Assembly: GCA_963555825.3 (NCBI GenBank) | Contig: CAUVXB020000002.1 | Location: 224,001 to 288,000, forward strand | Reading direction: 5' to 3' | DNA from: Alphaproteobacteria bacterium | Lineage (GTDB): Bacteria; Pseudomonadota; Alphaproteobacteria; JAAXGF01 | Length of the DNA: 64,000 nt | In this document: piece by piece, positions 1 through 64,000 of the stretch | Layout: every line of letters begins with the position of its first letter | How positions within the stretch are numbered: the first letter of the stretch is position 1 | Made by a program: the position numbers and the translations under genes | The notes under the pieces: model-generated | The model's input: the letters and a program-made list of their open reading frames with translations, nothing else | Told to the model about the DNA's origin: nothing | Databases searched by the model: none

Positions 1-700
1 TCGTCTCGGGCGAATTGAGGTACTTGGGCTTGCCGTCGCCGAGCGCGCGGCCACCGAAGGCGACGATGCGACCGCCGCGGTCGGTGATCGGGAAGATGAC
101 GCGGCCACGGAAGCGGTCGTAGGACGTGCCGCCGTCATCGGGCACGATCAGCATGCCGGCGGCGACCATCATGGTCTCGCTGATTCCCTCTGCGGCCAGC
201 GCGCGTTTCAGCGCAATGCGCGAATCGGGCGCCCAGCCGAGGCGGAATTTGGCGATCGTCGCGGCGTCGAGACCACGGCCGTTGAGGTAATCGCGCGCCT
301 TGGCGCCGACCGTCTCGCCGAGCTGGCTCTCGAACCACGCGCAGGCCGCCTCGAGCACGGTATAGAGCGAGGTGCGCTCCTTCTCGCGGGCCTTGTCCTC
401 GGGCGTCTGGCGGGGCAACGGCAGACCGGCCGCATCCGCCAGGCGTTCGACGGCCTCGGGGAAGGTCAGGTTGTCGATGCGCATGGCGAAGCCGATGACG
501 TCGCCATGCTCGCCGCAGCCGAAGCAATGGAAGAAGCCCTTGTCCTCGCTCACCGTGAAGGACGGCGTCTTCTCGTTGTGGAAGGGGCATAACCCGACGT
601 GTTCGCGGCCGCGCCGGGTCAGCCGCACGCGCCGGCCGATCGTGTCGGCGAGCGACACCCGTGCTCTGATCTCGTCGAGGAATTGGGGCGGAAACATCAT
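1..700 (-). CDS. dnaG: DNA primase (N-terminal part; runs off the window start)
   Basis: Manual minus-strand translation from ATG at 700: MMFPPQFLDEIRARVSL...GLCPFHNEKTPSF...FHCFGCGEHGD (CHC2 zinc finger), later YDRFRGRVIFPI and PKYLNSPET. Absent from the ORF track because it has no stop in the window. Confidence 0.97.
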   Translation of the reverse strand, partial: MMFPPQFLDEIRARVSLADTIGRRVRLTRRGREHVGLCPFHNEKTPSFTVSEDKGFFHCFGCGEHGDVIGFAMRIDNLTFPEAVERLADAAGLPLPRQTPEDKAREKERTSLYTVLEAACAWFESQLGETVGAKARDYLNGRGLDAATIAKFRLGWAPDSRIALKRALAAEGISETMMVAAGMLIVPDDGGTSYDRFRGRVIFPITDRGGRIVAFGGRALGDGKPKYLNSPET

Positions 701-721
701 CGCGCAGCCGCTCCCCGAATC

Positions 722-1177
722 TCAGCCAAGCATGACCTTGACCATCGCGCTGGTCTTGCCGAAGTCCATGCAGCCGGCATAGCGCGCCTTGAGCGCGGCC
801 ATGGTGCGCCCCATGTCCTTGAGCCCGGTCGCGCCGAGTTCGGCGACGACCTCGCGCACCGCCGCCTCGATCTCGGCTTGGTCGAGCTGGCGCGGCAGGA
901 AGACCTCGATCACCGTGATCTCTTCCGATTCGCGTTCGGCCAGGTCGACCCGGCCGCCCTCCTCGTAGAGTTTGATGCTGTCGCGCCGCTGGCGGACCAT
1001 CTTGGTCAGGAGCTGCAGGATTTCGGCGTCCGGGATGCCGTCGGTGTTGCCCTCGCCGCGCACCGCGATGTCGCGGTCCTTGACGGCGGCAAGGATGAGA
1101 CGCAGCGTCGAGACCCGGCGCGGGTCCTTGGCCTTCATCGCAACCTTGAGCGCGTCGGTCAATTCGTCGCGCAGCAT
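722..1177 (-). CDS. GatB/YqeY domain protein
   Basis: 151 aa, LKVAMKAKD...QRRDSIKLYEEGGRVDLAERE...FLPRQL...KDMGRTM. Usual position upstream of dnaG. Confidence 0.93.
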   Translation of the reverse strand: MLRDELTDALKVAMKAKDPRRVSTLRLILAAVKDRDIAVRGEGNTDGIPDAEILQLLTKMVRQRRDSIKLYEEGGRVDLAERESEEITVIEVFLPRQLDQAEIEAAVREVVAELGATGLKDMGRTMAALKARYAGCMDFGKTSAMVKVMLG

Positions 1178-1254
1178 TCTATGGGCGTCCGGGGAGCATG
1201 ATGATCGGCAAGCATAGACGGAAAGGCCCTTGGTGGCAAACGCAAATTCTTTTG

Positions 1255-1324
1255 TAAGTTATTGATTTATAATCTATTTTTCTTTTTAACAAGGGTTGAC
1301 GGCGCGACCGTATTTGCGTATCTT
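1255..1324 (+). promoter_or_regulatory. Putative sigma70 promoter of carA with an upstream IHF-consensus site
   Basis: TTGACG (1296-1301), 17 bp spacer, TATCTT (1319-1324). Bases 1255-1267 read AATCAA-TAAC-TTA on the minus strand (WATCAANNNNTTR) inside an AT-rich tract. Confidence 0.55.
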
Positions 1325-1403
1325 CCGCGCCGATTGCGAGGTCCACGCGCGCATTGGGGCGCCGCAGTGTACGGCCTCGCCGACCCGCCAGCGGCCAAAA
1401 CGC

Positions 1404-2573
1404 ATGCCCGACAGCAGTTCGCCGCCCGATCCCTCGGCCACGGCGGCACTCGTTCTCGCCGACGGCACAGTGTTTTGGGGGCGCGGCGCCGGCGCCGAAG
1501 GCCGCCGCGTCGGCGAGGTCTGCTTCAACACATCGATCACCGGCTACCAGGAAATCCTGACCGATCCGTCCTACGCCGGGCAGATCATCACCTTCACCTT
1601 CCCGCATATCGGCAACGTCGGCGCCAACGCCGAGGATATCGAGTCGACGACGCCGGCGGCGCGCGGCCTGGTGCTTTCCGCCGACATCACCGAGCCGTCG
1701 AACTTCCGATCCTTGCGTCACCTCGACGACTGGCTCAAGGCCAACGACCTGGCCGGCATCGCCGGCGTCGACACGCGGCGCCTGACCCGCCACCTGCGCG
1801 ACGGCGGTGCCCAGACCGGCGCGCTGGCGCACGGCGCGGCCGGTACGCTGGACATCGCCGCGCTGCGCGCCGAAGCGCAAGCCTGGCCGGGCCTCGAGGG
1901 CATGGATCTGGCCAAGGACGTCACCTGCCGCCAGACCTACGCCTGGGACGAGACGCGCTGGCGCCTGGGCGAGGGTTACGGCGTGCAGGACACGCCGCGC
2001 CGCCACGTCGTCGCGGTCGATTACGGCGCCAAGCGCAACATCCTGCGCTGCCTGGCGTCGGCCGGCTGTCGCGTCACCGTGGTGCCGGCGACGGCTTCCG
2101 CCGAGGACGTGCTGCGCCATGAGCCCGACGGCGTGTTCCTGTCGAACGGCCCAGGCGACCCGGCGGCGACCGGAACTTACGCCGTGCCGACGATCCAGGG
2201 CGTGCTGGCGGCCGGCGTGCCGATTTTCGGCATTTGCCTGGGCCACCAGATGCTCGCGCTGGCGCTCGGCGCGCGCACCGAGAAGATGCATTTCGGCCAC
2301 CGTGGCGCCAACCACCCGGTCAAGGACCTCGAGACCGGCAAGGTCGAGATCACCAGCCAGAACCACGGCTTCGTCGTCGATGCCGACAGCCTGCCCGCCG
2401 GCCTGCGCGCGACCCACGTCTCGTTGTTCGACGGCACGCTGGAAGGCTTCGCGCTCGACGGCAAGCCGGTCTTCGCCGTCCAGTACCACCCCGAAGCATC
2501 GCCCGGCCCGCAAGACAGCCACTACCTGTTCGAGCGCTTCGTCGCGATGATCGAAGCCCATGCCCAGGCGTAA
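1404..2573 (+). CDS. carA: Carbamoyl-phosphate synthase small subunit
   Basis: GEVCFNTSITGYQEILTDPSY, LSNGPGDP, FGICLGHQ, QYHPEASPGP. Start placed at ATG 1404. Confidence 0.98.
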   Translation: MPDSSSPPDPSATAALVLADGTVFWGRGAGAEGRRVGEVCFNTSITGYQEILTDPSYAGQIITFTFPHIGNVGANAEDIESTTPAARGLVLSADITEPSNFRSLRHLDDWLKANDLAGIAGVDTRRLTRHLRDGGAQTGALAHGAAGTLDIAALRAEAQAWPGLEGMDLAKDVTCRQTYAWDETRWRLGEGYGVQDTPRRHVVAVDYGAKRNILRCLASAGCRVTVVPATASAEDVLRHEPDGVFLSNGPGDPAATGTYAVPTIQGVLAAGVPIFGICLGHQMLALALGARTEKMHFGHRGANHPVKDLETGKVEITSQNHGFVVDADSLPAGLRATHVSLFDGTLEGFALDGKPVFAVQYHPEASPGPQDSHYLFERFVAMIEAHAQA

Positions 2574-2579
2574 CGAAAT

Positions 2580-2788
2580 GAACCACAGAGGCACAGAGAC
2601 ACAGAGAAAAAATAGAATAAGTTGTTTTGGCGCTTCGCGCCGAAGGCGGTCGGGCGCCATGACCCCTCTGTGTCTCTGTGTCTCTGTGTCTCTGTGTCTC
2701 TGTGTCTCTGTGTCTCTGTGTCTCTGTGTCTCTGTGTCTCTGTGTCTCTGTGTCTCTGTGTCTCTGTGTCTCTGTGTCTCTGTGGTTC
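2580..2788. repeat. Inverted-repeat element with an expanded 8-bp tandem repeat (CTCTGTGT x14 + CTCTGTGG)
   Basis: Left arm GAACCACAGAGGCACAGAGACACAGAG (2580-2606). The right arm is 15 octamer units (2666-2785) ending GTGGTTC, the reverse complement of the left arm. Confidence 0.92.
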
Positions 2789-2815
2789 ACTTAAAATCGT
2801 GGGAAACGCTCGCCC

Positions 2816-5800
2816 ATGCCTAAACGCACCGACATCTCGTCGATCCTGATCATCGGCGCCGGGCCGATCGTCATCGGGCAGGCGTGCGAGTTCGACTACG
2901 CCGGGACGCAGGCGTGCAAGGCGCTCAAGGACGAGGGCTACCGCGTCGTGCTGGTCAATTCGAACCCGGCGACGATCATGACCGACGCCGACCTCGCCGA
3001 CGCGACCTATATCGAACCGGTGACGACCGAGATGGTCGCCAAGGTCATCGAACGCGAACGGCCCGACGCATTGCTCCCCACCATGGGCGGACAAACCGGC
3101 CTCAATACCGCGCTCAGCCTCGCGCGCGACGGCGTGCTCGAGCGTTTCGGCGTCGAGATGATCGGCGCCACGCGCGACGCCATCGACAAGGCCGAGGACC
3201 GCGACCGCTTCCGCGAGGCGATGGCCAACATCGGCCTGGAGTGCCCGCGCAGCCGTCTCGCCCACGACCTGGCCGAGGCGCGCGAAGCGCTCGAATTCGT
3301 CGGCCTGCCGGCGATCATCCGGCCCAACTTCACGCTCGGCGGCTTGGGCGCCGGGGTCGTCTACCAGCGCGGCGAGTTCGACGCCGCCGTCGCCACCGGG
3401 CTCGATGCCTCGCCGACCCACGAGGTGCTGATCGAGGAGTCGGTGCTCGGCTGGAAGGAATTCGAGATGGAGGTCGTGCGCGACCGCGCCGACAACTGCA
3501 TCATCGTCTGCTCGATCGAGAATATCGACCCGATGGGCATCCACACCGGCGATTCGATGACCGTGGCGCCGGCGCTGACGCTGACCGACAAGGAATACCA
3601 GCTGATGCGCAACGCCTCGATCGCGGTGTTGCGCGAGATCGGCGTCGACACCGGCGGCTCGAACGTCCAGTTCGCGATCGATCCGGCCGACGGCCGCATG
3701 CTCGTCATCGAGATGAACCCGCGCGTTTCACGCTCGTCGGCGCTGGCCTCCAAGGCGACCGGCTTCCCGATCGCCAAGGTCGCCGCCAAGCTCGCGGTCG
3801 GCTATACGCTGGATGAAATCGACAATGACATCACCGGCGTCACGCCGGCCTCGTTCGAGCCGACCATCGACTATGTCGTTACCAAGGTGCCGCGCTTCAC
3901 CTTCGAGAAGTTCCCGGGCACCGAGGCGCTCCTGACGACCTCGATGAAATCGGTCGGCGAGGCCATGTCGATCGGCCGTAACTTCGCCGAATCACTGCAA
4001 AAGGCGCTGTGCTCGCTCGAGATCGGGCTCACCGGTCTCAACGAGGTCGCGGTGCCGGGCTACACGCCGGGCGGCGGCACCGGGCCGCTGCGCGCCGCAC
4101 TGGCGCGTCCGACGCCCGACCGGCTGTTGGTCATCGCCCAGGCGTTCCGCGAGGGCCTGACGATCGACGAGGTGCGCGCCGCCTGCCACTTCGACCCCTG
4201 GTTCCTGGCGCAGATCGCCGATCTCGTGGCCGTCGAGGCGGACGTCCGCACGAGCGGCCTGCCGGGCGATCACACCGGTCTGCTCAGGCTCAAGAAGATG
4301 GGTTTCTCGGACGCCCGCCTGGCCGAGCTCGCGGGCACCGACGAAGCCGCCGTTTGGGCGGCGCGCGGGACGCACGGCGTGCACCCCGTGTACAAGCGCA
4401 TCGACACCTGTGCCGCCGAGTTCGAGGCGCGCACGCCCTATATGTACTCGTGCTACGAGGGCGACGGGACGGCGCCGGCCGAATGCGAGGCCCAGGCCAG
4501 CGACCGGCGCAAGGTGATCATCCTGGGCGGCGGCCCGAACCGCATCGGCCAGGGCATAGAGTTCGACTATTGCTGCGTCCACGCCGCCTTCGGCCTCGCC
4601 GACGCCGGCATCGAGACGATCATGGTCAACTGCAACCCCGAGACCGTCTCGACCGACTACGACACCTCGGATCGGCTCTACTTCGAGCCGCTGACCACCG
4701 AGCACGTCATCGAGCTGGCGCGCGTCGAGCAGGCGCGCGGCACGCTGATCGGCGTCATCGTCCAGCTCGGCGGGCAGACGCCGCTGCGCCTCGCCGATGC
4801 GCTCGAGACCGCCGGCGTGCCGATCATCGGCACGACGCCCGACGCCATCGATCTGGCCGAGGACCGCGAGCGCTTTCAAGCGCTGCTCGAGCACCTCGGC
4901 CTGCGTCAGCCGGCCAACGGCACCTGCCGGTCGGTCGACGAGGCGCTCGCGATCGCCACGCGGATCGGCTACCCGGTCGTCATGCGGCCATCGTACGTGC
5001 TCGGCGGCCGCGCCATGGAGATCGTCCATGACGCCGCGTCGCTGACCCATTATCTCGGCCACGCGGTCAAGGCCTCGGGCGACAATCCGGTGCTGATCGA
5101 CGCCTATCTCCGCGATGCCGTCGAGGTCGACGTCGATGCGCTGGCCGACGGCGAGAGGGTCTTCGTCGCCGGCATATTGGAGCATATCGAGGAGGCCGGC
5201 GTGCATTCGGGCGACTCGGCCTGTTCGCTGCCGCCCTATTCGCTGGCGCCCGCCGTGCTCGACGACATTCGCCGCCAGACCGAGGCGCTGGCGCGCGCGC
5301 TCGGCGTCGTCGGGCTGATGAACGTCCAGTTCGCGGTCAAGGACGACGAGGTCTACGTCCTCGAGGTCAACCCGAGGGCGAGCCGCACGGTGCCCTTCGT
5401 CGCCAAGACCATCGGCGTGCCGATCGCCAAGATCGCGGCGCGGGTCATGGCCGGCGAACCGCTCGCGTCGTTCGGTCTGAAAACCGTCGAGGTGCCGCAT
5501 ATCGCGGTCAAGGAAGCGGTCTTCCCGTTTTCGCGCTTTCCCGGTGTCGACATCATTTTGGGGCCGGAAATGAAGTCGACCGGCGAGGTCATGGGGCTCG
5601 ACCGCGATTTTGGCCGCGCCTTCGCCAAGTCGCAGCTGGCGATCGGCGCCTCGGTGCCCGAGGGCGGCACGGTGTTCGTCTCGGTCAAGGATTCCGACAA
5701 ATCCGCGATGGTGCCGCTGCTCACCGAGTTGATCGGCCTCGGCTTCTCGCTCGCGGCGACGCGTGGCACGGCGAGCTTCCTCGAAGGCCGGGGCCTCGCC

Positions 5801-6073
5801 GTCCGCATCGTCAACAAGGTCGCCGAGGGCCGGCCACACTGTGTCGACGCGATCGAGAACGGCGACTTCGCGCTCGTCTTCAATACAACCGAGGGCGCCC
5901 AGGCGATCGCCGACTCATTTTCGCTCAGGCGTGCCACCCTGCTCAACAGGGTGCCCTACCACACCACGGTGCCCGGCTGCCGCGCCATGGTCCAGGCGAT
6001 CAACGCGATTACCGCGGGCGACCTTGAAGTCGACCCCTTACAGTCTTATCGTATTCAGTCTGCCGGCGATTGA
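2816..6073 (+). CDS. carB: Carbamoyl-phosphate synthase large subunit
   Basis: 1085 aa, [18 protein letters not shown], two ATP-grasp halves ([19 protein letters not shown]). Confidence 0.99.
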
Positions 6074-6117
6074 TCGTCGGCGGCGACTGAGTCGAACTTG
6101 TGTGCGATAGGCCTGCC

Positions 6118-6591
6118 ATGAACAAGGTTCCGATGACCAGCCGGAGCTTCGAGCACCTCGAAGAGGAGCTGCGTCGCATCAAGTCCGTCGACCGGCCGGC
6201 GGTCATTCGCGCGATCGGCGAGGCGCGCGAGCACGGCGACATTTCCGAGAACGCCGAGTATCACGCCGCCAAGGAGCGCCAAGGCTATATCGAGGCGCGC
6301 GTGCGTGTGCTCGAGGACAAGATCAGCCGTGCCGACGTCATCGACATCAGCAAACTGTCGGGCGACGCCGTCAAGTTCGGCGCGACGGTCGCCGTGGCCG
6401 ACGAGGAGACCGACGAGGAGATGACGTATCAGATCGTCGGCACCGACGAGGCCGACATCAAGGAAGGGCTGCTCTCGGTCACCTCGCCGCTGGGCCGCGC
6501 GCTAATCGGCAAGACGTCCGGAGATTTGGTCGACGTTCACACGCCGCGCGGTCTCAAGAGCTACGAGATCCTCAGCGTCAGTTTCGACTGA
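6118..6591 (+). CDS. greA: Transcription elongation factor GreA
   Basis: AREHGDISENAEYHAAKERQ, SPLGRALIGK. carB-greA synteny. Confidence 0.97.
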   Translation: MNKVPMTSRSFEHLEEELRRIKSVDRPAVIRAIGEAREHGDISENAEYHAAKERQGYIEARVRVLEDKISRADVIDISKLSGDAVKFGATVAVADEETDEEMTYQIVGTDEADIKEGLLSVTSPLGRALIGKTSGDLVDVHTPRGLKSYEILSVSFD

Positions 6592-6619
6592 CGCGGCCGG
6601 CGCCGCTCGCGCGCGACCG

Positions 6620-7591
6620 ATGGCCGCCGAGACCTGCTGGGCCTTAAGCGACGGCAAGGCCGGCAACGAGAACTCCTGTCTGGGTCTCGCCGAGGCGGTC
6701 GGGCTTTCGACCATCGTCAAACGTGTCCGGCCACGCGCGCCCTGGTCGTATCTGCCGCCACAGCTATGGTTCGCACCGTTCAGCGCGCCGGGACCGGGCA
6801 GCGACCCGCTGGCGCCGCCGTGGCCCGACCTGCTGATCGCCGCCGGGCGGCAGAGCGTGGCGCTCTCGATCGCCATCAAGCGGGCCAGCGACGGCCGCTG
6901 CTTTACCGTCCAACTGCTCGACCCGCGCGTCGACCCGGCCAACTTCGATCTGGTCGTCGCGCCCAAGCACGATCGCCTCGAAGGCGCCAACGTGATTGTG
7001 ACGCGCGGCGCGCTTAACCGGATCACGCCGGAGCGCCTCGCCGACGCCGCTCGCGAATTCGAGGTCACTGTCGGGGCGCTGCCCAGCCCGCGCGTCGCCG
7101 TCCTGATCGGCGGCGCCAGCAAACACCACCGCATGTCAGCGGCGGAGGCCACGGCGATCGGCGAGCGGCTGGCCAGCTTTGCCCGAGCGTCGGGCGCCGG
7201 GCTCATGGTCACGACGTCGCGCCGCACCGGCGCCGACAACACCGCTGTCCTGCAGGCGAAACTCGGTGACGTCGGCGCGCTGATTTGGGACGGCGCGGGC
7301 GCCAACCCCTATTTCGGCTATCTCGCGCACGCCGAGGCGATCATCGTGACCAGCGATTCGGTGGCCATGACATCCGAGGCTTGCGCCACCGGCAAGCCGG
7401 TCTTCGTCATCGAACTGCCCGGTGGATCGGCCAAGTTGGAGCGTTTTCACCACGCGCTCGCCGAGGCCGGCTGCACGCGCCCGTTCGCCGATGCCGTCGC
7501 CGCCGGTGGCTTGGAGAGCTGGCGATACACGGCGCTCGGCGAGACCGCGAGCGTCGCGGGCGAGGTGCGCCGGCGACTCGGCATCGGTTGA
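6620..7591 (+). CDS. ELM1-family (mitochondrial fission ELM1-like) protein
   Basis: LSDGKAGNENSCLGLAEA, PWPDLLIAAGR, FDLVVAPKHD, VTSDSVAMTSEACATGKPV. Confidence 0.85.
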   Translation: MAAETCWALSDGKAGNENSCLGLAEAVGLSTIVKRVRPRAPWSYLPPQLWFAPFSAPGPGSDPLAPPWPDLLIAAGRQSVALSIAIKRASDGRCFTVQLLDPRVDPANFDLVVAPKHDRLEGANVIVTRGALNRITPERLADAAREFEVTVGALPSPRVAVLIGGASKHHRMSAAEATAIGERLASFARASGAGLMVTTSRRTGADNTAVLQAKLGDVGALIWDGAGANPYFGYLAHAEAIIVTSDSVAMTSEACATGKPVFVIELPGGSAKLERFHHALAEAGCTRPFADAVAAGGLESWRYTALGETASVAGEVRRRLGIG

Positions 7592-7706
7592 GCCATGCGC
7601 GTCGCATGGCGCACGCCAAAGCGCTGGCGGCAGACGACGAGGCACGATAGGTTACGAGCACTTGCGCGGCGACGCGGCCGGCCCTATCTGCCTTGAGACG
7701 AACGAC

Positions 7707-8675
7707 ATGGCAAACGAACATCATTCCCGGGTTTTGATCATCGGTTCCGGCGCCGCCGGCTACACCGCCGCGGTCTATGCCGCGCGCGCCAATCTCAAGC
7801 CGATGCTGGTGCAGGGTCTGCAGCCCGGCGGCCAGATGACGATCACCACCGACGTCGAAAACTATCCCGGTTTCGCCGAGGTCATCCAGGGCCCCTGGCT
7901 GATGGAGCAAATGGAAGCGCAGGCGCGCAACGTCGGCACGCAGATGATCGCCGACATCATCACCGAGGTCGATTTCGCGCGCCGTCCGTTCCGTTGTGTC
8001 GGCGATTCGGGCGACGTCTACTACGGCGACGCGCTGATCATCGCGACCGGCGCCCAGGCGCGCTGGCTCGGGCTCGAAAGCGAGCAGCGCTTCCAGGGTT
8101 TCGGCGTGTCGGCCTGCGCGACTTGTGACGGCTTCTTCTTCCGCGAGCGCGAGGTGATCGTGGTCGGCGGCGGCAATACTGCGGTCGAGGAGGCGATCTT
8201 TCTGACCAACTTCGCCTCGAAGGTCATCCTGGTGCACCGCCGCGATACGCTGCGCGCCGAAAAAATCATGCAGGACCGGTTGTTCGCCAACCCGAAGATT
8301 TCAGTGATTTGGGACACCGTCATCGACGAGATCCTCGGCACCGAAGACCCTCTCGGCGTGACCGCCGCACGAATGCACAACATCAAGACCGGCGCGACGC
8401 GCGAGATCGCCGCCGACGGCGTGTTCATCGCCATCGGCCACGACCCCGCGACGCAGCTCTTCAAGGGCTTGGTCGAGATGGATGACGAGGGCTACATCGT
8501 GACCGCGCCCGACAACACGGTGACCGGCGTGCCCGGTGTCTTCGCGGCCGGCGACGTGCGCGACAAGGTCTACCGCCAGGCGGTGACGGCGGCGGGCATG
8601 GGCTGCATGGCGGCGCTCGACGCCGAGCGGTTCCTCGCCGAGCACGCCCTCGAAGAATCGGCGGCCGCCGAGTAG
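7707..8675 (+). CDS. trxB: Thioredoxin reductase
   Basis: IIGSGAAGYTAA, SACATCDGFF, VVGGGNTA, FAAGDV..YRQAVTAAG. Confidence 0.98.
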   Translation: MANEHHSRVLIIGSGAAGYTAAVYAARANLKPMLVQGLQPGGQMTITTDVENYPGFAEVIQGPWLMEQMEAQARNVGTQMIADIITEVDFARRPFRCVGDSGDVYYGDALIIATGAQARWLGLESEQRFQGFGVSACATCDGFFFREREVIVVGGGNTAVEEAIFLTNFASKVILVHRRDTLRAEKIMQDRLFANPKISVIWDTVIDEILGTEDPLGVTAARMHNIKTGATREIAADGVFIAIGHDPATQLFKGLVEMDDEGYIVTAPDNTVTGVPGVFAAGDVRDKVYRQAVTAAGMGCMAALDAERFLAEHALEESAAAE

Positions 8676-8702
8676 CGCGCCATCACCCATCGGCAATGAA
8701 TC

Positions 8703-9593
8703 ATGGACTGGGATAAACTTCGCGTCTTTCACGCCGTCGCCGATGCCGGCAGCTTCACCCGCGCGGGCGACCTCTTGAACCTGAGCCAGTCGGCGGTCAG
8801 CCGTCAGATCGGCGCGCTCGAAGAGGACCTGCGCGTGCCGCTGTTCCACCGCCATGCGCGCGGCCTGATCCTTACCGAGCAGGGCGAGACGCTTTACCGG
8901 ACGGCACACGAGGTTTTTTCCAAGGTGCAGATGGCCGAGGCCATGCTCGCCGAGGACAAGGTGCATCCCTCGGGCCCGTTGACGATAACGGCGACCATCG
9001 GCTTCAGCATCGTCTGGCTGACGCCGCGCATGGTCGAGTTCCAGAAGCTCTATCCCGAGATCGAGATGACGCTGATCGCCGAGGATCGCGAGCTCGACCT
9101 TTCGATGCGCGAGGCCGACCTCGCCATCCGCATGCGCGCGCCGACCCAGCTCGACCTGGTGCAGCGCCGCCTGATGACGGTGCACAACCACGCCTATGCA
9201 TCACCGGCCTACCTCGAGGAGCACGGCACGCCGATCGATGTCGCCGACCTCGACGACCACCGTTTGATCGTCTACAGCGATGGTCCGCTGTCGCGCGTGA
9301 CCATGCCCAACTGGCTATTGCGCGCCGGTGAAAACGCTGACAAGCCGCGCCGGCCGGTGCTGAAGGTGAACAACATCCTCGCCATGCTGCGCGCGGTCGA
9401 GAGCGGCCTTGGCATCGCCGCGCTGCCCGATTACATCGTGCGCGACCATTCGGGCGCGGTGTGGGTCATGCCCGAACTCGAAGGCCCGTCGATCGAGACT
9501 TATTTCGTCTACCCCGAGGAACTGCGCCACTCGAAGCGGATCGCGGTATTTCGCGATTTCCTCCTCAAAAAGGTCAAGCAGTCCGGCTTTTAG
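8703..9593 (+). CDS. LysR-family regulator (LsrB/VtlR-like)
   Basis: MDWDKLRVFHAVADAGSFTRAG..LSQSAVSRQI helix-turn-helix. Position directly after trxB matches alphaproteobacterial lsrB/vtlR. Confidence 0.92.
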   Translation: MDWDKLRVFHAVADAGSFTRAGDLLNLSQSAVSRQIGALEEDLRVPLFHRHARGLILTEQGETLYRTAHEVFSKVQMAEAMLAEDKVHPSGPLTITATIGFSIVWLTPRMVEFQKLYPEIEMTLIAEDRELDLSMREADLAIRMRAPTQLDLVQRRLMTVHNHAYASPAYLEEHGTPIDVADLDDHRLIVYSDGPLSRVTMPNWLLRAGENADKPRRPVLKVNNILAMLRAVESGLGIAALPDYIVRDHSGAVWVMPELEGPSIETYFVYPEELRHSKRIAVFRDFLLKKVKQSGF

Positions 9594-9858
9594 TGGATAG
9601 GATCCAACATAGGACACTCATACGATCCCATACCCCGGTTTCTCGGCAGGCGAGCGCCCGCCGGCGATGCCTTTGCATCGGCAAGGGTGTTCGACGCCCC
9701 GAGAAGCCGGGATATGGCACCCGCAGGGCGGCGTCCCAAGGCCGCCGGACGCGTTGCCCGATGCTCGTGATGCTCCAGCATCACCGCACATCGGTCGCCT
9801 TTCCGGGCGACCTTGGGACGCCGTCGTATGGGTGCCATATGTTGCATTCTATCCACTA
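9591..9858. mobile_element. MITE-like element, family A, copy 1 (268 bp)
   Basis: Terminal inverted repeats TAGTGGATAGGATCCAACAT / ATGTTGCATTCTATCCACTA with TA at both ends. Closely similar copy at 10912-11179. Confidence 0.9.
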
Positions 9859-10021
9859 GGTCGAGCCATGCGTCGGACGCATGGCGGCATTGCTCCCAGA
9901 GACCTAGAACCCGCGCCGCATAACGCTTATCTCCAGGATTAGACGAACGGCACCGGTATCTCATCGATCCATCGCCGTTCACCGTTGGAAAGCCCCCTGA
10001 CCAACGGGTTAAATTTCGGGC

Positions 10022-10117
10022 CACATGCCCGAAATCGGGTCTTCGGATCCTACGTCTCCCAGACGTGAAGCCTCCCTGTATTATTAGGCCGGACCTTTTG
10101 GTCCGGCCGTTTTTTTG
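10022..10117 (+). ncRNA. Putative AbcR/alpha-r15-like small RNA
   Basis: Downstream of trxB-lysR. Carries CTCCCA in the hairpin ACGTCT-CCC-AGACGT, then CCTCCC, then an intrinsic terminator. Possible promoter TTGGAA (9985)...TTAAAT (10009). Confidence 0.55.
10087..10116 (+). terminator. Rho-independent terminator
   Basis: GGCCGGACC-TTTT-GGTCCGGCC followed by GTTTTTTT. Confidence 0.88.
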
Positions 10118-10121
10118 TGCC

Positions 10122-10898
10122 TCAGGCGAGCGTCTCGGTGTGGCCGTCGACGGCGAGCGCCTGGCCCGAGATCTTGGCGCCGGCGTCCGAGCAGACGAAC
10201 ACGATCATCGCCGCGATGTCTTGCGCCTCGACGAAGGTGCCGAGCGAGATCGTGCTCAGGTGGCGCTGGCGCGCGTCATCGAGCGTCTCGCCGCGCAGCT
10301 CGGCCTCGGCCGCGATGACGCGTTCGATGCGCTCGCCGGCCACCGGGCCCGGACAGATGGCGTTGACCCGGATGCCGAATTCGCCGAGTTCCATGGCGAG
10401 CGACTTGGTCATGCCGACGACCGCCCACTTCGACGCGGCATAGGGTCCGCGGTAGGGAAAGCCCATGATGCCGGCGGTCGACGACAGGCCGACGATCGAG
10501 CCGCCGCCAGCCGCCTTGAGCAACGGCACGGCGCGCTTCAGGCAGTAGAAATGGCCGTTGATGTTGACGTCGATGGTGCGCCGCCAGTCGTCGTCGGCCA
10601 TGGTCTCGATGCCGCCGGTCGGCCCGGCGATGCCGGCGTTATTGACCAGCACGTCCAGGCCGCCCAGCGACGCCTCGGCCGCGTCGAACAGGCGGTCGAC
10701 CTGGGCCGGGTCGGCGACGTCGGCGAGCGTCGCGCCGAGCCCCGGCACTTGCGCCTGGATCGCCGCGAGCTTGTCGGCGTCGACGTCGCAGATATGGACG
10801 CGCGCGCCGGCGTCGATGAACGCAATAGCCGTCGCCTTGCCGATGCCATCGGCTGCGGCGGTGATGATGACGCGCTTGCCTTCTAACCCGCTGGTCAT
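10122..10898 (-). CDS. SDR-family oxidoreductase
   Basis: TAAADGIG, LVNNAG, YAASKW. Confidence 0.93.
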   Translation of the reverse strand: MTSGLEGKRVIITAAADGIGKATAIAFIDAGARVHICDVDADKLAAIQAQVPGLGATLADVADPAQVDRLFDAAEASLGGLDVLVNNAGIAGPTGGIETMADDDWRRTIDVNINGHFYCLKRAVPLLKAAGGGSIVGLSSTAGIMGFPYRGPYAASKWAVVGMTKSLAMELGEFGIRVNAICPGPVAGERIERVIAAEAELRGETLDDARQRHLSTISLGTFVEAQDIAAMIVFVCSDAGAKISGQALAVDGHTETLA

Positions 10899-10911
10899 GC
10901 CGCTCGCTCCC

Positions 10912-11179
10912 TAGTGGATAGAATCCAACATATGGTGCCCATACGATCCCATATCCCGGTTTCTCGGCAGGAGAGCGCCCGCCGGCGATGCATTTGCATC
11001 GGCAAGGGTGTTCGACGCCCCGAGAAGCCGGGATATGGCACCCGCAGGCCGGCGTCCCAAGGTCGCCGGACGCGTTGCCCGATGCTTGTGATGCTCCAGC
11101 ATCACCGCACATCGGGCGCCTTTCCGGGCGACCTTGGGACGCCGTCGTATGGGTACCATATGGTGGATTCTATCCACTA
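10912..11179. mobile_element. MITE-like element, family A, copy 2 (268 bp)
   Basis: TAGTGGATAGAATCCAACATATGG...CCATATGGTGGATTCTATCCACTA. Colinear with 9591-9858. Confidence 0.9.
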
Positions 11180-11656
11180 TTGCTTGGCCCGCAGGCCGAT
11201 CGAGCCGCCCGCCTGCTTGGGCGTGGGCAAGTCGGCGTGTGCCGTCTCGATGGCGCGCAAGCGCGCCAGGATCGCCGCGGCGAACGGCGCCGCGCGCGGC
11301 TCCGCCATATCGACGTGAAGCCCCATCAACTCGTAGCTCGCGACCAGGCGGCCGTCGTCGCCCCGGCGCATGGTGTGAAACAAATGAAGCCGCTTGTCGT
11401 CGACACCGAGCACCTGGGTGGCCACCGCGAGCGCCGTCCCCTCGCCGACCTCGTCGAGAAAATTGATGTGCGCTTCGAGGGTGTAGACCGACGTCTCGGT
11501 GCGCTCGCGGTAGGCCTGGTCCATGCCGATATGGTCGTAGAAGACGTCCGTCGCGTTGCCGAAGACGAGCACGTAATAGGCCTCGTGCATGTGGCCGTTG
11601 TAGTCGACCCACTCGGGCCGGACCGGCTCGCCGTGCAGCGCGAGCGGCTCGGTCAT
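11177..11656 (-). CDS. Thioesterase-family (hotdog) protein, betainyl-CoA thioesterase-like
   Basis: VRPEWVDYNGHMHEAYY. Paralogous to the C-terminal domain of 13900-15393. Confidence 0.88.
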   Translation of the reverse strand: MTEPLALHGEPVRPEWVDYNGHMHEAYYVLVFGNATDVFYDHIGMDQAYRERTETSVYTLEAHINFLDEVGEGTALAVATQVLGVDDKRLHLFHTMRRGDDGRLVASYELMGLHVDMAEPRAAPFAAAILARLRAIETAHADLPTPKQAGGSIGLRAKQ

Positions 11657-12453
11657 CGGCCCTGCCACACGGGCTTGCGCTTCTCGGCGAAGGCGCGCGG
11701 ACCCTCCTTGGCGTCCTCGGAGTCGTAGACCCGGTGAAACGACGGCAGCCGGCCGTCGTGGCGCATCGCCAAGGTCTCGGCGACCGTCAGGTACTCGGTC
11801 GCCAACGCGATCTCCTTGACCGCCGCGACCGCGAGCGGCGCCGCATCGGCGATCGCCTGGGCGATTTCGCGGGCCGTGTCCATGACCCGCGCGCCGGGCA
11901 CGACGCGGTTGGCGAGGCCGCGCTCCAATGCCTCGGCGGCGTCCATGCGCCGCCCCGTGTAGAGGAGCTCGAGCGCCACCGCGCGGGGCAGCCTGGCCAT
12001 CAGCCGCTTGATGCCGATCGGCGCCGGGATCAGCCCGACGTTGACCTCGCTCAGGAAGAACACCGAATGATCGGCCGCGACCATCAGATCGCAGGCGAGC
12101 GCGACCTCGAAACCGCCGGCGACGCAGTAGCCGTTGACCGCGGCGATCACCGGCTTGTCGAGATCGAGGAACTCGGTGACCCCGCCGAAGCCGCCCGAAC
12201 CATAGTCGCTTTCGGTCTCGGAGCGGCCCTGGGCCTCGGCCTGGGCCGCCGCCTTGAGGTCCCAGCCGGCCGAGAAGAACTTGTCGCCGGCGCCGGTCAG
12301 GATGGCGACGCGCAAACTCGGATCGGCGGCGAATTCGGCGAACGCCTGGCCGATGCGCCGGCTCGCCGCGGCGTCGATCGCGTTGGCCGGCGGCCGGTCG
12401 AGCGTGATTTCGAGCACCGCGCCGCGTCGTTCGGTTCGCACCATGTCGGTCAT
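11653..12453 (-). CDS. Enoyl-CoA hydratase (carnitinyl-CoA dehydratase/CaiD-like)
   Basis: FFSAGWDLKAAA, AVNGYCVAGGFEVALACD, EGPRAFAEKRKPVW. Start at ATG 12453 with RBS AAGGAG; the ORF-track extension runs into MITE B. Confidence 0.9.
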   Translation of the reverse strand: MTDMVRTERRGAVLEITLDRPPANAIDAAASRRIGQAFAEFAADPSLRVAILTGAGDKFFSAGWDLKAAAQAEAQGRSETESDYGSGGFGGVTEFLDLDKPVIAAVNGYCVAGGFEVALACDLMVAADHSVFFLSEVNVGLIPAPIGIKRLMARLPRAVALELLYTGRRMDAAEALERGLANRVVPGARVMDTAREIAQAIADAAPLAVAAVKEIALATEYLTVAETLAMRHDGRLPSFHRVYDSEDAKEGPRAFAEKRKPVWQGR

Positions 12454-12466
12454 GCTTTTCTCCTTA

Positions 12467-12728
12467 TACCAAGGACCAGTGATAAAGACCCATAGAGACG
12501 GCTTGCCGTGGTTCTCGGCTAGGCGCGCCCGTCGCGGCGATGCAGCGCATCGCAAGATGGGCGGAACGACGACCGGGAGCCTCGGCAAGCCGCCCTTCGG
12601 GTCGCGTCCGCTTATCGCCGGAGGGCGTCAGGCAGCCTAGCCGATGCGCTGCATCGCCCGCGGCTCCCTTGCCTCACCGGCGAAAAGCGGACGCGATCTC
12701 TAGGGGCCTCTATCACTGGTCCTTGGTA
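12467..12728. mobile_element. MITE-like element, family B, copy 1 (262 bp)
   Basis: Inverted repeats TACCAAGGACCAGTGATA / TATCACTGGTCCTTGGTA. Inverted second copy at 61642-61938. Confidence 0.9.
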
Positions 12729-13889
12729 TTAGCCTTCACGCGGGCGCAACAGCGCGCGCGAGATGATGTGACGCTGAATCTCCGAGGTGCCGTCCCAGAT
12801 GCGCTCGACCCGCGCGTCGCGCCAGAAGCGCTCGATCGGCAGATCCTCCATCAGGCCCATGCCGCCAAAGATCTGCACCGCGTTGTCGGTGACCCGGCCG
12901 AGCATTTCGGTGGCGTAGAGCTTGGCCATCGCGAAATCGGCGTCGGTCGCCGCGTCCTGATCGAGCTTCCAGGCACAGTTGAGCACCAGGAGCTCGGCCG
13001 CCGCGATCTCGGTCGCCATGTCGGCGAGTTTGAACGAGACGCCCTGGAAGCGGCCGATGGTCTGGCCGAACTGCTTGCGCGTCGCCGCCCAGTCGAGCGC
13101 CATCTCATGGACCCGCTGGGCGCGGCCGATGCAATGCGCCGCGACCGTCAGCCGGGTCGCGCCGAGCCACTCGTTGGCGACGTCGAAGCCGTGGTGCTCC
13201 GCGCCAAGCACCTGCTCAGGACCGACCCGGCAATCGGTGAATTCCAGTTCACAGTGATGGAAGCCCCGGTGCGACACCGAAGCCGAACCGCGCCGCACCT
13301 CGAAACCCGGCGTGCCCTTATCGATCAGGAAACTTGTGATCAGTTTCTTGCGCCCGCGCGGCGTTTCCTCCTCGCCCGAGGCGGCGAACAGGATCGCGAA
13401 ATCGGCGCGGTCGGCATAGGAGATGAAGTGCTTGCGGCCGTTGATGACGTAACCATCGCCATCGCGCTCGGCCTTGGTCGTCATGGCGCGCAGGTCCGAG
13501 CCGGCGCCCGGCTCGGTCATCGCCAGGCACTCGACGCGCTCGCCGCGCACCGTCGGCAGCAGATAACGTTCGACCTGGGCGCCGGTGCAGGCGCGCAGGA
13601 TGTTCGACGGCCGGTGCACGATGTACTGCAGGGCGAAGGCGGTGCGCCCCAGCTCGCGTTCCAGCAGCGTGACCGAGACCGCATCGAGGCCGCCACCGCC
13701 GATCTCCTCGGGCATGTTGGCGGCGTAGAAGCCGGCGGCGATGGCCTTGGCGCGGATCTCGGCGTCGAGTTCGGCCGGCACCTCGCCGGTGCGCTCGACC
13801 GCGTCCTCGTGGGGCATCAACTCCCGCGCGACGAAAGCGCGGACGCTGTCGACGATCAGCCGTTGCTCGGTCGAGAGTTCGAAGTCCAT
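12729..13889 (-). CDS. Acyl-CoA dehydrogenase
   Basis: MDFELS.., CLAMTEPGAGSD, RKQFGQTIGRFQ, QIFGGMG, IWDGTSEIQR. Confidence 0.95.
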   Translation of the reverse strand: MDFELSTEQRLIVDSVRAFVARELMPHEDAVERTGEVPAELDAEIRAKAIAAGFYAANMPEEIGGGGLDAVSVTLLERELGRTAFALQYIVHRPSNILRACTGAQVERYLLPTVRGERVECLAMTEPGAGSDLRAMTTKAERDGDGYVINGRKHFISYADRADFAILFAASGEEETPRGRKKLITSFLIDKGTPGFEVRRGSASVSHRGFHHCELEFTDCRVGPEQVLGAEHHGFDVANEWLGATRLTVAAHCIGRAQRVHEMALDWAATRKQFGQTIGRFQGVSFKLADMATEIAAAELLVLNCAWKLDQDAATDADFAMAKLYATEMLGRVTDNAVQIFGGMGLMEDLPIERFWRDARVERIWDGTSEIQRHIISRALLRPREG

Positions 13890-13899
13890 CGCGCACGCC

Positions 13900-15393
13900 C
13901 TACGCGGCGCCGGGGATCGCCATGCGCCCGCCGACCTGCTCGGGCACGGCCAAGTCGGCGTGCGCCGCCATGATCGCGTCGAGCGCCGCGCGCACCTCGG
14001 GCAGGATCGGCGATGTCTTGGGGCCCGCCGTATCGACGTGCAGCAGCATCTGCTCGGTCGTCGCCAGAAGCCCATCGTCGCCGCCGTGGTACATGGCATG
14101 GAAGATGTGCGCCCGCTTGTCGTCGAGGCCGAGGAGCTGGGTGGTGAAGCGCAGGGGTTCGCCCTCGGCCGCCTCGCGGTAGAAATTCAGATGCGATTCG
14201 GCCGTGTAGAACGAGTGCCCCGCGGCGCGGTAGCCCTCGTCGACGCCGATGTAGCGGAACAGCGCGTCCGAGGCCTCGCCGAAGGCATAGAGGTAGAAGC
14301 CCTCGCTCATGTGGCGGTTGTAGTCGACCCAGGCGGGCTCGACGACGCTCGCGAACAGCGCGAGCGGCGCGGCCACCGCATCGCCCGCCCGCCAAGGCGC
14401 GACGTCGCGCCGCGCGTAGCGGTCGCCGGCGTGGGCGCCGAGCCCGGCGCGATATTCGTCGCGCAGCCGCATCGTGTCGATCAACAGGTTGTCGCGCTCG
14501 CGCTCGAGGTCGCGGATCGAGCGCCCGGCCGCCTGCGCGTCGGTGCCCGCGATCATGCCCTCGATCAGCTCCTCGGTCAGCTCGGGCGGCTGGTGCTGGG
14601 TCCAGCTCTGCTCCTTCATGGCCGGGCCGAATTGCTCGAAGTAATGCTCGAGGCCGCCCGTGCCGCCGGCCAGATAGAAGGTCAGGCAGGGCCCGAAGTT
14701 GGCCAGCCTGAGGCCCGGGCCGTCGGCGATCGCGGCGTCGATCTCTTCGGTCGTCGCGCCGCCCTCGGCGACGATGTGCAGCACCTCGCGCCACATCGCC
14801 TCCTGCATGCGGTCCGAGACATAACCCGGCATCTCCTTGCGCACGCGCAGCGGCCGCATGCCGATATGGGCATAGAAGTCGAAGGCCGCGTCGACGGCAT
14901 CGGCGGCGGTTCGCTCGCCGCCCAGCACCTCGCACAACGGCAGCAGATAGACCGGATTGAAGGGGTGGCCGATGACGACGCGCTCAGGCGTCGCGCAGTC
15001 GGCCTGGATAGCGGTCGGCATGAGGCCCGACGAGCTCGACGCCAGGACGACCTCGGGTCGCGCAACATCGTCCATGCGGGCGAACAGCGCGCGCTTGACC
15101 GCCTCGTTCTCGGGTGCGCATTCCTGCACGTAGTCGGCGCCGCCGACCGCGGCCTCGAGGTCGTCGGTGAACTCGATGTGCGTCGGATCCGCGCCCGGCG
15201 CGACGCCGACGCGCTGCAACGCAGGCCAGGCGTTGGCGACGTTGTCGCGCAGGCGTTCTTCGGCGCCCGGCGCCGGATCGGTGACCACGACGTCGATGCC
15301 GCGCGCTGCGAAGCGCGCCGCCCAGCCGCTGCCGATGACGCCACCGCCGACGACCGCGATGCGACGAATTTCGGCGGGTTTCGCTCTGACCAT
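13900..15393 (-). CDS. L-carnitine 3-dehydrogenase fused to a thioesterase domain
   Basis: VGGGVIGSGWAARF, QECAPE, GHPFNPVYLLPL, GPGLR. C-terminal WVDYNRHMSE hotdog domain. Confidence 0.88.
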   Translation of the reverse strand: MVRAKPAEIRRIAVVGGGVIGSGWAARFAARGIDVVVTDPAPGAEERLRDNVANAWPALQRVGVAPGADPTHIEFTDDLEAAVGGADYVQECAPENEAVKRALFARMDDVARPEVVLASSSSGLMPTAIQADCATPERVVIGHPFNPVYLLPLCEVLGGERTAADAVDAAFDFYAHIGMRPLRVRKEMPGYVSDRMQEAMWREVLHIVAEGGATTEEIDAAIADGPGLRLANFGPCLTFYLAGGTGGLEHYFEQFGPAMKEQSWTQHQPPELTEELIEGMIAGTDAQAAGRSIRDLERERDNLLIDTMRLRDEYRAGLGAHAGDRYARRDVAPWRAGDAVAAPLALFASVVEPAWVDYNRHMSEGFYLYAFGEASDALFRYIGVDEGYRAAGHSFYTAESHLNFYREAAEGEPLRFTTQLLGLDDKRAHIFHAMYHGGDDGLLATTEQMLLHVDTAGPKTSPILPEVRAALDAIMAAHADLAVPEQVGGRMAIPGAA

Positions 15394-15512
15394 GACGGCT
15401 CACTCCGTGTTGCGCCACGCCAGCGCTTGGTACCCGATTCGCGACGCTGGCGAAAGTCCGATCTGTGCTATGACTCTCGGCCGTTGAACCGTGCTGCCAG
15501 GGAGGGCAACCG

Positions 15513-18500
15513 GTGAATGTTGCGGGCTGGTTGCGCGACCTCGGCCTCGATCAATACGCCGAGGCGTTCGCCGAGAACGAGATCGACGGCGAGACGTTGC
15601 CGGCGCTGACCGGCGACGACCTGAAGGAGATCGGCGTCGGCCCGCTCGGCCACCGCAAGAAGCTGCTCGCCGCGATCGCTGAATTGACGACCGAGGAACC
15701 GGCGGTGGCGGAAGAGGAAGCGGCCGCGCCGGCCGGCGAGCGGCGCCAGGTGACCGTGCTGTTCGCCGACATCGCGGGTTACACCAAACTTTCGAGCGCG
15801 CTCGGCGCCGAGGCGACCCACGCGCTGCTCAACCGCTATTTCGAGGCGGTCGACAGCATCGTCGAGCGCTATGGCGGCGCGGTCGACAAGCATATGGGCG
15901 ACAATGTCATGGCGCTGTTCGGTGCACCGATCGCCCACGACGACGACCCGTTGCGCGCGGTGCGCGCCGCGCTCGACATTCACGAGCGGATGACGGCCCT
16001 GGCCGACGAGGCGGGCCACCCCTTGCGCGCCCACATCGGCATCGCCTCGGGCCAGGTCGTCGCCAGCGGCACGGGCAGCGAGACGCACCGCGAATACACC
16101 GTCACCGGCGATTCGGTGAACCTGGCATCGCGTTTGCAGGACACGGCGAAGCCCGGCGAGACGTTGATCTCGGACGCGCTTTATCGGGCTGTTGCCGAGG
16201 CGGTCGACTGCGAGTCGCTCGGCGACATCGCGGTCAAGGGCATAGACGCGCCGGTGCGCGCCTGGCGGGTCGGCGCGCTGCGCGCCGCCGACGACGGCGC
16301 GGATCGCGTCGCCTTCGTCGGCCGGCGCGCCGAGCTGACGCAGTTTTCCGGCGCCGCCGAGGCGTGCCGCGCGAACGGCGCAGGCCAGGCGATCGTCGTG
16401 CGCGCCGAGGCGGGCATGGGCAAGACCCGGTTGGTCGAGGAGTTCACCGCACTCGCCGCCGACCAGGGCTACGCCAGCCACCGCGGGCTGGTGCTCGATT
16501 TCGGCGTAGGCAAGGGCCAGGACGCGATCCGGACGGTGGTGCGCAGCCTGTTGGGCATCGCGCCCGGCGGCGGCAAGACGCTGCGCCAAGCGGCGGCCGA
16601 CACGGCGATCGGCGACGGCATCATCGTGGCCGACCGGCGCGTCTTCCTCAACGACCTCTTGGACCTCGCGCAGCCGGTCGCCGATCGCGCGATGTACGAT
16701 GCCATGGACAACGCGACACGCAACGACGGCAAGCGCGCCGTCGTCGCCGATCTGATCCGCGCCACGAGCGCGACCGCACCGATCGTCATCATCGTCGAAG
16801 ACGTCCATTGGGCGGATCCGTTGTTGCTGAGCCATGTCGCGGCCATGGCGGCGGTGATTGCAGACTGCCCGGCGCTCTTGGTCATGACCTCGCGCATCGA
16901 GGGCGACCCGCTCGATGCGGCGTGGCGCGCGGCGACCGGCGGCTGCCCGCTGATGACCATCGACCTCGGCCCCTTGCGGCGCGACGAGGCGCTGACGCTC
17001 GCCGGCGCCTTCATCGACGCGACCGAAAAGTTCGCCCAGGACTGCATCGAGCGCGCCGGCGGCAACCCGCTGTTCCTCGAGCAACTGCTGCGCAACGCCG
17101 AAGAACGCGCCGACGAGGACATTCCCGCCTCGATCCAGAGCCTGGTGCTGGCGCGCATGGACCGCCTCGAACCCGCCGACAAGCGCGCGCTGCAGGCCGC
17201 CTCGGTGATCGGCCAGCGCTTCGCGCTCGACGTGCTCGGGCACCTGCTCGATGACGCCGACTATGACTGCGCCGGCCTGATCGAGCACCATCTGGCGCGG
17301 CCCGAGGGTGACGACTACCTGTTCGCCCACGCGCTGATCCGCGACGGCGTCTATGCCTCGCTCCTGAAGGCGACGCGGCACGAGCTACACGAGCGCGCGG
17401 CGGCGTGGTTCGCCGATCACGATCTGGTGCTGCGCGCCCAGCATCTCGAGCGCGCCGAACACCCATCCGCGGCATCCGCCTATCTGGAGGCTGCCCAGGC
17501 GCAGGCGGCACTCTATCACTATGACGTCGCGCTCCGTCTCGTCCGGCGCGGTTGCGAGTTGGCCGAAGGCACGACGGACGCCTTTGCACTCACCGCCTAT
17601 CTTGGCGAGCTGCTGCACGATACCGGCGCTGTCGCCGACAGCATGGCGGCGAACCGGCGGGCGCTGGAGATCGCCGGTAACGACGTCGAGCGATGTCGGG
17701 CCTGGATCGGCCTCGCCGCCGTCATGCGGCTTACGAATGACTACGAGGACGCGCTCTCCCTGCTGGAGAAGGCCGAGCCGATCGCGGTGGCGCACGACCT
17801 CACGCTCGACCTCGCGCGCCTCTACCACTTGCGCGGCAACCTCTACTTCCCGCTCGGCCGGGTCAAGGCCTGCGGCGAGGCGCATGAAAAGGGTCTGGCC
17901 CATGCGCGCCAATCCGGCGATGCCGAGGCCGAGGCCCGCGCGCTCGGCGGCATGGGCGACGCCGCCTATATGCGCGGCCATATGCTCACGGCGCACCGAA
18001 ACTTCAGCGACTGCGTCGCGCTGTCGCGCCGGCAGGGCTTCGGCAGGATCGAGATCGCCCACCAGCCGATGGCGGGGCTGACGCTGATGTATGCCAACCA
18101 ATTTCGTGCCTCACGGGAGACCACGCTGGCCGCCGCCGACGCAGCCGCGCGGGTCGGCCGTCTGCGCGCCGAGCTCAACGCCGTCGCCTGCGCCTTCCAC
18201 GCGATGGTCGATCTCGGCGAGATCGACGATGCCGATGCGCTGATGGCGCAATACAACGCCTTGATTGACAGGCTTGGCGCGCAAGCCTGGGAGCAGGCCG
18301 CATTGGCCGTCGAGGCGGTCGTGCAGCATATCCGGGGCCAGCATGACCAGGCGATCGACACGCTGCGACGCGCGCTGGTCCGCTCGCGCGAGACGACGAC
18401 AGAATTCTACGGACCGATAATTCTGGCCCGCATCGCGGAGTTCACCGACGACCCCACCGAACGCGAACAAGCGCTCAGCGAAGGCGAGGCGATGCTCGAG

Positions 18501-18803
18501 GCGGGAACCATCGGGCACAACTATCTGAGCTTCTTCCGCCACGCCGTCGATGCCTGCCTCAAGGCCGGCGATTGGGACCGGGCGGAGCGCTACGCCGACG
18601 CGCTCGAGGACTACACCTGCGCTGAGCCGCTGCCCTGGTCCGACTTCTTCATCGCGCGCGGCCGGGCGCTTGTGGCTCATGGCCGCGGCGGACGTGACGA
18701 AACCACGATGCAGGAGCTGAAGCGCTTGCGCGATGAAGCCGAGCGGGTCGGTTTGAAGCCAGCCCTGCCGGCGCTCGACGCGGCGCTCGCCGAATCAGAT
18801 TGA
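15513..18803 (+). CDS. SAM + class III nucleotide cyclase + AAA/STAND ATPase + TPR protein
   Basis: WLRDLGLDQYAEAFAENEID (SAM), LFADIAGYT/KHMGDN/GDSVNLASRL (cyclase), AEAGMGKTRL (P-loop), EDVHWAD, GGNPLF, helical repeats. Confidence 0.92.
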   Translation: MNVAGWLRDLGLDQYAEAFAENEIDGETLPALTGDDLKEIGVGPLGHRKKLLAAIAELTTEEPAVAEEEAAAPAGERRQVTVLFADIAGYTKLSSALGAEATHALLNRYFEAVDSIVERYGGAVDKHMGDNVMALFGAPIAHDDDPLRAVRAALDIHERMTALADEAGHPLRAHIGIASGQVVASGTGSETHREYTVTGDSVNLASRLQDTAKPGETLISDALYRAVAEAVDCESLGDIAVKGIDAPVRAWRVGALRAADDGADRVAFVGRRAELTQFSGAAEACRANGAGQAIVVRAEAGMGKTRLVEEFTALAADQGYASHRGLVLDFGVGKGQDAIRTVVRSLLGIAPGGGKTLRQAAADTAIGDGIIVADRRVFLNDLLDLAQPVADRAMYDAMDNATRNDGKRAVVADLIRATSATAPIVIIVEDVHWADPLLLSHVAAMAAVIADCPALLVMTSRIEGDPLDAAWRAATGGCPLMTIDLGPLRRDEALTLAGAFIDATEKFAQDCIERAGGNPLFLEQLLRNAEERADEDIPASIQSLVLARMDRLEPADKRALQAASVIGQRFALDVLGHLLDDADYDCAGLIEHHLARPEGDDYLFAHALIRDGVYASLLKATRHELHERAAAWFADHDLVLRAQHLERAEHPSAASAYLEAAQAQAALYHYDVALRLVRRGCELAEGTTDAFALTAYLGELLHDTGAVADSMAANRRALEIAGNDVERCRAWIGLAAVMRLTNDYEDALSLLEKAEPIAVAHDLTLDLARLYHLRGNLYFPLGRVKACGEAHEKGLAHARQSGDAEAEARALGGMGDAAYMRGHMLTAHRNFSDCVALSRRQGFGRIEIAHQPMAGLTLMYANQFRASRETTLAAADAAARVGRLRAELNAVACAFHAMVDLGEIDDADALMAQYNALIDRLGAQAWEQAALAVEAVVQHIRGQHDQAIDTLRRALVRSRETTTEFYGPIILARIAEFTDDPTEREQALSEGEAMLEAGTIGHNYLSFFRHAVDACLKAGDWDRAERYADALEDYTCAEPLPWSDFFIARGRALVAHGRGGRDETTMQELKRLRDEAERVGLKPALPALDAALAESD

Positions 18804-18827
18804 TTTAAGCAGAAGGGAGGCAACGCC

Positions 18828-19580
18828 ATGGATTTCACAGATAAACGCGTGCTGGTCACCGGCGCGAGCCGGGGCATCGGCAACGCGACCGCCGCGGCGT
18901 TCCTCGACCGCGGCGCCAGGATCGCGGTCAACGGCAGCTCGGCAGAGACGACCGCCCGGGCGGTCGAGGCGTTGGGCGGTGGCGCGATCGTCGCGGCGCC
19001 CGGCGATGTTGCCACCAAGGCGGGCTGCGACGCGGTGGTCGGCGCCGCACTCGACGGCCTCGGCGGGCTCGACATCCTGGTCAACAACGCCGGGGTCTAC
19101 GAAACCGGCGCGGTCGGGGAATTCGACGAGGCCGCCTGGGACCGCATGATCGACATCAACGTCAAGGGCGTCTTCTTCTGCACCCGGGCGGCGATCGAGG
19201 CATTGCGCGCGAGCGGCGGCAACATCGTCAACACCGCTTCGGTCTCGGGCCTCATCGGGCACCCCGATTCGGCGGTCTACTGCGCCTCGAAGGGCGCGGT
19301 GGTCAACATGACCCGCGCGATGGCGCTCGAATTCGCGCCGACCGTCCGGGTCAACTGCATCTGCCCGGGCGGCGTCGACACCGACATGATGCGCCAGGGT
19401 CTCGCGCCCGGCGCCGAGGTCGAGGCGTCGCTCGCCGCGTCGGCCGCCGGGCACCCGCTCGAACGCATCGCGACCGCCGAGGAGATCGCCACCGGCATCC
19501 TCTACCTGGCTTCCTACGACGCGCGCTTCATCACCGGCGCGGCGCTCGCCATCGACGGCGGTCTCGCGGCCGGCCAGTGA
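18828..19580 (+). CDS. SDR-family oxidoreductase
   Basis: TGASRGIG, NNAG, YCASKG. Confidence 0.93.
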   Translation: MDFTDKRVLVTGASRGIGNATAAAFLDRGARIAVNGSSAETTARAVEALGGGAIVAAPGDVATKAGCDAVVGAALDGLGGLDILVNNAGVYETGAVGEFDEAAWDRMIDINVKGVFFCTRAAIEALRASGGNIVNTASVSGLIGHPDSAVYCASKGAVVNMTRAMALEFAPTVRVNCICPGGVDTDMMRQGLAPGAEVEASLAASAAGHPLERIATAEEIATGILYLASYDARFITGAALAIDGGLAAGQ

Positions 19581-19593
19581 ACGGACGGACGGC

Positions 19594-20520
19594 ATGAAAT
19601 TCCGCTACGATCGCGTCGCGGTGACCGGCGGCAGCGGACGCCTCGGGCGTTATGTGGTCGCCGAGCTGGCCGCATACTGCGACGTTACCGTTGTCGACCT
19701 CGCGCCGCCCGGTGGCGACGACGCCTATGCCGCCGCCGACGTGCTCGACCTCGACGCGGGGCGCGGTGCGCTCGCGGGGCACCAGGCGGTGGTCCATCTG
19801 GCGGCGATCGACGCCGCCATCGAGGCGCCCGAGGAGGCGTTCTTCCGGACCAACGTCCAGGGCACCTGGAACGTGCTGCAGGCGGCCGAGGAGGCCGGCG
19901 CGCGCAAGGTCATCGTCTGTTCGTCGAGCTCGGCGGTCGGCCTCGGCCGCGACCATCCACCACAGTACCTGCCGATCGACGAAGATCATCCGATGGCGCC
20001 GACCGACGCCTACGGCATGAGCAAGCAGGTCTGCGAGACGATTGCCGCCGGCTTCGCGCGGCGCGGCGCGCTCGACGTGCTCTGCATCCGGCCCTGCCTG
20101 GTCGCCTTCCCCGGTTTCATCCACGACATGGCGACGCGGCTGGCGGCGGCCGACGGCGGCGCGGCGCCGCCCGTGCCGGCGCCCGAATGGTCGCGCGAGA
20201 CGCTGCCCGACCCGCTGCCGATGACGCGTTCATTCGTCAGCCCGATCGATGTCGCGCGTTGCTTCCGCCATGCGCTGGCCGCCGATGACGCACCGTTCGG
20301 CGTCTTCTACGCGGTCGCCGCGGACAGTTGCAGCACGCTGCCGACGGTCGAGGTGGTGAGCCGCGAATTCGGCAACGCCCCCGAGGTCCGGGGCGCCTAT
20401 GTCGCCGAGCCGCAAGCCGGCGCCTACAGCATCGGTCGCGCCCGCGAGGCACTCGGCTGGCAACCGCGCGACCACTGGACGGACTACGTTCGACGTGTCC
20501 TCGCCGGCGACGCCCCTTAA
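19594..20520 (+). CDS. NAD-dependent epimerase/dehydratase
   Basis: TGGSGRLG, HLAA, YGMSK. Confidence 0.88.
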   Translation: MKFRYDRVAVTGGSGRLGRYVVAELAAYCDVTVVDLAPPGGDDAYAAADVLDLDAGRGALAGHQAVVHLAAIDAAIEAPEEAFFRTNVQGTWNVLQAAEEAGARKVIVCSSSSAVGLGRDHPPQYLPIDEDHPMAPTDAYGMSKQVCETIAAGFARRGALDVLCIRPCLVAFPGFIHDMATRLAAADGGAAPPVPAPEWSRETLPDPLPMTRSFVSPIDVARCFRHALAADDAPFGVFYAVAADSCSTLPTVEVVSREFGNAPEVRGAYVAEPQAGAYSIGRAREALGWQPRDHWTDYVRRVLAGDAP

Positions 20521-20612
20521 ACGTAAGCCGTCCCTTAAAAGTAAGCAGTATACATTTACGGCACGGACATGGTGCCGACATTGTCTAATTAATGTATACT
20601 GCTTACGTTTAA
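20517..20612. repeat. Small AT-rich inverted-repeat element between convergent genes
   Basis: TTAAAAGTAAGCAGTATACATT (20535-20556) matches AATGTATACTGCTTACGTTTAA (20591-20612) as an inverted repeat at 21/22 positions. An extra partial left end, TTAAACGTAAGC, starts at 20517. Confidence 0.8.
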
Positions 20613-21541
20613 ATTTGGCCGTCGGCGTGGAGAGTCAGGGCGGCGGTGACGAAGGCGTTGGCGGGTGTCGGGACGCCCAGATCGGATCCTAAGCGGACGA
20701 CGGCGCCCGACAGCCAGTCGAGCTCGAGCCGGTTGCCGCGCTTGAGGTCGCCGGCCATCGACGAGGTCATCTCGGCCGGCAGCGTGTCGGAAAAGGTGAG
20801 CCTCTTGGCGACCAGGTCGTCGTCGAGCGCGACGCCCTTGGCGCGCCCGACCGCCCAGGTCTCGGCCATGACCTCGGCGAGCAGACCGCGCGTTTCGGGG
20901 TCGTCACGCACCGGCCCGATCGGCTGGCGCGTGAGGCTGGTCAGCGCGCTCAGGCCGACCAGGAAAATGAATTTCTCCCAAATGCGCCGCTCGATGTCGC
21001 CTGACAGCCTGGCGTCGACGCCAGCCGCGGCAAGCGCCGCGATCAGCGCCTCGGCGCGCGGACTCTCGCGGCCGTCCAGCGCGCCGGCGATGACCGTCGC
21101 CATGGTGCCGGTGTGGCGGATGACGCCCGGCCGCTCGATCACCGCGGCGATCTGGCCGATGCCGCCGAGAACGTGTCCGCCACCCACAATTGCGGCGAGC
21201 CGGTGTGCGGCGTCGATGCCGTTCTGCAGCGAGACGACGGCCGTCTCGGGCCCGACCAGCGGCGCTGCGGCGCGCGCCGCCGCCTCGGTGTCCCACAGCT
21301 TGACGGTGACCAACACGACATCGACCGGGCCGATCGTCGCCGGGTCGTCGGTCGCCGTCGCCGGCTGGATATGGGCGTCGCCCAGCGCGCTCTCGATGTG
21401 CAGCCCGGTCTCGCGGATCGCCGCCAGATGCGCGCCGCGCGCGATGAAGGCGACGTCGTAGCCGGCGGCGGCGAGGCGGCCGCCGAAATAGCCGCCCACG
21501 CTACCGGCGCCCACGACACCGAATGTTGGTTTGCCGGTCAT
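20609..21541 (-). CDS. panE: 2-dehydropantoate 2-reductase family protein
   Basis: GAGSVGGYFG, VSLQNG, WEKFIFL, SSMAGDLKRGNRLELDWLSG. Confidence 0.85.
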   Translation of the reverse strand: MTGKPTFGVVGAGSVGGYFGGRLAAAGYDVAFIARGAHLAAIRETGLHIESALGDAHIQPATATDDPATIGPVDVVLVTVKLWDTEAAARAAAPLVGPETAVVSLQNGIDAAHRLAAIVGGGHVLGGIGQIAAVIERPGVIRHTGTMATVIAGALDGRESPRAEALIAALAAAGVDARLSGDIERRIWEKFIFLVGLSALTSLTRQPIGPVRDDPETRGLLAEVMAETWAVGRAKGVALDDDLVAKRLTFSDTLPAEMTSSMAGDLKRGNRLELDWLSGAVVRLGSDLGVPTPANAFVTAALTLHADGQI

Positions 21542-22308
21542 TTCAGATATCCGATGACGGTTTCGGCGATGGCGTCGGGCCGTTCGGGCAACAGCGCGTG
21601 CGAGGCGCCGGCCAGCTCGACCAGCGTGACGCGCTCGCCGAGCTCGCCCTTGAGCATGCGGCCGTTGGCGGGCAGCGCCATGCGGTCCTCGAGACCCTGG
21701 ATGACCAGCAGCGGCGCCGAGCCGGCGTGCCACCACGCCTCGACCGGCGTCGCGCCGTCGGCGACGGCCTGCAGCGCCGCCGCCTTGGGCGACCAGCCAT
21801 CGAGCCAAACGCCGGCGTCGTTACCGGCGGCGAAGAAGACCATGGCGATGGCGGCGCGCCGGTCGGCCTCGGGCGCGTCGAGCCGGAAGCAGACGTCGAA
21901 GGCGGCCGCCACGTCGTCGGGCACCGGCGCCATGCCGCCGGCGGCGAGCAGCACGACGCGGCGCACCAGATCGGGGCGCATCGTCGCCAGCATGCGCGCG
22001 ACGCGGTTGCCATAGGCGTGGCCGATGACGTCGGCCGGGCCGCCGCCGAGCCGATCGATAACCGCCGCCGCGTCGCCGGCGAGCACGGCCAAGGTGATGT
22101 TCTCGTTGGAGCCGCGGCTCGCGCCGATGCCGCGCGGCTCGGGCATGACCACGCGGCGGCCGGCCTCCACCAGCCGTTCGGCGAGATCGGCGAAGTCGGC
22201 GACACTCCGGCCCTGCGACGGAATGACCAGCACCGTCGGCCCTTCGCCGCGCACGGTGACGCCGATGCGCGCATCGCTGGTGACCACTTCGTGGCGCTCG
22301 GCGTTCAC
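21538..22308 (-). CDS. Alpha/beta hydrolase-fold protein
   Basis: GEGPTVLVIP, EPRGIGAS, GHAYG elbow (Ala in the Ser position), GASHALLPE. GTG start overlaps the upstream stop. Confidence 0.8.
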   Translation of the reverse strand: MNAERHEVVTSDARIGVTVRGEGPTVLVIPSQGRSVADFADLAERLVEAGRRVVMPEPRGIGASRGSNENITLAVLAGDAAAVIDRLGGGPADVIGHAYGNRVARMLATMRPDLVRRVVLLAAGGMAPVPDDVAAAFDVCFRLDAPEADRRAAIAMVFFAAGNDAGVWLDGWSPKAAALQAVADGATPVEAWWHAGSAPLLVIQGLEDRMALPANGRMLKGELGERVTLVELAGASHALLPERPDAIAETVIGYLK

Positions 22309-24608
22309 TGTCCGGCTGCGCGCATAACTCGCCATAGGTATTCGGGCGTCAACGGCATGTCGACCTGGGTCACGCCCAAGGATGCGAGCGCATCGATCAC
22401 GGCGTTGACAATTGCCGGCGGGCCGCCGATACAGCCGGCCTCGCCACAGCCCTTGGTGCCGAGCGGGTTGGCCGTGCACGGCGTGACGTTGCGCGCCGCG
22501 TCGAAGGCCGGCAGGTCGTCGGCGCGCGGCAGGCAGTAGTCCATCAACGAGCCCGACAGCAACTGCCCAGAACCGGCGTCGTAGACGCTGCGCTCGAAGA
22601 CCGCCTGGCCGAGGCCCTGGGCGAGCGCGCCGTGCAGCTGGCCGTCGACGATCAGCGGGTTGACGACCAAGCCGAAATCGTCGACCGCGGTATAGGCGAC
22701 GATGTCGAGCACACCGGTCTCGCGGTCGATCTCGACCTCGGCGATGTAGCAGCCGTTGGGAAACGTCTGCGCCTCGGCGTAGAAACGGAAGCGGCCCTCG
22801 ATGCCGGCCGCGGCGCCGGCGGCGACCTCGGCGAGCCCAATCGCGCGGTCGGTGCCGGCGACCGTGAACCGGCCGTCGGCAAAGGTCAGATCGCGCGCCG
22901 ACACCTCGAGCCGATCGGCGGCGAGCCCGGCCACCTTGTCGATCACGATGTCGGCCGCACCGCCGATCGCGCTGCCGGCGTGCGCCAGCGAGCGCGAAGC
23001 GACCGTGCCTTCGCCGTAGGCGATGGCGTCGGTATCGCCCTGCACCAGCCAAATATCGTCGAACGGCAGGCCGAGGCGCTCGGCGACGAGCTGCACGAAG
23101 GCGGTCTCGTGGCCCTGGCCGGTCGATTGCGAGCCGACCGCGACGCTGACCGCGCCACCGGGATCGAGACGGATCGTCGCCTCCTCGGCCGCGCCGCCGC
23201 CGCAGCGCTCGATATAGGTCGCCATGCCGAGGCCACGCAGTTTGCCGCGCACGGCGGCGCTGGCGCGGCGTTTCTCGAATGCCGGCCAATCGACGCGCGC
23301 CATGGCGTCATCCATGTTGCGCGCGAAATCGCCGTTGTCGTAGACCAGTCCCAGCGCCGTCGCATAGGGCATCGCCGCCGGCGCTATGAAGTTGCGCCGC
23401 CGGATGTCGTCCGGCGCGATGCCGATCTCGCGCGCGGCGGTCTCGATCAGGCGCTCGATGACATAGGCCGCCTCGGGCCGCCCCGCGCCGCGATAGGCGT
23501 CGGTCGGCACGGTGTTGGTGAAGACCGTCGTATACGCGGCCGACGCCGCCGGAATGTCATAGACGCCGCTCAACATCGACGCGCTCAGGATGGTCGAGAT
23601 GAAGGCGCCGTGCGGCGACAGATAGGCGCCGAGGTTGACCGTCGTCGCGACTCGCAGGCCGAGGATGCGGTGCTCGGCGTCGAGCGCGAGCTCGGCGTGG
23701 GTCGCGTGGTCGCGCGCCTGGCTATCGCTGACGAAGCTTTCGCTGCGTTCGCCGATCCAGCGCACCGGCCGGCCGACCCGCCTGGCCGCCCACAGGACCA
23801 ACGCCTGTTCGGCGTAGAGGAACGCCTTCATGCCGAAACCGCCACCGACGTCGGGCGTGACCACGCGCAACATTTTGGGGGGCATCTTGAGAACGTGGCC
23901 AGCGATGGCGTCGCGCAGCCCGTGGACGCCCTGGGTCCCGCTGGTCAGCGTATAGCGCCCCGTCGCCGCGTCGAAGTCGCCGATCGCGTTGCGCGGCTCC
24001 ATCGAGGCGACGACGACGCGATTGTTGACCAGTTCGAGCGAAACCACCCGCGTGGCGCGCGCGAAAGCGGCGTCCGTGGCCGCCGCGTCGCCCAGCCGGT
24101 AAACGGTGCAGACGTTGCCCGGCGCCTCGTCCCGGATCTGCGGCTGGCCGGCTTTCGCCGCTGTCCGGGTGCCGGTAACGACCGCGAGCGGCGCGTACTC
24201 GACGGCGATGAGCTCGGCGGCGTCCTTGGCCTGGGCGAGGCTCTCGGCGACCACCAAGGCGACCGGCTCGCCGACGTGGCGCACCCGGCCCGCCGCCAGC
24301 AGCGGCCGGGGCGGCGTCGCCATCGGTGCGCCGTCCCAGTTGGGCACATCGTCCAGGCTGGGTAGTGTGCCAAGCCCGTCGGCGGCGACATCGGCGGCGG
24401 TCAAGACGGCGAGCACGCCGGGCGCCGCCGCCGCAGCCGCAGCCGCGGTGTCGATCGAGGCGATCTCGGCATGGGCGTGCGGCGATCGCAGCACGAAGCC
24501 ATATGCCTGGTTCGCCATGGCGATGTCGTCGGTATAGCGACCCTGGCCGGTCAGAAACCGGTCGTCCTCGCGCCGGCGCAGCGCCTGACCGATGCCGAAT
24601 TTCTCCAT
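22305..24608 (-). CDS. Xanthine dehydrogenase-family molybdopterin-binding large subunit (CoxL form II-like)
   Basis: RREDDRFLTGQGRYTDD, DVGGGFGMK, AYRGAGRPE, GQGHET, KGCGEAG. Confidence 0.92.
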   Translation of the reverse strand: MEKFGIGQALRRREDDRFLTGQGRYTDDIAMANQAYGFVLRSPHAHAEIASIDTAAAAAAAAPGVLAVLTAADVAADGLGTLPSLDDVPNWDGAPMATPPRPLLAAGRVRHVGEPVALVVAESLAQAKDAAELIAVEYAPLAVVTGTRTAAKAGQPQIRDEAPGNVCTVYRLGDAAATDAAFARATRVVSLELVNNRVVVASMEPRNAIGDFDAATGRYTLTSGTQGVHGLRDAIAGHVLKMPPKMLRVVTPDVGGGFGMKAFLYAEQALVLWAARRVGRPVRWIGERSESFVSDSQARDHATHAELALDAEHRILGLRVATTVNLGAYLSPHGAFISTILSASMLSGVYDIPAASAAYTTVFTNTVPTDAYRGAGRPEAAYVIERLIETAAREIGIAPDDIRRRNFIAPAAMPYATALGLVYDNGDFARNMDDAMARVDWPAFEKRRASAAVRGKLRGLGMATYIERCGGGAAEEATIRLDPGGAVSVAVGSQSTGQGHETAFVQLVAERLGLPFDDIWLVQGDTDAIAYGEGTVASRSLAHAGSAIGGAADIVIDKVAGLAADRLEVSARDLTFADGRFTVAGTDRAIGLAEVAAGAAAGIEGRFRFYAEAQTFPNGCYIAEVEIDRETGVLDIVAYTAVDDFGLVVNPLIVDGQLHGALAQGLGQAVFERSVYDAGSGQLLSGSLMDYCLPRADDLPAFDAARNVTPCTANPLGTKGCGEAGCIGGPPAIVNAVIDALASLGVTQVDMPLTPEYLWRVMRAAGQ

Positions 24609-24801
24609 GACCGTGCATCTCCCCCGCCCTCGCCGGTCCGGCGTGACTTCGACAATCCGGGGCGGCGTCATGAAACTTGCGCGGTGGCGACGCGATTCGC
24701 AAGGTCGGCGTCGCCGGCGAGGCGCGATTTGTTCGTGTCATTCGGCCGCGATGTATGGTTCCCTTGTGGCAACGCACAGAGCCGGGATTACCGACGGCAA
24801 C

Positions 24802-27588
24802 ATGAGCGACGACGCTAAACGTCCTGAACGCATTTCGCTGGGCCGCTACTACAACGCCGCCCAGCTACGCGCCGACAGCTGGAACCGGCTCAAGGTGCTC
24901 GCCCAGCGCCGTGCGGAGAAGCGCTCTGCGGGTGTCGACACCGCCGGTCTGCATCACGAGTTCGCACAGGCGCTCGACACCCTCGAGCCGATCGAGAGCT
25001 ATTGGGCGTTCCCCTCGAAGCAGGCCTTCGAGCATATCCGCATGTTGTTCGAACAGGGCGATGACAGCCGACTGGCGCGGCTGGTCGCGCGCATCGTGCG
25101 GGCCCTGGTCAGCCAGTCCTACCGGCGCGGCATGATCTCGATGGATTTCTATCACGACGCCGAGGACGAGGAGAACGACGATGCGATCCTCGAATCCTTC
25201 GCCGAGGCCGATGCCGCGCCGGACCGTCCCTATTTCGAGGTGCTCGTCGTCGACAACATCTCGGCGCACGACGAACGCACCCTGCGGTCGGGGCTGCGCG
25301 CCATGCGCCGGCCCGAGGACAGTTTCGTTTACGACGTGGTCGTCGTGCCGAGCTTCGAGGACGCCCTGATCGCGGTGCTGTTCAACCACAACCTACAGGC
25401 CGCCGTCATCCGCTACGGCTTTCCCTTCGCCTCGCGCCACAATCTCGATGTTCTGCACCGCTATCTCGAGGCCGTCGACGAGCGCGCGCTCGAGGGCCGG
25501 CCGGATGCCGACCACGGTCCCCTGCTCGGCCGCGTGATCGGCGAACTCAGACCCGAACTCGACTGCTATCTGGTGACCGATTCGGCGGTCGAGGACGTCG
25601 CCGGCGAGATCGCCCAGCACTTCCAGCGCATCTTCTACCGCCAGGAGGACTATCTCGAGCTGCATCTCAGCATTCTGCGCGGCATCGAACACCGCTACGA
25701 AACGCCGTTCTTCACCGCGCTGCGCGAGTACGCCAAGCAGCCGACCGGCGTGTTCCACGCCATGCCGATCTCGCGCGGCAAGTCGGTCACCAAGTCCCAT
25801 TGGATCCAGGACATGGCGCGTTTTTACGGCATGAACATGTTCCTGGCCGAGACCTCGGCGACCTCGGGCGGCCTCGATTCACTGCTGCAACCGCTCGGGC
25901 CGATCAAGAAGGCCCAACAGCTCGCGGCCCGCGCTTTCGGCGCGCGCCATACCTTCTTCGTCACCAACGGCACCTCGACCGCCAACAAGGTGGTCATGCA
26001 GGCGCTCGTCACGCCGGGCGATATCGTCTTGGTCGACCGCGACTGCCACAAGTCGCTGCACTACGGCATGGTGCTGGGCGGCGGCTATGTCGATTATCTC
26101 GACGCCTATCCGCTACACGACTACTCGATGTACGGCGCCGTGCCGCTGCGCCAGATCAAGGCTCGCCTGCTGGCCTACAAACGCGCCGGCAAGCTCGACC
26201 GGGTCAAGCTTCTGGTGCTGACCAACTGCACCTTCGACGGGCTGATCTACAACGTCGAGCGGGTCATGGAGGAGTGCCTGGCAATCAAGCCCAACCTGGT
26301 GTTCCACTGGGACGAGGCGTGGTTCGCCTTCGCCAGTTTCGTGCCCGCCTACCGCCAGCGCACCGCCATGTACGTCGCCAACAGGCTGCGCCGGCGCTTT
26401 GCCGGCGAACGCTACCGCGCAGAATACGCGGCCTGGCGCGAAGACTTCGACAAGCTCGATGGCGACGCCGACGAGACCTGGCTCGACACGCGGCTGATGC
26501 CCGACCCCGATGTGGCGCGGGTGCGTGTCTATGCCACCCATTCGACGCACAAGACGCTGACCTCGCTGCGCCAGGGCTCGATGATTCACGTCAACGACCA
26601 GGACTACCGCGCCAAGGTCGAGGAGGCCTTCCACGAGGCCTATATGACACACACCTCGACCTCGCCGAACTACCAGATCCTCGCCTCGCTCGACATCGGC
26701 CGGCGTCAGGTCGAGCTCGAGGGCTTCGAGCTGGTGCAGAAGCAGATCGAGCTGGCCATGGTGCTGCGCGAACGCATCAAGACACACCCGCTGCTGTCGA
26801 AATATTTCCATTTCCTGACCATGGACCACCTGATCCCGGCCGAATACCGGCCGTCGGGCATCCAGGTCTACTACGACCCCGAGCGCGGCTGGTCGCGCAT
26901 GGAGGAGGCCTGGGGCTCCGACGAGTTCGCACTCGACCCGTCACGGCTGACGCTGTTCGTCGGCAAGACGGGGACCGACGGCGATACCTTCAAGAACCGC
27001 GTGCTGATGGACCGCTACGGCATCCAGATCAACAAGACGTCGCGCAACACGGTGCTGTTCATGACCAACATCGGCACGACGCGCAGCTCGGTCGCCTACC
27101 TCATCGAGGTGCTCGTCAAGATCGCCGAGGAACTCGACGAGGAGTACGCCGAATCGAGCCCGATCGAACGGCGGCTGCACGACAAGCGCGTTGTGTCGTT
27201 GTGCGTGGACCTGCCGCCGCTGCCCGACTTCAGCCATTTTCACGATGCTTTCCGGCCCGACCCCGACGGCGACACGCCCGAGGGCGACATGCGCACCGCC
27301 TATTTCAAGGCCTACGACGACGCGCAGTGCCGCTATCTCGACATCGACGAGATCGGCCGCGCGATCGAGGGCGGCGAGGCGGTCGTCTCGGCGATGTTCG
27401 TCATCCCCTATCCGCCGGGATTCCCGATCCTGGTGCCGGGACAGGTGGTCAGCCGCGCGATCCTCGACTATATGGGCGCACTCGACGTCAAGGAGATCCA
27501 CGGCTACCGCCCCGAGCTCGGCATGCGCGTCTTCACCGAAGAGGCGCTGGAGACGGCGAGCGGCGAAACCAAACGGGCAGCGGAGTAG
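24802..27588 (+). CDS. Large PLP-dependent amino-acid decarboxylase (Orn/Lys/Arg decarboxylase fold) with a long N-terminal extension
   Basis: GVFHAMP, FVTNGTSTANK, DRDCHKSLHYG, TNCTFDG, HWDEAW, PLP-lysine motif ATHSTHKTL, HTSTSPNY, PYPPGFPILVPG. 928 aa from ATG 24802. Confidence 0.92.
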   Translation: MSDDAKRPERISLGRYYNAAQLRADSWNRLKVLAQRRAEKRSAGVDTAGLHHEFAQALDTLEPIESYWAFPSKQAFEHIRMLFEQGDDSRLARLVARIVRALVSQSYRRGMISMDFYHDAEDEENDDAILESFAEADAAPDRPYFEVLVVDNISAHDERTLRSGLRAMRRPEDSFVYDVVVVPSFEDALIAVLFNHNLQAAVIRYGFPFASRHNLDVLHRYLEAVDERALEGRPDADHGPLLGRVIGELRPELDCYLVTDSAVEDVAGEIAQHFQRIFYRQEDYLELHLSILRGIEHRYETPFFTALREYAKQPTGVFHAMPISRGKSVTKSHWIQDMARFYGMNMFLAETSATSGGLDSLLQPLGPIKKAQQLAARAFGARHTFFVTNGTSTANKVVMQALVTPGDIVLVDRDCHKSLHYGMVLGGGYVDYLDAYPLHDYSMYGAVPLRQIKARLLAYKRAGKLDRVKLLVLTNCTFDGLIYNVERVMEECLAIKPNLVFHWDEAWFAFASFVPAYRQRTAMYVANRLRRRFAGERYRAEYAAWREDFDKLDGDADETWLDTRLMPDPDVARVRVYATHSTHKTLTSLRQGSMIHVNDQDYRAKVEEAFHEAYMTHTSTSPNYQILASLDIGRRQVELEGFELVQKQIELAMVLRERIKTHPLLSKYFHFLTMDHLIPAEYRPSGIQVYYDPERGWSRMEEAWGSDEFALDPSRLTLFVGKTGTDGDTFKNRVLMDRYGIQINKTSRNTVLFMTNIGTTRSSVAYLIEVLVKIAEELDEEYAESSPIERRLHDKRVVSLCVDLPPLPDFSHFHDAFRPDPDGDTPEGDMRTAYFKAYDDAQCRYLDIDEIGRAIEGGEAVVSAMFVIPYPPGFPILVPGQVVSRAILDYMGALDVKEIHGYRPELGMRVFTEEALETASGETKRAAE

Positions 27589-27614
27589 TCCGTCGCGGCA
27601 AAGCTAAAATGAGG

Positions 27615-27730
27615 AACCACAGACACATAGAGGCACAGAGGTGAGGCCGCGTAGAGACGGGTTATTGTAAGGGCGGGTTTCAAACCCGTCCCTACGATAG
27701 TTTTCTCTGTGTCTCCGTGTCTCTGTGGTT
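27615..27730. repeat. CACAGAG-type inverted repeat enclosing a GTAG-type REP palindrome
   Basis: AACCACAGACACATAGAGGCACAGAG...CTCTGTGTCTCCGTGTCTCTGTGGTT (same family as 2580-2788). Inner palindrome CGTAGAGACGGGTT...AAACCCGTCCCTACG (27650-27696). Confidence 0.85.
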
Positions 27731-27784
27731 CTATAAACCCGAGGCGTCGCGAAGGTACAAGCGACCGGGGATAGGGAGGCAGCC

Positions 27785-29254
27785 ATGGCGCGCAGCGCGC
27801 AGAAGAAGAAACTCAACGGCATCTCGGAGATCCGGCGGTTCTTTCACCGCAACGAGTCGCCGATCTACTTCATCAGCGCGACCAATTTCAACCTGCTCGG
27901 GATCGATGAGTGGGTTAAAAATTTCAAATATATCAATTATTTAGACTGCTTCGACGGGCGCCATCCCAACGTCCTCGTGCCGAGCACCGACGACCACCCC
28001 GAGTTCGAGAGTATCGAGGACATCAACAACTACATGCTGCAGCACAAGGAGGTGCACGACTTCGTCAAGGGCCGCGGCAAGCGCCCCAAGGCGGTTTTCC
28101 TGATGTTCGACCGCGACACCGAACGGCTGGCGCGCGAGCTTGGCATGCAAGTCTGGTTCCCCAAGGCGCGGCTGCGCACCAAGGTCGACAACAAGATCGA
28201 GACCGTGCGTATCGGCGAGAAGGCCGGCGTGCCGAGCGTGCCCAACGTGCTGACCAAGGTCTCGAGTTATGACGCGTTGCGCAGGGCAAGCAAGGGGCTG
28301 GGCGAGGCGCTGGTGGTGCAGACCGCGTTCGGCGATTCGGGCCACACCACCTTCTTCATCTCGAACGAGGCCGACTGGCGGCGCCACGCCGACGAAATCG
28401 TCGGCCACGGCGAGGTCAAGATCATGAAGCGCATCAACTGCCTCGGCTCGACCATCGAGGCCTGCACCACCAAGGCGGGCACGATCGTCGGCCCGCTGCT
28501 TACCGAGCTGGTCGGCTTTCCCGCGCTGACGCCCTACAAGGGCGGCTGGTGCGGCAACGAGATCTTCCCCGAGGCGTTCACCCCCGAGATCCGCGCCGAC
28601 GCGCGCGACTTGACCTTCCGCTTCGGCGAGCAGCTTCGTCAGGAGGGCTATCGCGGTTATTTCGACCTCGATTTCCTGATCGACACCGAGACCGGCGAGC
28701 TGTGGCTGGGCGAGCTCAACCCGCGCATCACGGGCGCCAGCTCGATGACCAACCACGCCGCCTTCGCGCACGCCGACGCGCCCTTGTTCCTGTTTCACCT
28801 GCTGGAATTCTCGGGCGTCGACTTCGACTTCGACGTCGATGCGCTCAACGACCGCTGGGCCGACCCGGCCAATATCGACAGCTGGAGCCAGATGGTCATC
28901 AAGCATACCGAGGACACGGTCGACATCCTGACGGCGGCGCCCGAAAGCGGCATCTGGCGGCTCGGCGACGATGGCGGCATCGAATACGCGCGCTTCGACT
29001 ACCACCGCCGCGCCGTCGAGAACGAGCAGGAGGCCTTCTTCCTGCGTATCTCGGGCGCCGGCGACTACCGCTACGAGGGCGCCGATCTCGGCATCCTGAT
29101 CACGCGCGGCCGGCTGATGACCAAGACCCACCGCCTGAACGCCCGCGCCAAGCGCTGGATCGCGGGCATCAAGGGCCGCTTCACCGGCCAGCCGCTGGGC
29201 CGCACGCCGATGCCCGCCGCGGCCACCGAGCAGCCGGTCTTCAAGATCCTGTGA
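27785..29254 (+). CDS. Stand-alone ATP-grasp enzyme
   Basis: DNKIET, VVQTAFGDSGHTTF loop, GYRGYFDLDFL, GELNPRITG (ExNxR). RBS GGGAGG. Confidence 0.88.
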   Translation: MARSAQKKKLNGISEIRRFFHRNESPIYFISATNFNLLGIDEWVKNFKYINYLDCFDGRHPNVLVPSTDDHPEFESIEDINNYMLQHKEVHDFVKGRGKRPKAVFLMFDRDTERLARELGMQVWFPKARLRTKVDNKIETVRIGEKAGVPSVPNVLTKVSSYDALRRASKGLGEALVVQTAFGDSGHTTFFISNEADWRRHADEIVGHGEVKIMKRINCLGSTIEACTTKAGTIVGPLLTELVGFPALTPYKGGWCGNEIFPEAFTPEIRADARDLTFRFGEQLRQEGYRGYFDLDFLIDTETGELWLGELNPRITGASSMTNHAAFAHADAPLFLFHLLEFSGVDFDFDVDALNDRWADPANIDSWSQMVIKHTEDTVDILTAAPESGIWRLGDDGGIEYARFDYHRRAVENEQEAFFLRISGAGDYRYEGADLGILITRGRLMTKTHRLNARAKRWIAGIKGRFTGQPLGRTPMPAAATEQPVFKIL

Positions 29255-29792
29255 AGCCCGGAATTCTCACCATGGACAGGTGCGGCACGGCGGATATCGG
29301 ACGACAGGCTAGGAAAAGCGCGCCGCGCGATGCCAGTACTCCCTTGCACGATTCCACGGCACGTAGGATCGCGTTTCCCGTTTCCTCGGCAGGCGGGGGC
29401 GCGAAGGCGATGCCTTGGCATCGCAGAGCGTTCCCGACGCCCCGAGGGGGCGGGAAACGCGACCCGCAGGGCGGCCTTGCGCGGCCGCCGGCGGCGTTGC
29501 CCGGCGTTTGTGATGCGCCCAGCATCACGGCGCGCCGGGCGCCTTGCCGGACGACCACGCAAGGCCGTCCTACGTACCGTGGAATCGTGCAAGTGAGTAC
29601 TCGCGCACCGGGCAAGCGCTTTGACGCGGCCTGTCGTCCGAGATCCGCCGCCCTTAAGGGTCGCGCCGGGCGGGGCGGGCGCGGCGTCGAGGGCCTTGCG
29701 CGTAGCCCAGGCTATGCGCCGCGGCCTTCTCCTGGCGGATCGACGCCGCCCGACGCGATGACGCGCCTGTCCATAGTGAGAACTCCGGGCTA
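29255..29792. mobile_element. MITE-like element, family C, copy 1, carrying nested element D
   Basis: Inverted repeats AGCCCGGAATTCTCACCATGGACAGG / CCTGTCCATAGTGAGAACTCCGGGCT. 538 bp = 271-bp C (as at 40193-40463) + 267-bp insert. Confidence 0.9.
29335..29601. mobile_element. MITE-like element, family D (267 bp), nested in C
   Basis: 34-bp inverted repeats AGTACTCCCTTGCACGATTCCACGGCACGTAGGA / TCCTACGTACCGTGGAATCGTGCAAGTGAGTACT (2 mismatches). Absent from the second C copy. Confidence 0.88.
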
Positions 29793-29802
29793 GGGCCCCG
29801 GC

Positions 29803-30795
29803 ATGGAGCTGACCTTCAAGGCCATCGACGAGGGCCTGGCTGGGCCTGAGTGGGCCGCGCTGTTCGCCGCCAAATGGCCGGCCTACCGCCGCTGGTACCT
29901 GGGCGACGGCATCGACGCGCGGCCGGGTTACACCGAATGCATCAAGGCGCTGCGCGCCCACATGCCCGAGATCGTGCCGATGTACGAGAGGCTCTGTGAG
30001 CTGGCCGGCGGCGGCGACCTCGAGGCGCGCTTCCTCAGCCTCTACCGGCCGCCCGCCTTCGTGCAGGGCTGCAGCCAGGCGGCGTGGACGCAAGGCGAAC
30101 CGGTGCTGATGCGCAACTACGATTTCAGCCCGGCGCTCGCCGAGGGCACCATCCTCAAGAGCGGCTGGAACGGCGGCCGCGTCATCGCCTCGGTCGACTG
30201 CACCTGGGGCGTGCTCGACGGCATCAACGAGGCAGGCCTCGCGCTCAGCCTGACCTTCGGCGGGCGCAACGTGGTCGGCGACGGCTTCGCGATCTCGATC
30301 GTGCTGCGCTACATCCCCGAATTCTGCGCCACCGCGGCCGAGGCCGCCGAGGTGCTCGCCCGCGTGCCGGTCCACATGGCCTACAACGTGACCGCGCTCG
30401 ACAAGTCGGGCGATTATCTGACGACCTACATCTCGCCCGACCGCGAGGCGATCGTGCGCCGCCTGGCGATCGCCACCAACCACCAGAAGCAGATCGAGTG
30501 GCACCGCCACGCGCGCGCCACCGCGACGCTCGAGCGCGAGCGCTTCCTGTTCTTCCGCCTGACCGACCCGCGCATGACCGAACGCAAGCTGGCCAATGCG
30601 TTCCTAAAATCGCCGCTCTATTCGACGTCGTACGAGACCGGTTTCGGCACGCTGTATACGGCGCTCTACTGGCCGGCCGCCGGCCGCGCCGAATACCGCT
30701 GGCCCGGCGCGACCTGGAAACAGTCGTTCGACCGCTTCGAGCCCGGCGAACGCCGCCAGGACTACGGCACGGCCACGCAGCGCTCGGCGGGTTGA
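29803..30795 (+). CDS. Peptidase C45-family autoproteolytic Ntn acyltransferase/hydrolase
   Basis: G|CSQ predicted autocleavage/nucleophile site, RNYD, GVLDGINEAGL, ATNHQ, FGTLYT. Confidence 0.87.
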   Translation: MELTFKAIDEGLAGPEWAALFAAKWPAYRRWYLGDGIDARPGYTECIKALRAHMPEIVPMYERLCELAGGGDLEARFLSLYRPPAFVQGCSQAAWTQGEPVLMRNYDFSPALAEGTILKSGWNGGRVIASVDCTWGVLDGINEAGLALSLTFGGRNVVGDGFAISIVLRYIPEFCATAAEAAEVLARVPVHMAYNVTALDKSGDYLTTYISPDREAIVRRLAIATNHQKQIEWHRHARATATLERERFLFFRLTDPRMTERKLANAFLKSPLYSTSYETGFGTLYTALYWPAAGRAEYRWPGATWKQSFDRFEPGERRQDYGTATQRSAG

Positions 30796-30799
30796 CGCG

Positions 30800-32626
30800 T
30801 CAGGCGCGGCGCAGCAGGTACATGCGCAGGTCGCCGTAGCCCTTGGCCGCAGGTACGGTGCCGACGTAGTCGCAGTCGAACTCGTGGCGCGGGTCGAGCG
30901 CCAGGCCGGCGGCGAAATGCTCGGTGACGTAGACGCAGCCCTCGGGCGTGATCGGCTCGATGCGCGCCGCCCGGCTGACGTGGGCGCCGAAGAAGTTGGT
31001 CGCGCCGACGATCGGGTCGATGGCCTCGTAGACCGGCCCGAAATGGCCGCCGAGGCGCAACGCGATAAACGCCGGCAGGCCCAAGTCGGCCAGCGACAGT
31101 ACGGCCATCGCCGCCTGCAGGTCGAGCGCGCAGCGCGCGGCGGCGGCGATGTCGTCGAACACCAGGTAGACGCCGTCGCCCCAGGTGTTGCGGAAGAGGA
31201 GCGGGCCGGCGAACCGTTCGAGCACCCGAGCCATGGCGCCCAGCACCGCGCGCACGAAGACCGGCAGCTGGCGGTCGTCGAGCTTGCTGAAACCCTTGAC
31301 GTCGCCGAACAGCATGGCCCGGTTGACCCGTCTGGTGACCGGCTCGGCCGGCTCGGCCGGCGCGGCCGGCTCGGGCGCCGCCGGCGCTGCCGCGCCGGCC
31401 GGGCACGGGATCACGGTCTGCGGATGGCCGATGTCGCGCCACAGCGCGGCGTCGACTGCGGTGCCGACCGTCCCCTTGGCCGGGCCGCCATCCCACAGCG
31501 CGACCTGGGCGACCGGGGCGTCGAGGTAGTGGCCGCGCAGCAGCGCGAGGCCCATGGCGAGGCGGCTGGCGTAGGCGAACAGCTCGTCGTCGCCGAGGTA
31601 ATGGTCCTCGGTCGCATAGGTGACCGTCGCGGCCTTAGCCAGGCAGTCGCGCGCGCGGCCCTCCCAACCGGGCCCGCCGCGCCGCACCGAGGTGTCGAGG
31701 AACTCGTCCAAGGTAAACGGCAGCACCAGGTTGAGCTCGGCGCCGCGCGCCAAGAGCGCCTCGGCGAACAGGATGTCGGCGCCGCAGGCGATCGAGCCGT
31801 AGCCGAAGCGGGCGTCGACCTCATTCAGCTGCGCCGCGATCGCGGCCGCCGCCTCGTCCTCGCCCTCGGCCGGGAAGCGCCCGGGTTCGCCCGGCGCGGC
31901 GATCATATGGCCGGTGAAATGGACTACCCGCCCGGCGGCGAGCTCGTCGAGCAGCGCGTCGTCGAGGTTGAGCGCGCGGCAGATGTGGCGCAGCTGCTTG
32001 CGCGTCGTCGCGCGCGCGCCGAGATCGTCTCCATGCGCCGCCACCGCCGCGGCCAACGCCACCCTCGCGGCCTCGGTCTCGCCCAGGATCAAGCGCGCCT
32101 CGGCGACGGTCGCCGCTCGGTAGTAGGCCTCGACGCCCGCCGCCCCGGGCAGCGCCTCGATCTCGGCGATCAAACGTGCCGCGATGTCCCCGGCAACGTC
32201 GCGCTCGCCCGCGATGAGCCGCATGGTCGCCGTGTTGATGCCGGGAAAGTATGTCTTGGTGCGCTCATAGACTCGGCCATAGGCCTCGGCCGCGTCGTGC
32301 GCACGCCGCGCCCGTTCATCGCCCTCGGCCAGCCAGACCAGATCCTTGCCGAGCCGAGCGCCGAGCGCCGCGATGTCCTCGTCGTCGTCTTGGTCAAGCC
32401 CGTATTCGGCATAACGCGTCAACGCCGTCTCGGTCGCCCCCGAGCGCGCCAGCGCCATCACCGCGCGGTGCGCGAGCCATTTGTCGCCGGGATGCGCGTC
32501 CAGCCCGCGCAACGCCGCGTCGTAGGCGCGCAGCATCATGCCCCGCGTCTCGAAACTGCGCACCAGCGCGCGCCAGTCGTCGAGGCTGGCAGGGGGTTGG
32601 TCGGTGGCGGGCGGCGTGTCGGTCAT
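30800..32626 (-). CDS. TPR/TRAF-binding-like domain + SLOG-like domain + class III nucleotide cyclase
   Basis: 608 aa from ATG 32626. N-terminal helical domain (ALARSG, ARLGKD, YFPGINTAT). Middle FTGHM..GRFP..GSIACGADILFAE..LVLPF..ALWDG (SLOG-like). C-terminal LFGDVKGFS/NTWGDG/GHFGPV/VSRAARIE. Confidence 0.85.
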   Translation of the reverse strand: MTDTPPATDQPPASLDDWRALVRSFETRGMMLRAYDAALRGLDAHPGDKWLAHRAVMALARSGATETALTRYAEYGLDQDDDEDIAALGARLGKDLVWLAEGDERARRAHDAAEAYGRVYERTKTYFPGINTATMRLIAGERDVAGDIAARLIAEIEALPGAAGVEAYYRAATVAEARLILGETEAARVALAAAVAAHGDDLGARATTRKQLRHICRALNLDDALLDELAAGRVVHFTGHMIAAPGEPGRFPAEGEDEAAAAIAAQLNEVDARFGYGSIACGADILFAEALLARGAELNLVLPFTLDEFLDTSVRRGGPGWEGRARDCLAKAATVTYATEDHYLGDDELFAYASRLAMGLALLRGHYLDAPVAQVALWDGGPAKGTVGTAVDAALWRDIGHPQTVIPCPAGAAAPAAPEPAAPAEPAEPVTRRVNRAMLFGDVKGFSKLDDRQLPVFVRAVLGAMARVLERFAGPLLFRNTWGDGVYLVFDDIAAAARCALDLQAAMAVLSLADLGLPAFIALRLGGHFGPVYEAIDPIVGATNFFGAHVSRAARIEPITPEGCVYVTEHFAAGLALDPRHEFDCDYVGTVPAAKGYGDLRMYLLRRA

Positions 32627-34778
32627 CGGCGCAGCTTTTCGCAATCGACGCCGGCCCTCGGCCGGGCGTCGGACGGCGGGTCGGGGTCGAGGAGGAATTG
32701 CTCGCGCTGTTCCTTGGTGAGTTGCCGAGGGACGATGCAGCGCGCATAGTCGATCAGGGCTTGCGTGGTCGGAAAGTATGGCCAAAGTCGGGCCGTCTTG
32801 TCCTCGGACGCAGTTACGATGCGGCTGCCATCGGGGCTGAAGGCGGCATAGATCACGCTATCAGTGTGGCCGTGTAGAAAAGCGATTTCTTCGCCATTTG
32901 CTGAATCCCAAACGCGTGCGGTATTGTCCGCGGATGCCGTAACAATACGGTTGCCGTCTGGGCTGAAGTCAGCGTGCCCGACATCAAGCGTATGACCGCG
33001 TAGCACCCCAATCTCGGCGCCGCTGGCCACATCCCAAAGATTTACCTCGCCATGCCCCGAGGCAGTAACCACCAAATTTCCATTGGGACTGAAGGCTGCG
33101 TAGTTGACAAAGGCCTCGGATCCACGCAGGACGGCCATCTCCCCGCCGTTTTCCGTGTCCCAGATGCGCGCCGTGTTGTCCATGGCTGCAGTGACGACTC
33201 GGCGGCTATCGGGACTGAAGGCGACATGATTGATTCGTGTCTCATGGCCTCGGAGGATGGTCAGCTCATCGCCGCTCTCTGGGTCCCACAGCCGTGCGGT
33301 ACGGTCAAATGATGCGGTGGCGACGCGGCGGCCGTTGGGACTGAAGATAGCGTGGTAGATCGGACCCGTGTGGCCGCTTAGGACGGTAAGTTCGACGCCG
33401 CTCAACGCATCCCACAGGCGCGCCGTGCCATCCATTGACGCCGTAACGACGCGGTCTCCATGAGGGCCGAATTCGGCGTAGGTAAGCTTTGCCTGGTGGC
33501 CGACAAGGACGGCAATTTCGGTGCCGCTCGCTGCATCCCACAGCCGGGCCGTACCATCATTTGACGCGGTAACGATGCGGTCGCCGTCAGGGCTGAAAGC
33601 ACCATGGACGACGGTGTCATCATGACCTCGGAGGTTCCCAATTTCGGCGCCGTCGGCCACATCCCAAAGGCGCGTCGGCCCATCGACAGACGTGGTCAAA
33701 ACCCGCCTTCCGTCGGGGCTGAATGCGGCGGAAGAAACTTTGCTCGAATGACCCTGTAAGACAGTGACGCGAGCACCGCTCGTTCCATCCCACAGGCGGG
33801 CTGTCCCGTCGGCCGACCCGGTGACAATTCGATTTCCGCCGGGGTGGTACGCGGCGTATCCGACCGAATACTCATGACCACGAAAAACGGCGATTTCGGA
33901 ACCACTAGTCACATCCCACAGTCGCGCGGTGGCATCTCCCGAAGCAGTAATGACGAGTGACCCGTCAGGACTGAAGGTTGCGAAAAAGAGGTCCTGTTCA
34001 TGGCCACGGAGGACGAAAATTTCCGAGCCACTCTCCGCGTCCCACAGCCGCGCCGTGCTATCCAACGAAGCGGTGACAACCAGGCTTCCGTCATAGTTGA
34101 AGTCGGTGTGCCAAACCGGGCCCACGTGCCCGGCGAGGACGGCAAGCTCGGCACCGCTGGTGACGTCCCACAAGCGTGCTGTCCCGTCGAATGACGCAGT
34201 GACAACGCGGTTTCCTCTGGGGTCGAACGCCGCATACACAACTGCGCTCTCATGGCCGCGTAGGACAGCGATCTCGACTCCCCCCGCCGCATCCCAGAGC
34301 CGCGCCGTATCATCGTAGGACGCGGTCACGATGCGGCTGCCGTCGGGACTGAAGGCGGCGTGCGCGACTTTGTCCTCGTGACCGCGCAGCACGGCGATCT
34401 CGACCCCGTCCTTCGCATCCCAAATTCGGGACGTTGAATCCATCGACGCAGTGAGGACTCGGCGTCCATTGGGACTGAACTCAGCGTGGTTGACCGGTGC
34501 CTCGTGGCCGCTCAGAACAGTGATCTCCGTACCGCTTGCTGAGTCCCATATACGTGCCGTCCGGTCCCATGAACTGGTTATGACATAGTCGCCATCGGAG
34601 CTGAAAGCAGCGTCCAGAACGTCACCCTTATGACCGCGAAGGACAGCGATCTCGGCGCCAGTTGTCGCATCCCATAGACGTGCCGTTCCACCCCACGACC
34701 CGGTGACGATAGTGAGTCGGACCCGATTTCCTTGGACACAGAATTGGCTTAATCGAAGTGTCCAAGGAGGACCGGAAC

Positions 34779-35189
34779 ATGACCGACAATTTTGAGAACA
34801 AAGTTGCTGTTGATGGGCCTGTGGTAAACGAGGGCGAGCTTGGCTCGTCCACGTTTTCCCCGGGCCAGGTTTCGCCGGCAGGCCCGCTGGGACTTGGCCA
34901 GCGGTGGACGGTGACGCGCAAGCGTGAGGTTGCCCTGCGGCTTTTGCGTGGCGAGCCGGTGGAACTTTTGTCGCGGCAGTTGGGCGTGGAGATTTTCCGG
35001 CTCGAGCAGTGGCGTGAGAAGGCGATCGCCGGGATCGATGCCTCGCTCAAGGAACGCAAGGGCGATCCGGTGAAGGCGGAACTGGACATCGCCATGAAGC
35101 GGATCGGGGAGTTGATCATGCAGGTGGAACTGCTGGAGGCCAAGACGGAGACGTCCGGCCCTTTGGGGCGGCGGAGGTCGCGGCGATGA
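34779..35189 (+). CDS. IS3-type transposase OrfA (HTH)
   Basis: RWTVTRKREVALRLLRGEPVELLSRQLGVEIFRLEQW. ATGA overlap with OrfB. Confidence 0.85.
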   Translation: MTDNFENKVAVDGPVVNEGELGSSTFSPGQVSPAGPLGLGQRWTVTRKREVALRLLRGEPVELLSRQLGVEIFRLEQWREKAIAGIDASLKERKGDPVKAELDIAMKRIGELIMQVELLEAKTETSGPLGRRRSRR

Positions 35190-36097
35190 GTGCCGCCACC
35201 TCTCCCGGCACGGGTTTGGCCTACGGCCTCCAGCGGGTCTGTGCGGCCTGGGGTTTTGCCCGTTCCTCGTTCTACGCCATGAAATCCCGGCAGCAGGCCA
35301 CCGCTGAGCGCCCACCAGCAAAGCGCCGGGGACCGAAGCCCTCGATCTCGGACGAGGCTCTGCTGGTGGCCATCGAGGCCGACCTGGAGGCATCCCCCTG
35401 GGAGGGCGAGGGACACCGCAAGGTCTGGGCTCGGCTTCGGGTCTGTCGTGGCATCCGTGTTTCCCGCAAGCGGGGGCTCCGGGTGATGCGCGAGAACAAC
35501 CTGCTCTCGCCCCATCGCTGCCGCCGCCGTGGCGGAAATCCCCATGTCGGTGAGATCATCACCCATGCCCCCAACCTCATGTGGGGCACGGACGGCGTTC
35601 GGGTGTTCACGGTGGACGACGGCTGGGGCTGGATATTCACCGCCATCGAGCATTGGAACGCCGAGTGCGTCGGCTGGCATGTGTGCAAGCGAGGCGACCG
35701 CTTCGCCGCCCTTCAGCCGATCTCCATGGGGCTTGCGAGGCTGTATGCCTCGACCTCCGCCGGTGCGGCGCGGGGGCTGGCCTTGCGGATGGATCACGGC
35801 TCCCAGTATCTGTCGGACCACTTCACCAACCAGATCAAGTTCTGGGGCATCCAGCCGTCCTACGCCTTCGTCGAACAGCCCCAGACCAACGGCGTCGCCG
35901 AGAGGTTCAATCGCACGCTCAAGGAACAGATCATCCATGGCCGCATCTACCGCAACATCGCGGAGCTGCGGAACGCCGTCCGCGGGTTCGTCGAACAGTA
36001 CAATGCCCAGTGGATCGTGGAGAAGAACGGCTACCTGAGCCCCGCTCAAGCTCGTCAGGCGTGGCACACCGCGATGTCACTCAGGCCCGCCGCATGA
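35186..36097 (+). CDS. IS3-type transposase OrfB (rve DDE integrase core)
   Basis: PNLMWGTD, RMDHGSQY, PQTNGVAERFNRTLKE. Confidence 0.93.
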   Translation: MSAATSPGTGLAYGLQRVCAAWGFARSSFYAMKSRQQATAERPPAKRRGPKPSISDEALLVAIEADLEASPWEGEGHRKVWARLRVCRGIRVSRKRGLRVMRENNLLSPHRCRRRGGNPHVGEIITHAPNLMWGTDGVRVFTVDDGWGWIFTAIEHWNAECVGWHVCKRGDRFAALQPISMGLARLYASTSAGAARGLALRMDHGSQYLSDHFTNQIKFWGIQPSYAFVEQPQTNGVAERFNRTLKEQIIHGRIYRNIAELRNAVRGFVEQYNAQWIVEKNGYLSPAQARQAWHTAMSLRPAA

Positions 36098-37421
36098 GAC
36101 AAACTTGTGTCCAAGGAACCGGGTGCGATACACCCGGTGACGATAGTGCGCCCGTCGGGACTAAACGCGACGCGCTCGACAGGCCCTTGGTGTCCTCGCA
36201 ATATCGTCAACTCCCGATGCGAATACATGGCTCGGTAAAGAGCATTCTCGGCCCGAATAGCAAATGGACGGTCCGGATTTGTCATATCGTCTGGCAAAGC
36301 CTCCAAAGCAAGCAACAAGCCGTTGGTCGCGTTCCCCATCTCTGTCTGTCGGACCGAAAGTTCGGCCAGGCGCAAGCTCTCGGCGCGTGCCTTTTGCCAC
36401 GCCTCGTCCCGCGCCTGGCGCTCGCCGTGGAACCAGATGCCGCCGACGACGAGAAGCGCGGCGACGCTCGCGGCCGCCACCTGGACGCGGCGCCAGGCGC
36501 TGCGGCGCTTATCGCGCTGCTTGAGTTCGTCGAAGTCGACGCCGAGCAAGCCGGCGAGCAGCTTGAGGCGGGCGTCGGGCTTGGCGTCCTTGCCCGGGCG
36601 GGCGTCGGCGGCGATCGGTTCGGTGCGTTGGTCGGTGTAGGCGCCGTCTTCGTCGATTTGGAAGCGCAGCGCCGGGCAGAAGCACTCCTCGGCCTCGCGC
36701 CCATCCTTGTCCGAGGCGTTCGGCTCGCCGCCGACGATCAGGCACAGGATGCGGTTCTCGCGTCCCAACCGCTTGAACTGGAGGACCTCCTCGTTGACCC
36801 AGATCGATTTGGCCGCCGATGGCGAGCAGATGACGATCAGATAGCGCGACTGTTCCAGGGCATCGCGGATCGTTGCGCCGAGATCGGCCGAGGTCGGCAA
36901 TTCCTCGCGATCGCGAAAGATCGGGTAGGGGCGCTTCGGGACGACGCCGTCACGCGATGTCCGGCCGACCAAACGCTTGGGCGTCCGGTAGCGCTCAATC
37001 GCTTGGTGCAGCCACTTGCCCCAGCCGTCGTCGTCGTGGCTGTAGCTTATGAACGCCCAATATTTCGGATCACCGGTCATTGCTGATTGCCATTAGAGCA
37101 TAATCCGACCGATCGGAATCGGTCGGAATATGCCAGCCCGCGACCGCGGGCCGATCGGCGAAAGCATGCGCGGCGATTGAGCGCAGGTCACTTTTACGCA
37201 GTTAAGGTGACCGTTTCATGCTTGAAACCACAGCCGAGAGCACCGAATAAGTTGCGCGGCGGCGGGGTGAAGATTCTTCTGGCGCGGCGCGAAAAATCTG
37301 CTATAGAGCGGGCGCCCGGACGTCGGCCCGAAAGCGGCCCGCGCCGGGCTTGTTATCAACGGCCCAAAATCAGCCGCGGGCGAGCGGATCGCCACGCGGG
37401 ACGGGCCTAAGGACACGGCGA

Positions 37422-38045
37422 ATGAACATGTTGAATAAATCGATTTCGCGGTCGATACCGGCCGCCCTGTTGGCCCTTGCGCTGGTCTTCGGCGGCCCCG
37501 CCGCGGCGAGCCCCGAGGGCGCGGCCAAGTTCGTCCAGCGGGTCGCCGATGATGTCATCGGCCTGGTCTCCGACACCTCGGTTGCGGCGGCGCGGCGCGA
37601 GCGAATGCTGGCCGATGAGTTCCAGGCCAGCTTCGACCTGGCGACCATCAGCCGCTACACCCTCGGCCGCTACTGGGACACCGCGACCGTTGCCGAGCGC
37701 GCCGAGTATCGGGCGCTGTTCGTCGATTATCTGGTGCGCAAATACGTCGGCCTGACGCGATTCGCCTATGGCGGCGAGCGGCTCGTGGTGACCGCGACGC
37801 AGGCCGCCGATGCGACGAACACCATGGTGACGAGCCGCATCGAGCGGTCCGAGGGCGACCCCGTCACGGTAGTCTGGCAGGTGCGCGACGCCGACGGAAC
37901 CTATCTCGCCATCGACGCGGTCGTCGAGGGCGTCAGCCTGGTGCGCGCGCTGCGCGAGGAGTTCACCTCGGTGGTGCGCAACAACGGCGGCGAGGTCGGC
38001 ACGCTGATCGCGATGATGCGCGACGTGCTCGACGAAACCGGCTGA
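37422..38045 (+). CDS. MlaC/Ttg2D-family periplasmic lipid-binding protein
   Basis: Signal peptide, FDLATISRYTLGRYW, IDAVVEGVSLVRALREEF. Confidence 0.88.
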   Translation: MNMLNKSISRSIPAALLALALVFGGPAAASPEGAAKFVQRVADDVIGLVSDTSVAAARRERMLADEFQASFDLATISRYTLGRYWDTATVAERAEYRALFVDYLVRKYVGLTRFAYGGERLVVTATQAADATNTMVTSRIERSEGDPVTVVWQVRDADGTYLAIDAVVEGVSLVRALREEFTSVVRNNGGEVGTLIAMMRDVLDETG

Positions 38046-38074
38046 CGCCGCCAAACGGGTCCGGAGACAACGCC

Positions 38075-39046
38075 ATGGCCAAGCCCAAGGTCGTCGTCAC
38101 GCGCCGCTGGCCGATGCCGGTCGAGGCGCGCCTCGCCGAGCTGTTCAACACGACGCTCAACGCCGACGATCACCGCATGGGCACGGCCGAGCTGCAGGAC
38201 GCGATGCGCGCGGCGGATGCGCTGCTGCCCACCGTGACCGACCGAATCTCGGCCGAGGTGCTCGGCGCCAGCCCGCGCAAGGCGCGCATCATCGGCAGCT
38301 TCGGCGTCGGCTTCAACCACATCGACCTCGACGCCGCCAAGGCCGCCGGGCTGACCATCACCAACACGCCCGAGGTGCTGACCGATTGCACCGCCGACAT
38401 CGCCATGACGCTGCTGCTGATGATCGCCCGGCGTGCCGGCGAGGGCGAGCGGCTGGTGCGCGCCAAGGCGTGGCATGGCTGGGGCCCGACCCACATGATG
38501 GGCGCCAAGGTGGCCGGCAAGACGCTCGGCCTGATCGGGCTCGGGCGGATCGGCCGGGCGCTCGCCAAGCGGGCGCATTTCGGCTTCGACATGTCGATCC
38601 TGTTCTACGACCCCTTCCCGCCCCCTCAGGCCGAGATCGACGCCCTCGGCGCCGAACGATGCGACACCATCGAGGAGCTGCTGGCGCGCGCCGATTTCGT
38701 CTCGCTGCACTGTCCGGCGAGCGAGGAGACGCACCATTTGATGAACGCCGAGCGGCTCGCTCAGATGAAGCCCGGCGCCTATCTGGTGAATTCATCGCGC
38801 GGCGATGTGGTCGATGAGGCGGCGCTTGCCGAGGCACTCGCCGGCGGCGTCATCGCCGGCGCGGCGCTCGACGTCTTCGAGGCCGAGCCAAAGGTCACCG
38901 AGGCGCTGCTTTCGATGGACAACGTGGTGATGTTCCCGCATCTCGGCAGCGCCTCGCTCGAGACGCGCGTCGCCATGGGCATGCGCGTCATCGACAACGT
39001 CTCGGCGTTCTTCGCCGGCGAAACGCCGCCCGACAAGGTGGTCTAG
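38075..39046 (+). CDS. D-2-hydroxyacid dehydrogenase (glyoxylate/D-glycerate reductase-like)
   Basis: GVGFNHID, GLGRIG, NSSRG, LDVFEAEP, PHLGSA. Confidence 0.93.
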   Translation: MAKPKVVVTRRWPMPVEARLAELFNTTLNADDHRMGTAELQDAMRAADALLPTVTDRISAEVLGASPRKARIIGSFGVGFNHIDLDAAKAAGLTITNTPEVLTDCTADIAMTLLLMIARRAGEGERLVRAKAWHGWGPTHMMGAKVAGKTLGLIGLGRIGRALAKRAHFGFDMSILFYDPFPPPQAEIDALGAERCDTIEELLARADFVSLHCPASEETHHLMNAERLAQMKPGAYLVNSSRGDVVDEAALAEALAGGVIAGAALDVFEAEPKVTEALLSMDNVVMFPHLGSASLETRVAMGMRVIDNVSAFFAGETPPDKVV

Positions 39047-39056
39047 TTCAATTTCC

Positions 39057-39083
39057 GGTCATCTTTGCTACGCAAAGATGACC
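39057..39083. terminator. Perfect 12-bp hairpin between convergent genes
   Basis: GGTCATCTTTGC-TAC-GCAAAGATGACC. No U-tract. Confidence 0.45.
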
Positions 39084-39164
39084 TGCGCTCAATCGCCGCG
39101 CTGGCTCTCGCCGAACGGTCGGCGGCGCGCCCTCTTGTCCCATTAAGACTGGCGCGCGCTGGGT

Positions 39165-40136
39165 TCAGCCGGCGCCGGGCAAATGCGTCGGCAGCGCGTC
39201 GCGCAGCGGCCGGATGTAGTCAATTTCAACGCCGCAGCAGCCGCCGATCACCTGAACGCCGCCGGCGACGCAGGCCTTGGCCCACTCGACGAACTCGTCG
39301 GGCCCGTAGCGCGTCGGCACGCTCTCGTTGCGGTAGCGCGCCGTGTAGTCGCTGCGCTCGGCCTCGGGATAGACGCCGATCGGCCCCGGCCACTTCGCGC
39401 GCACGACGTCGAGCGCCGCGTCGGTCGCGTCGATTGGTGAATGGAAGACGTTGACCACCGAGCCGCCGAGCGCGACCACCTCGTCGAAGCCGTCGGCGAG
39501 CGTCAACTCGGAGGCGTAGCCGATCAACGGCGTCGTGCCGCCTTCCGCGAGGTGACATTTGAAGCCGACCCAGGTCGGCAGACCGGTGGCGACGCAGGCC
39601 TCGGTGACCCACTGGCGGTGCTGATGGCCGCCGGTCGATTCGGCGATCATCAGGTCGACGCCCGCGTCCGCGAGGATCTCGGCCTGCTCGCGCAGATTGG
39701 CCTTGGCCTGCGCCTCGGACGTCTCGGTGCGCCGCCGGTCGCTGCGCCACGACGATTCGGTGGCAACCTTCAGCCCGTAGTTCGAGACCGAGCCGCCGAT
39801 CAGCACCGGCCGGTCCTTGGCGCGGCGGTCGCGCGCCTCCTGCGCCAGCATCACGGCGCGCAGGTTCAACTCGGCGGTCAGCTCGGCCATACCGAGCGGC
39901 TCGAGATTGTGGCGCGCCGACGAGTAGGTGTTGACGGTAATCACGTCGACCCCGGCGTCGATATAGTTCTCGTGCATGCGCTTGACCGTATATGGGCTGG
40001 TGTGCAGCGCCGTCGCCGCCCAGGCGTGGCTGTTCATCGGCACGTCCATGGTCTGGAGCTGGGTGCCGATGGCGCCATCGAGGATGATCACTTCCTTGTT
40101 GTCGAGCCGTTGCTGAAGACCGTTGTATTCGCTCAT
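39165..40136 (-). CDS. Homocysteine S-methyltransferase family protein
   Basis: ILDGAIGTQL, YIDAGVDVITVNTY, IGGCCG. Confidence 0.9.
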   Translation of the reverse strand: MSEYNGLQQRLDNKEVIILDGAIGTQLQTMDVPMNSHAWAATALHTSPYTVKRMHENYIDAGVDVITVNTYSSARHNLEPLGMAELTAELNLRAVMLAQEARDRRAKDRPVLIGGSVSNYGLKVATESSWRSDRRRTETSEAQAKANLREQAEILADAGVDLMIAESTGGHQHRQWVTEACVATGLPTWVGFKCHLAEGGTTPLIGYASELTLADGFDEVVALGGSVVNVFHSPIDATDAALDVVRAKWPGPIGVYPEAERSDYTARYRNESVPTRYGPDEFVEWAKACVAGGVQVIGGCCGVEIDYIRPLRDALPTHLPGAG

Positions 40137-40192
40137 GGTCGCCTCCGGTTGAAACTGCTAGCTCACCTTATGCGAGCCGCCGAATACGCGCC

Positions 40193-40463
40193 AGCCCGGC
40201 CTTCTCGCCATGGACAGGTGCGGCACGGCGGATATCGGACGACAGTCTAGGAAAAGCGTGCAGCGCGATGCTGTCGCATCGGGCAAGCGCTTTGACGCCG
40301 CCTGTCGTCCGAGATCCGCCGCCCTTAAGGGTCGCGCCGGGCGGGCCGCCCGCGGTGTCGAAGACCTTGACCGTAGCCCAGGCCACGCGCGGCGGCCTTC
40401 TCCTGGCGGATCGGCTCCACCCGACGCGATGACGCGCCTGTCCATAGTGAGAAGTCCGGGCTA
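40193..40463. mobile_element. MITE-like element, family C, copy 2 (271 bp)
   Basis: AGCCCGGCCTTCTCGCCATGGACAGG...CCTGTCCATAGTGAGAAGTCCGGGCTA. Colinear with 29255-29792 minus the D insert. Confidence 0.9.
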
Positions 40464-41774
40464 GCGTTCCGACTCGCCGATCGCGGCCATCTTCCGGCGC
40501 CGGCGGCGCGCGAAGAAGCCGAGGATTGGCTCGGGCGGCAGCCACGCCGGCTTCGGCACCGAGAGCTGAATATCGAGCAGCTCCGAACCGGCGCCGACGA
40601 TCATGTCGGCGAGCAGGCCGCCCGCGGTCGTGCCGCGGGCCAGGTTGGCGCCGTTGCAGGCGATCGAGCCCCAAATGCCGTCGTCGAGCCGGCCGAAGAT
40701 GTGGCCGCCATTGCGCGTGCTGCCGACGATGCCGCCCCAGGTGTCGACGATCTCGACGCCGGCGAGCCCCGGCCAGCGCTTGGCGATCGAGGCGCGGTGC
40801 TGCGCGCGCATCTCGACCAGCGTCGCGGCCTCGATGCGTTGGCCGGGGAGGTATGAGAAGCCGTTGCGCATGAGGATGCGGTTGTCGGTGGTGCGCCGCA
40901 CCGTTGAGCCCCCGACGACGCCGGGCAATATGCCCCAGGGCCCCGCGTCACCGACCGCGTCGAGCTCGGCGCCGGAAAGCGGCCGGGTCAAACTCGCAAA
41001 CAGCGCGCCCGGCGCCATGCGATTGCGCCCGAACCCGAGCGCGGGCGAGAACGTATTGGTGCAGAGGACCAGCCCGTCGGTCTCGATCTCGCCGTCCGCG
41101 ACGGTCAGGCGGAGAGGCCGGCCTCGATTAATTTCGACGACCGGCGTCTGTTCGTAGACATCGACGTTGTTGGGCAGCGTGCGCGCGAGCCCGCGGCACA
41201 GCGCCGCCGGCTGCACCAGAACGGTGCCGTCGGCGATGACGCCCGAGGTATAGAAGTCCGTGCCGGTGAGCCCCGCCAGCGCCGCCCGGTCGAGCGGCCG
41301 GGCCTCATGTCCGAGCATCTCGAGCCCGTTTGCGCGGTCGTGTACGCCCTCGTCGCCGAGCTCACCGGCCCCTGCCCAGAGCATGCCGAACTCGTGCCAC
41401 TGGCACTCGATCTGGTTCTTGCCGACCAGATGGCGGAGCGTCTCGACGCCGTGCGCGTGCAAGCGCGCATCGCGAAACAGCGTCTCCGGATCGTTGCCGT
41501 GGCCCGTCGCGCGCATGAAATTGCAGTGCAGCAGGAAGCCCGAGTTCCGCCCCGATGTGCCGCCGCCGACGCGTTCCGCCTCGACCAGCAAAATGTGCTT
41601 GTCGGGCAGATGCTCGGCGAGTCGCCGGGCGGCGGCGAGCCCGGTCACGCCCGCCCCGACGACGGCCCAGTCGGCCTTGACCGTGCCGGTGACGCGCCGT
41701 GCCGGCGGCGGGTCGGGCAAGGCGTTGAACCAGCCGTTGCCGGTGCCGAAGTTGGGGGTCAGTGTTTCGGCCAT
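40461..41774 (-). CDS. FAD-dependent oxidoreductase (DAO/PuuB-like)
   Basis: VVGAGVTG, SGRNSGF, VQPAALCRGLA, TWGG, ACNGANLARGT. Confidence 0.9.
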   Translation of the reverse strand: MAETLTPNFGTGNGWFNALPDPPPARRVTGTVKADWAVVGAGVTGLAAARRLAEHLPDKHILLVEAERVGGGTSGRNSGFLLHCNFMRATGHGNDPETLFRDARLHAHGVETLRHLVGKNQIECQWHEFGMLWAGAGELGDEGVHDRANGLEMLGHEARPLDRAALAGLTGTDFYTSGVIADGTVLVQPAALCRGLARTLPNNVDVYEQTPVVEINRGRPLRLTVADGEIETDGLVLCTNTFSPALGFGRNRMAPGALFASLTRPLSGAELDAVGDAGPWGILPGVVGGSTVRRTTDNRILMRNGFSYLPGQRIEAATLVEMRAQHRASIAKRWPGLAGVEIVDTWGGIVGSTRNGGHIFGRLDDGIWGSIACNGANLARGTTAGGLLADMIVGAGSELLDIQLSVPKPAWLPPEPILGFFARRRRRKMAAIGESER

Positions 41775-41809
41775 CAGGCCCACTCCTCGTCCAAACCGTT
41801 CGAGGTCGA

Positions 41810-42376
41810 TCAGTCGGCCCAGACCTCGCCGTCGAGCGTTATCCCCAAACCGAGGATCGTGCGATTGGCATAGGCGAAGTAGCCGGCCACCTGATTGACC
41901 TCGAGAATTTCGCCGTCGTTCGCGCCGGCGTTGCGCAGTTCCCGAATCGTCTGTTCGGTGACCGACGTTGGCTCGCGTGTGACCGTCGCCGCGTAGCGCA
42001 ACAGCGCCAGATGCTTGCCGTCGAACGCGTCGTCGATTCTGTCGTCGAGCAGCGCGTCGACGATGGCGCGCCATTCGCCGGTCTCGCCCTCGAAGGCCAA
42101 GCCGCCGTAATGGTCATGATGGTCGATGCAGTATGCGCAGCGATTCAGCGCGCTCACATGGACGCCGACGGCCTCGAGGAACCAGAGCGGCAGCTCGTTG
42201 GCGGTATGGCCGAGCACGGCGCGGTAGAACGCCATATGACCCTCGAGCAGATGCGGCCGGAGCGAATGCGCGGTGATGATGTTGGACACCGTGTCGTTCG
42301 GCCGCTTGTAGCGATCGTAGAGCGTCTTGAGACGACCGCTGGCGTCCTCGAACGGCACGAAATCGATCCAGGTCAT
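41810..42376 (-). CDS. Peroxidase-related/AhpD-like protein
   Basis: VSALNRCAYCIDHH, YFAYANR. Confidence 0.88.
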   Translation of the reverse strand: MTWIDFVPFEDASGRLKTLYDRYKRPNDTVSNIITAHSLRPHLLEGHMAFYRAVLGHTANELPLWFLEAVGVHVSALNRCAYCIDHHDHYGGLAFEGETGEWRAIVDALLDDRIDDAFDGKHLALLRYAATVTREPTSVTEQTIRELRNAGANDGEILEVNQVAGYFAYANRTILGLGITLDGEVWAD

Positions 42377-42685
42377 GGCATCCCCCCGCTTCCCTCGGCG
42401 CCATCATGCGCCGGATGCGTGGCCGACGCCAACGGCCCCGCCGGGCTACTCGATACGGAAGTGCGCGTCGCGCGGCGTCAGCTCGGGTCCGTTGATCGGC
42501 GTGATGTCCTGCGGACAGGCGGAGAAGACGACTACCAGGTCCATCTCGGCGCGCAGCACGAGATCGTCGCCGGGCTTCGAGGCGGGCGCCCGCCGGTCGA
42601 TCGCGCCGTTCTCCACGACAGGCGTGTTCATGAACAGGTTCAAGGGGTTCGGCGTTTCGGCCACGGCGATGCCGAGCGCCGCCAA

Positions 42686-44339
42686 GGGTGTGGGTCTGGT
42701 ATGGAAAATCTAAGTCATTGATTTAGTGCGTTTTTTGTGTCGAGACGAACGGCCGAAATCGGCTATTCGTGACAATGGGCCGCTCCAAGGCAGGATTTTG
42801 TTACGACGGCAGGGTCGAGCAGGGGAAGGTGGGAACGCTCCGCACCGCCAGAAGCGGTACGATGCCGTGTCTCGAAACCCAACATCGGGAGCATTCCCAT
42901 GGCAGTATCCCCGCCTCCGGCGCCTTCGTCCATCGATCTTTCCGGCCTGCCTCCTCGGGTCGTCGAGGCGGCCGCCCGGGTGCTCGCACTGTGTCGCGAG
43001 GAGCTTCGTTCCGAGCCGCGCCCCGAGGCGCCCGAGGAGGTCGAGTTGCGGGTGCGTGAGGCCACGAACGAGTTCGCTCGCGATGTCATGGGCGCCGTCA
43101 TCGAGAACCGGGACGATGGCGCTTCCCGGATCGAGCGGGACGGGCAGAGCTGGTTCCGGGTCGCGGTGACGCCGAAGACGATCATGACCTCGCTCGGTCC
43201 GGTGACCTACCGGCGAGCGCGTTACCGCAGCGGCGCGAGCGGGGCATCGCCGGTGCCGGTCGACGAGAGCCTGGGCCTCGTCGACGATTACCTGACGCGG
43301 CCGGCGGCCGAGCTCGGTCTGCTGATGATGGGTCACTGCACGGCCCGGGAAGCGGCGGCGTTCTTTGCGAAGACCGGCGCCATGACGCCGTCGGTGAGCA
43401 CCCTGCAGCGCCTGACCCTGAGCATGCACGAATGCTGGGAGAGCCTCGGCCCGGAGACGCTGGGCAGCATCCGTGAGGCCGAGGGCATACCGCAGGACGC
43501 GACCACCGCCTCGGTCTCCCTCGACGGCGTCATGGTGCCGCTGAGACCCGGCGAGGACGGTCGCGCCAAGGCCTCCTGGCGCGAGGCTGCCTGCGGCACG
43601 GTCTCCTTCCACGACGCCGAGGGCAAGCGCCTGAAGACCCTCTATCTCGGCCGCATGCCGGAGAGCGGCAAGCTCACGCTGAAGGCGCAGCTTGCAAGCG
43701 AAGTCGCACACATCAGGCGAGCACGCCCCGAGATCGGGATCGTCGCTATCGCCGATGGCGCCGCCGACAACTGGACCTTCCTGGAGACCCTGTCGCCCGA
43801 AACCGAGGTGATCGACTTCTGGCATGCTTGCGAACATCTGCAAACCGCGTCCGACCATGCCGTGGCGCCCGGCTGGTTCGAGAAGTACCGCGAGATCCTC
43901 CGTCACGATCCCCGTGGCGTCGCCAAGGTGATCCGGGCGCTGCGCCACCTTCGCGATGCCGCCGCTGCGCCGGACCGGGCCGAGACCGAGCGGGAACTCG
44001 CCTTCTTCCGCAAGCATCGCCATCGCATGCGCTACCACGCCCTGAAGGAAGAGGGCATCGCCATCGGCTCAGGCGTGGTCGAAGCTGCCAACAAGACCCT
44101 GGTGACACAGCGCATGAAGCGCTCCGGCATGCGCTGGCGGATCGTCGGCGGACAGGCTGTTCTGACCTTCCGCGCCCTGATCAAATCCGGCCGCTTCGAG
44201 CGGGCATGGAAGGCCCTGATCAGCGCAACCGACACACCGGCCAACGACAACATCAGTCCACGTGCAGCAGCCATGGCAATCGCTGCCTGAACTCAACGAA
44301 CCAAGCCGCAGACATCACTGCCATGCGAGACTCGCACCC
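42686..44339 (+). mobile_element. ISKra4/ISLre2-like (UPF0236, Mutator-related) IS, 1654 bp
   Basis: Inverted repeats GGGTGTGGGTCTGGTATGG vs GGGTGCGAGTCTCGCATGG. 8-bp target duplication GCCGCCAA (42678-42685, 44340-44347). IHF-consensus site at 42711-42723. Confidence 0.9.
42899..44290 (+). CDS. DDE transposase (ISKra4/ISLre2-like)
   Basis: SLDGVMV, IADGA, IDFWHACEHL, IGSGVVEAANK, RMKRSGMRW. Confidence 0.92.
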   Translation: MAVSPPPAPSSIDLSGLPPRVVEAAARVLALCREELRSEPRPEAPEEVELRVREATNEFARDVMGAVIENRDDGASRIERDGQSWFRVAVTPKTIMTSLGPVTYRRARYRSGASGASPVPVDESLGLVDDYLTRPAAELGLLMMGHCTAREAAAFFAKTGAMTPSVSTLQRLTLSMHECWESLGPETLGSIREAEGIPQDATTASVSLDGVMVPLRPGEDGRAKASWREAACGTVSFHDAEGKRLKTLYLGRMPESGKLTLKAQLASEVAHIRRARPEIGIVAIADGAADNWTFLETLSPETEVIDFWHACEHLQTASDHAVAPGWFEKYREILRHDPRGVAKVIRALRHLRDAAAAPDRAETERELAFFRKHRHRMRYHALKEEGIAIGSGVVEAANKTLVTQRMKRSGMRWRIVGGQAVLTFRALIKSGRFERAWKALISATDTPANDNISPRAAAMAIAA

Positions 44340-44791
44340 GCCGCCAATGCCTCGTGAAGGTTGTCCTCGCAGTTTCGGTGGTAGGCCTCGACGCCGAGTT
44401 CCCGGTAGATCTCGCGGCTGCAGGCGCAGAGCAGCGTGTCATGCAGGCCGGGCGAATTGTCCTCGACCAGGGTCAACATGGGCCGCCGCCGGTTGCTCAC
44501 CTGGGCGTCGCCGACCGCCGGATAGATGCGGCTGTTGACCGAGCGCGAATGCGCCATCGACATGTGCTCGGCCGCATCGGCCGCGTTGAACGCCCAGGTG
44601 TCGAGCACTTGCGTGCCATGCGTGTTGATCACGCGCACGCACTGCCTCGCCGCGACACGGGCGGCGATGCCTTGCGCGGCCGGAATGCGGATCCTCTCTT
44701 CTGCGTTCATGTCCCCTCCTTCTGTCGATTGGACGATTGTGCCGAACAATGCAATGGTTTGCGCGGAATTCGTCGTGATGGAGGCCCGACC

Positions 44792-46585
44792 ATGCGCGCC
44801 ATCGTCGTTGAGAGGCCCGGCGGCCTCGAGGCGCTCGAGCTGCGCCAGGTTGCCGAGCCCGAGATCGGACCGGACGACGTGCTGATCGACGTCGCCTATT
44901 GTGGCTGCAATTGGGCTGATACCCAGCGGCGCGCCGGCAGCTACCCGCATCCGGTCGATTATCCCGACATCATCGGGCGCGAGGTCGCGGGCACCGTCGC
45001 CGAGCTCGGCGACGCCGTCGAGGGCCTCGCGCTCGGCGACCGCGTCGCGGCGAGCGCCTGGAGCGGCGGCTACGCCGAGCGCTGCGCCGCCAAGGCCGAT
45101 ATGGTGACGCTGCTGCCCGACGCGGTGCCGCTCGACGTCGGCGCCGCGTTCCAGGTCCAGGGACAGACCGCCTATCACATGCTCCATACGGTCTATGGCG
45201 TGAAGGCGGGCGACACGGTTCTGGTTCACGCCGCCGGTGGCGGCGTCGGCCTGATGGTCGTCCAGCTCGCGGTTCACGCCGGCGCCACGGTCATCGGCAC
45301 GGCGACCGGCAGGCCGGCCTATCATCCTTGCGATTTGTTGAAGCTCTACATCTACGGCTATCTCAACCGGGTTCAGTCGAGCCGTCGGCTCGAGAGGGAG
45401 GCCGGGCGCAATGTGGAAGTGATGTGGCTGGTCGGCCGGCTGGCGCCGGATCACAAGACGATCGCCGACTTCCGCAAGGACAACGGCCGTGCGATCCGCA
45501 AGGTCTGCGCCCGGTTCGTCGCGCTGTGCCGGCAACTCGGGCTGTTCGCCGAGGCGAGCGTGGCGATCGATGGCTCGAAGTTCAAGGCGGTCAACAGCCG
45601 GGACAGGAACTTCACGCGGGCCAAGATGGCGCGGCGGGTGGCGCAGATCGAGGAGAGCGTTGCGCGCTATCTGGACCAGTTGGACAGCGCCGACCGGCAA
45701 GAGCCGTCGCTGGCGCGCACGACCAAGACGACTCGTCTGGCCGACAAGATCGCGATCCTCAAGGAGGAGATGCGGCGCCTGAAGGCGCTTGAAGTCGAGC
45801 GGCGTGCGAGCCCGGACCAGCAGATCTCTCTGAGCGATCCCGATGCCCGCTCGATGGCGACGAGCGGCCGGGGTTCCGGCGTGGTCGGCTACAACGTTCA
45901 GGCCGCCGTCGACACCAAGCACCACCTGATCGTCGCCCACGAGGTGACCAATCAGGGCACCGACCGCGCCCAGCTCTCAGCCATGGCGAAGCGGACCAAG
46001 GCGGCTCTGGAGACCGACGAGTTGGATGTCGTTGCCGATCGCGGCTACTACAACGGCAAGGAGATTCTGGCCTGCGATGAGGCCGGCATCACCGTCACAT
46101 TGCCTAAGCCGCTGACCTCTGGAGCCAAGGCCAAGGGCCGCTTCGGCAAACAGGACTTCGTCTATCTGGCCGCCGACGATGTCTATCGCTGCCCGGCCGG
46201 CGAGCGTTTGGTCTACCGCTTCACCAGCCAGGAGAGGGGGCTGAGCATGCAGCGCTACTGGACCAACGCCTGTCAGGGATGCGCCATCAAGCATCGCTGC
46301 ACCACGGCCAAGCAGCGCCGCATCACCCGTTGGCAGCACGAACACATTCTCGAGGCCGTCGAGAGGCGGCTCGACGAGCACCCGGAGGCGATGCGTCGGC
46401 GGCGCGAGACGGCCGAGCATCCCTTCGGCACCCTCAAGGCCTGGATGGGCGCGACGCACTTCCAGATGAAGACGCTGAAGCGGGTGAGGACCGAGATGGC
46501 CTTGCACGTGCTGGCCTACAATCTCAAGCGCGTCATGAACATCATGGGCATCGACCCGCTGATCGCGGCGATCAGGACGGCATAG
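44792..46585 (+). pseudogene. In-frame chimera: N-terminal ~170 aa of a quinone oxidoreductase + 5'-truncated IS1182-family transposase
   Basis: MRAIVVERPGG...HAAGGGVG..GATVIGT joined near 45301 to ATGRPAYHP..YGYLNRVQSSRRLE..IDGSK..GYNVQ..ADRGY..EHPFGTLK. Confidence 0.88.
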
Positions 46586-46768
46586 GCGCCCCTGCGCCGA
46601 CAATTACGCCTATACCCGGCCACATCGCGGCTCACAACGGCGCCAGCCGGCCGAAAAGCCCGCACGAGCGGCGAAAATCCATAATCCCGGAAAACACGTC
46701 CCGACTGATCATCCAAACCCAAAGACGCGCCACACAGAAATAGCAGCAAACGTTTTCACACAGGCTGG
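45301..46768 (+). mobile_element. IS1182-family remnant (left end missing)
   Basis: Transposase motifs as above. Right-end-like GTTTTCACACAGGCTGG at about 46752-46768. Confidence 0.8.
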
Positions 46769-46830
46769 ACCCTCGGCTGACCTTGGTAGGGCACAATCAG
46801 CCCAGTAACTCGGAAACCAGGAGAAAAATT

Positions 46831-47562
46831 ATGCCCCAACCAGTGTGTGCGATCGTCGGTGCCGGCGAGGGTCTCGGCCGCTCGCTGGCGGCCAAGTTCG
46901 CCGGCGAAGGATTCGACATCGCCCTGATCTCGCGGTCCGAGAAAGGCAGCAGCGCCGCGGCCGCGGCAGCAGCCGGGGCCAACGCCGGGGCGAACGTCAA
47001 ATTCTTTGCGGCCGACGCCACGCAGCCGGACACCATCGAACAGGCGCTCGCAAACATCGTCGGTGAAATGGGCGAAGTGGACGTCCTCATTTACAATGCC
47101 CGCGGCAGTTTCACGTTACACGAACCCCTCGAGATGACCTACGCGGAACTCGACGAGGTCTTCCGTCTGGAGGTCGTCGGTGCCTTCGCGGCGGCCAAAT
47201 CGGTGCTGCCCGCCATGCGGCAACGTAGGCGTGGCAGCGTGCTGTTCTCGAGCGCGACCGCCGCGCTGCGCGGCTCGGCCACGCATCCGCTCTATGCCAT
47301 CGGCAAGTTCGGGCTGCGCGCGTTGTCGCAATGTCTGGCCAAGGCCTATTCGAAGGACGGCGTGCACATCGTGCACGTCAGGCTGGACTGCGATCTGGAC
47401 GTGCCGTTGATGCGCGACTACCACGGCGACAGCTTCAATCCCGAGACAGCGGCGAACACCGACGATGTGGCGGAAACCTATTGGTGGGCGCACCAACAGC
47501 CAAAATCCGCCTGGAGCAACGAGATCGAACTCAGGCCCTATACGGAGCGGTGGACCTGTTAA
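46831..47562 (+). CDS. SDR-family oxidoreductase
   Basis: VGAGEGLG, YNA, SATAALRG, KFGLRALSQ. RBS AGGAG. Confidence 0.9.
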   Translation: MPQPVCAIVGAGEGLGRSLAAKFAGEGFDIALISRSEKGSSAAAAAAAGANAGANVKFFAADATQPDTIEQALANIVGEMGEVDVLIYNARGSFTLHEPLEMTYAELDEVFRLEVVGAFAAAKSVLPAMRQRRRGSVLFSSATAALRGSATHPLYAIGKFGLRALSQCLAKAYSKDGVHIVHVRLDCDLDVPLMRDYHGDSFNPETAANTDDVAETYWWAHQQPKSAWSNEIELRPYTERWTC

Positions 47563-47585
47563 TCACAATCGCTTCTTCCCAGCGA

Positions 47586-48431
47586 TCAACCCGGCGGACC
47601 TTCCTCGAACGTTGGCAGGTCATCGGTGATTTCGTGCCAGCCGGCCTTGTAGGCGACGAATATGTGGTCGACCGGCTTGATGCCGGGATCGTCATCCAAT
47701 GCACCCAATGGAATGACCGCAACTTTGCGCTCGGCGTCGAGGCGCGGCATGGCCGAGCTGCAAATGTCGCAGAAGACTTGGGTGAAGTAGCGCGCGTCGG
47801 GAAGTTTGTAGCTCTTCAGGTGGTCCTCGCCCTTGAGGAAACGGACGCCGTCCATGGACGTGAAGCCGTTGCTCGCGTGAGCGGCCGCGCGCGCGTGACG
47901 ACAGCGCGAACAATGACAATTGTGCGCCACCTTGAACGGCTCGGTGACATGGAACTCGATGGCGCCGCATTGACAGCTACCTCGGACAACGCCCTCCGGC
48001 CCGTCGGCAAGCAGCTTGCCATCGACGCTCGGGAGTCCGGATTCAACGGGGTAGGCATCGTGGCGCGGCAAATCGCCGGTCACGTCGTGCCATGGCGCGC
48101 TGTCGACCACGAAGATATTGCAGTCAGCCTTCTTGCCCTGGTCGTGGCAGCCGGCGGGCGCAACCCAGAAATCACGACTATCACTCGGATACGGCACCAC
48201 CGAGCCGCAGACATCACATGAGCATCGGGTCAAGGAGTGAGACGAGCGGTAGTGAATGATGCTGTCCGTATCGCTCGTCCAGCGGAACTGATCGGGGCGT
48301 ACGAAGTAATAGGTGCCGAACGGCGTGCCGTGAATTTTTTGGCACATCACACAGTGGCAGTTGTAGGCGGCATATGGTTCGCCAGTCAGTTCCCAGGTAA
48401 CGCTGCCACACAAGCAATTTCCTTCGTTCAT
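47586..48431 (-). CDS. Tandem GFA/CENP-V domain protein
   Basis: Two repeats: GNCLCG..CHCVMC..CDVCG and GSCQCG..CHCSRC..CDIC. Confidence 0.9.
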   Translation of the reverse strand: MNEGNCLCGSVTWELTGEPYAAYNCHCVMCQKIHGTPFGTYYFVRPDQFRWTSDTDSIIHYRSSHSLTRCSCDVCGSVVPYPSDSRDFWVAPAGCHDQGKKADCNIFVVDSAPWHDVTGDLPRHDAYPVESGLPSVDGKLLADGPEGVVRGSCQCGAIEFHVTEPFKVAHNCHCSRCRHARAAAHASNGFTSMDGVRFLKGEDHLKSYKLPDARYFTQVFCDICSSAMPRLDAERKVAVIPLGALDDDPGIKPVDHIFVAYKAGWHEITDDLPTFEEGPPG

Positions 48432-48434
48432 CGC

Positions 48435-48740
48435 TCAGCTCCTCGAGTACAGATGCGATTCGCACCCCGCGCAGGCAATCGCGCCCTCCACATTGGGGTC
48501 TGCGCCCGCCGACAACAGTAGGCGCACCATCTCGGACTGGTTGGCGAAAAGCGCCCAATGCAGCGGCGTGCCAACGGCATCCGCTGCGTTGACGTCGACG
48601 CCGTCGTCGAGCAATTGCCCGACACGTTTCGTGTCACCTGCCATTGCAGCTTCGTGGATCGGGGCGGCCTCAAGCTCCGTCGTGTATCCGATGATCGTCC
48701 ATACCAGGAGCGCCCCTAGCCCGAACAGTCTCTTCGGCAT
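48435..48740 (-). pseudogene. Short exported ankyrin-repeat protein, probably 3'-truncated
   Basis: Signal-like N-terminus, PIHEAA..LLDDGVDVNA, TPLHWA..LLSAGADPN, then an abrupt non-repeat tail. Confidence 0.65.
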
Positions 48741-48838
48741 TTTTCCCCCTGGCCAGACACTTTGGACGGCAATCGTGTCATACAGCGGATTGATTGCCTA
48801 GGTAAGTTGGTCCCGGACCCGAACGCCGGCTTTTGGCT

Positions 48839-48999
48839 GAGGCTGTTGAAAAAGTCGGTAGCGGAACCAAACTCGCCAATTTCCCGGAACCAATGAGAAT
48901 TCGATTTCAATGAAATCAAAGACTTAGGAAAACACCGATTTCGGAGAATTGGCCAATTCAGGCTTAAAATGGATGTTTCGGGACTTTTTCAACAGCCTC
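48839..48999. mobile_element. Non-autonomous IS derivative (161 bp)
   Basis: Perfect 18-bp inverted repeats GAGGCTGTTGAAAAAGTC / GACTTTTTCAACAGCCTC. 4-bp direct repeat GGCT on both sides. Internal IHF consensus AATCAA-AGAC-TTA (48914-48926). Confidence 0.9.
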
Positions 49000-49156
49000 G
49001 GCTAGAAGGAGACTCTGAGCGGTCGTGTTGGTCTGCGTCCGCTTGCCGCGCGGAAGCGGACAATGAGCGGCCGACTATCGTTGCCTCCGGAGGAACTCTC
49101 GGCCGACCGCGCCTGGCCCCGCCGCTTCGTGCGTTTCGCCGCCAGCGCCCGGCCGG

Positions 49157-50808
49157 TCACTCGGCGGCGGTTTGCGCGCAAAAGCACGACGCGTTGACCG
49201 GCACGTCCGCGCGCGCGGCGGCGAGGTCGAGGCGCTGCTTGATAAGCCGTGCCTCGACGGTCTCGCCGCGGCGCTCGAGGCACTCGTGGAGACCGCGCAG
49301 GCTCCAGACATTGTCCGGATGCACCGTCGCGCGGCTTAGGCTCCCGCCGAGGCCGAGGTCCTCGCGATAGACCGCCTCCGCCTCGGCGACCCGGCCCTGC
49401 TCAAGGAGCAGCGCGCCGAGCGCATGACGGGTCGGCTGGATCCAGCCCCAGGGCTCGTCGTAGGGCAGCGCGTCGTCGAGTTCGACCGAACGCCTGAGAT
49501 GCGCGAAAGCGGCCTCGAAGTCGCCCTTGCGGTAGTCGATCTCGCCGTTGAGCATCGCCTCGGCGATGGCGAGGAGGTCCTGGCAGGAATTGTTGTGGAG
49601 AAACCGGCTCTCGGGAACCTTCGCCCGCGCGGCGAGGAACAGCGCCTTCTCCTCTTCGGCGGCCTCCACCTCGTTTAGCGCCGCGTGGGCCACGCCCTTG
49701 GCATAATGCATCATCGCGATGGTGACGCAGTAGAGCTCCGTGTCGGCGGGCAGCGCCTCCGCAATGATCTCGCGCCATTTGCCGAACCGGATCTGTACGT
49801 GTTGTTTCATCGGGATGTAGGCCTCGATGAAATCGGCCATAGGCGGCGATGGCATCCGCAAGAGTTCCTCCGGCGTGGTTTCGATCAGTTCCTCCGCGGC
49901 GGCCAGGGCGGGCGCGTACTGGCCGAGGAACATCGCGCCGTATATTGCGAAGTGGTAGTTGTGAACCCGGTAGCCCGAATAGAAATTCATCGCGCCGGCC
50001 TTCTCGAGATACTTCCGGTCTGCCTCGCTTGCGCGCTGATTGTCGACGAGCACGTCGTGGTAGTGACCGCAGAGCACGTCGATATGGGTTGGCATGTGGA
50101 TCAGGTGTCCTGCGTCGGGGACCAGCGTGCGCAGGATGTCCCCAGCCCTGAGCGCCAGTTCCGGGAATGGCGACATCTCCATTAGGTGCACGTAGAGGTG
50201 AAGGATGCCGGGATGCTCCATCGCCGCCGGATCCTCGTGCATGGCGCGTTCCAGCACGTCGCGCGCCTCGAGCGTGCCCGCCCCTTCGGCGACGCCGCCG
50301 GTCTTCAGGTCCCACATCTTCCAGGGCGTGCGATTCATGATCGCCTCGACGAAGATCGTGGCGACCTCGAGATCGTCGGGGTGCGCCCGGTAGGCCTCGC
50401 GCATGGCGTCAGTGAAGGCGTCGTTCCAGGGCGATTGGTCCTCGATCGGCGTGCGCTGCGGGTAGCGCGCGGGCAGCGCCTCGATCATGGCGCGCTCGGC
50501 GGGGGTGACCTTGTCGGCGAGTGCGCGCGCCGCGGCCGTGGCGTCGAAAGCGTCGGCCAGCGCGGTCGCCATGCCTTCCGCGTCGAACAGCTCCCAGGGC
50601 ATGTTGTAGTTGGGCCGACCGCATAGGCGATGCCCCATTGTGCCATCGCACAGTCCGGGTCGTGCTCCAGCGCCTTCTTGAAACACACGATCGCTTCCTC
50701 GTGGTGATATCCGTAGGTCCAGACGAGGCCGCGATCGAACCAAAGCTGGGCTTTGGGCGAGGCAGTCGTGATCGGTCGGCTATAGACATCGACGTCGTAA
50801 TAGCTCAT
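49157..50808 (-). pseudogene. Conserved TPR-containing protein with a single frameshift near 50613
   Basis: MSYYD..AQLWFDRGL..HEEA..GIAYAVGP in one frame and NYNMPW..HLYVHLME..HLIHMPTHI..YDEPWGW..ASCFC in another. One C is missing from the expected GGC CCC AAC. Confidence 0.8.
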
Positions 50809-50967
50809 GGCATCCACCTTTTCGCGCGGAACCGCTCAGATCATCCAAAGATACATCACAGTGCCGCTCGCAACCACGGAAACAGGCCCGGGACCGGCAA
50901 ACGACAGGCCCGCAAGCCGCGCCGGAACGCAATCGGGACACGGTGCTCGAGCTAGTTCCCGGACCGC

Positions 50968-51582
50968 CTAGCCGCGCCGCTTGGCGCGCGCCGCCGCCAG
51001 CGTCCAGGCGGTCCACAGGCAGTAAACCGCCGCGCCGATGCCGCTTAAGACAAAGAACGGCGCGAGCCAGCCGAGCCAGGTGATCGGTGCAATCAGGTAG
51101 ATGCCGTCCTCGAGTTCGAAGCCGGCGACGCCCGGATAGCCGACCGCATCGCCGTCGGCGAGGCCGGCCTCCTTGTCGAGCGCGAGGTTGACGAACAGCG
51201 ATATCAGCGCCGAGGCCGCGCCCGCCGCGCCCAGCAGATACGCCCAGCCGCCCAGCGCGCCGTCGGCCAGCCCGACGCCGATACCGGCGAACAGCGCGGC
51301 ATAGCTCAGGCCGCCGGAAACGTAATCGAAGTAATAGCCGAAGCGCGAAGTCTTGCCGGTCAGCCGCGCCAACTCGCCGTCGAAATGGTCGAGGAAGCGG
51401 GCCAGCACGAACAGCGCCGCGCCCCAGTTCGCGGCGAACGGATCGCCCTCGGCGAGCAGCCCGGCGCCGGCGAGCGCAAGCGCCAGCGACAGCGCCGTCA
51501 GGTGATTGGGCGAGAGCGGCGTGCGCGCCAGCGGCCGGACGAGGACGCGGGCGATACGCTGGTCGTAGGGCGGTTTTTCCAA
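50968..51582 (-). CDS. CDP-alcohol phosphatidyltransferase family protein
   Basis: SPNHLT, LDHFDGELARLTGKTSRFGYYFD. Confidence 0.9.
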   Translation of the reverse strand: MEKPPYDQRIARVLVRPLARTPLSPNHLTALSLALALAGAGLLAEGDPFAANWGAALFVLARFLDHFDGELARLTGKTSRFGYYFDYVSGGLSYAALFAGIGVGLADGALGGWAYLLGAAGAASALISLFVNLALDKEAGLADGDAVGYPGVAGFELEDGIYLIAPITWLGWLAPFFVLSGIGAAVYCLWTAWTLAAARAKRRG

Positions 51583-51781
51583 GGGGCATCCCGGCTCGAT
51601 TGTCGGCGGCGGCCAACCTGCGACCCGGCCGAGGCGATGTCAACCCGACATGAACCGGTGGCGCCCGCCGACGACACAGTGCGCGGGGTCGGCGACGAAT
51701 GGTGGACGGCGCGGCGAGATTGGCTATGCTTGTCGCCTTATCGTGATGAAACGCGGAGGGCGCGTCGGGCGCCGGCAAGCC

Positions 51782-52144
51782 ATGCGGGGTAGAACCGACT
51801 TCCTGTCGTTGATGGTTCCGGGTTCGGTGCTCGCGCTGGCGCTCGCCGTCGTGCTGGGCGACCTCTCGCATCTGCTCGAGGAAGGCGGCTGGTATGCCGT
51901 CCTCGGCCAATTCATGGCCGTCGCGACGACGCTGATCATGATCGCCATCGGCGGCGTCTTGGTCGTCACGCTGCTCGCCCTGCCCTTCGTGTTTTGCTTC
52001 GGCATCTATCAAGAGCTGCGGCGCCCGAACGAACCGCTGGCGCCGCGTGCCCGGTTCTATCGCGCCGCCAACATCGTCTGGAAGACGGCCTGGTGGTGCT
52101 GGTGGTACCTCACCGGCCGTCGTTCGGCCGTCGACGGTAGCTGA
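51782..52144 (+). CDS. Hypothetical membrane protein
   Basis: Hydrophobic segments and host-like codon usage. Start uncertain; 3' end overlaps the convergent gene. Confidence 0.45.
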   Translation: MRGRTDFLSLMVPGSVLALALAVVLGDLSHLLEEGGWYAVLGQFMAVATTLIMIAIGGVLVVTLLALPFVFCFGIYQELRRPNEPLAPRARFYRAANIVWKTAWWCWWYLTGRRSAVDGS

Positions 52145-53000
52145 TCGCGACGACGTTGCCGCCGAGCACCAGCAACAGCCCGGCGCCCGCCACCCAGCCC
52201 CAGTCGAAACCTTCGAACAGCGTCGAGAGACCGAGCGCAATCAACGGATTGACGATGTTGACATAGGCGACGCGGTCGGCGCCGATGCGGCCGAGCAGCG
52301 TGAGATAGCAACCGAAGCCGACGACCGAGCCGAGCACCGACAAGTGCGCCAGCGACACGACATAGGGCCATGACCAGTCGAACGCCAGCGGCTGACCGCG
52401 CACCAGCGCGATCAGCAGCGTGAACCCGGCGCCGTAGGCCATGCTGACCGCATTGGTCTGTACGACCCGCATGCCGGCCAATTGGTTGCGCGCCGAGACA
52501 ATGTTGCCGAGCGAGACGAAAATCGTCGCGACGATAGCGATCGCGAGGCCCAGTGGCGTCGCGTGCGCCGCGGCCGGGCCGACCAGCTCGGGCCAGAAAA
52601 CGAGGCCGATGCCGCCGACGCCGATGACGCCGCCGGCAAGCACCCTCAACCGCACCGGGCTCTTGAGGAACAGCGCGCCGAACAAGATGTTGAACAGGAT
52701 GGTCGACGAGAAGACCAGCGCGACCAGGCCGGTCGTCACCTGGCCGACGGCGGTATAGTAGAGGATGTAGTTGAGGCAAAACAGCAGCAGGCCGAGCAGG
52801 GCGGCGAAGCCGTGGGCGCGGCGGTCGAAGCGGAACCGCAGGCCGCGCACGGCGCAATAGGCAAACAGGATCATCGACGCGAGCCCGAACCGGTAGGCGA
52901 CCGAAAGCTCGGGCGCGACGTCGCCGACCTGGAACTTGATGGCGAACCAAGTGGTGCCCCAAATCAGCGCCGTCGCCACATAGAGGGCGGCATTGCCCAT
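52110..53000 (-). CDS. EamA/DMT-family transporter
   Basis: [11 protein letters not shown], about 10 hydrophobic helices, [12 protein letters not shown]. Confidence 0.92.
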
Positions 53001-53046
53001 GCGCGGCCCCTCGATACCGAAGTTTTGCGCGGCGCCGTGCGATCGG

Positions 53047-53559
53047 CTATTCGACGATAACCTGATGCGCGAACGCGTCGCCGTCCGAGATCGTGATCTG
53101 GGCGAAGCCCAACAGTTTGGCCAGATCGAAGAAGGTGATGAAGTCCTGCAACCCGTGCTCGATGATGAAGCGCGACGAGCGCGCCACCGAGGTCAGCATG
53201 GCGAACAGCGCCCGCGCCCGATAGAGCGTGTCGATATAGTCGTCGCGCAGGGCGACGATGATCAGTTTTTCGGCCTCCGCGCCCTTGACGAAAACGGCGA
53301 AGCCAGGCGGATACGGTCGGTTCAGCATCTTGTTGGTCAGGGTGACGATGAAGCCGATGCGCATCTCGCGATTGGCCTCGCCGAGGGTCAGCGTGCGCGC
53401 CTTGTAGGTCTCGCTCGTCGCCGGTTCGGGATAGTAGTAGCCGGCGTGGCGGTCGGCGGCCACCGCGGGCGCCGCCAGGCAAGACAGCAACATGGCCGCG
53501 GCCAAAAGCCCGTAGTGACCATGCTCCCGACAAAACCAACTGAACGAGCGCGATATCAT
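53047..53559 (-). CDS. Hypothetical exported protein
   Basis: Signal-like segment, then [30 protein letters not shown]. Start uncertain. Confidence 0.7.
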
Positions 53560-53718
53560 ATGACCCTCCCGGTCCCAAAACGCGCCGCGAGTTTGCGCGG
53601 CGTCAGCCGATTTGTCACTGTGAAACGCCGACGGACTGGCAGCCCAGCCGCCATGGGTTATACTGCGGTCAGAACGCACAACGGCTCCGCAGACGGGCCG
53701 CAACATCGGGGACCATCA

Positions 53719-54486
53719 ATGAAATACGAAAAGGTTGCCATCGTTTCGAGCGGCTCGCCCAAGGCGCAGGAAGGTGGGAAACTGCTGCAAAAACGCTACG
53801 CTACCGCCAATCCCGAGGACGCCGATGTCATCGTCGCACTGGGCGGTGATGGGTTCATGCTCGAGTCGCTGCACGGCTTCCTCGATCGCGGCGTGCCGAT
53901 CTACGGCATGAACCGCGGCTCGGTTGGTTTCTTGATGAACGATTACAACGAAGACGATCTGATCGAACGTCTCGAGGTCGCCGAGGCAACCGTGCTGCAC
54001 CCCTTGCAGATGATCGCCAAGAGCGTCGAAGGCACCACCACCACGGCGCTCGCGATCAACGAGGTGTCGGTGCTGCGCCAATCCCGCCAGGCAGCCAAAA
54101 TCCGGATCAGCATCGACGGCCGGGTGCGCACGCCCGAGCTGATCTGCGACGGCGTGCTGGTCGCGACGGCCGCCGGCAGCACCGCCTACAATCTCTCGGC
54201 GCACGGCCCGATCTTGCCGGTCGGCTCCGACATCATGGCGCTGACGCCGATCTCGGCGTTCCGACCGCGGCGCTGGCATGGCGCTCTGCTGCCGGCCCAC
54301 GCCAAGATCAATTTCGAGGTATTGGAGAACTACAAGCGCCCGGTCAGCGCGGTCGCCGATTACACCGAGGTGCGCAACGTCGTCGAGGTCGACGTCGAGG
54401 AGCGGCGCGATATCTCGCTGCAAATCCTGTTCGACCCTGGCCACGGCCTCGAGGAACGCATCATTAACGAGCAGTTCACGGACTGA
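53719..54486 (+). CDS. nadK: NAD kinase
   Basis: [35 protein letters not shown]. Confidence 0.96.
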
Positions 54487-54505
54487 TCCTTGGAGTAACG
54501 CGCCG

Positions 54506-55111
54506 ATGGCCGAGCCCGCGCCTCCAAAGCCGAGCACCGCCGGGGGCATTCTGGCCATCATCGCCGCCGATGATTGGCGCATGCGCGCCCTGTCGGCCGT
54601 GCGCGCGCTTGCGCTCCCCGATTGCTGGATCGGCGCGGGTTTCTTACGCGCCGCCGTTTGGGACCGGCTCCATGGCTTCGCCCGCGCGACACCGCTCGAC
54701 GACGTCGACGTCGTCTATTTCGACCCGGAGCTGGCGACGCGCGAGGCCGATGCCGCGCACGAGCGCCGGCTCGCCGAAATCTGGGACGGCGGTGCCGCGC
54801 CCGTGCCCTGGCAGGGGCGCAACCAGGCGCGCATGCATCTCACGAAGGGCGACGCGCCATATGCCGACACCGCCGATTCTCTGCGTCATTGGCTCGAGAC
54901 ACCGACCGCGGTCGCCGTGCGCCTGACCGACCGGGACCGGCTCGAACTGCTCGCGCCACTGGGGATCGACGATTTACTGGCCATGCGCGTCGCGCCGACG
55001 CCTTACGCGCGCGACAAGCAGGCCGCCCGCTACGTCGCGCGGGTCACGACAAAACACTGGTCTCGGCAATGGCCCCGGCTCGAAATCGTCCTGCCGCCGG
55101 GTTTCGGCTAG
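54506..55111 (+). CDS. Nucleotidyltransferase-family protein (DUF925-like)
   Basis: [35 protein letters not shown]. Confidence 0.85.
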
Positions 55112-56319
55112 GCGGCGCGCGGCAACTCCAGTTGCGTCCAGACCGTGATGAGCGCCGCGAGCAGCGCGCCCATCATCGCGTCGGTGTGCACCGGCGACGG
55201 CGTGATGCGCAGGCGTTCGGTGCCGCGCGGCACCGTCGGGTAGTTGATCGGCTGGATGTAGATGCCGTGCGCCTCGAGCAGCATATCGGTGACGCGCTTG
55301 CACTTGACCGGGTCGCCGACCAGCACCGGCACGATATGCGTCTCGGACGGCATCAGCGGCAAGCCGGCGTCGGTCAGCATCGCCTTGAGCGTCGCCGCGC
55401 GTTCCTGGTGACGCGCGCGCTCCGCCCCGCTCGCCTTGAGATGGCGCACCGACGCGAGCGCCGCCGCGCAGAGTGCCGGCGGCAGCGCGGTGGTGAAGAT
55501 GAACGGCGTCGCGAAGCTGCGGATCGCGTCGACGATCGGTGACGCCGCCGCAATGTAGCCGCCGAGCACGCCGTACGCCTTGGCGAGCGTACCGTTGATC
55601 ACCGTGACGCGGTCCATCAGTCCACGTGCCTCGGCGACGCCGCCGCCGCGTGGGCCGTAGAGGCCGACCGCGTGCACCTCGTCGAGATAGGTCATCGCGC
55701 CGTGGCGATCGGCGATATCGCACAGATCGGCGATCGGCGCGGTGTCGCCATCCATTGAATAGACCGACTCGAAGGCGATCAGCTTCGGCGCATCAGGCGG
55801 CGAATCGCGCAACAGCTCTTCGAGATGGGCCACGTCGTTGTGCCCGAAGATGCGTTTTTCGGCGCGGCTGTTCCGGATGCCATCGATCATCGAGGCATGG
55901 TTCCACGCATCGGAGTAGATGATGCAGTCGGGCATCAGGCCGGCAAGCGTCCCGAGCGACGCCAGGTTCGCGACGTAGCCCGAGGTGAACACCAAGGCCG
56001 AAGGTTTGCCGTGCAGATCGGCGAGCTCGCGCTCGAGCGCAACCAGCGGATGCGAGGTGCCCGCGATATTGCGCGTGCCACCCGCGCCGGCGCCGTATTC
56101 GGCGACAGCCTGCGTCATCGCGTCGAGCACGATCGGGCTCTGGCCCATGCCGAGATAGTCGTTCGAGCACCAGACCACGACGTCGTCGGCCACCGCGTCG
56201 CCGTGGTGCGCGGCGAGCGGGAACCGACCCGCGTGCCGCGCCAGCTCGGCGAACACCCGGTAACGACCCTCGGCCTTGAGGCCGCCCAGCTTGTCGGCAA
56301 AAAACCGCTCGTAATCCAT
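55108..56319 (-). CDS. hemA: 5-aminolevulinate synthase
   Basis: [46 protein letters not shown]. Confidence 0.97.
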
Positions 56320-56509
56320 CGTCCATCCTCCCCCGGGGCGCGGCAGCGCCGCGTCCATCGGTATTCATACAATACTGCCGCCTTTCGCCGGTACAATCTT
56401 TGATCGAGGTCATCATGTCCGGCGCCGGCGCGCGACACGGGTGAATTGCCTCGCACCGCTGTTTGGCACGCGCTAATCTTCGGTACATCGGTACAACGGG
56501 GAGCGAACA

Positions 56510-57469
56510 TTGCCGGACAACGCCGAGTATCTGCCGGCGATCGAAATCGAGCCGCGCGACATTGGCCCGTTTCGCCAGGGCAACACCGGCATCGACTATG
56601 TCACGACCTTCGATTCGGGACGGCCGGGTCCGCATGTCATGGTCAACGCCCTGACCCATGGCAACGAGTTGAGCGGCGCCCATGCGGTCGGGTTCCTGTT
56701 CGATCACGCGGTGCGGCCGAGCCGCGGCAGGCTGACGCTCAGCTTTGCCAACGTCGCCGCGTATCTCAGCTTCGACCCAGATTCGCCCTTCGAATCGCGT
56801 TTCTTCGACGAGGACTTCAATCGCGTCTGGGATGAAGCGACGCTCGACGGCCCGCGCGACAGCGTCGAACTCGAGCGGGCGCGCGCGATCAGGCCCATCG
56901 TCGACACCGTCGACATGTTGCTCGACCTGCACTCGACCGCGCTGCCGATGGCGCCGATGATGCTCTGCGGCATGCGCGACAAGGGCCTTGCGCTGGCCCG
57001 CGGCATCGGCAGTCCGGCGCATGTCGTGATCGACGCCGGCCACGCCGCCGGCAGGCGGCTGCGCGATTACGCGCCGTTCGACGACCCCGCGGTCGACGCG
57101 GCTGCCACGTTGGTCGAATGCGGCCAGCATTTCGAGCGCGCCGCGAACGACGTCGCGATCGACACCACCCTGCGCTTCCTGCGCCATTGCGATGTCGTCG
57201 ACGCCGGTTTCGTCACCGAACACGTTCCGGACACGGCCGGGCCCCAGATGATCATCCGCGTCAGCGAGGCGGTGACCATCGAGACCGACCGTTTCGCCTT
57301 CACCAACGACCTCGCCGGCTTCGAGGTCATCGCCGAGGCCGGCACGCTGATCGGCCACGACGGCGACCGCGAGGTGCGCACGCCCTACGACAACTGCGTC
57401 ATGGTCATGCCCGGGCGCGACCTGAAGAAAGGCCTTACCGCGGTCCGTTTGGGACGGATCGTCGACTGA
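56510..57469 (+). CDS. Succinylglutamate desuccinylase/aspartoacylase (M14) family protein
   Basis: THGNE, DFNRVW, LDLHS, ECGQH. Confidence 0.88.
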   Translation: MPDNAEYLPAIEIEPRDIGPFRQGNTGIDYVTTFDSGRPGPHVMVNALTHGNELSGAHAVGFLFDHAVRPSRGRLTLSFANVAAYLSFDPDSPFESRFFDEDFNRVWDEATLDGPRDSVELERARAIRPIVDTVDMLLDLHSTALPMAPMMLCGMRDKGLALARGIGSPAHVVIDAGHAAGRRLRDYAPFDDPAVDAAATLVECGQHFERAANDVAIDTTLRFLRHCDVVDAGFVTEHVPDTAGPQMIIRVSEAVTIETDRFAFTNDLAGFEVIAEAGTLIGHDGDREVRTPYDNCVMVMPGRDLKKGLTAVRLGRIVD

Positions 57470-58028
57470 AATCAAGCATCAGCGCGGCGAGCTCGTCGTC
57501 GAGCGCCTCGAGATCGAGCAGCGCGAGGTAGGGATCGCTCTCGAGCCCGAGGCATTGCGCGAAGGCCGGCTCGGTCTTCACCCCCGATCGCTTGAGCGCG
57601 ACGATCCGCCGCCGAAGCGCGGCCCCGCCGAGTGCCAGGAGGCGCGCCTCGATGACCATGTGGCGGTAGGCGCTTTGGCGCTCGGCCGGCAGTGGCTGGC
57701 CGAACGGCTCGATGATGAAACCGCCGTGGACGAACGAGGCGGTCATCGACGCCCCGCCCATGCGCCGCCGCGGCGCGGTCACGCGAAAACCGTCGCAATG
57801 ACCGAATCCGGCCGCAAGATCGGCCTCGAAACGCGCGAAGTCGTGGACCTCGCAGAGAATGTCCAGATCGCTGCCGGCGACGTCGATGTCCAGCGGCACC
57901 GTACCCGCGAGCACCGGACCATAACCGGCCAGTCGCTCGATGATGCCAAGCGCGTGAAGCGCCTGGTACGCCGCGCGTTGGCGCGCGTTACCGTCGCGCA
58001 GGTAAGCGATGTCGCGAAAATCGATCAA
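57435..58028 (-). CDS. DUF4269-like protein
   Basis: LAGTVPLDIDVAGSDLDI, AYRHMVIE, KTEPAFA..LGL..DPY. Confidence 0.8.
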   Translation of the reverse strand: MIDFRDIAYLRDGNARQRAAYQALHALGIIERLAGYGPVLAGTVPLDIDVAGSDLDILCEVHDFARFEADLAAGFGHCDGFRVTAPRRRMGGASMTASFVHGGFIIEPFGQPLPAERQSAYRHMVIEARLLALGGAALRRRIVALKRSGVKTEPAFAQCLGLESDPYLALLDLEALDDELAALMLDFSRRSVPNGPR

Positions 58029-58037
58029 GCGGCCGGC

Positions 58038-58409
58038 TCAGCCTCCACCGCCGAGCCAGGTCGCCGCCTTATCCTCGGCCGCCTCGACTTGCGACCGGGT
58101 CATGGTCTCGGCCATCGCGTCGCGGTGGCGTGTCGCCGCCTCGATGCCCTGGGTGCCGGCCAGCGTATACCAGTGGTAGGCCTCGATCGCGTCGTCGCTT
58201 CCGCCGCCGGCGCACAGGCCGGGGTTGAGCCACGAGACGTAATAGCGGTTCGCCAGTCGGTACTGGGAGACGGCATCGCCCGACCGCGCGGCGTGCTTGA
58301 GTGCGACGATATCTTCCTCGCAGGCGGCGACGCGTGGCGCGTCACCCGGCCCGGCACAGGCGCCGAGCGCAAGCAGTACCAGCGCGGCAATGGTTCCGAA
58401 ACGTCTCAT
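58038..58409 (-). CDS. Sel1-like repeat lipoprotein
   Basis: Lipobox LGAC, GDAVSQYRLA, EAYHWYTLA. Confidence 0.75.
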   Translation of the reverse strand: MRRFGTIAALVLLALGACAGPGDAPRVAACEEDIVALKHAARSGDAVSQYRLANRYYVSWLNPGLCAGGGSDDAIEAYHWYTLAGTQGIEAATRHRDAMAETMTRSQVEAAEDKAATWLGGGG

Positions 58410-58484
58410 GGGCAGCCCCCCGCAGTCCCGCCGCCAGTCTAACCGACCCGCGGTACTGGCGAAAGGCGGCCCCTATACCAAGGA

Positions 58485-59330
58485 TCAGCCAGCAACGCGG
58501 AGCAGCACCACCCCAGCGGCGACGATCATGGCCGAGACGACGCGGCGATAGCCGAAGGATTCGCCCAAGAGCCGCGTGCCGATCACCGCGGCGATCACCA
58601 CGCTGGTCTCGCGCAACGCCGCGACCTGCGCCATGGCGCCCAGCCCAAGCGCCCAGATGACCAGGGCATAGGCGCCGAACGAGAGCGCGCCGCCGGCGAC
58701 GCCCGGTTTCCAGTAGCGCTCGATGTAAGACCCGAAATCGCGGCGGCGCGTGAGCGCGACGACGGCGAGGAACGGCAGCGGCTCGATGACGAAGAGCCAG
58801 CCGATATAGCCGCCGGGACTGCCCGACGCGCGAACGCCCAGACCATCGGTCACCGTGTAGCCGGCGATCGTCGCGCCGGTGGCGAGCGGATAGACGATCG
58901 AGCGCCAGCCGGCGCCGAGACCGTAGCGGCGGCTCATCAGCAGGCTCAGGATGCCCGCCGAAATCACCGCGATACCGGCGATCTCGCCGGGACTGAGCAG
59001 CTCGTCGGCGAACAGCGCGGCGCCGACGGCGACCATCAAGGGCGCCGAACCGCGCGCCAGCGGATAGGCATGCGACAGATCGCCGACCCGGTAGGAGACG
59101 ACCAGCAGGCAGAAGTACGCCGTGTGAATGGCCGCCGAAAGCGCGATGAATTTCCAGCTCTCGGGCGCCGGCGGGGCGTTCGGGAAGATCAGCAACCCGC
59201 CCAGCAGCCCGCCGACCGCGAGCACCATCGACATGGTCAGCACGCGATCCTCGCCGATCTTGACGAAGGTGTTCCACGCCGCGTGCATGACCGCGGCGAC
59301 GAGCACGACGACGACGACGACCGGCTCCAC
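58485..59330 (-). CDS. EamA/DMT-family transporter
   Basis: HAAWN, GDLSHAYPLARG, ALRETSV. Confidence 0.9.
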   Translation of the reverse strand: MEPVVVVVVLVAAVMHAAWNTFVKIGEDRVLTMSMVLAVGGLLGGLLIFPNAPPAPESWKFIALSAAIHTAYFCLLVVSYRVGDLSHAYPLARGSAPLMVAVGAALFADELLSPGEIAGIAVISAGILSLLMSRRYGLGAGWRSIVYPLATGATIAGYTVTDGLGVRASGSPGGYIGWLFVIEPLPFLAVVALTRRRDFGSYIERYWKPGVAGGALSFGAYALVIWALGLGAMAQVAALRETSVVIAAVIGTRLLGESFGYRRVVSAMIVAAGVVLLRVAG

Positions 59331-59460
59331 ATGCCCCCCTTTCCGCCCCGACGCGTGGCGCGCCACGTTAGCCGAAAGCGGACCACCTCGCCAGCCGCCG
59401 CAGTGCGCAGATGACGGCATCGTGCCGGGGCGACTATGCTTCGAGCATTGAAGACGGAAA

Positions 59461-60873
59461 ATGGGGAAGCCGATGACCGCCGAGCTATCGAGCGAAGCGC
59501 CGACAACCGGTTTGGGTTGCCCGGTGAAATCGACCCTCCACGAGCGCATCGCCGCGCGCGTGGAACGGGGATTGGCGCACGACGCGCTTGCCGGCATTCG
59601 TCAAGCGGCGATCGTCCGAGCGGTTGCGCTGCTGGTGGTCGCGGGCTGGGTGGTCGTCAACCACCCGTTTCCCCAAGCGTGGTTTTATCTCGCGATCCTG
59701 TTCATCCTCCTTGCCCTTGGCGTCGCAAATCGTCTCGCCGCCGTCGCGCTTTTCCCGGCGACTTGGCCGAGCTATCTCTTCATTCTCGCCGATTCATGCC
59801 TGGTGGCTGCCGCGCTGGCCGTGCCGAACCCGTTCGGTCCGGAGCCATGGCCGATACAGATGCATGTCCGCCATGCGCCCATATCATTCTTCTACATCTT
59901 CATCGCCGCCACACTACCGACCTACGCGCCGCGCAAGGTGCTGTGGAGCGGCGCCAGCGCCATACTCGCCTGGTCGGCGGTGCTGGTCTGGGTGGCCTGG
60001 CTTCCCGAAACCGACGTCGGCATGGGCAGCCAGCCCTTCATCGAGGACACCAGCAGCACGATTCAGGGGCCGTTCACCAATCCGTATTTCATCTATCTCG
60101 ACATGCTTTTGCGCGACCTCTTCCTCTTGGCCGTGGTAACCGGCATCCTCGCGGCCGTCGTCTGGCGCGTGCGCGCGATGGTTCTGCGCCAATCGGAGAC
60201 CGAGCGCCAGCGCGCCAATCTGGCGCGCTATTTCTCGCCAAACATGGTCGAGGAGCTGGCCGGCGCCGATCAAGGTTTCGACACGGTTCGCCAGCACGAC
60301 GCGGCGGTGTTGTTCGTCGACATGGTCGGTTTCACCGGCTTCGTCGAGTCGCATAGTCCCGAGGAAACCTTCGCCGTGCTGCGTGAGTTCCACGGCCTGA
60401 TGGCCGAGCATATCTTCGCCAACGACGGCACGCTCGACAAATACATCGGCGACGCGGTGATGGCGATCTTCGGCGTGCCGCGCGCCGGCCCACGCGACGC
60501 CGCCAACGCGCTGGCCTGCGCGCGCGCCATGCTCGCGGCGCTCGACGCGTGGAACGAGCGGCGCGCCGCGGTGGGCGAACGCCCGGTCAAGGCGACCGTC
60601 GGCGTCCATTGCGGGCCGGTGGTGGCCGGCGACATCGGCGACGAGCGGCGCCTCGAGTTCGCGGTCATCGGCGACACGGTCAATGTCGCCAGCCGGCTCG
60701 AGCACCTGACCCGCGAGCTCGCCACCGACGCGGTGTTCTCGGACGACCTGATCGTCGCCGCGCACCGCGAGCTGAGCGACGAGGGCGGGTTGTTCGACGG
60801 GCTGACGCCGGCGACACCGCAAGTGATCCGCGGCCGCGCGGCGGAACTCGCCGTCTGGACCTTGGCCGCCTAG
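59461..60873 (+). CDS. Membrane-anchored class III adenylate cyclase
   Basis: Several hydrophobic helices, LFVDMVGFT, DKYIGDA, IGDTVNVASRL. Confidence 0.92.
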   Translation: MGKPMTAELSSEAPTTGLGCPVKSTLHERIAARVERGLAHDALAGIRQAAIVRAVALLVVAGWVVVNHPFPQAWFYLAILFILLALGVANRLAAVALFPATWPSYLFILADSCLVAAALAVPNPFGPEPWPIQMHVRHAPISFFYIFIAATLPTYAPRKVLWSGASAILAWSAVLVWVAWLPETDVGMGSQPFIEDTSSTIQGPFTNPYFIYLDMLLRDLFLLAVVTGILAAVVWRVRAMVLRQSETERQRANLARYFSPNMVEELAGADQGFDTVRQHDAAVLFVDMVGFTGFVESHSPEETFAVLREFHGLMAEHIFANDGTLDKYIGDAVMAIFGVPRAGPRDAANALACARAMLAALDAWNERRAAVGERPVKATVGVHCGPVVAGDIGDERRLEFAVIGDTVNVASRLEHLTRELATDAVFSDDLIVAAHRELSDEGGLFDGLTPATPQVIRGRAAELAVWTLAA

Positions 60874-61628
60874 CCGTCGAGCCAGCGGACCTCGGTCTCG
60901 ATACGGCCGTCGGCGTGCAGCCGGATGCGGCGGTAGCCCGGCGGCTCGTCGCCGATGCCCAGCTCGCCGCCCGGCGTCCGCTTGAACTGGAAGCAGGTCG
61001 AGGGCGTCGCCATCAGACGCATGGCCCCGCGGCTATCGTCGAACGGCTGGTGGATGTGGCCCCACAACAGGCCACGCACCCGCGGGTGCCGGTCGAGCAC
61101 GGCGAACAGTTCTTGCGGGTTCGCCAGGCTGACGAAGTCGCGCCAGGCGCCGCCGACGACGACCGGGTGATGGTGCAGGCAGACCAGCGCATGGCGCGCC
61201 GGGTCGTCGCCGAGTGCCGCCTCGAGTGCCGCAAGTTCGCTCTCGGCGAGTTCGCCATCGTCTTCGTCGGCGATCGCCGAATCGAGGAACACGATCTGCC
61301 AGCCGTCGGCAACAAGCCGCCGGCCGACGTGGAGGCCGTCGCCCGGCAGCACCGCGGCGAGCGTCGCCGGATGGTCGTGATTGCCGGGCAGACAGTGGAC
61401 CGGCGCACCGAGCCGGCCGGCCAGCGCCTTGAAGCGGCGATAGCTCGCCGGCGTGCCGTCCTGCGACAGATCGCCCGTCGCGAGCACAATGTCGGGCGCC
61501 TCGGCGCGGACGCGCTCGACGACCGCCGCAAGCGTCGCCTGGGTGTCGACCTCGCGCAGCCGCCCGTCCGGCTCGGCGAGCAGGTGGCAGTCGGTGATCT
61601 GGACGAGATGCAAGCTGTCTTCGGTCAT
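60870..61628 (-). CDS. cpdA: 3',5'-cyclic nucleotide phosphodiesterase (metallophosphoesterase)
   Basis: TDCH, GDLSQD, PGNHD, HHHP, GHIH, TPSTCFQF. Confidence 0.9.
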   Translation of the reverse strand: MTEDSLHLVQITDCHLLAEPDGRLREVDTQATLAAVVERVRAEAPDIVLATGDLSQDGTPASYRRFKALAGRLGAPVHCLPGNHDHPATLAAVLPGDGLHVGRRLVADGWQIVFLDSAIADEDDGELAESELAALEAALGDDPARHALVCLHHHPVVVGGAWRDFVSLANPQELFAVLDRHPRVRGLLWGHIHQPFDDSRGAMRLMATPSTCFQFKRTPGGELGIGDEPPGYRRIRLHADGRIETEVRWLDG

Positions 61629-61641
61629 CGGCGCGATCTTA

Positions 61642-61938
61642 TACCAAGGACCAGTGATAAAGGCCCCTAAAGATCGCGTCCGCTTTTCGCCGGGTAGGCA
61701 AGCAGCCGCGGGCGATGCAGCGCATCGGCTAGGCAACCTGGCGCCCTCCGGCGATAAGCGGACGCGACCCGAAGGGCGGCTTGCCGAGGCTCTCGCCCGC
61801 TATCAGATTGGCGGACGTCGTTGCGCCCGCCTTGCGATGCCCCTCCTATTGCCATACATCGGCATCGCCGCGACGGGCGCGCCTAGCCGAGAACCACGGC
61901 AAGCCGTCTCCATGGGTCTTTATCACTGGTCCTTGGTA
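61642..61938. mobile_element. MITE-like element, family B, copy 2 (297 bp, inverted)
   Basis: Same inverted repeats as 12467-12728. Interior is the reverse complement of copy 1 with an enlarged hairpin loop. Confidence 0.9.
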
Positions 61939-61967
61939 TTACCCGAACTTCTCACCATGGATTTCTG

Positions 61968-63104
61968 CTAGATTGCTGCCGTCAGGAATTCGTCGAAGCG
62001 CGCCAAGGCTTCGGGAAAGCTTCTCCGGCACAGGCCGAGACGAAAATGACGATCGCCGGCGTCGAAACAGAGGCTTGGCGCGAGCGCGAGCGAGGCCTCG
62101 TTGACCAAACGATCGCTCAAGGCCTTCGTGCCGCCGGGTCCCAACCAGCGCGGAAATGTCAGCGCCCCGGCGCCGGGCGGCGTCCACGCGAACAGGTTGT
62201 CGTGACGATTGAAGAACGCGTTGGCGGCCGCAAGACCCTTCGCAAGAATGGCGCTGTTTCGTTCGAGCAGGGCCGCTTCATGGCGGAACGCGACGGCCGC
62301 CAGGAATTCGATCGGTCCCGGCAGGTAGCAGTTGAAGAGGTTCTTTGCCCTGCTGACAGCGCCCATCGTGGTTTTGTCGCGCGTCGCCAGCCAGCCGACC
62401 CGAAGACCGGGCAGGCCACAGGTCTTCGACAGTCCGTGCAGCGACACCGCTCGTTCGTAGCGGCACGCCAGGTTTGGTGGCGCCGCGCCGCCGATCGGCA
62501 GGCCGGCATAGATCTCGTCCGCGAGCAGGAGCGCGCCGCTGTCACGAAGTACCTCTGTGAAGGCGCTCAGAAAGTCGTCGTCCGGCATGAATCCGGTCGG
62601 GTTCTGCGGCAACGTCGCGACGACCATTTTGGTTGGTTCGCGCATCAGCGCGCGCAACTCGTCGAGATCCGGAACCCAGTCATTTTCCTCGCGCGCCGGC
62701 CACGGCACGGCCGTCGCGCCGCGCCATTTCGGCAGGTCCAAATGGGGTGGGTAACACGGTGTCAGGACGACCACCCGATCGCCCGGCTCGACGTGGGCGA
62801 CGAACAGCAAGCCCAAGGCCTCGTCGAGACCGCTCGTGATCAGCACGCCGTCGGCATCGATGCCGTCGAATTTGGCTGCGACCCGCTCGCGAAGCTCGAT
62901 CGGAGCGTAACGGTGCGGATAGTCCAAACCCAACCCCGCGAACGCTTCGGCAGCGCCGGTCTCCAGGGCGAGAAGCTCTTTCTGGCTCACGGGCTCCGCG
63001 GCGGACGCGCTGAGTTTGTAGCGCGCACGCATCGCCGCGGGACTGTCAAAAAACGCTTGCAGGGTTTGGCGTGAAAGATTGGCCATGGACGCAGTTGATC
63101 CCAT
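61968..63104 (-). CDS. Class I/II PLP-dependent aminotransferase-fold enzyme
   Basis: PQNPTG, ADEIY, GLSKTCGLPGLRVGW. Start at 63104 or 63086. Confidence 0.88.
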   Translation of the reverse strand: MGSTASMANLSRQTLQAFFDSPAAMRARYKLSASAAEPVSQKELLALETGAAEAFAGLGLDYPHRYAPIELRERVAAKFDGIDADGVLITSGLDEALGLLFVAHVEPGDRVVVLTPCYPPHLDLPKWRGATAVPWPAREENDWVPDLDELRALMREPTKMVVATLPQNPTGFMPDDDFLSAFTEVLRDSGALLLADEIYAGLPIGGAAPPNLACRYERAVSLHGLSKTCGLPGLRVGWLATRDKTTMGAVSRAKNLFNCYLPGPIEFLAAVAFRHEAALLERNSAILAKGLAAANAFFNRHDNLFAWTPPGAGALTFPRWLGPGGTKALSDRLVNEASLALAPSLCFDAGDRHFRLGLCRRSFPEALARFDEFLTAAI

Positions 63105-63278
63105 TCTCGTTCCGCGGAGGCGGTATTTCGGCTGAAGCGATAGTGGACAATTCGAATGGCAGAATACATCGCATGTTCGCCTGAGAAACAACCATCCGCT
63201 CCCGATGCTGTCAACGGCGCGCCTGTCCCTGGTCACTGCTCCTTGGTATAAGTTGTCGCGAAACACGTGGAGCAAGGG

Positions 63279-64000
63279 ATGACACGCAACACAGTGGATG
63301 ACGGCGGGCTCGCCGACCTGCTGGCCGGGGCCGGCTCGGCGCTGTCGGTCGGCGAGGTCGATGCGTTGATCGCCGGCGTCGTCGCGGCGCCCCAAGGCGT
63401 CGACGGCGCGGCCTGGATGACGCTGGTGACGCCCAATCCCGGCGACGCGCTGCGGACCGCGCTCGGCGCCCGCCTCGATGCCGCATACGCGGCCGTCGAC
63501 GATGGCATGACCGACGGTCCGGCGCCGGCCGAGCGCCTCGCGGAATTGCGTGCCGAGCTGGCGCGCCGCGAGCTTACCGGCTTCGTCGTGCCGCGCGCCG
63601 ATCCGCACCACAGCGAGGACCTGCCGCGCGGCGCCGAGCGCCTGGCATGGCTCACCGGCTTCTCGGGTTCGGCCGGCGTTGCCGTCGTGCTCGCCGAGCA
63701 CGCGGCGATATTCATCGACGGCCGCTACACTCTGCAGGTCCGCTCACAAGTCGACGGCGCGGCCTTCGAGTACCGCCACCTGATCGACGAGCCGCCGCAC
63801 GACTGGGTCGCCCGGAACCTCGAGGCGGGCGACCGGCTCGGCTACGACCCCTGGCTGCACACGCCCGACGGGCTGGCGCGCTACCGCACGGCGTGCAAGA
63901 AGGCGGGCGCCGAGCTGGTCGCCTGCGACGACAATCCACTCGACGCCGTCTGGCAAGACCAGCCGCCGCCGCCGATCGCGCCCGTCGTCGCCCACGAACC
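63279..64000 (+). CDS. pepP: Xaa-Pro aminopeptidase (partial; runs off the window end)
   Basis: Manual translation: RLAELRAEL..GFVVPRADPHHSE..ERLAWLTGFSGSAG..FIDGRYTLQ..GYDPWLHT..NPLDAVW. Confidence 0.9.
   Translation, partial: MTRNTVDDGGLADLLAGAGSALSVGEVDALIAGVVAAPQGVDGAAWMTLVTPNPGDALRTALGARLDAAYAAVDDGMTDGPAPAERLAELRAELARRELTGFVVPRADPHHSEDLPRGAERLAWLTGFSGSAGVAVVLAEHAAIFIDGRYTLQVRSQVDGAAFEYRHLIDEPPHDWVARNLEAGDRLGYDPWLHTPDGLARYRTACKKAGAELVACDDNPLDAVWQDQPPPPIAPVVAHE

Follow-up and report, generated by a model that had tools for sequence, protein, structure and literature searches.

A conserved TIR and nucleotide cyclase gene pair, a candidate signalling module, disrupted by an insertion sequence in an alphaproteobacterial genome

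What do a membrane-bound TIR protein and a multidomain nucleotide cyclase do when their genes lie side by side? The question is raised by two minus-strand genes, gene 1 and gene 2, of an Alphaproteobacteria bacterium (GCA_963555825.3; GTDB lineage Bacteria; Pseudomonadota; Alphaproteobacteria; JAAXGF01), located in the window analysed here, i.e. 64,000 nt of contig CAUVXB020000002.1 (positions 224,001-288,000, forward). With modest confidence in the explanation taken as a whole, we regard the two genes as a single conserved signalling module that is disabled in this genome.

Organization of the locus

An ATGA overlap, read 32626->32623, joins the gene 1 stop codon to the gene 2 ATG and is seen at exactly the positions given in an earlier note on this DNA (Table 1). 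The neighbouring genes in the window are metabolic. Gene 2 is intact, but an insertion sequence (IS) with its ORFs on the plus strand lies inside WD40 repeat 1 of gene 1. The IS scores 150.4 bits against the IS3 transposase model, below the cut-off of 160, and has 40 matches at 100% identity in its own genome, where it is very recently expanded. The present-day N-terminal ORF of gene 1 reads into the IS and ends at 36055 (341 aa). The inactivation of this copy by the IS, anticipated earlier, is borne out, gene 1 being split with a 14-bp target duplication, and the pathway is disabled in this genome. When the IS and one duplicate are removed in silico, gene 1 is restored in frame at 3021 nt or 1007 codons, the same length as in the earlier reconstruction.

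Table 1. Features of the two genes and the insertion sequence (positions in the window)
Feature	Position	Strand	Evidence
Gene 2, 608 aa, intact: TPR-S + SLOG + class III cyclase	30800..32626	-	Pfam, structure model
Class III nucleotidyl cyclase domain, residues 433-607	30806..31330	-	Pfam, Foldseek, motif alignment
SLOG-fold Rossmann-like domain, residues 233-406	31409..31930	-	Model pLDDT 90.5; Foldseek; VIA-align
Helical TPR-S region, residues 15-229	31940..32584	-	Pfam; all-helical in model
ATGA overlap, gene 1 stop / gene 2 ATG	32623..32626	-	Read 32626->32623
Gene 1 C-part: remainder of WD40 repeat 1, 15 more repeats, ~60-aa tail, stop	32623..34712	-	Pfam, over 32626-34716
Target-site duplication copy 1, 14 bp	34699..34712	.	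Exact repeat of 36133-36146
IS3-like insertion sequence, 1420 bp, ends TG...CA	34713..36132	+	Pfam rve, rve_3, HTH_21; flanking duplication
IS orfA-like frame	about 34781-35190	+	ORF
IS rve/DDE ORF	35186-36097	+	rve domain
Target-site duplication copy 2, 14 bp	36133..36146	.	Exact repeat of 34699-34712
Gene 1 N-part, 316 aa: TIR, linker, membrane helix, start of WD40 repeat 1	36133..37080	-	Pfam, hydropathy
Predicted membrane helix, residues 199-217, preceded by KQRDKRRSAWRR	36430..36486	-	Kyte-Doolittle mean 2.05, 19-mer
TIR domain core, residues 10-117, with SIWVNEE and candidate catalytic Glu	36730..37053	-	Pfam

Gene 1: TIR, membrane helix and WD40 repeats

In gene 1, a TIR domain is followed by a single membrane helix and 16 WD40 repeats. 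The N-part matches TIR_2 (9.3e-12), ThsB_TIR (1.2e-7) and TIR (7.6e-5) in Pfam, and the ~190 residues ahead of the helix are taken up by the TIR domain and a linker. The first WD40 repeat begins at residues 291-316 of the N-part, and the C-part matches PF00400 with E 6.7e-155 over 15 WD40 stretches which, together with the partial repeat of the N-part, make 16. The candidate catalytic residue is the second Glu of SIWVNEE, and the column is Glu in 26 of 26 aligned partner TIR domains. The features that had been read from the DNA earlier, namely this Glu, a ~19-aa hydrophobic segment and the 16 repeats, were all recovered. On the best reading, the gene 1 product is predicted to be a bitopic membrane protein with a cytoplasmic TIR domain, one helix and an outer double WD40 propeller, the outer placement being a prediction from just the one helix and the positive-inside rule.

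Gene 2: TPR-S, SLOG and class III cyclase

The N-terminal part of gene 2 matches TPR-S (PF20308) at 4e-10 over residues 35-135, above the Pfam cut-off, and MAP3K_TRAF_bd at 2.6e-4, under its cut-off, in agreement with the helical TPR/TRAF-binding-like domain proposed earlier. The middle domain has no Pfam match, even at E 10, and its fold was assigned from the structure model. Its best Foldseek matches are ShosA, YpsA, DprA, LOG and TRPM2, and the VIA-align Z scores fall from 17.3 for YpsA to 12.7 for DprA, 10.2 for LOG, 9.1 for TRPM2 and 6.2 for the SLOG domain of ThsA (7uxs); nucleoside 2-deoxyribosyltransferase (1f8x) reaches only 5.8. The matches to TRPM2 and ThsA are to SLOG domains that bind ligands. 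By the model, then, this domain has the SLOG fold, in line with the SLOG-like domain of the earlier note. Several loop residues are invariant or nearly so: G239 H240, Y276 G277, G282 D284, E289, T339 D341, W378 D379 G380, G388 T389 and D392. LOG-type SLOG domains are hydrolases, so the middle domain may have an enzymatic role in place of a sensing one.

The C-terminal domain, called a class III cyclase in the earlier note, is confirmed as such by a match to Guanylate_cyc (PF00211; 3.8e-6, residues 437-606) and by the Rv1900c CHD as the top Foldseek match (E 1e-8, TM 0.80-0.83 relative to target). Across 34 gene 2 sequences, D442, D484, R524, H528, R552 and E557 are invariant and R555 is present in at least 90%. 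Aligned to solved cyclases, these conserved residues fall on the metal Asp pair and the Arg, all of which are kept. The canonical transition-state Asn is replaced by Ser (S551), and the base-specifying positions are Asn/Asn, compared with Lys/Asp or Glu/Cys; because of these departures from the canon, the activity of the predicted cyclase is not assured.

Pairing of the two genes across genomes

Gene 2 has hundreds of full-length relatives, with 50-55% identity across phyla, and relatives were found at 567 places in species-representative genomes. In 80 fetched loci, with 8-kb flanks and TIR ORFs identified by our own HMM, a TIR ORF lies within 8 kb of the gene 2 relative in 58 loci and within 400 nt in 45. 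The 45 adjacent TIR genes are upstream on the same strand (20), divergent (14), convergent (6) or downstream on the same strand (5), so that the linkage survives rearrangement, which argues for a functional tie. When 1064 neighbouring genes are clustered, just two families are shared across the loci: gene 2, in 69 of them, and TIR-TM-WD40, in 46 (median gap 72 nt). Since both proteins belong to large families, the features of gene 1 and gene 2 are not a chance pattern. The flanks of 22 of the 80 loci contain no TIR gene; 12 of these have a shortened flank, and the other 10, with full 8-kb flanks, indicate that gene 2 relatives are able to occur without a neighbouring TIR.

Pfam finds TIR_2 in 31 of the 49 large neighbours analysed, along with propeller families in 29 of the 31. 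A hydrophobic 19-mer follows the TIR domain in 55 of 60 partner TIR ORFs, and the mean net charge of these 55 falls from +3.6 ahead of the helix to +1.1 beyond it, with the former exceeding the latter in 48; nearly all partner TIR proteins are accordingly predicted to have one membrane helix after a cytoplasmic TIR domain. TIR-TM proteins without WD40 are encoded in Arenimonas (~360 aa) and Burkholderiales loci, and some loci (L021, L048) carry two TIR-WD40 paralogues. The co-location of the two genes elsewhere, on which the earlier reading had been staked, is therefore observed. The nature of the partner needs one correction: what is conserved beside gene 2 is a TIR-TM protein whose outer domain varies, rather than specifically TIR-WD40.

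cNMP-binding ORFs are enriched beside the pair, occurring in 27 of the 80 loci with 29 ORFs in 1.25 Mb, compared with 8 matches in the entire 6.04-Mb genome studied here. They encode Crp-like regulators, patatin, MFS, ABC and C39-ABC exporter fusions; the commonest is a Crp-type regulator, and a patatin phospholipase is found in L037. The window itself contains no cNMP-binding gene, the nearest on the same contig being ~0.8 Mb off.

A proposed relay

By analogy with Thoeris, of which the pair would be a variant, it is on balance plausible that an outside-sensing TIR receptor produces an NAD-derived signal that acts through TPR-S/SLOG on the cyclase and, further, on cNMP-binding outputs; the relay probably passes through two small messengers in turn. 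For the biochemical steps and the direction of flow, we infer the following. A cue would bind the outer WD40 domain of gene 1; the TIR domains would cluster and convert NAD+ to an ADP-ribose-derived messenger; this would bind TPR-S and/or SLOG of gene 2, a presumably cytoplasmic protein; the cyclase domains, once freed or brought together as dimers, would produce a cyclic mononucleotide; and the latter would be read by cNMP-binding proteins, in other genomes most often the nearby-encoded Crp-type regulator.

Both TPR-S and SLOG are, by analogy, known or presumed readers of NAD-derived TIR products. In type I Thoeris, as outlined in a recent preprint, SLOG binds a TIR-made cADPR isomer and turns on a fused output domain, and type VIII combines the ThsB TIR with ThsI (a 'CMP hydrolase' plus TPR), with canonical cADPR as the signal (bioRxiv 10.64898/2025.12.03.692087). 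Since cADPR sensing by ThsI is presumed in that account to fall to a TPR of this type, TPR-S, alone or alongside SLOG, may be the sensor of the TIR product in gene 2, so that the earlier assignment of this role to SLOG holds for the fold and is less certain for the function.

Alternative explanations

An identical molecular relay could serve a different biological role, that of an anti-phage system of the Thoeris kind, in which TIR senses infection and activates gene 2, and the cNMP triggers a growth-arresting effector in a three-tier abortive infection. The TIR with its catalytic Glu, the TPR-S and SLOG domains, which are sensor types of Thoeris effectors, and the paralogous TIR-WD40 genes are compatible with such a role, as is the patchy distribution (6 of 41 related genomes, this one among them, and 1 of 12 within its family); the variation of outer domains and cNMP-binding outputs, such as the patatin, is typical of conflict systems. 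We nevertheless consider it rather unlikely, and the 'defence' label of the earlier note finds no support in the context. No PADLOC model matched gene 2; at E<=1e-8, only 7 of the 149 nearest neighbours in 50 loci were matched, 6 of them through the cNMP-binding domain only and one as mad2. A set of 50,697 phage records holds no match to gene 2, 72,556 plasmid records give just 2, both partial and distant, and the window neighbours are metabolic. Furthermore, the commonest linked output is a transcription factor and no killer, the identity across phyla is unusually high for a defence gene, and Thoeris TIRs are not known to detect phage outside the membrane. The role thus leans, without great force, towards outside-in environmental or envelope signalling over classical abortive-infection defence.

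Two further alternatives would change the wiring itself. The TIR might emit no diffusible NAD-derived messenger and instead dock to or scaffold the TPR-S/SLOG protein, or it might only regulate a SLOG domain that is a nucleotide-processing enzyme. We judge this improbable, despite the hydrolases such as LOG among the SLOG relatives, the strictly conserved, active-site-like loop motifs, and the BcTir/BcTpr pair of a 2023 preprint, in which, as described there, the cADPR isomer was the product of the TPR protein instead of the TIR and the two had to associate in a complex (10.1101/2023.05.26.542521); this wiring differs from the relay from TIR to gene 2 and counts against it. A pure scaffold would have no need for the Glu kept in 26 of 26 aligned TIRs, the closest structural relative is YpsA, not LOG, and types I and VIII Thoeris are described as using diffusible TIR products (bioRxiv 10.64898/2025.12.03.692087). 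Still less credible, in our estimate, is a reversed order as in Pycsar/Pucsar, with gene 2 sensing via TPR-S or SLOG and its cNMP activating the TIR as an NAD+-depleting effector. Gene pairing alone does not give the direction, and in the preprint on those systems the cyclase product does activate a TIR NADase, but the effectors it describes fuse a cNMP-binding domain to TIR (bioRxiv 10.64898/2026.08.12.744502). Pfam finds no cNMP_binding (E<=0.01) in the N-terminal part of the gene 1 TIR protein, where the TIR and linker fill the space ahead of the helix, and the PADLOC Pycsar models (PycC, PycTIR and others) match neither gene 2 nor the TIR part, for which the only PADLOC matches are SAVED_TIR (5e-5) and PDC-S66 (1e-3). 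The enriched separate cNMP-binding proteins offer another reader for the cyclase product, and a large outer sensor domain suits an input, not an effector.

Comparison with known systems

The proposed relay from TIR to cyclase resembles type I Thoeris (ThsB TIR and ThsA SIR2-SLOG), where a TIR enzyme gene likewise adjoins that of a SLOG protein and the ThsA SLOG structurally matches the gene 2 middle domain. However, the output there is SIR2 instead of a class III cyclase, the gene 2 SLOG is nearest YpsA and not ThsA, the gene 1 TIR protein spans the membrane and carries a large outer WD40 domain, and gene 2 has an additional TPR-S, with the pair lacking a defence-island context. Type VIII Thoeris also pairs a TIR gene with a TPR-bearing protein, and we take the TPR of ThsI and Pfam TPR-S to be the same family. 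Gene 2 differs from ThsI, compared here by its description, in having no CMP-hydrolase/deoxyribosyltransferase-type domain (by Pfam and the 1f8x comparison) and in its order, with TPR-S N-terminal and followed by SLOG and the cyclase. Pycsar/Pucsar, as far as that preprint describes them, likewise encode a class III-type cyclase together with a TIR protein, with a cyclic mononucleotide as the likely messenger; their cyclase stands alone, whereas gene 2 joins its own to TPR-S and SLOG, and their TIR effector bears a cNMP-binding domain that the gene 1 protein lacks.

At the level of single domains, Bacillus subtilis YpsA (2nx2) is the best structural match of the gene 2 middle domain (rmsd 2.9 over 157 residues; Foldseek E 9e-5, TM 0.60/0.64), although the two sequences are 15-16% identical and the domain has no family match in Pfam. 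YpsA itself is small, stands alone and has a link to cell division. The Rv1900c-type cyclases (1ybt/1ybu) have the metal Asp pair and Arg in common with gene 2, which differs in its Ser, its Asn/Asn base positions and its regulatory fusion. Animal Toll-like receptors are an analogy only, with homology claimed for the TIR fold alone: they too are single-pass proteins with a repeat-type sensor outside and TIR inside, but in gene 1 the orientation is reversed, with TIR N-terminal, WD40 stands in place of LRRs, TIR has the enzyme-type Glu, and the partner is a nucleotide-sensor protein, not a TIR adaptor.

Conservation of the gene pair

The two genes, one encoding a TIR protein with a single membrane helix and WD40 repeats (gene 1) and the other a protein with TPR-S, SLOG-fold and class III cyclase domains (gene 2), appear from their sequences to be a new and widespread variant of TIR/Thoeris-type signaling. 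Gene 2 has many full-length relatives. At least 755 proteins match it at E<=1e-3 (8000 candidates scored), and relatives are encoded at 567 places in species-representative genomes of Alpha-, Beta- and Gammaproteobacteria, Actinomycetota, Acidobacteriota and other groups. Of the 120 best-scoring relatives, most have 570-720 aa and the shortest has 510 aa.

The earlier note treated the two genes as one module, and the co-location of their homologs in other genomes bears this out. The counts rest on the 80 fetched loci around gene 2 relatives that were kept (designated by L numbers), 11 of which lacked a gene 2 call and were handled via stop-to-stop ORFs. A TIR domain, detected with an HMM built from 25 neighbors and the window protein, is found within 8 kb of the gene 2 relative in 58 of the 80 loci, and WD40-coding DNA within the same distance in 48. 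In 45 loci the TIR gene lies at most 400 nt from gene 2, being upstream on the same strand in 20 (as in the window), divergent in 14, convergent in 6 and downstream on the same strand in 5; it is further off in 12 more loci, with one odd case. The 22 loci with no TIR comprise 12 with a truncated flank and 10 with full flanks. At the level of Pfam, at least 31 of the 54 large neighbors match TIR_2 (31 among the 49 listed), and at least 29 also match propeller families. Clustering of the 1064 called neighbor genes recovers only two widely common families, gene 2 (69 loci) and TIR-TM-WD40 (46 loci, median gap 72 nt), and no third universally conserved gene; the next families are present in 10 loci or fewer each (ECF sigma factor, 10; Crp-like regulator, 9; ABC ATPase, 8). 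The linkage survives inversion and reshuffling across phyla and is therefore good evidence for a functional pair.

In two loci without a TIR-WD40 neighbor, the gene 2 relative adjoins another kind of protein, an nSTAND1 NTPase of 1263 aa in L033 (10121-13909) and a caspase-SH3-FGE-sulfatase protein of 720 aa in L026 (4953-7112), the latter locus having a weak TIR match downstream. Domains of both types occur in conflict or signaling systems.

Positions in the window of the two genes, their parts and the inserted element, with the domain limits of the gene 2 protein
Feature	Position	Strand	Remarks
Gene 1 and gene 2, all parts	30800-37080	minus	
Gene 1, N-part	36133-37080	minus	first 316 codons, start at 37080; TIR, hydrophobic 19-mer, start of WD40 repeat
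Gene 1, C-part	32623-34712	minus	15 more WD40 repeats
ATGA overlap	32623-32626	minus	contains gene 1 stop and gene 2 ATG
Gene 2	30800-32626	minus	608 aa
Gene 2, helical repeat region	residues 15-229		AlphaFold2 model
Gene 2, alpha/beta domain	residues 233-406		AlphaFold2 model
Gene 2, disordered linker	between alpha/beta and cyclase domains		AlphaFold2 model
Gene 2, cyclase domain	residues 433-607		AlphaFold2 model
Insertion sequence	34713-36132	plus (transposase ORF)	1420 bp, ends TG...CA
Target duplication	34699-34712 = 36133-36146		14 bp, exact, flanks the insertion sequence

In the window, gene 1 and gene 2 look like one operon because they share the ATGA overlap already seen in the earlier note and because 270 nt of non-coding DNA lie between gene 1 and the MlaC-family gene, which is divergent from it. 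Upstream of the gene 2 ATG the frame stays open for 53 more codons, as far as a TTG at 32785 (32626-32785, minus strand), and this stretch overlaps the end of gene 1; given that the relatives begin at the position of the ATG, this extension is probably not translated.

The membrane TIR protein

Both N-terminal features of gene 1 noticed earlier, the TIR domain with its candidate catalytic glutamate and a hydrophobic segment of about 19 residues, are recovered. The TIR domain matches the Pfam families TIR_2 (9.3e-12), ThsB_TIR (1.2e-7) and TIR (7.6e-5), and all 26 aligned TIR domains have the glutamate at the catalytic position, which is the second E of SIWVNEE in gene 1. The 19-mer occupies residues 199-217, preceded by KQRDKRRSAWRR, and the WD40 repeats of the C-part are matched by PF00400 in 15 stretches (E 6.7e-155). 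A strongly hydrophobic 19-mer some 195-210 residues into the protein is also present in 55 of the 60 partner TIR ORFs (those encoded near gene 2 relatives in the fetched loci). In these ORFs, the mean net charge of the 15 residues before the helix is +3.6 vs +1.1 after it, and the charge before exceeds that after in 48 of the 55, so that, by the positive-inside rule, the TIR domain is predicted to be in the cytoplasm and the C-terminal domain outside.

The outer domain of the partner TIRs is variable: it consists of WD40 repeats in most loci and is of other lengths in others, with TIR-TM proteins of ~360 aa in the Arenimonas loci and of ~620 aa in one Burkholderiales locus, neither containing any Pfam propeller. 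The conserved unit is therefore a TIR domain predicted to face inward, one helix and a variable outer domain, a receptor-like design. The TIR-TM-repeat family comprises at least 4607 proteins at E<=1e-3 (8000 scored). Two loci, L021 and L048, each encode two TIR-TM-WD40 paralogs and one gene 2 relative, an arrangement in which several receptors may feed one cyclase.

Domains of the gene 2 protein

The earlier note divided gene 2 into a helical TPR/TRAF-binding-like domain, a SLOG-like domain and a class III cyclase, and all three assignments stand. Pfam places TPR-S (PF20308, 4e-10) at residues 35-135 and Guanylate_cyc (PF00211, 3.8e-6) at residues 437-606, and a match to the TRAF-binding TPR region of MAP3Ks is sub-threshold. 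No family among the PADLOC and NCBIfam profiles matches gene 2, and the isolated middle domain has no Pfam match at E<=10 in a search where HMMER filters drop weak matches. An AlphaFold2 model built from 34 relatives has a pLDDT of 90.3 and a pTM of 0.90.

Searched with Foldseek, the full 608-aa model yields cyclases only, and for this reason the middle domain was folded alone (pLDDT 90.5) and searched separately. Its top Foldseek matches are ShosA, YpsA, DprA, LOG and the N-terminal domain of TRPM2, in agreement with VIA-align, a comparison independent of Foldseek, in which YpsA scores highest (Z 17.3, rmsd 2.9 over 157 residues), followed by DprA (12.7), ShosA (11.6), LOG (10.2), TRPM2 (9.1) and, with a lower Z, the SLOG domain of BcThsA (6.2); the top 14 rows (Z 8.0-17.3) are all YpsA, DprA, ShosA, LOG-type or related carrier proteins, or the TRPM2 domain. 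As modeled, the middle domain thus belongs to the SLOG superfamily, nearest the YpsA branch, a placement made by structure comparison only. Burroughs and Aravind are said to have proposed in 2020 that a TPR scaffold senses NAD-derived signals. TPR-S is an equally good candidate for the sensor of the TIR product, and the SLOG domain does not keep its place as the only one.

The cyclase domain is closest in Foldseek to the Rv1900c CHD (E 1e-8, TM 0.80-0.83), and then to Cya2, CyaB and soluble guanylate cyclase. Class III cyclases use two metal-binding aspartates and a transition-state asparagine and arginine, and a Lys/Asp pair specifies ATP whereas Glu/Cys specifies GTP. In the alignment of 34 sequences, D442 (LFGDvKGFS), W482-G483-D484 (NTWGDG), R524, H528, R552 and E557 are invariant, and R555 is kept in at least 90%. 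Profile alignments to solved cyclases (3mr7, 3et6, 2w01) put D442 and D484 on the two metal-binding aspartates and R555 on the arginine of the (V)N..(A)R.E motif. S551 stands where the solved cyclases have the asparagine of this motif, and the base-specifying positions hold N480 and, at ~545, mostly Asn, rather than Lys/Asp or Glu/Cys; both departures are well conserved within the gene 2 family. That the catalytic core is conserved speaks for an active enzyme.

Cyclic-nucleotide-binding neighbors

An HMM of the cNMP-binding domain finds 29 ORFs in 27 of the 80 loci (1.25 Mb in total), many of them abutting gene 2 or the TIR gene; the genome of the window has 8 matches in 6.04 Mb, and none of these is in the window. 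This frequency near the pair favors an active cyclase with readers of its product close by. The commonest kind of neighbor is a Crp-type regulator: the combination of cNMP_binding and HTH_Crp_2 is confirmed in L027, L035, L044, L066, L068, L074 and L076, and the Crp-like cluster spans 9 loci at a median of 194 nt from gene 2. The adjoining regulators are candidates for dedicated readers of the cyclase product, and the output of the proposed relay in its commonest form is transcription. In several Actinomycetota, a Crp-type regulator is directly beside the TIR/cyclase pair (L027:8539-9273, L035:4113-4916, L044:6691-7416, L066, L068, L074, L076).

The other cNMP-binding neighbors are patatin, MFS, ABC and disulfide-oxidoreductase fusions, C39-ABC exporters and small stand-alone domains. 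Three large proteins adjoining gene 2 relatives (L052:6647-9829, L055:3636-6809, L022:184-3492) combine two cNMP-binding domains with a C39 peptidase and an ABC exporter. Bacteriocin-type exporters are laid out in this way, which suggests cyclic-nucleotide-gated peptide export in some versions of the system. A fusion of a cNMP-binding domain with a patatin phospholipase is encoded ~3.2 kb downstream of the gene 2 relative in another locus, just past the TIR-WD40 gene (L037:13059-14843); in that genome, this effector-like output would be consistent with a role in conflict.

Relation to known systems

In the literature searched, which included the main text of a 2025 survey of Thoeris systems, neither a description of a TIR-TM-WD40 and TPR-S/SLOG/cyclase pair nor an experiment on one was found; the supplementary tables of the survey may list such a pair. 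The survey counts 29 putative effector types, and neither a nucleotide cyclase effector nor WD40 comes up in its main text. In type I Thoeris, as presented there, the TIR acts with a SIR2 that is gated by a SLOG domain, and type VIII combines a TIR that makes canonical cADPR with ThsI, a 'CMP hydrolase' with a TPR that is presumed to perceive cADPR, its role in TIR signaling having been predicted by Aravind and colleagues (bioRxiv 10.64898/2025.12.03.692087). The pair resembles Thoeris in its TIR protein with the catalytic Glu and in the adjacent gene with domains of kinds known or presumed to bind TIR products (TPR-S and SLOG), but it is not located among defense genes, and gene 2 is matched by no PADLOC model. 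It differs further in that its TIR belongs to a receptor-like membrane protein whose large sensor domain is predicted to lie outside, and in that the partner ends in a cyclase, with cNMP readers enriched nearby. Unlike ThsI, gene 2 has no CMP-hydrolase-type domain in Pfam, and its middle domain is, in the model, a YpsA-like SLOG, with the deoxyribosyltransferase 1f8x reaching only Z 5.8.

A 2023 preprint (10.1101/2023.05.26.542521) sums up 78 TPR-core operons that Burroughs and Aravind described in 2020; their partners are TIR, YpsA, patatin, LSDAT and calcineurin, and the word cyclase is absent from the passages searched. Pycsar and Pucsar, as described in another preprint, run from cyclase to TIR, via a cNMP-binding domain on the TIR effector (bioRxiv 10.64898/2026.08.12.744502). 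The direction proposed here is the reverse: the TIR protein has no cNMP_binding match, and no PADLOC Pycsar model matches it or gene 2.

Defense or signaling

The relay considered here would run from a TIR product through TPR-S/SLOG to the cyclase, a cyclic mononucleotide and its reader, and anti-phage defense is one role that it could play, the less likely of the two readings. The domain vocabulary is that of Thoeris, sensors and outputs are both diversified, and the distribution is patchy, with the system present in 6 of 41 related genomes (this one included) and in 1 of 12 in the same family, all of which speaks for defense. Against this, gene 2 matches no PADLOC family, and among 149 nearest neighbors in 50 loci only seven match PADLOC at E<=1e-8; in six of them the match involves only the cNMP-binding domain of Pycsar effector models, and the seventh matches mad2. 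Gene 2 was found in no phage record searched and in two plasmid records only, both distant and partial, and it retains 50-55% identity across phyla. The neighbors in the window are metabolic: a xanthine-dehydrogenase-type enzyme, a large Orn/Lys/Arg decarboxylase, an AAT-family acyltransferase and MlaC, and further a 2-hydroxyacid dehydrogenase, a homocysteine methyltransferase and a DAO oxidoreductase. In view of these points, the molecular relay is kept as the best explanation, with defense as only one possible role: of the earlier proposal of a TIR-to-cyclase defense module, the functional pair and the sensor-type domain of SLOG fold hold up and the relay is plausible, but the defense label finds no support.

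The decarboxylase (24592-27588, plus strand; 998 aa) has an unusually long N-terminal extension, its first ~370 residues lacking a Pfam family.

To our knowledge, characterized bacterial TIR signaling (the Thoeris types) always ends in a killing or arresting effector, and its TIR sensors are cytoplasmic. A tentative extension of the relay, which we hold to be possible rather than probable, is a Toll-like pathway of bacteria that leads from the outside in. Its receptor would cross the membrane once, with the WD40 sensor outside the cytoplasm and an enzymatic TIR within it, and would answer an external cue by making an NAD-derived messenger. A cyclase dedicated to this relay and gated by TPR-S/SLOG would turn the messenger into a cyclic nucleotide whose base specificity is non-canonical, and the nucleotide would reprogram transcription via a cognate Crp-family regulator. 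If true, the pathway would be the first to feed a TIR product into a nucleotide cyclase, and also the first bacterial TIR route mainly for sensing, not killing. Should the relay itself work, it would show that NAD-derived messengers can be linked in series with cyclic mononucleotides, a function would be found for the TIR-TM-repeat proteins, which are widespread but unstudied, and TPR-S and SLOG as general readers of TIR products would become directly testable by cNMP formation. The pair also bears on the origin of receptor-type TIR signaling before animals and plants.

The insertion sequence in gene 1

As the earlier note suspected, the copy in the window has been inactivated, gene 1 being split by a recent insertion sequence (IS). 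From the N-part, the frame enters foreign DNA and meets a stop at 36055, to reopen only in the C-part; removal of the IS and one duplicate restores 3021 nt in frame, that is, the 1007 codons of the earlier reconstruction. No intact, near-identical allele was found among the relatives of gene 1, the best longer one (1066 aa) having 58% identity to the N-part. The split makes the window copy of little experimental use; intact natural pairs are present among the fetched loci (e.g. L017, L034, L058 and L071).

The IS encodes an orfA-like frame and an rve-type transposase ORF (Pfam rve, rve_3 and HTH_21), and the IS3 family features, orfA/orfB, a DDE (rve) transposase and TG...CA ends, are all present. 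The NCBIfam IS3 model NF033516 scores 7.7e-44 and 150.4 bits, just below the cut-off of 160. Target duplications of IS3 elements are 3-5 bp long, which the 14 bp found here far exceed, so that in this respect the element departs from IS3. Among 12 copies checked, the 14-bp duplication is exact in 8, has one mismatch in 1 and is absent in 3, two of which lie 2.4 kb apart. The alternative source considered for the long direct repeat, recombination of two IS copies lodged in different WD40 repeats, is rejected, because the 14-bp duplication recurs at other copies and gene 1 is back in frame after excision. At least 40 copies are identical (100%) over the IS length, on both contigs of the genome (40 scored of 163 candidates). 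Such uniformity indicates a recent burst and hence a recent insertion into gene 1; this fits the undamaged gene 2.

Elsewhere in the window, an ORF on the plus strand (42899-44290) matches UPF0236 (E 4.7e-10), which we take to be a transposase-related family, and may represent a second kind of mobile element.

Follow-up and report, generated by a model that had tools for sequence, protein, structure and literature searches.

A TPR-S/SLOG class III cyclase family with a non-canonical base pocket and frequent TIR gene neighbours

Which nucleotide is made by a class III cyclase whose base pocket fits neither textbook pattern, and which signal controls it, is the question raised by a gene on the minus strand of the 64,000-nucleotide stretch of DNA analysed here (the window). 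According to the canonical rule, a Lys/Asp pair denotes an adenylyl cyclase and a Glu/Cys pair a guanylyl cyclase, the latter having Glu at site 1 and Cys or Gly at site 2 (PMC4215837). The protein encoded here was modelled with AlphaFold as three domains (pLDDT 92.3), and the gene, its domains and its two active-site stretches are located as follows:

30800..32626, minus strand: gene for a 608-residue protein with TPR-S, SLOG and class III cyclase domains
31949..32587, minus strand: TPR-S solenoid, a putative sensor, about residues 14-226 (Pfam PF20308, E 4.6e-10)
31403..31933, minus strand: YpsA-like SLOG domain, likely a nucleotide sensor, residues 232-408 (fold match to YpsA, 2nx2)
30803..31333, minus strand: class III nucleotidyl cyclase domain, residues 432-608 (Pfam PF00211, E 4.5e-6, a match exceeding the cut-off)
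31172..31189, minus strand: NTWGDG, with Asn480 at the Lys site, Trp482 and the second metal-binding residue Asp484; in the dimer model, Asn480 and Trp482 are situated at the two-fold axis
30962..30997, minus strand: NFFGAHVSRAAR, with Asn544 at the variable site 2, Ser551 in place of the transition-state Asn and the conserved Arg555

The fold, both metal-binding aspartates and the transition-state Arg that are required of a class III cyclase were found (Asp442, Asp484 and Arg555). The motifs named in the original prediction were recovered on the minus strand. Asp442 lies in GDVKGFS (31306-31286) and Asp484 in WGDG within NTWGDG (31189-31172), while HMMER alignments to solved cyclases place Asn480 at the Lys/Glu site, where it replaces the adenine-specifying Lys. 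The second specificity region indeed reads NFFG (30997-30986), with Asn544 aligned to the Asp/Cys site, and in VSRAAR (30979-30962) Ser551 aligns with the transition-state Asn. Arg524 and Lys595 are kept as well, and we take them to be the phosphate-binding Arg and Lys by applying the mammalian cyclase numbering to the alignments. The atypical residues of the domain are Asn480, Trp482, Tyr487, Asn544 and Ser551. The canonical adenylyl cyclase set (Lys with its Asp/Thr/Ser partner, and the transition-state Asn) is replaced by Asn480, Asn544 and Ser551, and Asn480 departs from the guanylyl cyclase set (Glu at site 1, Cys/Gly at site 2) as well. Judged by these residues, the base pocket is non-canonical, and since the Lys/Asp versus Glu/Cys rule fails to predict the product, the product may not be cAMP, as had been proposed. 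The contrast drawn earlier with the other two cyclases of the window stands for their motifs KYIGDA (60439) and KHMGDN (15888), but not for site 2, where these enzymes carry Thr and Ala and are themselves not fully canonical. Among the 43 cyclase-domain matches of the host genome, some of which are fragments, both the N/N/S combination at the three sites and a Trp two residues ahead of the second Asp are unique to this protein.

Conservation was compared in three sets of homologs. Among the 120 top-scoring homologs, which include the query itself, Asn480 was found in 118, Ser551 in 111 and Trp482 in all. The second set comprised 151 rows of distant relatives, taken as representatives at 50% identity, and is biased because its profile was built from loci selected by the pattern NTWGD. 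In this set the catalytic core was kept almost throughout (Asp442, Asp484 and Arg524 in 150 rows each, Arg555 in 149, Lys595 in 148), as were Asn480 (139), Trp482 (147) and Tyr or Phe at 487 (133); Trp482, which the original prediction did not mention, is the most conserved of the unusual residues. At site 480, Glu occurred in 2 rows and Lys in 1. Site 551 was Ser in 69, Thr in 59 and Asn in 13 rows. Site 544 was variable (Asn 60, Thr 24, Gly 18, Ser 17, Ala 9, Val 9, Asp 4), which rules out Asn544 as a base determinant. As the 151-row profile derives from pattern-selected rows, the least biased set consists of the 15 full-length homologs obtained by sampling 200 genomes evenly across the host's class. 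Asn480 was present in 14 of these and Lys in the remaining one, Trp482 in all 15, and the seven members forming a distant subclade all carry the canonical transition-state Asn. Motif counts from the 80 best loci described below were left unused, because the NTWGD pattern had selected them. These counts indicate that the core is strongly constrained, that site 2 holds no fixed signal, and that the real signature is Asn480 with Trp482 and an aromatic residue at 487. On the evidence of the alignments, the atypical residues are a family signature, that is, a conserved active-site variant; decay into a pseudogene is ruled out by conservation in the close, distant and unbiased sets alike.

The family is large. 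The cyclase profile matches 1501 clusters (50% identity) at E<=1e-30, species-level genomes contain at least 570 loci, and a member was found in 15 of the 200 genomes sampled from the host's class. The stem leading to the family is very long in a quick tree (2.37 changes per site, with a support of 100), a result of little weight because this tree contains a single PycC, on a long branch, and leaves out the M. tuberculosis cyclase Rv1900c. For a family of this size whose product is unreadable from the textbook residues, one assay with all four NTPs would test the base-selection rules of class III cyclases.

A possible source of the controlling signal lies upstream on the same strand, where a gene for a TIR-WD40 protein is split by an insertion sequence:

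36149..37080, minus strand: 5' part of the partner gene, encoding a TIR domain with the catalytic Glu (Pfam TIR_2, E 1.2e-11), a predicted transmembrane helix (about 36425-36485, hydropathy 2.05) and the first WD40 repeat
34698..36148, no strand assigned: insertion sequence of 1417 bp (34715-36131) between 17-bp direct repeats (34698-34714 and 36132-36148)
32623..34697, minus strand: 3' part of the partner gene, encoding WD40 beta-propeller repeats (Pfam WD40, E 2.4e-130)

The TIR and WD40 parts are in frame across the insertion sequence and amount to 1007 codons, and the ATG of the cyclase gene overlaps the stop codon of the WD40 frame (ATGA). Neither a sigma-70 promoter nor a terminator was found at the locus. 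Short contigs from RNA libraries (X15 and X17) overlap parts of the cyclase domain at a depth of 2-2.5, which does not by itself demonstrate transcription.

Gene neighbourhoods were analysed for the best 80 of at least 570 loci, which were picked by pattern and rank and are related to each other. A TIR domain was encoded within 8 kb in 54 of the 80 loci, or in 58 if DUF4062-like STAND proteins are included, and in 40 of these 58 the distance, taken by open frame, is no more than 500 bp; for comparison, the whole 6.04-Mb host genome contains 2 TIR genes. The catalytic Glu was kept in 60/60 TIR domains, and a transmembrane helix was predicted after the TIR domain in 45/57. In the unbiased loci, a TIR or DUF4062-like neighbour was found in 6/15, comprising 6/8 of the near clade and 0/7 of the distant subclade (some flanks are short). 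The partners have unrelated architectures (TIR-TM-WD40, TIR-TM followed by other domains, PAP2-TIR and TIR/DUF4062-STAND); all that they have in common is the TIR-like domain and its catalytic Glu, a pattern that fits a product able to diffuse. As the TIR partners carry no cNMP-binding domains, they are not effectors of the Pycsar type. PADLOC, applied to 148 of the 282 neighbours, returned one near full-length defence-type match (SoFic), the rest being cNMP-binding, ABC and HTH domains, and the loci bear little resemblance to defence islands.

The two N-terminal domains could receive such a product. Folded alone and compared with VIA-align, the SLOG domain matched YpsA (2nx2) with Z 17.9 (rmsd 2.3, 153 residues aligned), followed by DprA (Z 13.1) and then LOG proteins; a sequence match was found in neither Pfam nor the PDB. 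The SLOG domain of ThsA, a proven binder of ADPR isomers, was a far weaker fold match (Z 6.4), which we count against gating by a TIR product. The TPR-S solenoid matched the regulatory region of ASK1 (5ulm) with Z 18.0 (rmsd 3.1, 218 aligned). B. subtilis YpsA, of the SLOG superfamily, and the central regulatory region of ASK1 are the best folds for the middle and N-terminal domain, at 14-15% identity; the protein described here differs in having both domain types fused to a cyclase. Both domains are likely nucleotide sensors, as far as the models can tell. YpsA-like SLOG domains have been described as sensors or processors of cADPR (PMC9503650).

A similar gene order is known from Thoeris, where types I and III (TIR plus a SLOG effector) and type VIII (TIR plus the TPR/CMP-hydrolase ThsI, with cADPR) place a catalytic TIR gene beside a SLOG or TPR sensor-enzyme (bioRxiv 10.64898/2025.12.03.692087). 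The present loci share the Glu-bearing TIR gene adjoining a sensor-enzyme gene and the SLOG-fold sensor. They differ in that their output would be a second-messenger synthase, whereas Thoeris employs a killing enzyme, in that the TIR partners are mostly predicted to be membrane receptors, and in their surroundings, which are unlike defence islands. The same survey distinguishes 29 putative types and reports that a TPR-bearing effector responds to cADPR, and a cyclase effector is not named in its main text (bioRxiv 10.64898/2025.12.03.692087). Cyclic nucleotide cyclases are mentioned in other conflict systems (PMC7159879). A literature search yielded no experimental study and no paper on TPR-S combined with a cyclase and SLOG or TIR, although the papers by Aravind and colleagues that define the TPR-S and SLOG clades may show the architecture.

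The family-wide pocket together with the frequent TIR gene neighbour suggests that an NAD-derived signal is likely converted into a cyclic purine. In the proposed relay, a cue would be perceived either by a TIR receptor in the membrane or by a STAND protein, and the TIR domain of that protein would then make an ADP-ribose derivative. The SLOG domain, the TPR-S domain or both would bind this derivative and alter cyclase activity. Base selection would proceed without the Lys/Asp pair, as in Rv1900c, with Asn480 and Trp482 perhaps partly building the dimer centre, and CRP-type regulators would read the cyclic nucleotide, so that the output would be transcriptional and not abortive infection. For the whole chain, from a TIR-signal-gated TPR-S/SLOG cyclase through a purine cNMP to CRP-type regulators, we estimate a probability of roughly 0.45. 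If TIR products do gate the cyclase, immune-type signals derived from NAD would be linked to transcription control of the CRP type, and the cyclic nucleotide would offer a simple read-out for ligands of YpsA-like SLOG and ASK1-like TPR-S domains.

The strongest alternative, which we consider unlikely but hold to be a serious contender, is that the TIR link is real and of a different kind: the SLOG domain might be an enzyme clearing the TIR product, the TIR protein might regulate the cyclase by touching TPR-S directly, or the cyclase might act upstream of TIR. It is in line with the fact that SLOG domains comprise hydrolases as well as sensors (PMC9503650), with a SLOG fold nearer to YpsA, DprA and LOG than to ThsA, and with the distant subclade, which keeps all three domains and has no TIR neighbour. 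However, unrelated partners that have only a Glu-bearing TIR-like domain in common fit a diffusible product, and partners devoid of cNMP-binding domains are not effectors of the Pycsar type.

As to the product of the proposed relay, the cyclase domain is closest in fold to CyaB (Z 21.1, rmsd 2.2, 174 aligned), Cya2 (20.3) and Rv1900c (19.6). The guanylyl cyclases, Cya2 and others, are level with the adenylyl cyclases in fold score. Rv1900c (M. tuberculosis LipJ, PDB 1ybt/1ybu) was also the top Foldseek match, with Z 19.6-20.4 across comparisons, and it resembles the present domain in having Asn at the Lys site (N-T-A-G-D-G), in lacking the transition-state Asn, and in keeping both metal-binding Asp and the Arg. 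It differs by His at the transition-state site, where Ser551 is found here, by Asp at site 2, by Ala where the family has Trp482, and by its fusion to an alpha/beta hydrolase instead of TPR-S/SLOG; identity is 22-26%. Rv1900c has nothing equivalent to Trp482 or to the aromatic residue 487, and these bulkier residues could narrow the pocket. By sequence Rv1900c is distant (profile E 0.039), and convergence may therefore account for the Asn that it shares with the family. Its PDB deposition names an adenylyl cyclase, and it has been purported to act as an adenylyl and also as a guanylyl cyclase (PMC4886424). In Ma1120, an adenylyl cyclase, the transition-state Asn is replaced by Ala (PMC4215837). 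Should the family be merely an adenylyl cyclase of the Rv1900c kind, its residue changes would have a precedent and the TIR link would carry the interest.

Modelled as a homodimer, the protein scored 0.89, versus 0.00 for the best of 3 controls, with contacts agreeing in at least 97% and pLDDT of at least 92; the mark applied to this score is reached by 20/30 solved pairs and 1/23 single chains. The model favours the head-to-tail dimer of class III cyclases, although a pass was to be expected from the likeness to solved cyclase dimers. The contacts of the model include N480-N480', N480-W482', W482-W482' and Y487-W482'. As these three residues touch across the two-fold axis, their conservation may be partly structural; the model bears on contacts between the proteins and says nothing on base fit. 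The protein is likely an active homodimeric enzyme. We predict relaxed base selectivity and a cyclic purine, most likely cAMP, as the product. On the residues discussed, the odds that cAMP is the main product are about even, and those of anything else, inactivity counted in, fall slightly short of that.

That the same relay operates with cGMP as main product, read by linked CRP-type proteins, seems unlikely. It would agree with the loss of the adenine-specifying Lys in almost all members, with the tie between guanylyl and adenylyl cyclases in fold score, and with the precedent of PucC, a cGMP-making immune cyclase (bioRxiv 10.64898/2026.08.12.744502). However, the guanine-specifying Glu is nearly absent from site 480, as counted above. 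The linked receptors gave a mixed answer. CRP-type genes, encoding a cNMP-binding and an HTH domain, were found within two genes of the cyclase in 10 of 78 scored loci and abut it in 2/15 unbiased loci, with separate phyla represented. Alignment to M. tuberculosis CRP revealed Asp at the Ser128 position in ten linked actinobacterial CRPs, and an acidic residue at this position marks the cGMP-specific XC_0249 (PMC11224242). The other two linked CRPs have Ile-Ser and Thr-Ser, the latter being the cAMP-type pair. As a CRP of the host genome that is unlinked to the present cyclase also carries Asp, Asp128 is weak evidence for a cGMP reader, and inferring the product from the pockets of linked CRPs, which include both the Asp and the Thr-Ser type, was abandoned.

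The original prediction had further pointed to Pycsar enzymes, which make cyclic pyrimidines, and this pointer found no support. No match to the PADLOC PycC models was obtained at E<=0.1, while an ordinary cyclase of the window (59461-60873) matches 10 of them. In the structure-based comparison that had been suggested as a check, the purine cyclases were closer (Z 19-21) than the three PycC structures (Z 15.8, 14.6 and 14.4). The published determinants of pyrimidine use are Y50/D94/R97, F100/R142/Q144 and F60/K104/F109 (PMC11224242). By spacing from the metal-binding Asp, their positions are occupied here by Phe440, Asn480, Trp482, Gly485 and Tyr487, and only the two aromatic positions, 440 and 487, agree with AnPycC, Phe at 440 being generic. 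The present cyclase resembles Pycsar PycC (BcPycC 7r65, AnPycC 8jsz, EaPycC 8jsf) and Pucsar PucC in its class III fold, an altered base pocket and an adjoining TIR gene, and AnPycC in particular in the Phe that precedes the first Asp by two residues and the aromatic residue three past the second. It differs from them in lacking Y50/D94/R97, R142/Q144, K104 and E118 of PucC. In Pycsar the cyclase acts upstream of TIR. Here the neighbouring TIR proteins lack a cNMP-binding domain, which suggests the reverse flow, with TIR upstream and the cyclase downstream. TIR and cNMP-binding matches never fell on one open reading frame in the 80 loci and the window, and no CNBD-TM (PycTM) neighbour was detected among the 148 of 282 neighbours scanned with PADLOC at E<=1e-12. 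A search for PycC found none in 61 genomes and one over 401 genomes. The word SLOG is absent from the running text of the Pucsar preprint, which surveys immune cNMP cyclases (bioRxiv 10.64898/2026.08.12.744502). By the motifs and profiles compared, the TPR-S/SLOG cyclase is not a PycC.

A pyrimidine cyclase could still have arisen independently of Pycsar, with Trp482 and Tyr/Phe487 shrinking the pocket and Asn480 reading uracil or cytosine. Position 482 is the site of the PycC determinants D94, Q144 and K104, and 487 matches F109 of AnPycC by spacing; PycTIR and some CD-NTases use Asn to read uracil (PMC11224242), and the very long stem of the family would suit such an origin. A pyrimidine as main product nevertheless appears decidedly improbable from these residues, given that PycC profile matches and polar determinants are absent, that PycC fold scores are lower, that no CNBD-TIR fusion occurs among the TIR neighbours, that the PycTIR-type Asn was found in 0/12 linked CRPs, and that Lys480 persists in one natural member of the unbiased 15. 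About as doubtful is a full two-messenger relay in which an NAD-derived signal, made by Toll-like membrane receptors, gates the TPR-S/SLOG cyclase, and a nucleotide other than cAMP, such as a cyclic pyrimidine, is formed in the Asn480/Trp482/Tyr487 pocket and read by dedicated CRP-type transcription factors; it would represent a pyrimidine cyclase unrelated to Pycsar that serves gene regulation, within a widespread bacterial two-messenger system.

That the domain forms no product or performs other chemistry is improbable from its conserved core. As a regulatory pseudo-cyclase it would bind NTP and dimerise while making little or no cNMP, a version to which we give only a small chance. The joint replacement of three canonical residues could speak for it, such changes often lowering activity (PMC4215837), as could the scarcity of nearby receptors, with a cNMP-binding domain in 21/80 loci. 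Against it stand the two Asp, the two Arg and the Lys taken to bind phosphate, each kept in at least 148/151 rows, the existence of active cyclases that lack the transition-state Asn, and the CRP genes that abut the cyclase in separate phyla.

Returning to the TIR-gated purine relay, its function at this locus may be crippled, as the insertion sequence splits the TIR partner in this assembly. The element is present in 79 near-identical full-length copies in the host genome. In a contig from DNA run X9, recorded as a sponge metagenome, the two flanks are joined without the insertion sequence at the depth of the flanks, indicating that an intact TIR-WD40 allele exists.

In some loci encoding homologues of the TPR-S/SLOG/cyclase protein, the place that the TIR receptor has elsewhere is occupied by STAND (nSTAND1) proteins carrying an N-terminal DUF4062-like domain (L024, L028, L053, L103, L104 and L108). 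In the Nitrospina-type loci L073-L080 a conserved gene order was found, in which the cyclase is followed by a 550-577-aa protein, for which no Pfam match was obtained, and by a PAP2-TIR fusion.

Five loci (L015, L039, L041, L057 and L062) have, near the cyclase, a large gene whose product carries two cNMP-binding domains. The one scanned among these, that of L039, combines cNMP-binding, C39 peptidase and ABC transporter domains and is a possible cNMP-gated exporter. In seven loci (L019, L035, L040, L048, L050, L060 and L065) the CRP gene is followed by a gene for a 226-250-aa protein with a hydrophobic N-terminus and no Pfam match, a possible target of the proposed TIR-cyclase relay.

Within the family, the member at L094/L113 (genome G003) has Lys at the site of Asn480 together with the canonical transition-state Asn, and represents a natural control for specificity. 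Protein P0133 (2884 aa), possibly eukaryotic, matches the family-type cyclase close to its C-terminus and has an unrelated N-terminus. At L116 (genome G069) the SLOG domain stands alone in a 206-aa frame, without TPR-S or cyclase. Cyclase-domain matches in the genome number 43, and the window encodes two further class III cyclases:

15513-18803, SAM-cyclase-AAA-TPR protein, Thr at specificity site 2 (residue 544 in the TPR-S/SLOG/cyclase protein)
59461-60873, 470-aa protein, Ala at specificity site 2

Two other features of the window are:

24592-30795, + strand, three genes in the same orientation
34698-36148, insertion sequence with unusually long target repeats (17 bp)

The three genes, convergent with the cyclase gene, encode an Orn/Lys/Arg decarboxylase (998 aa), an AAT/C45 acyltransferase and a 489-aa protein, which had no Pfam match and whose sequence, inspected by eye, looks like an ATP-grasp ligase; together they possibly form a small-molecule or peptide pathway. 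The genome contains 79 near-identical full-length copies of the insertion sequence, which suggests a recent burst. An allele without the insertion was present in one DNA run.
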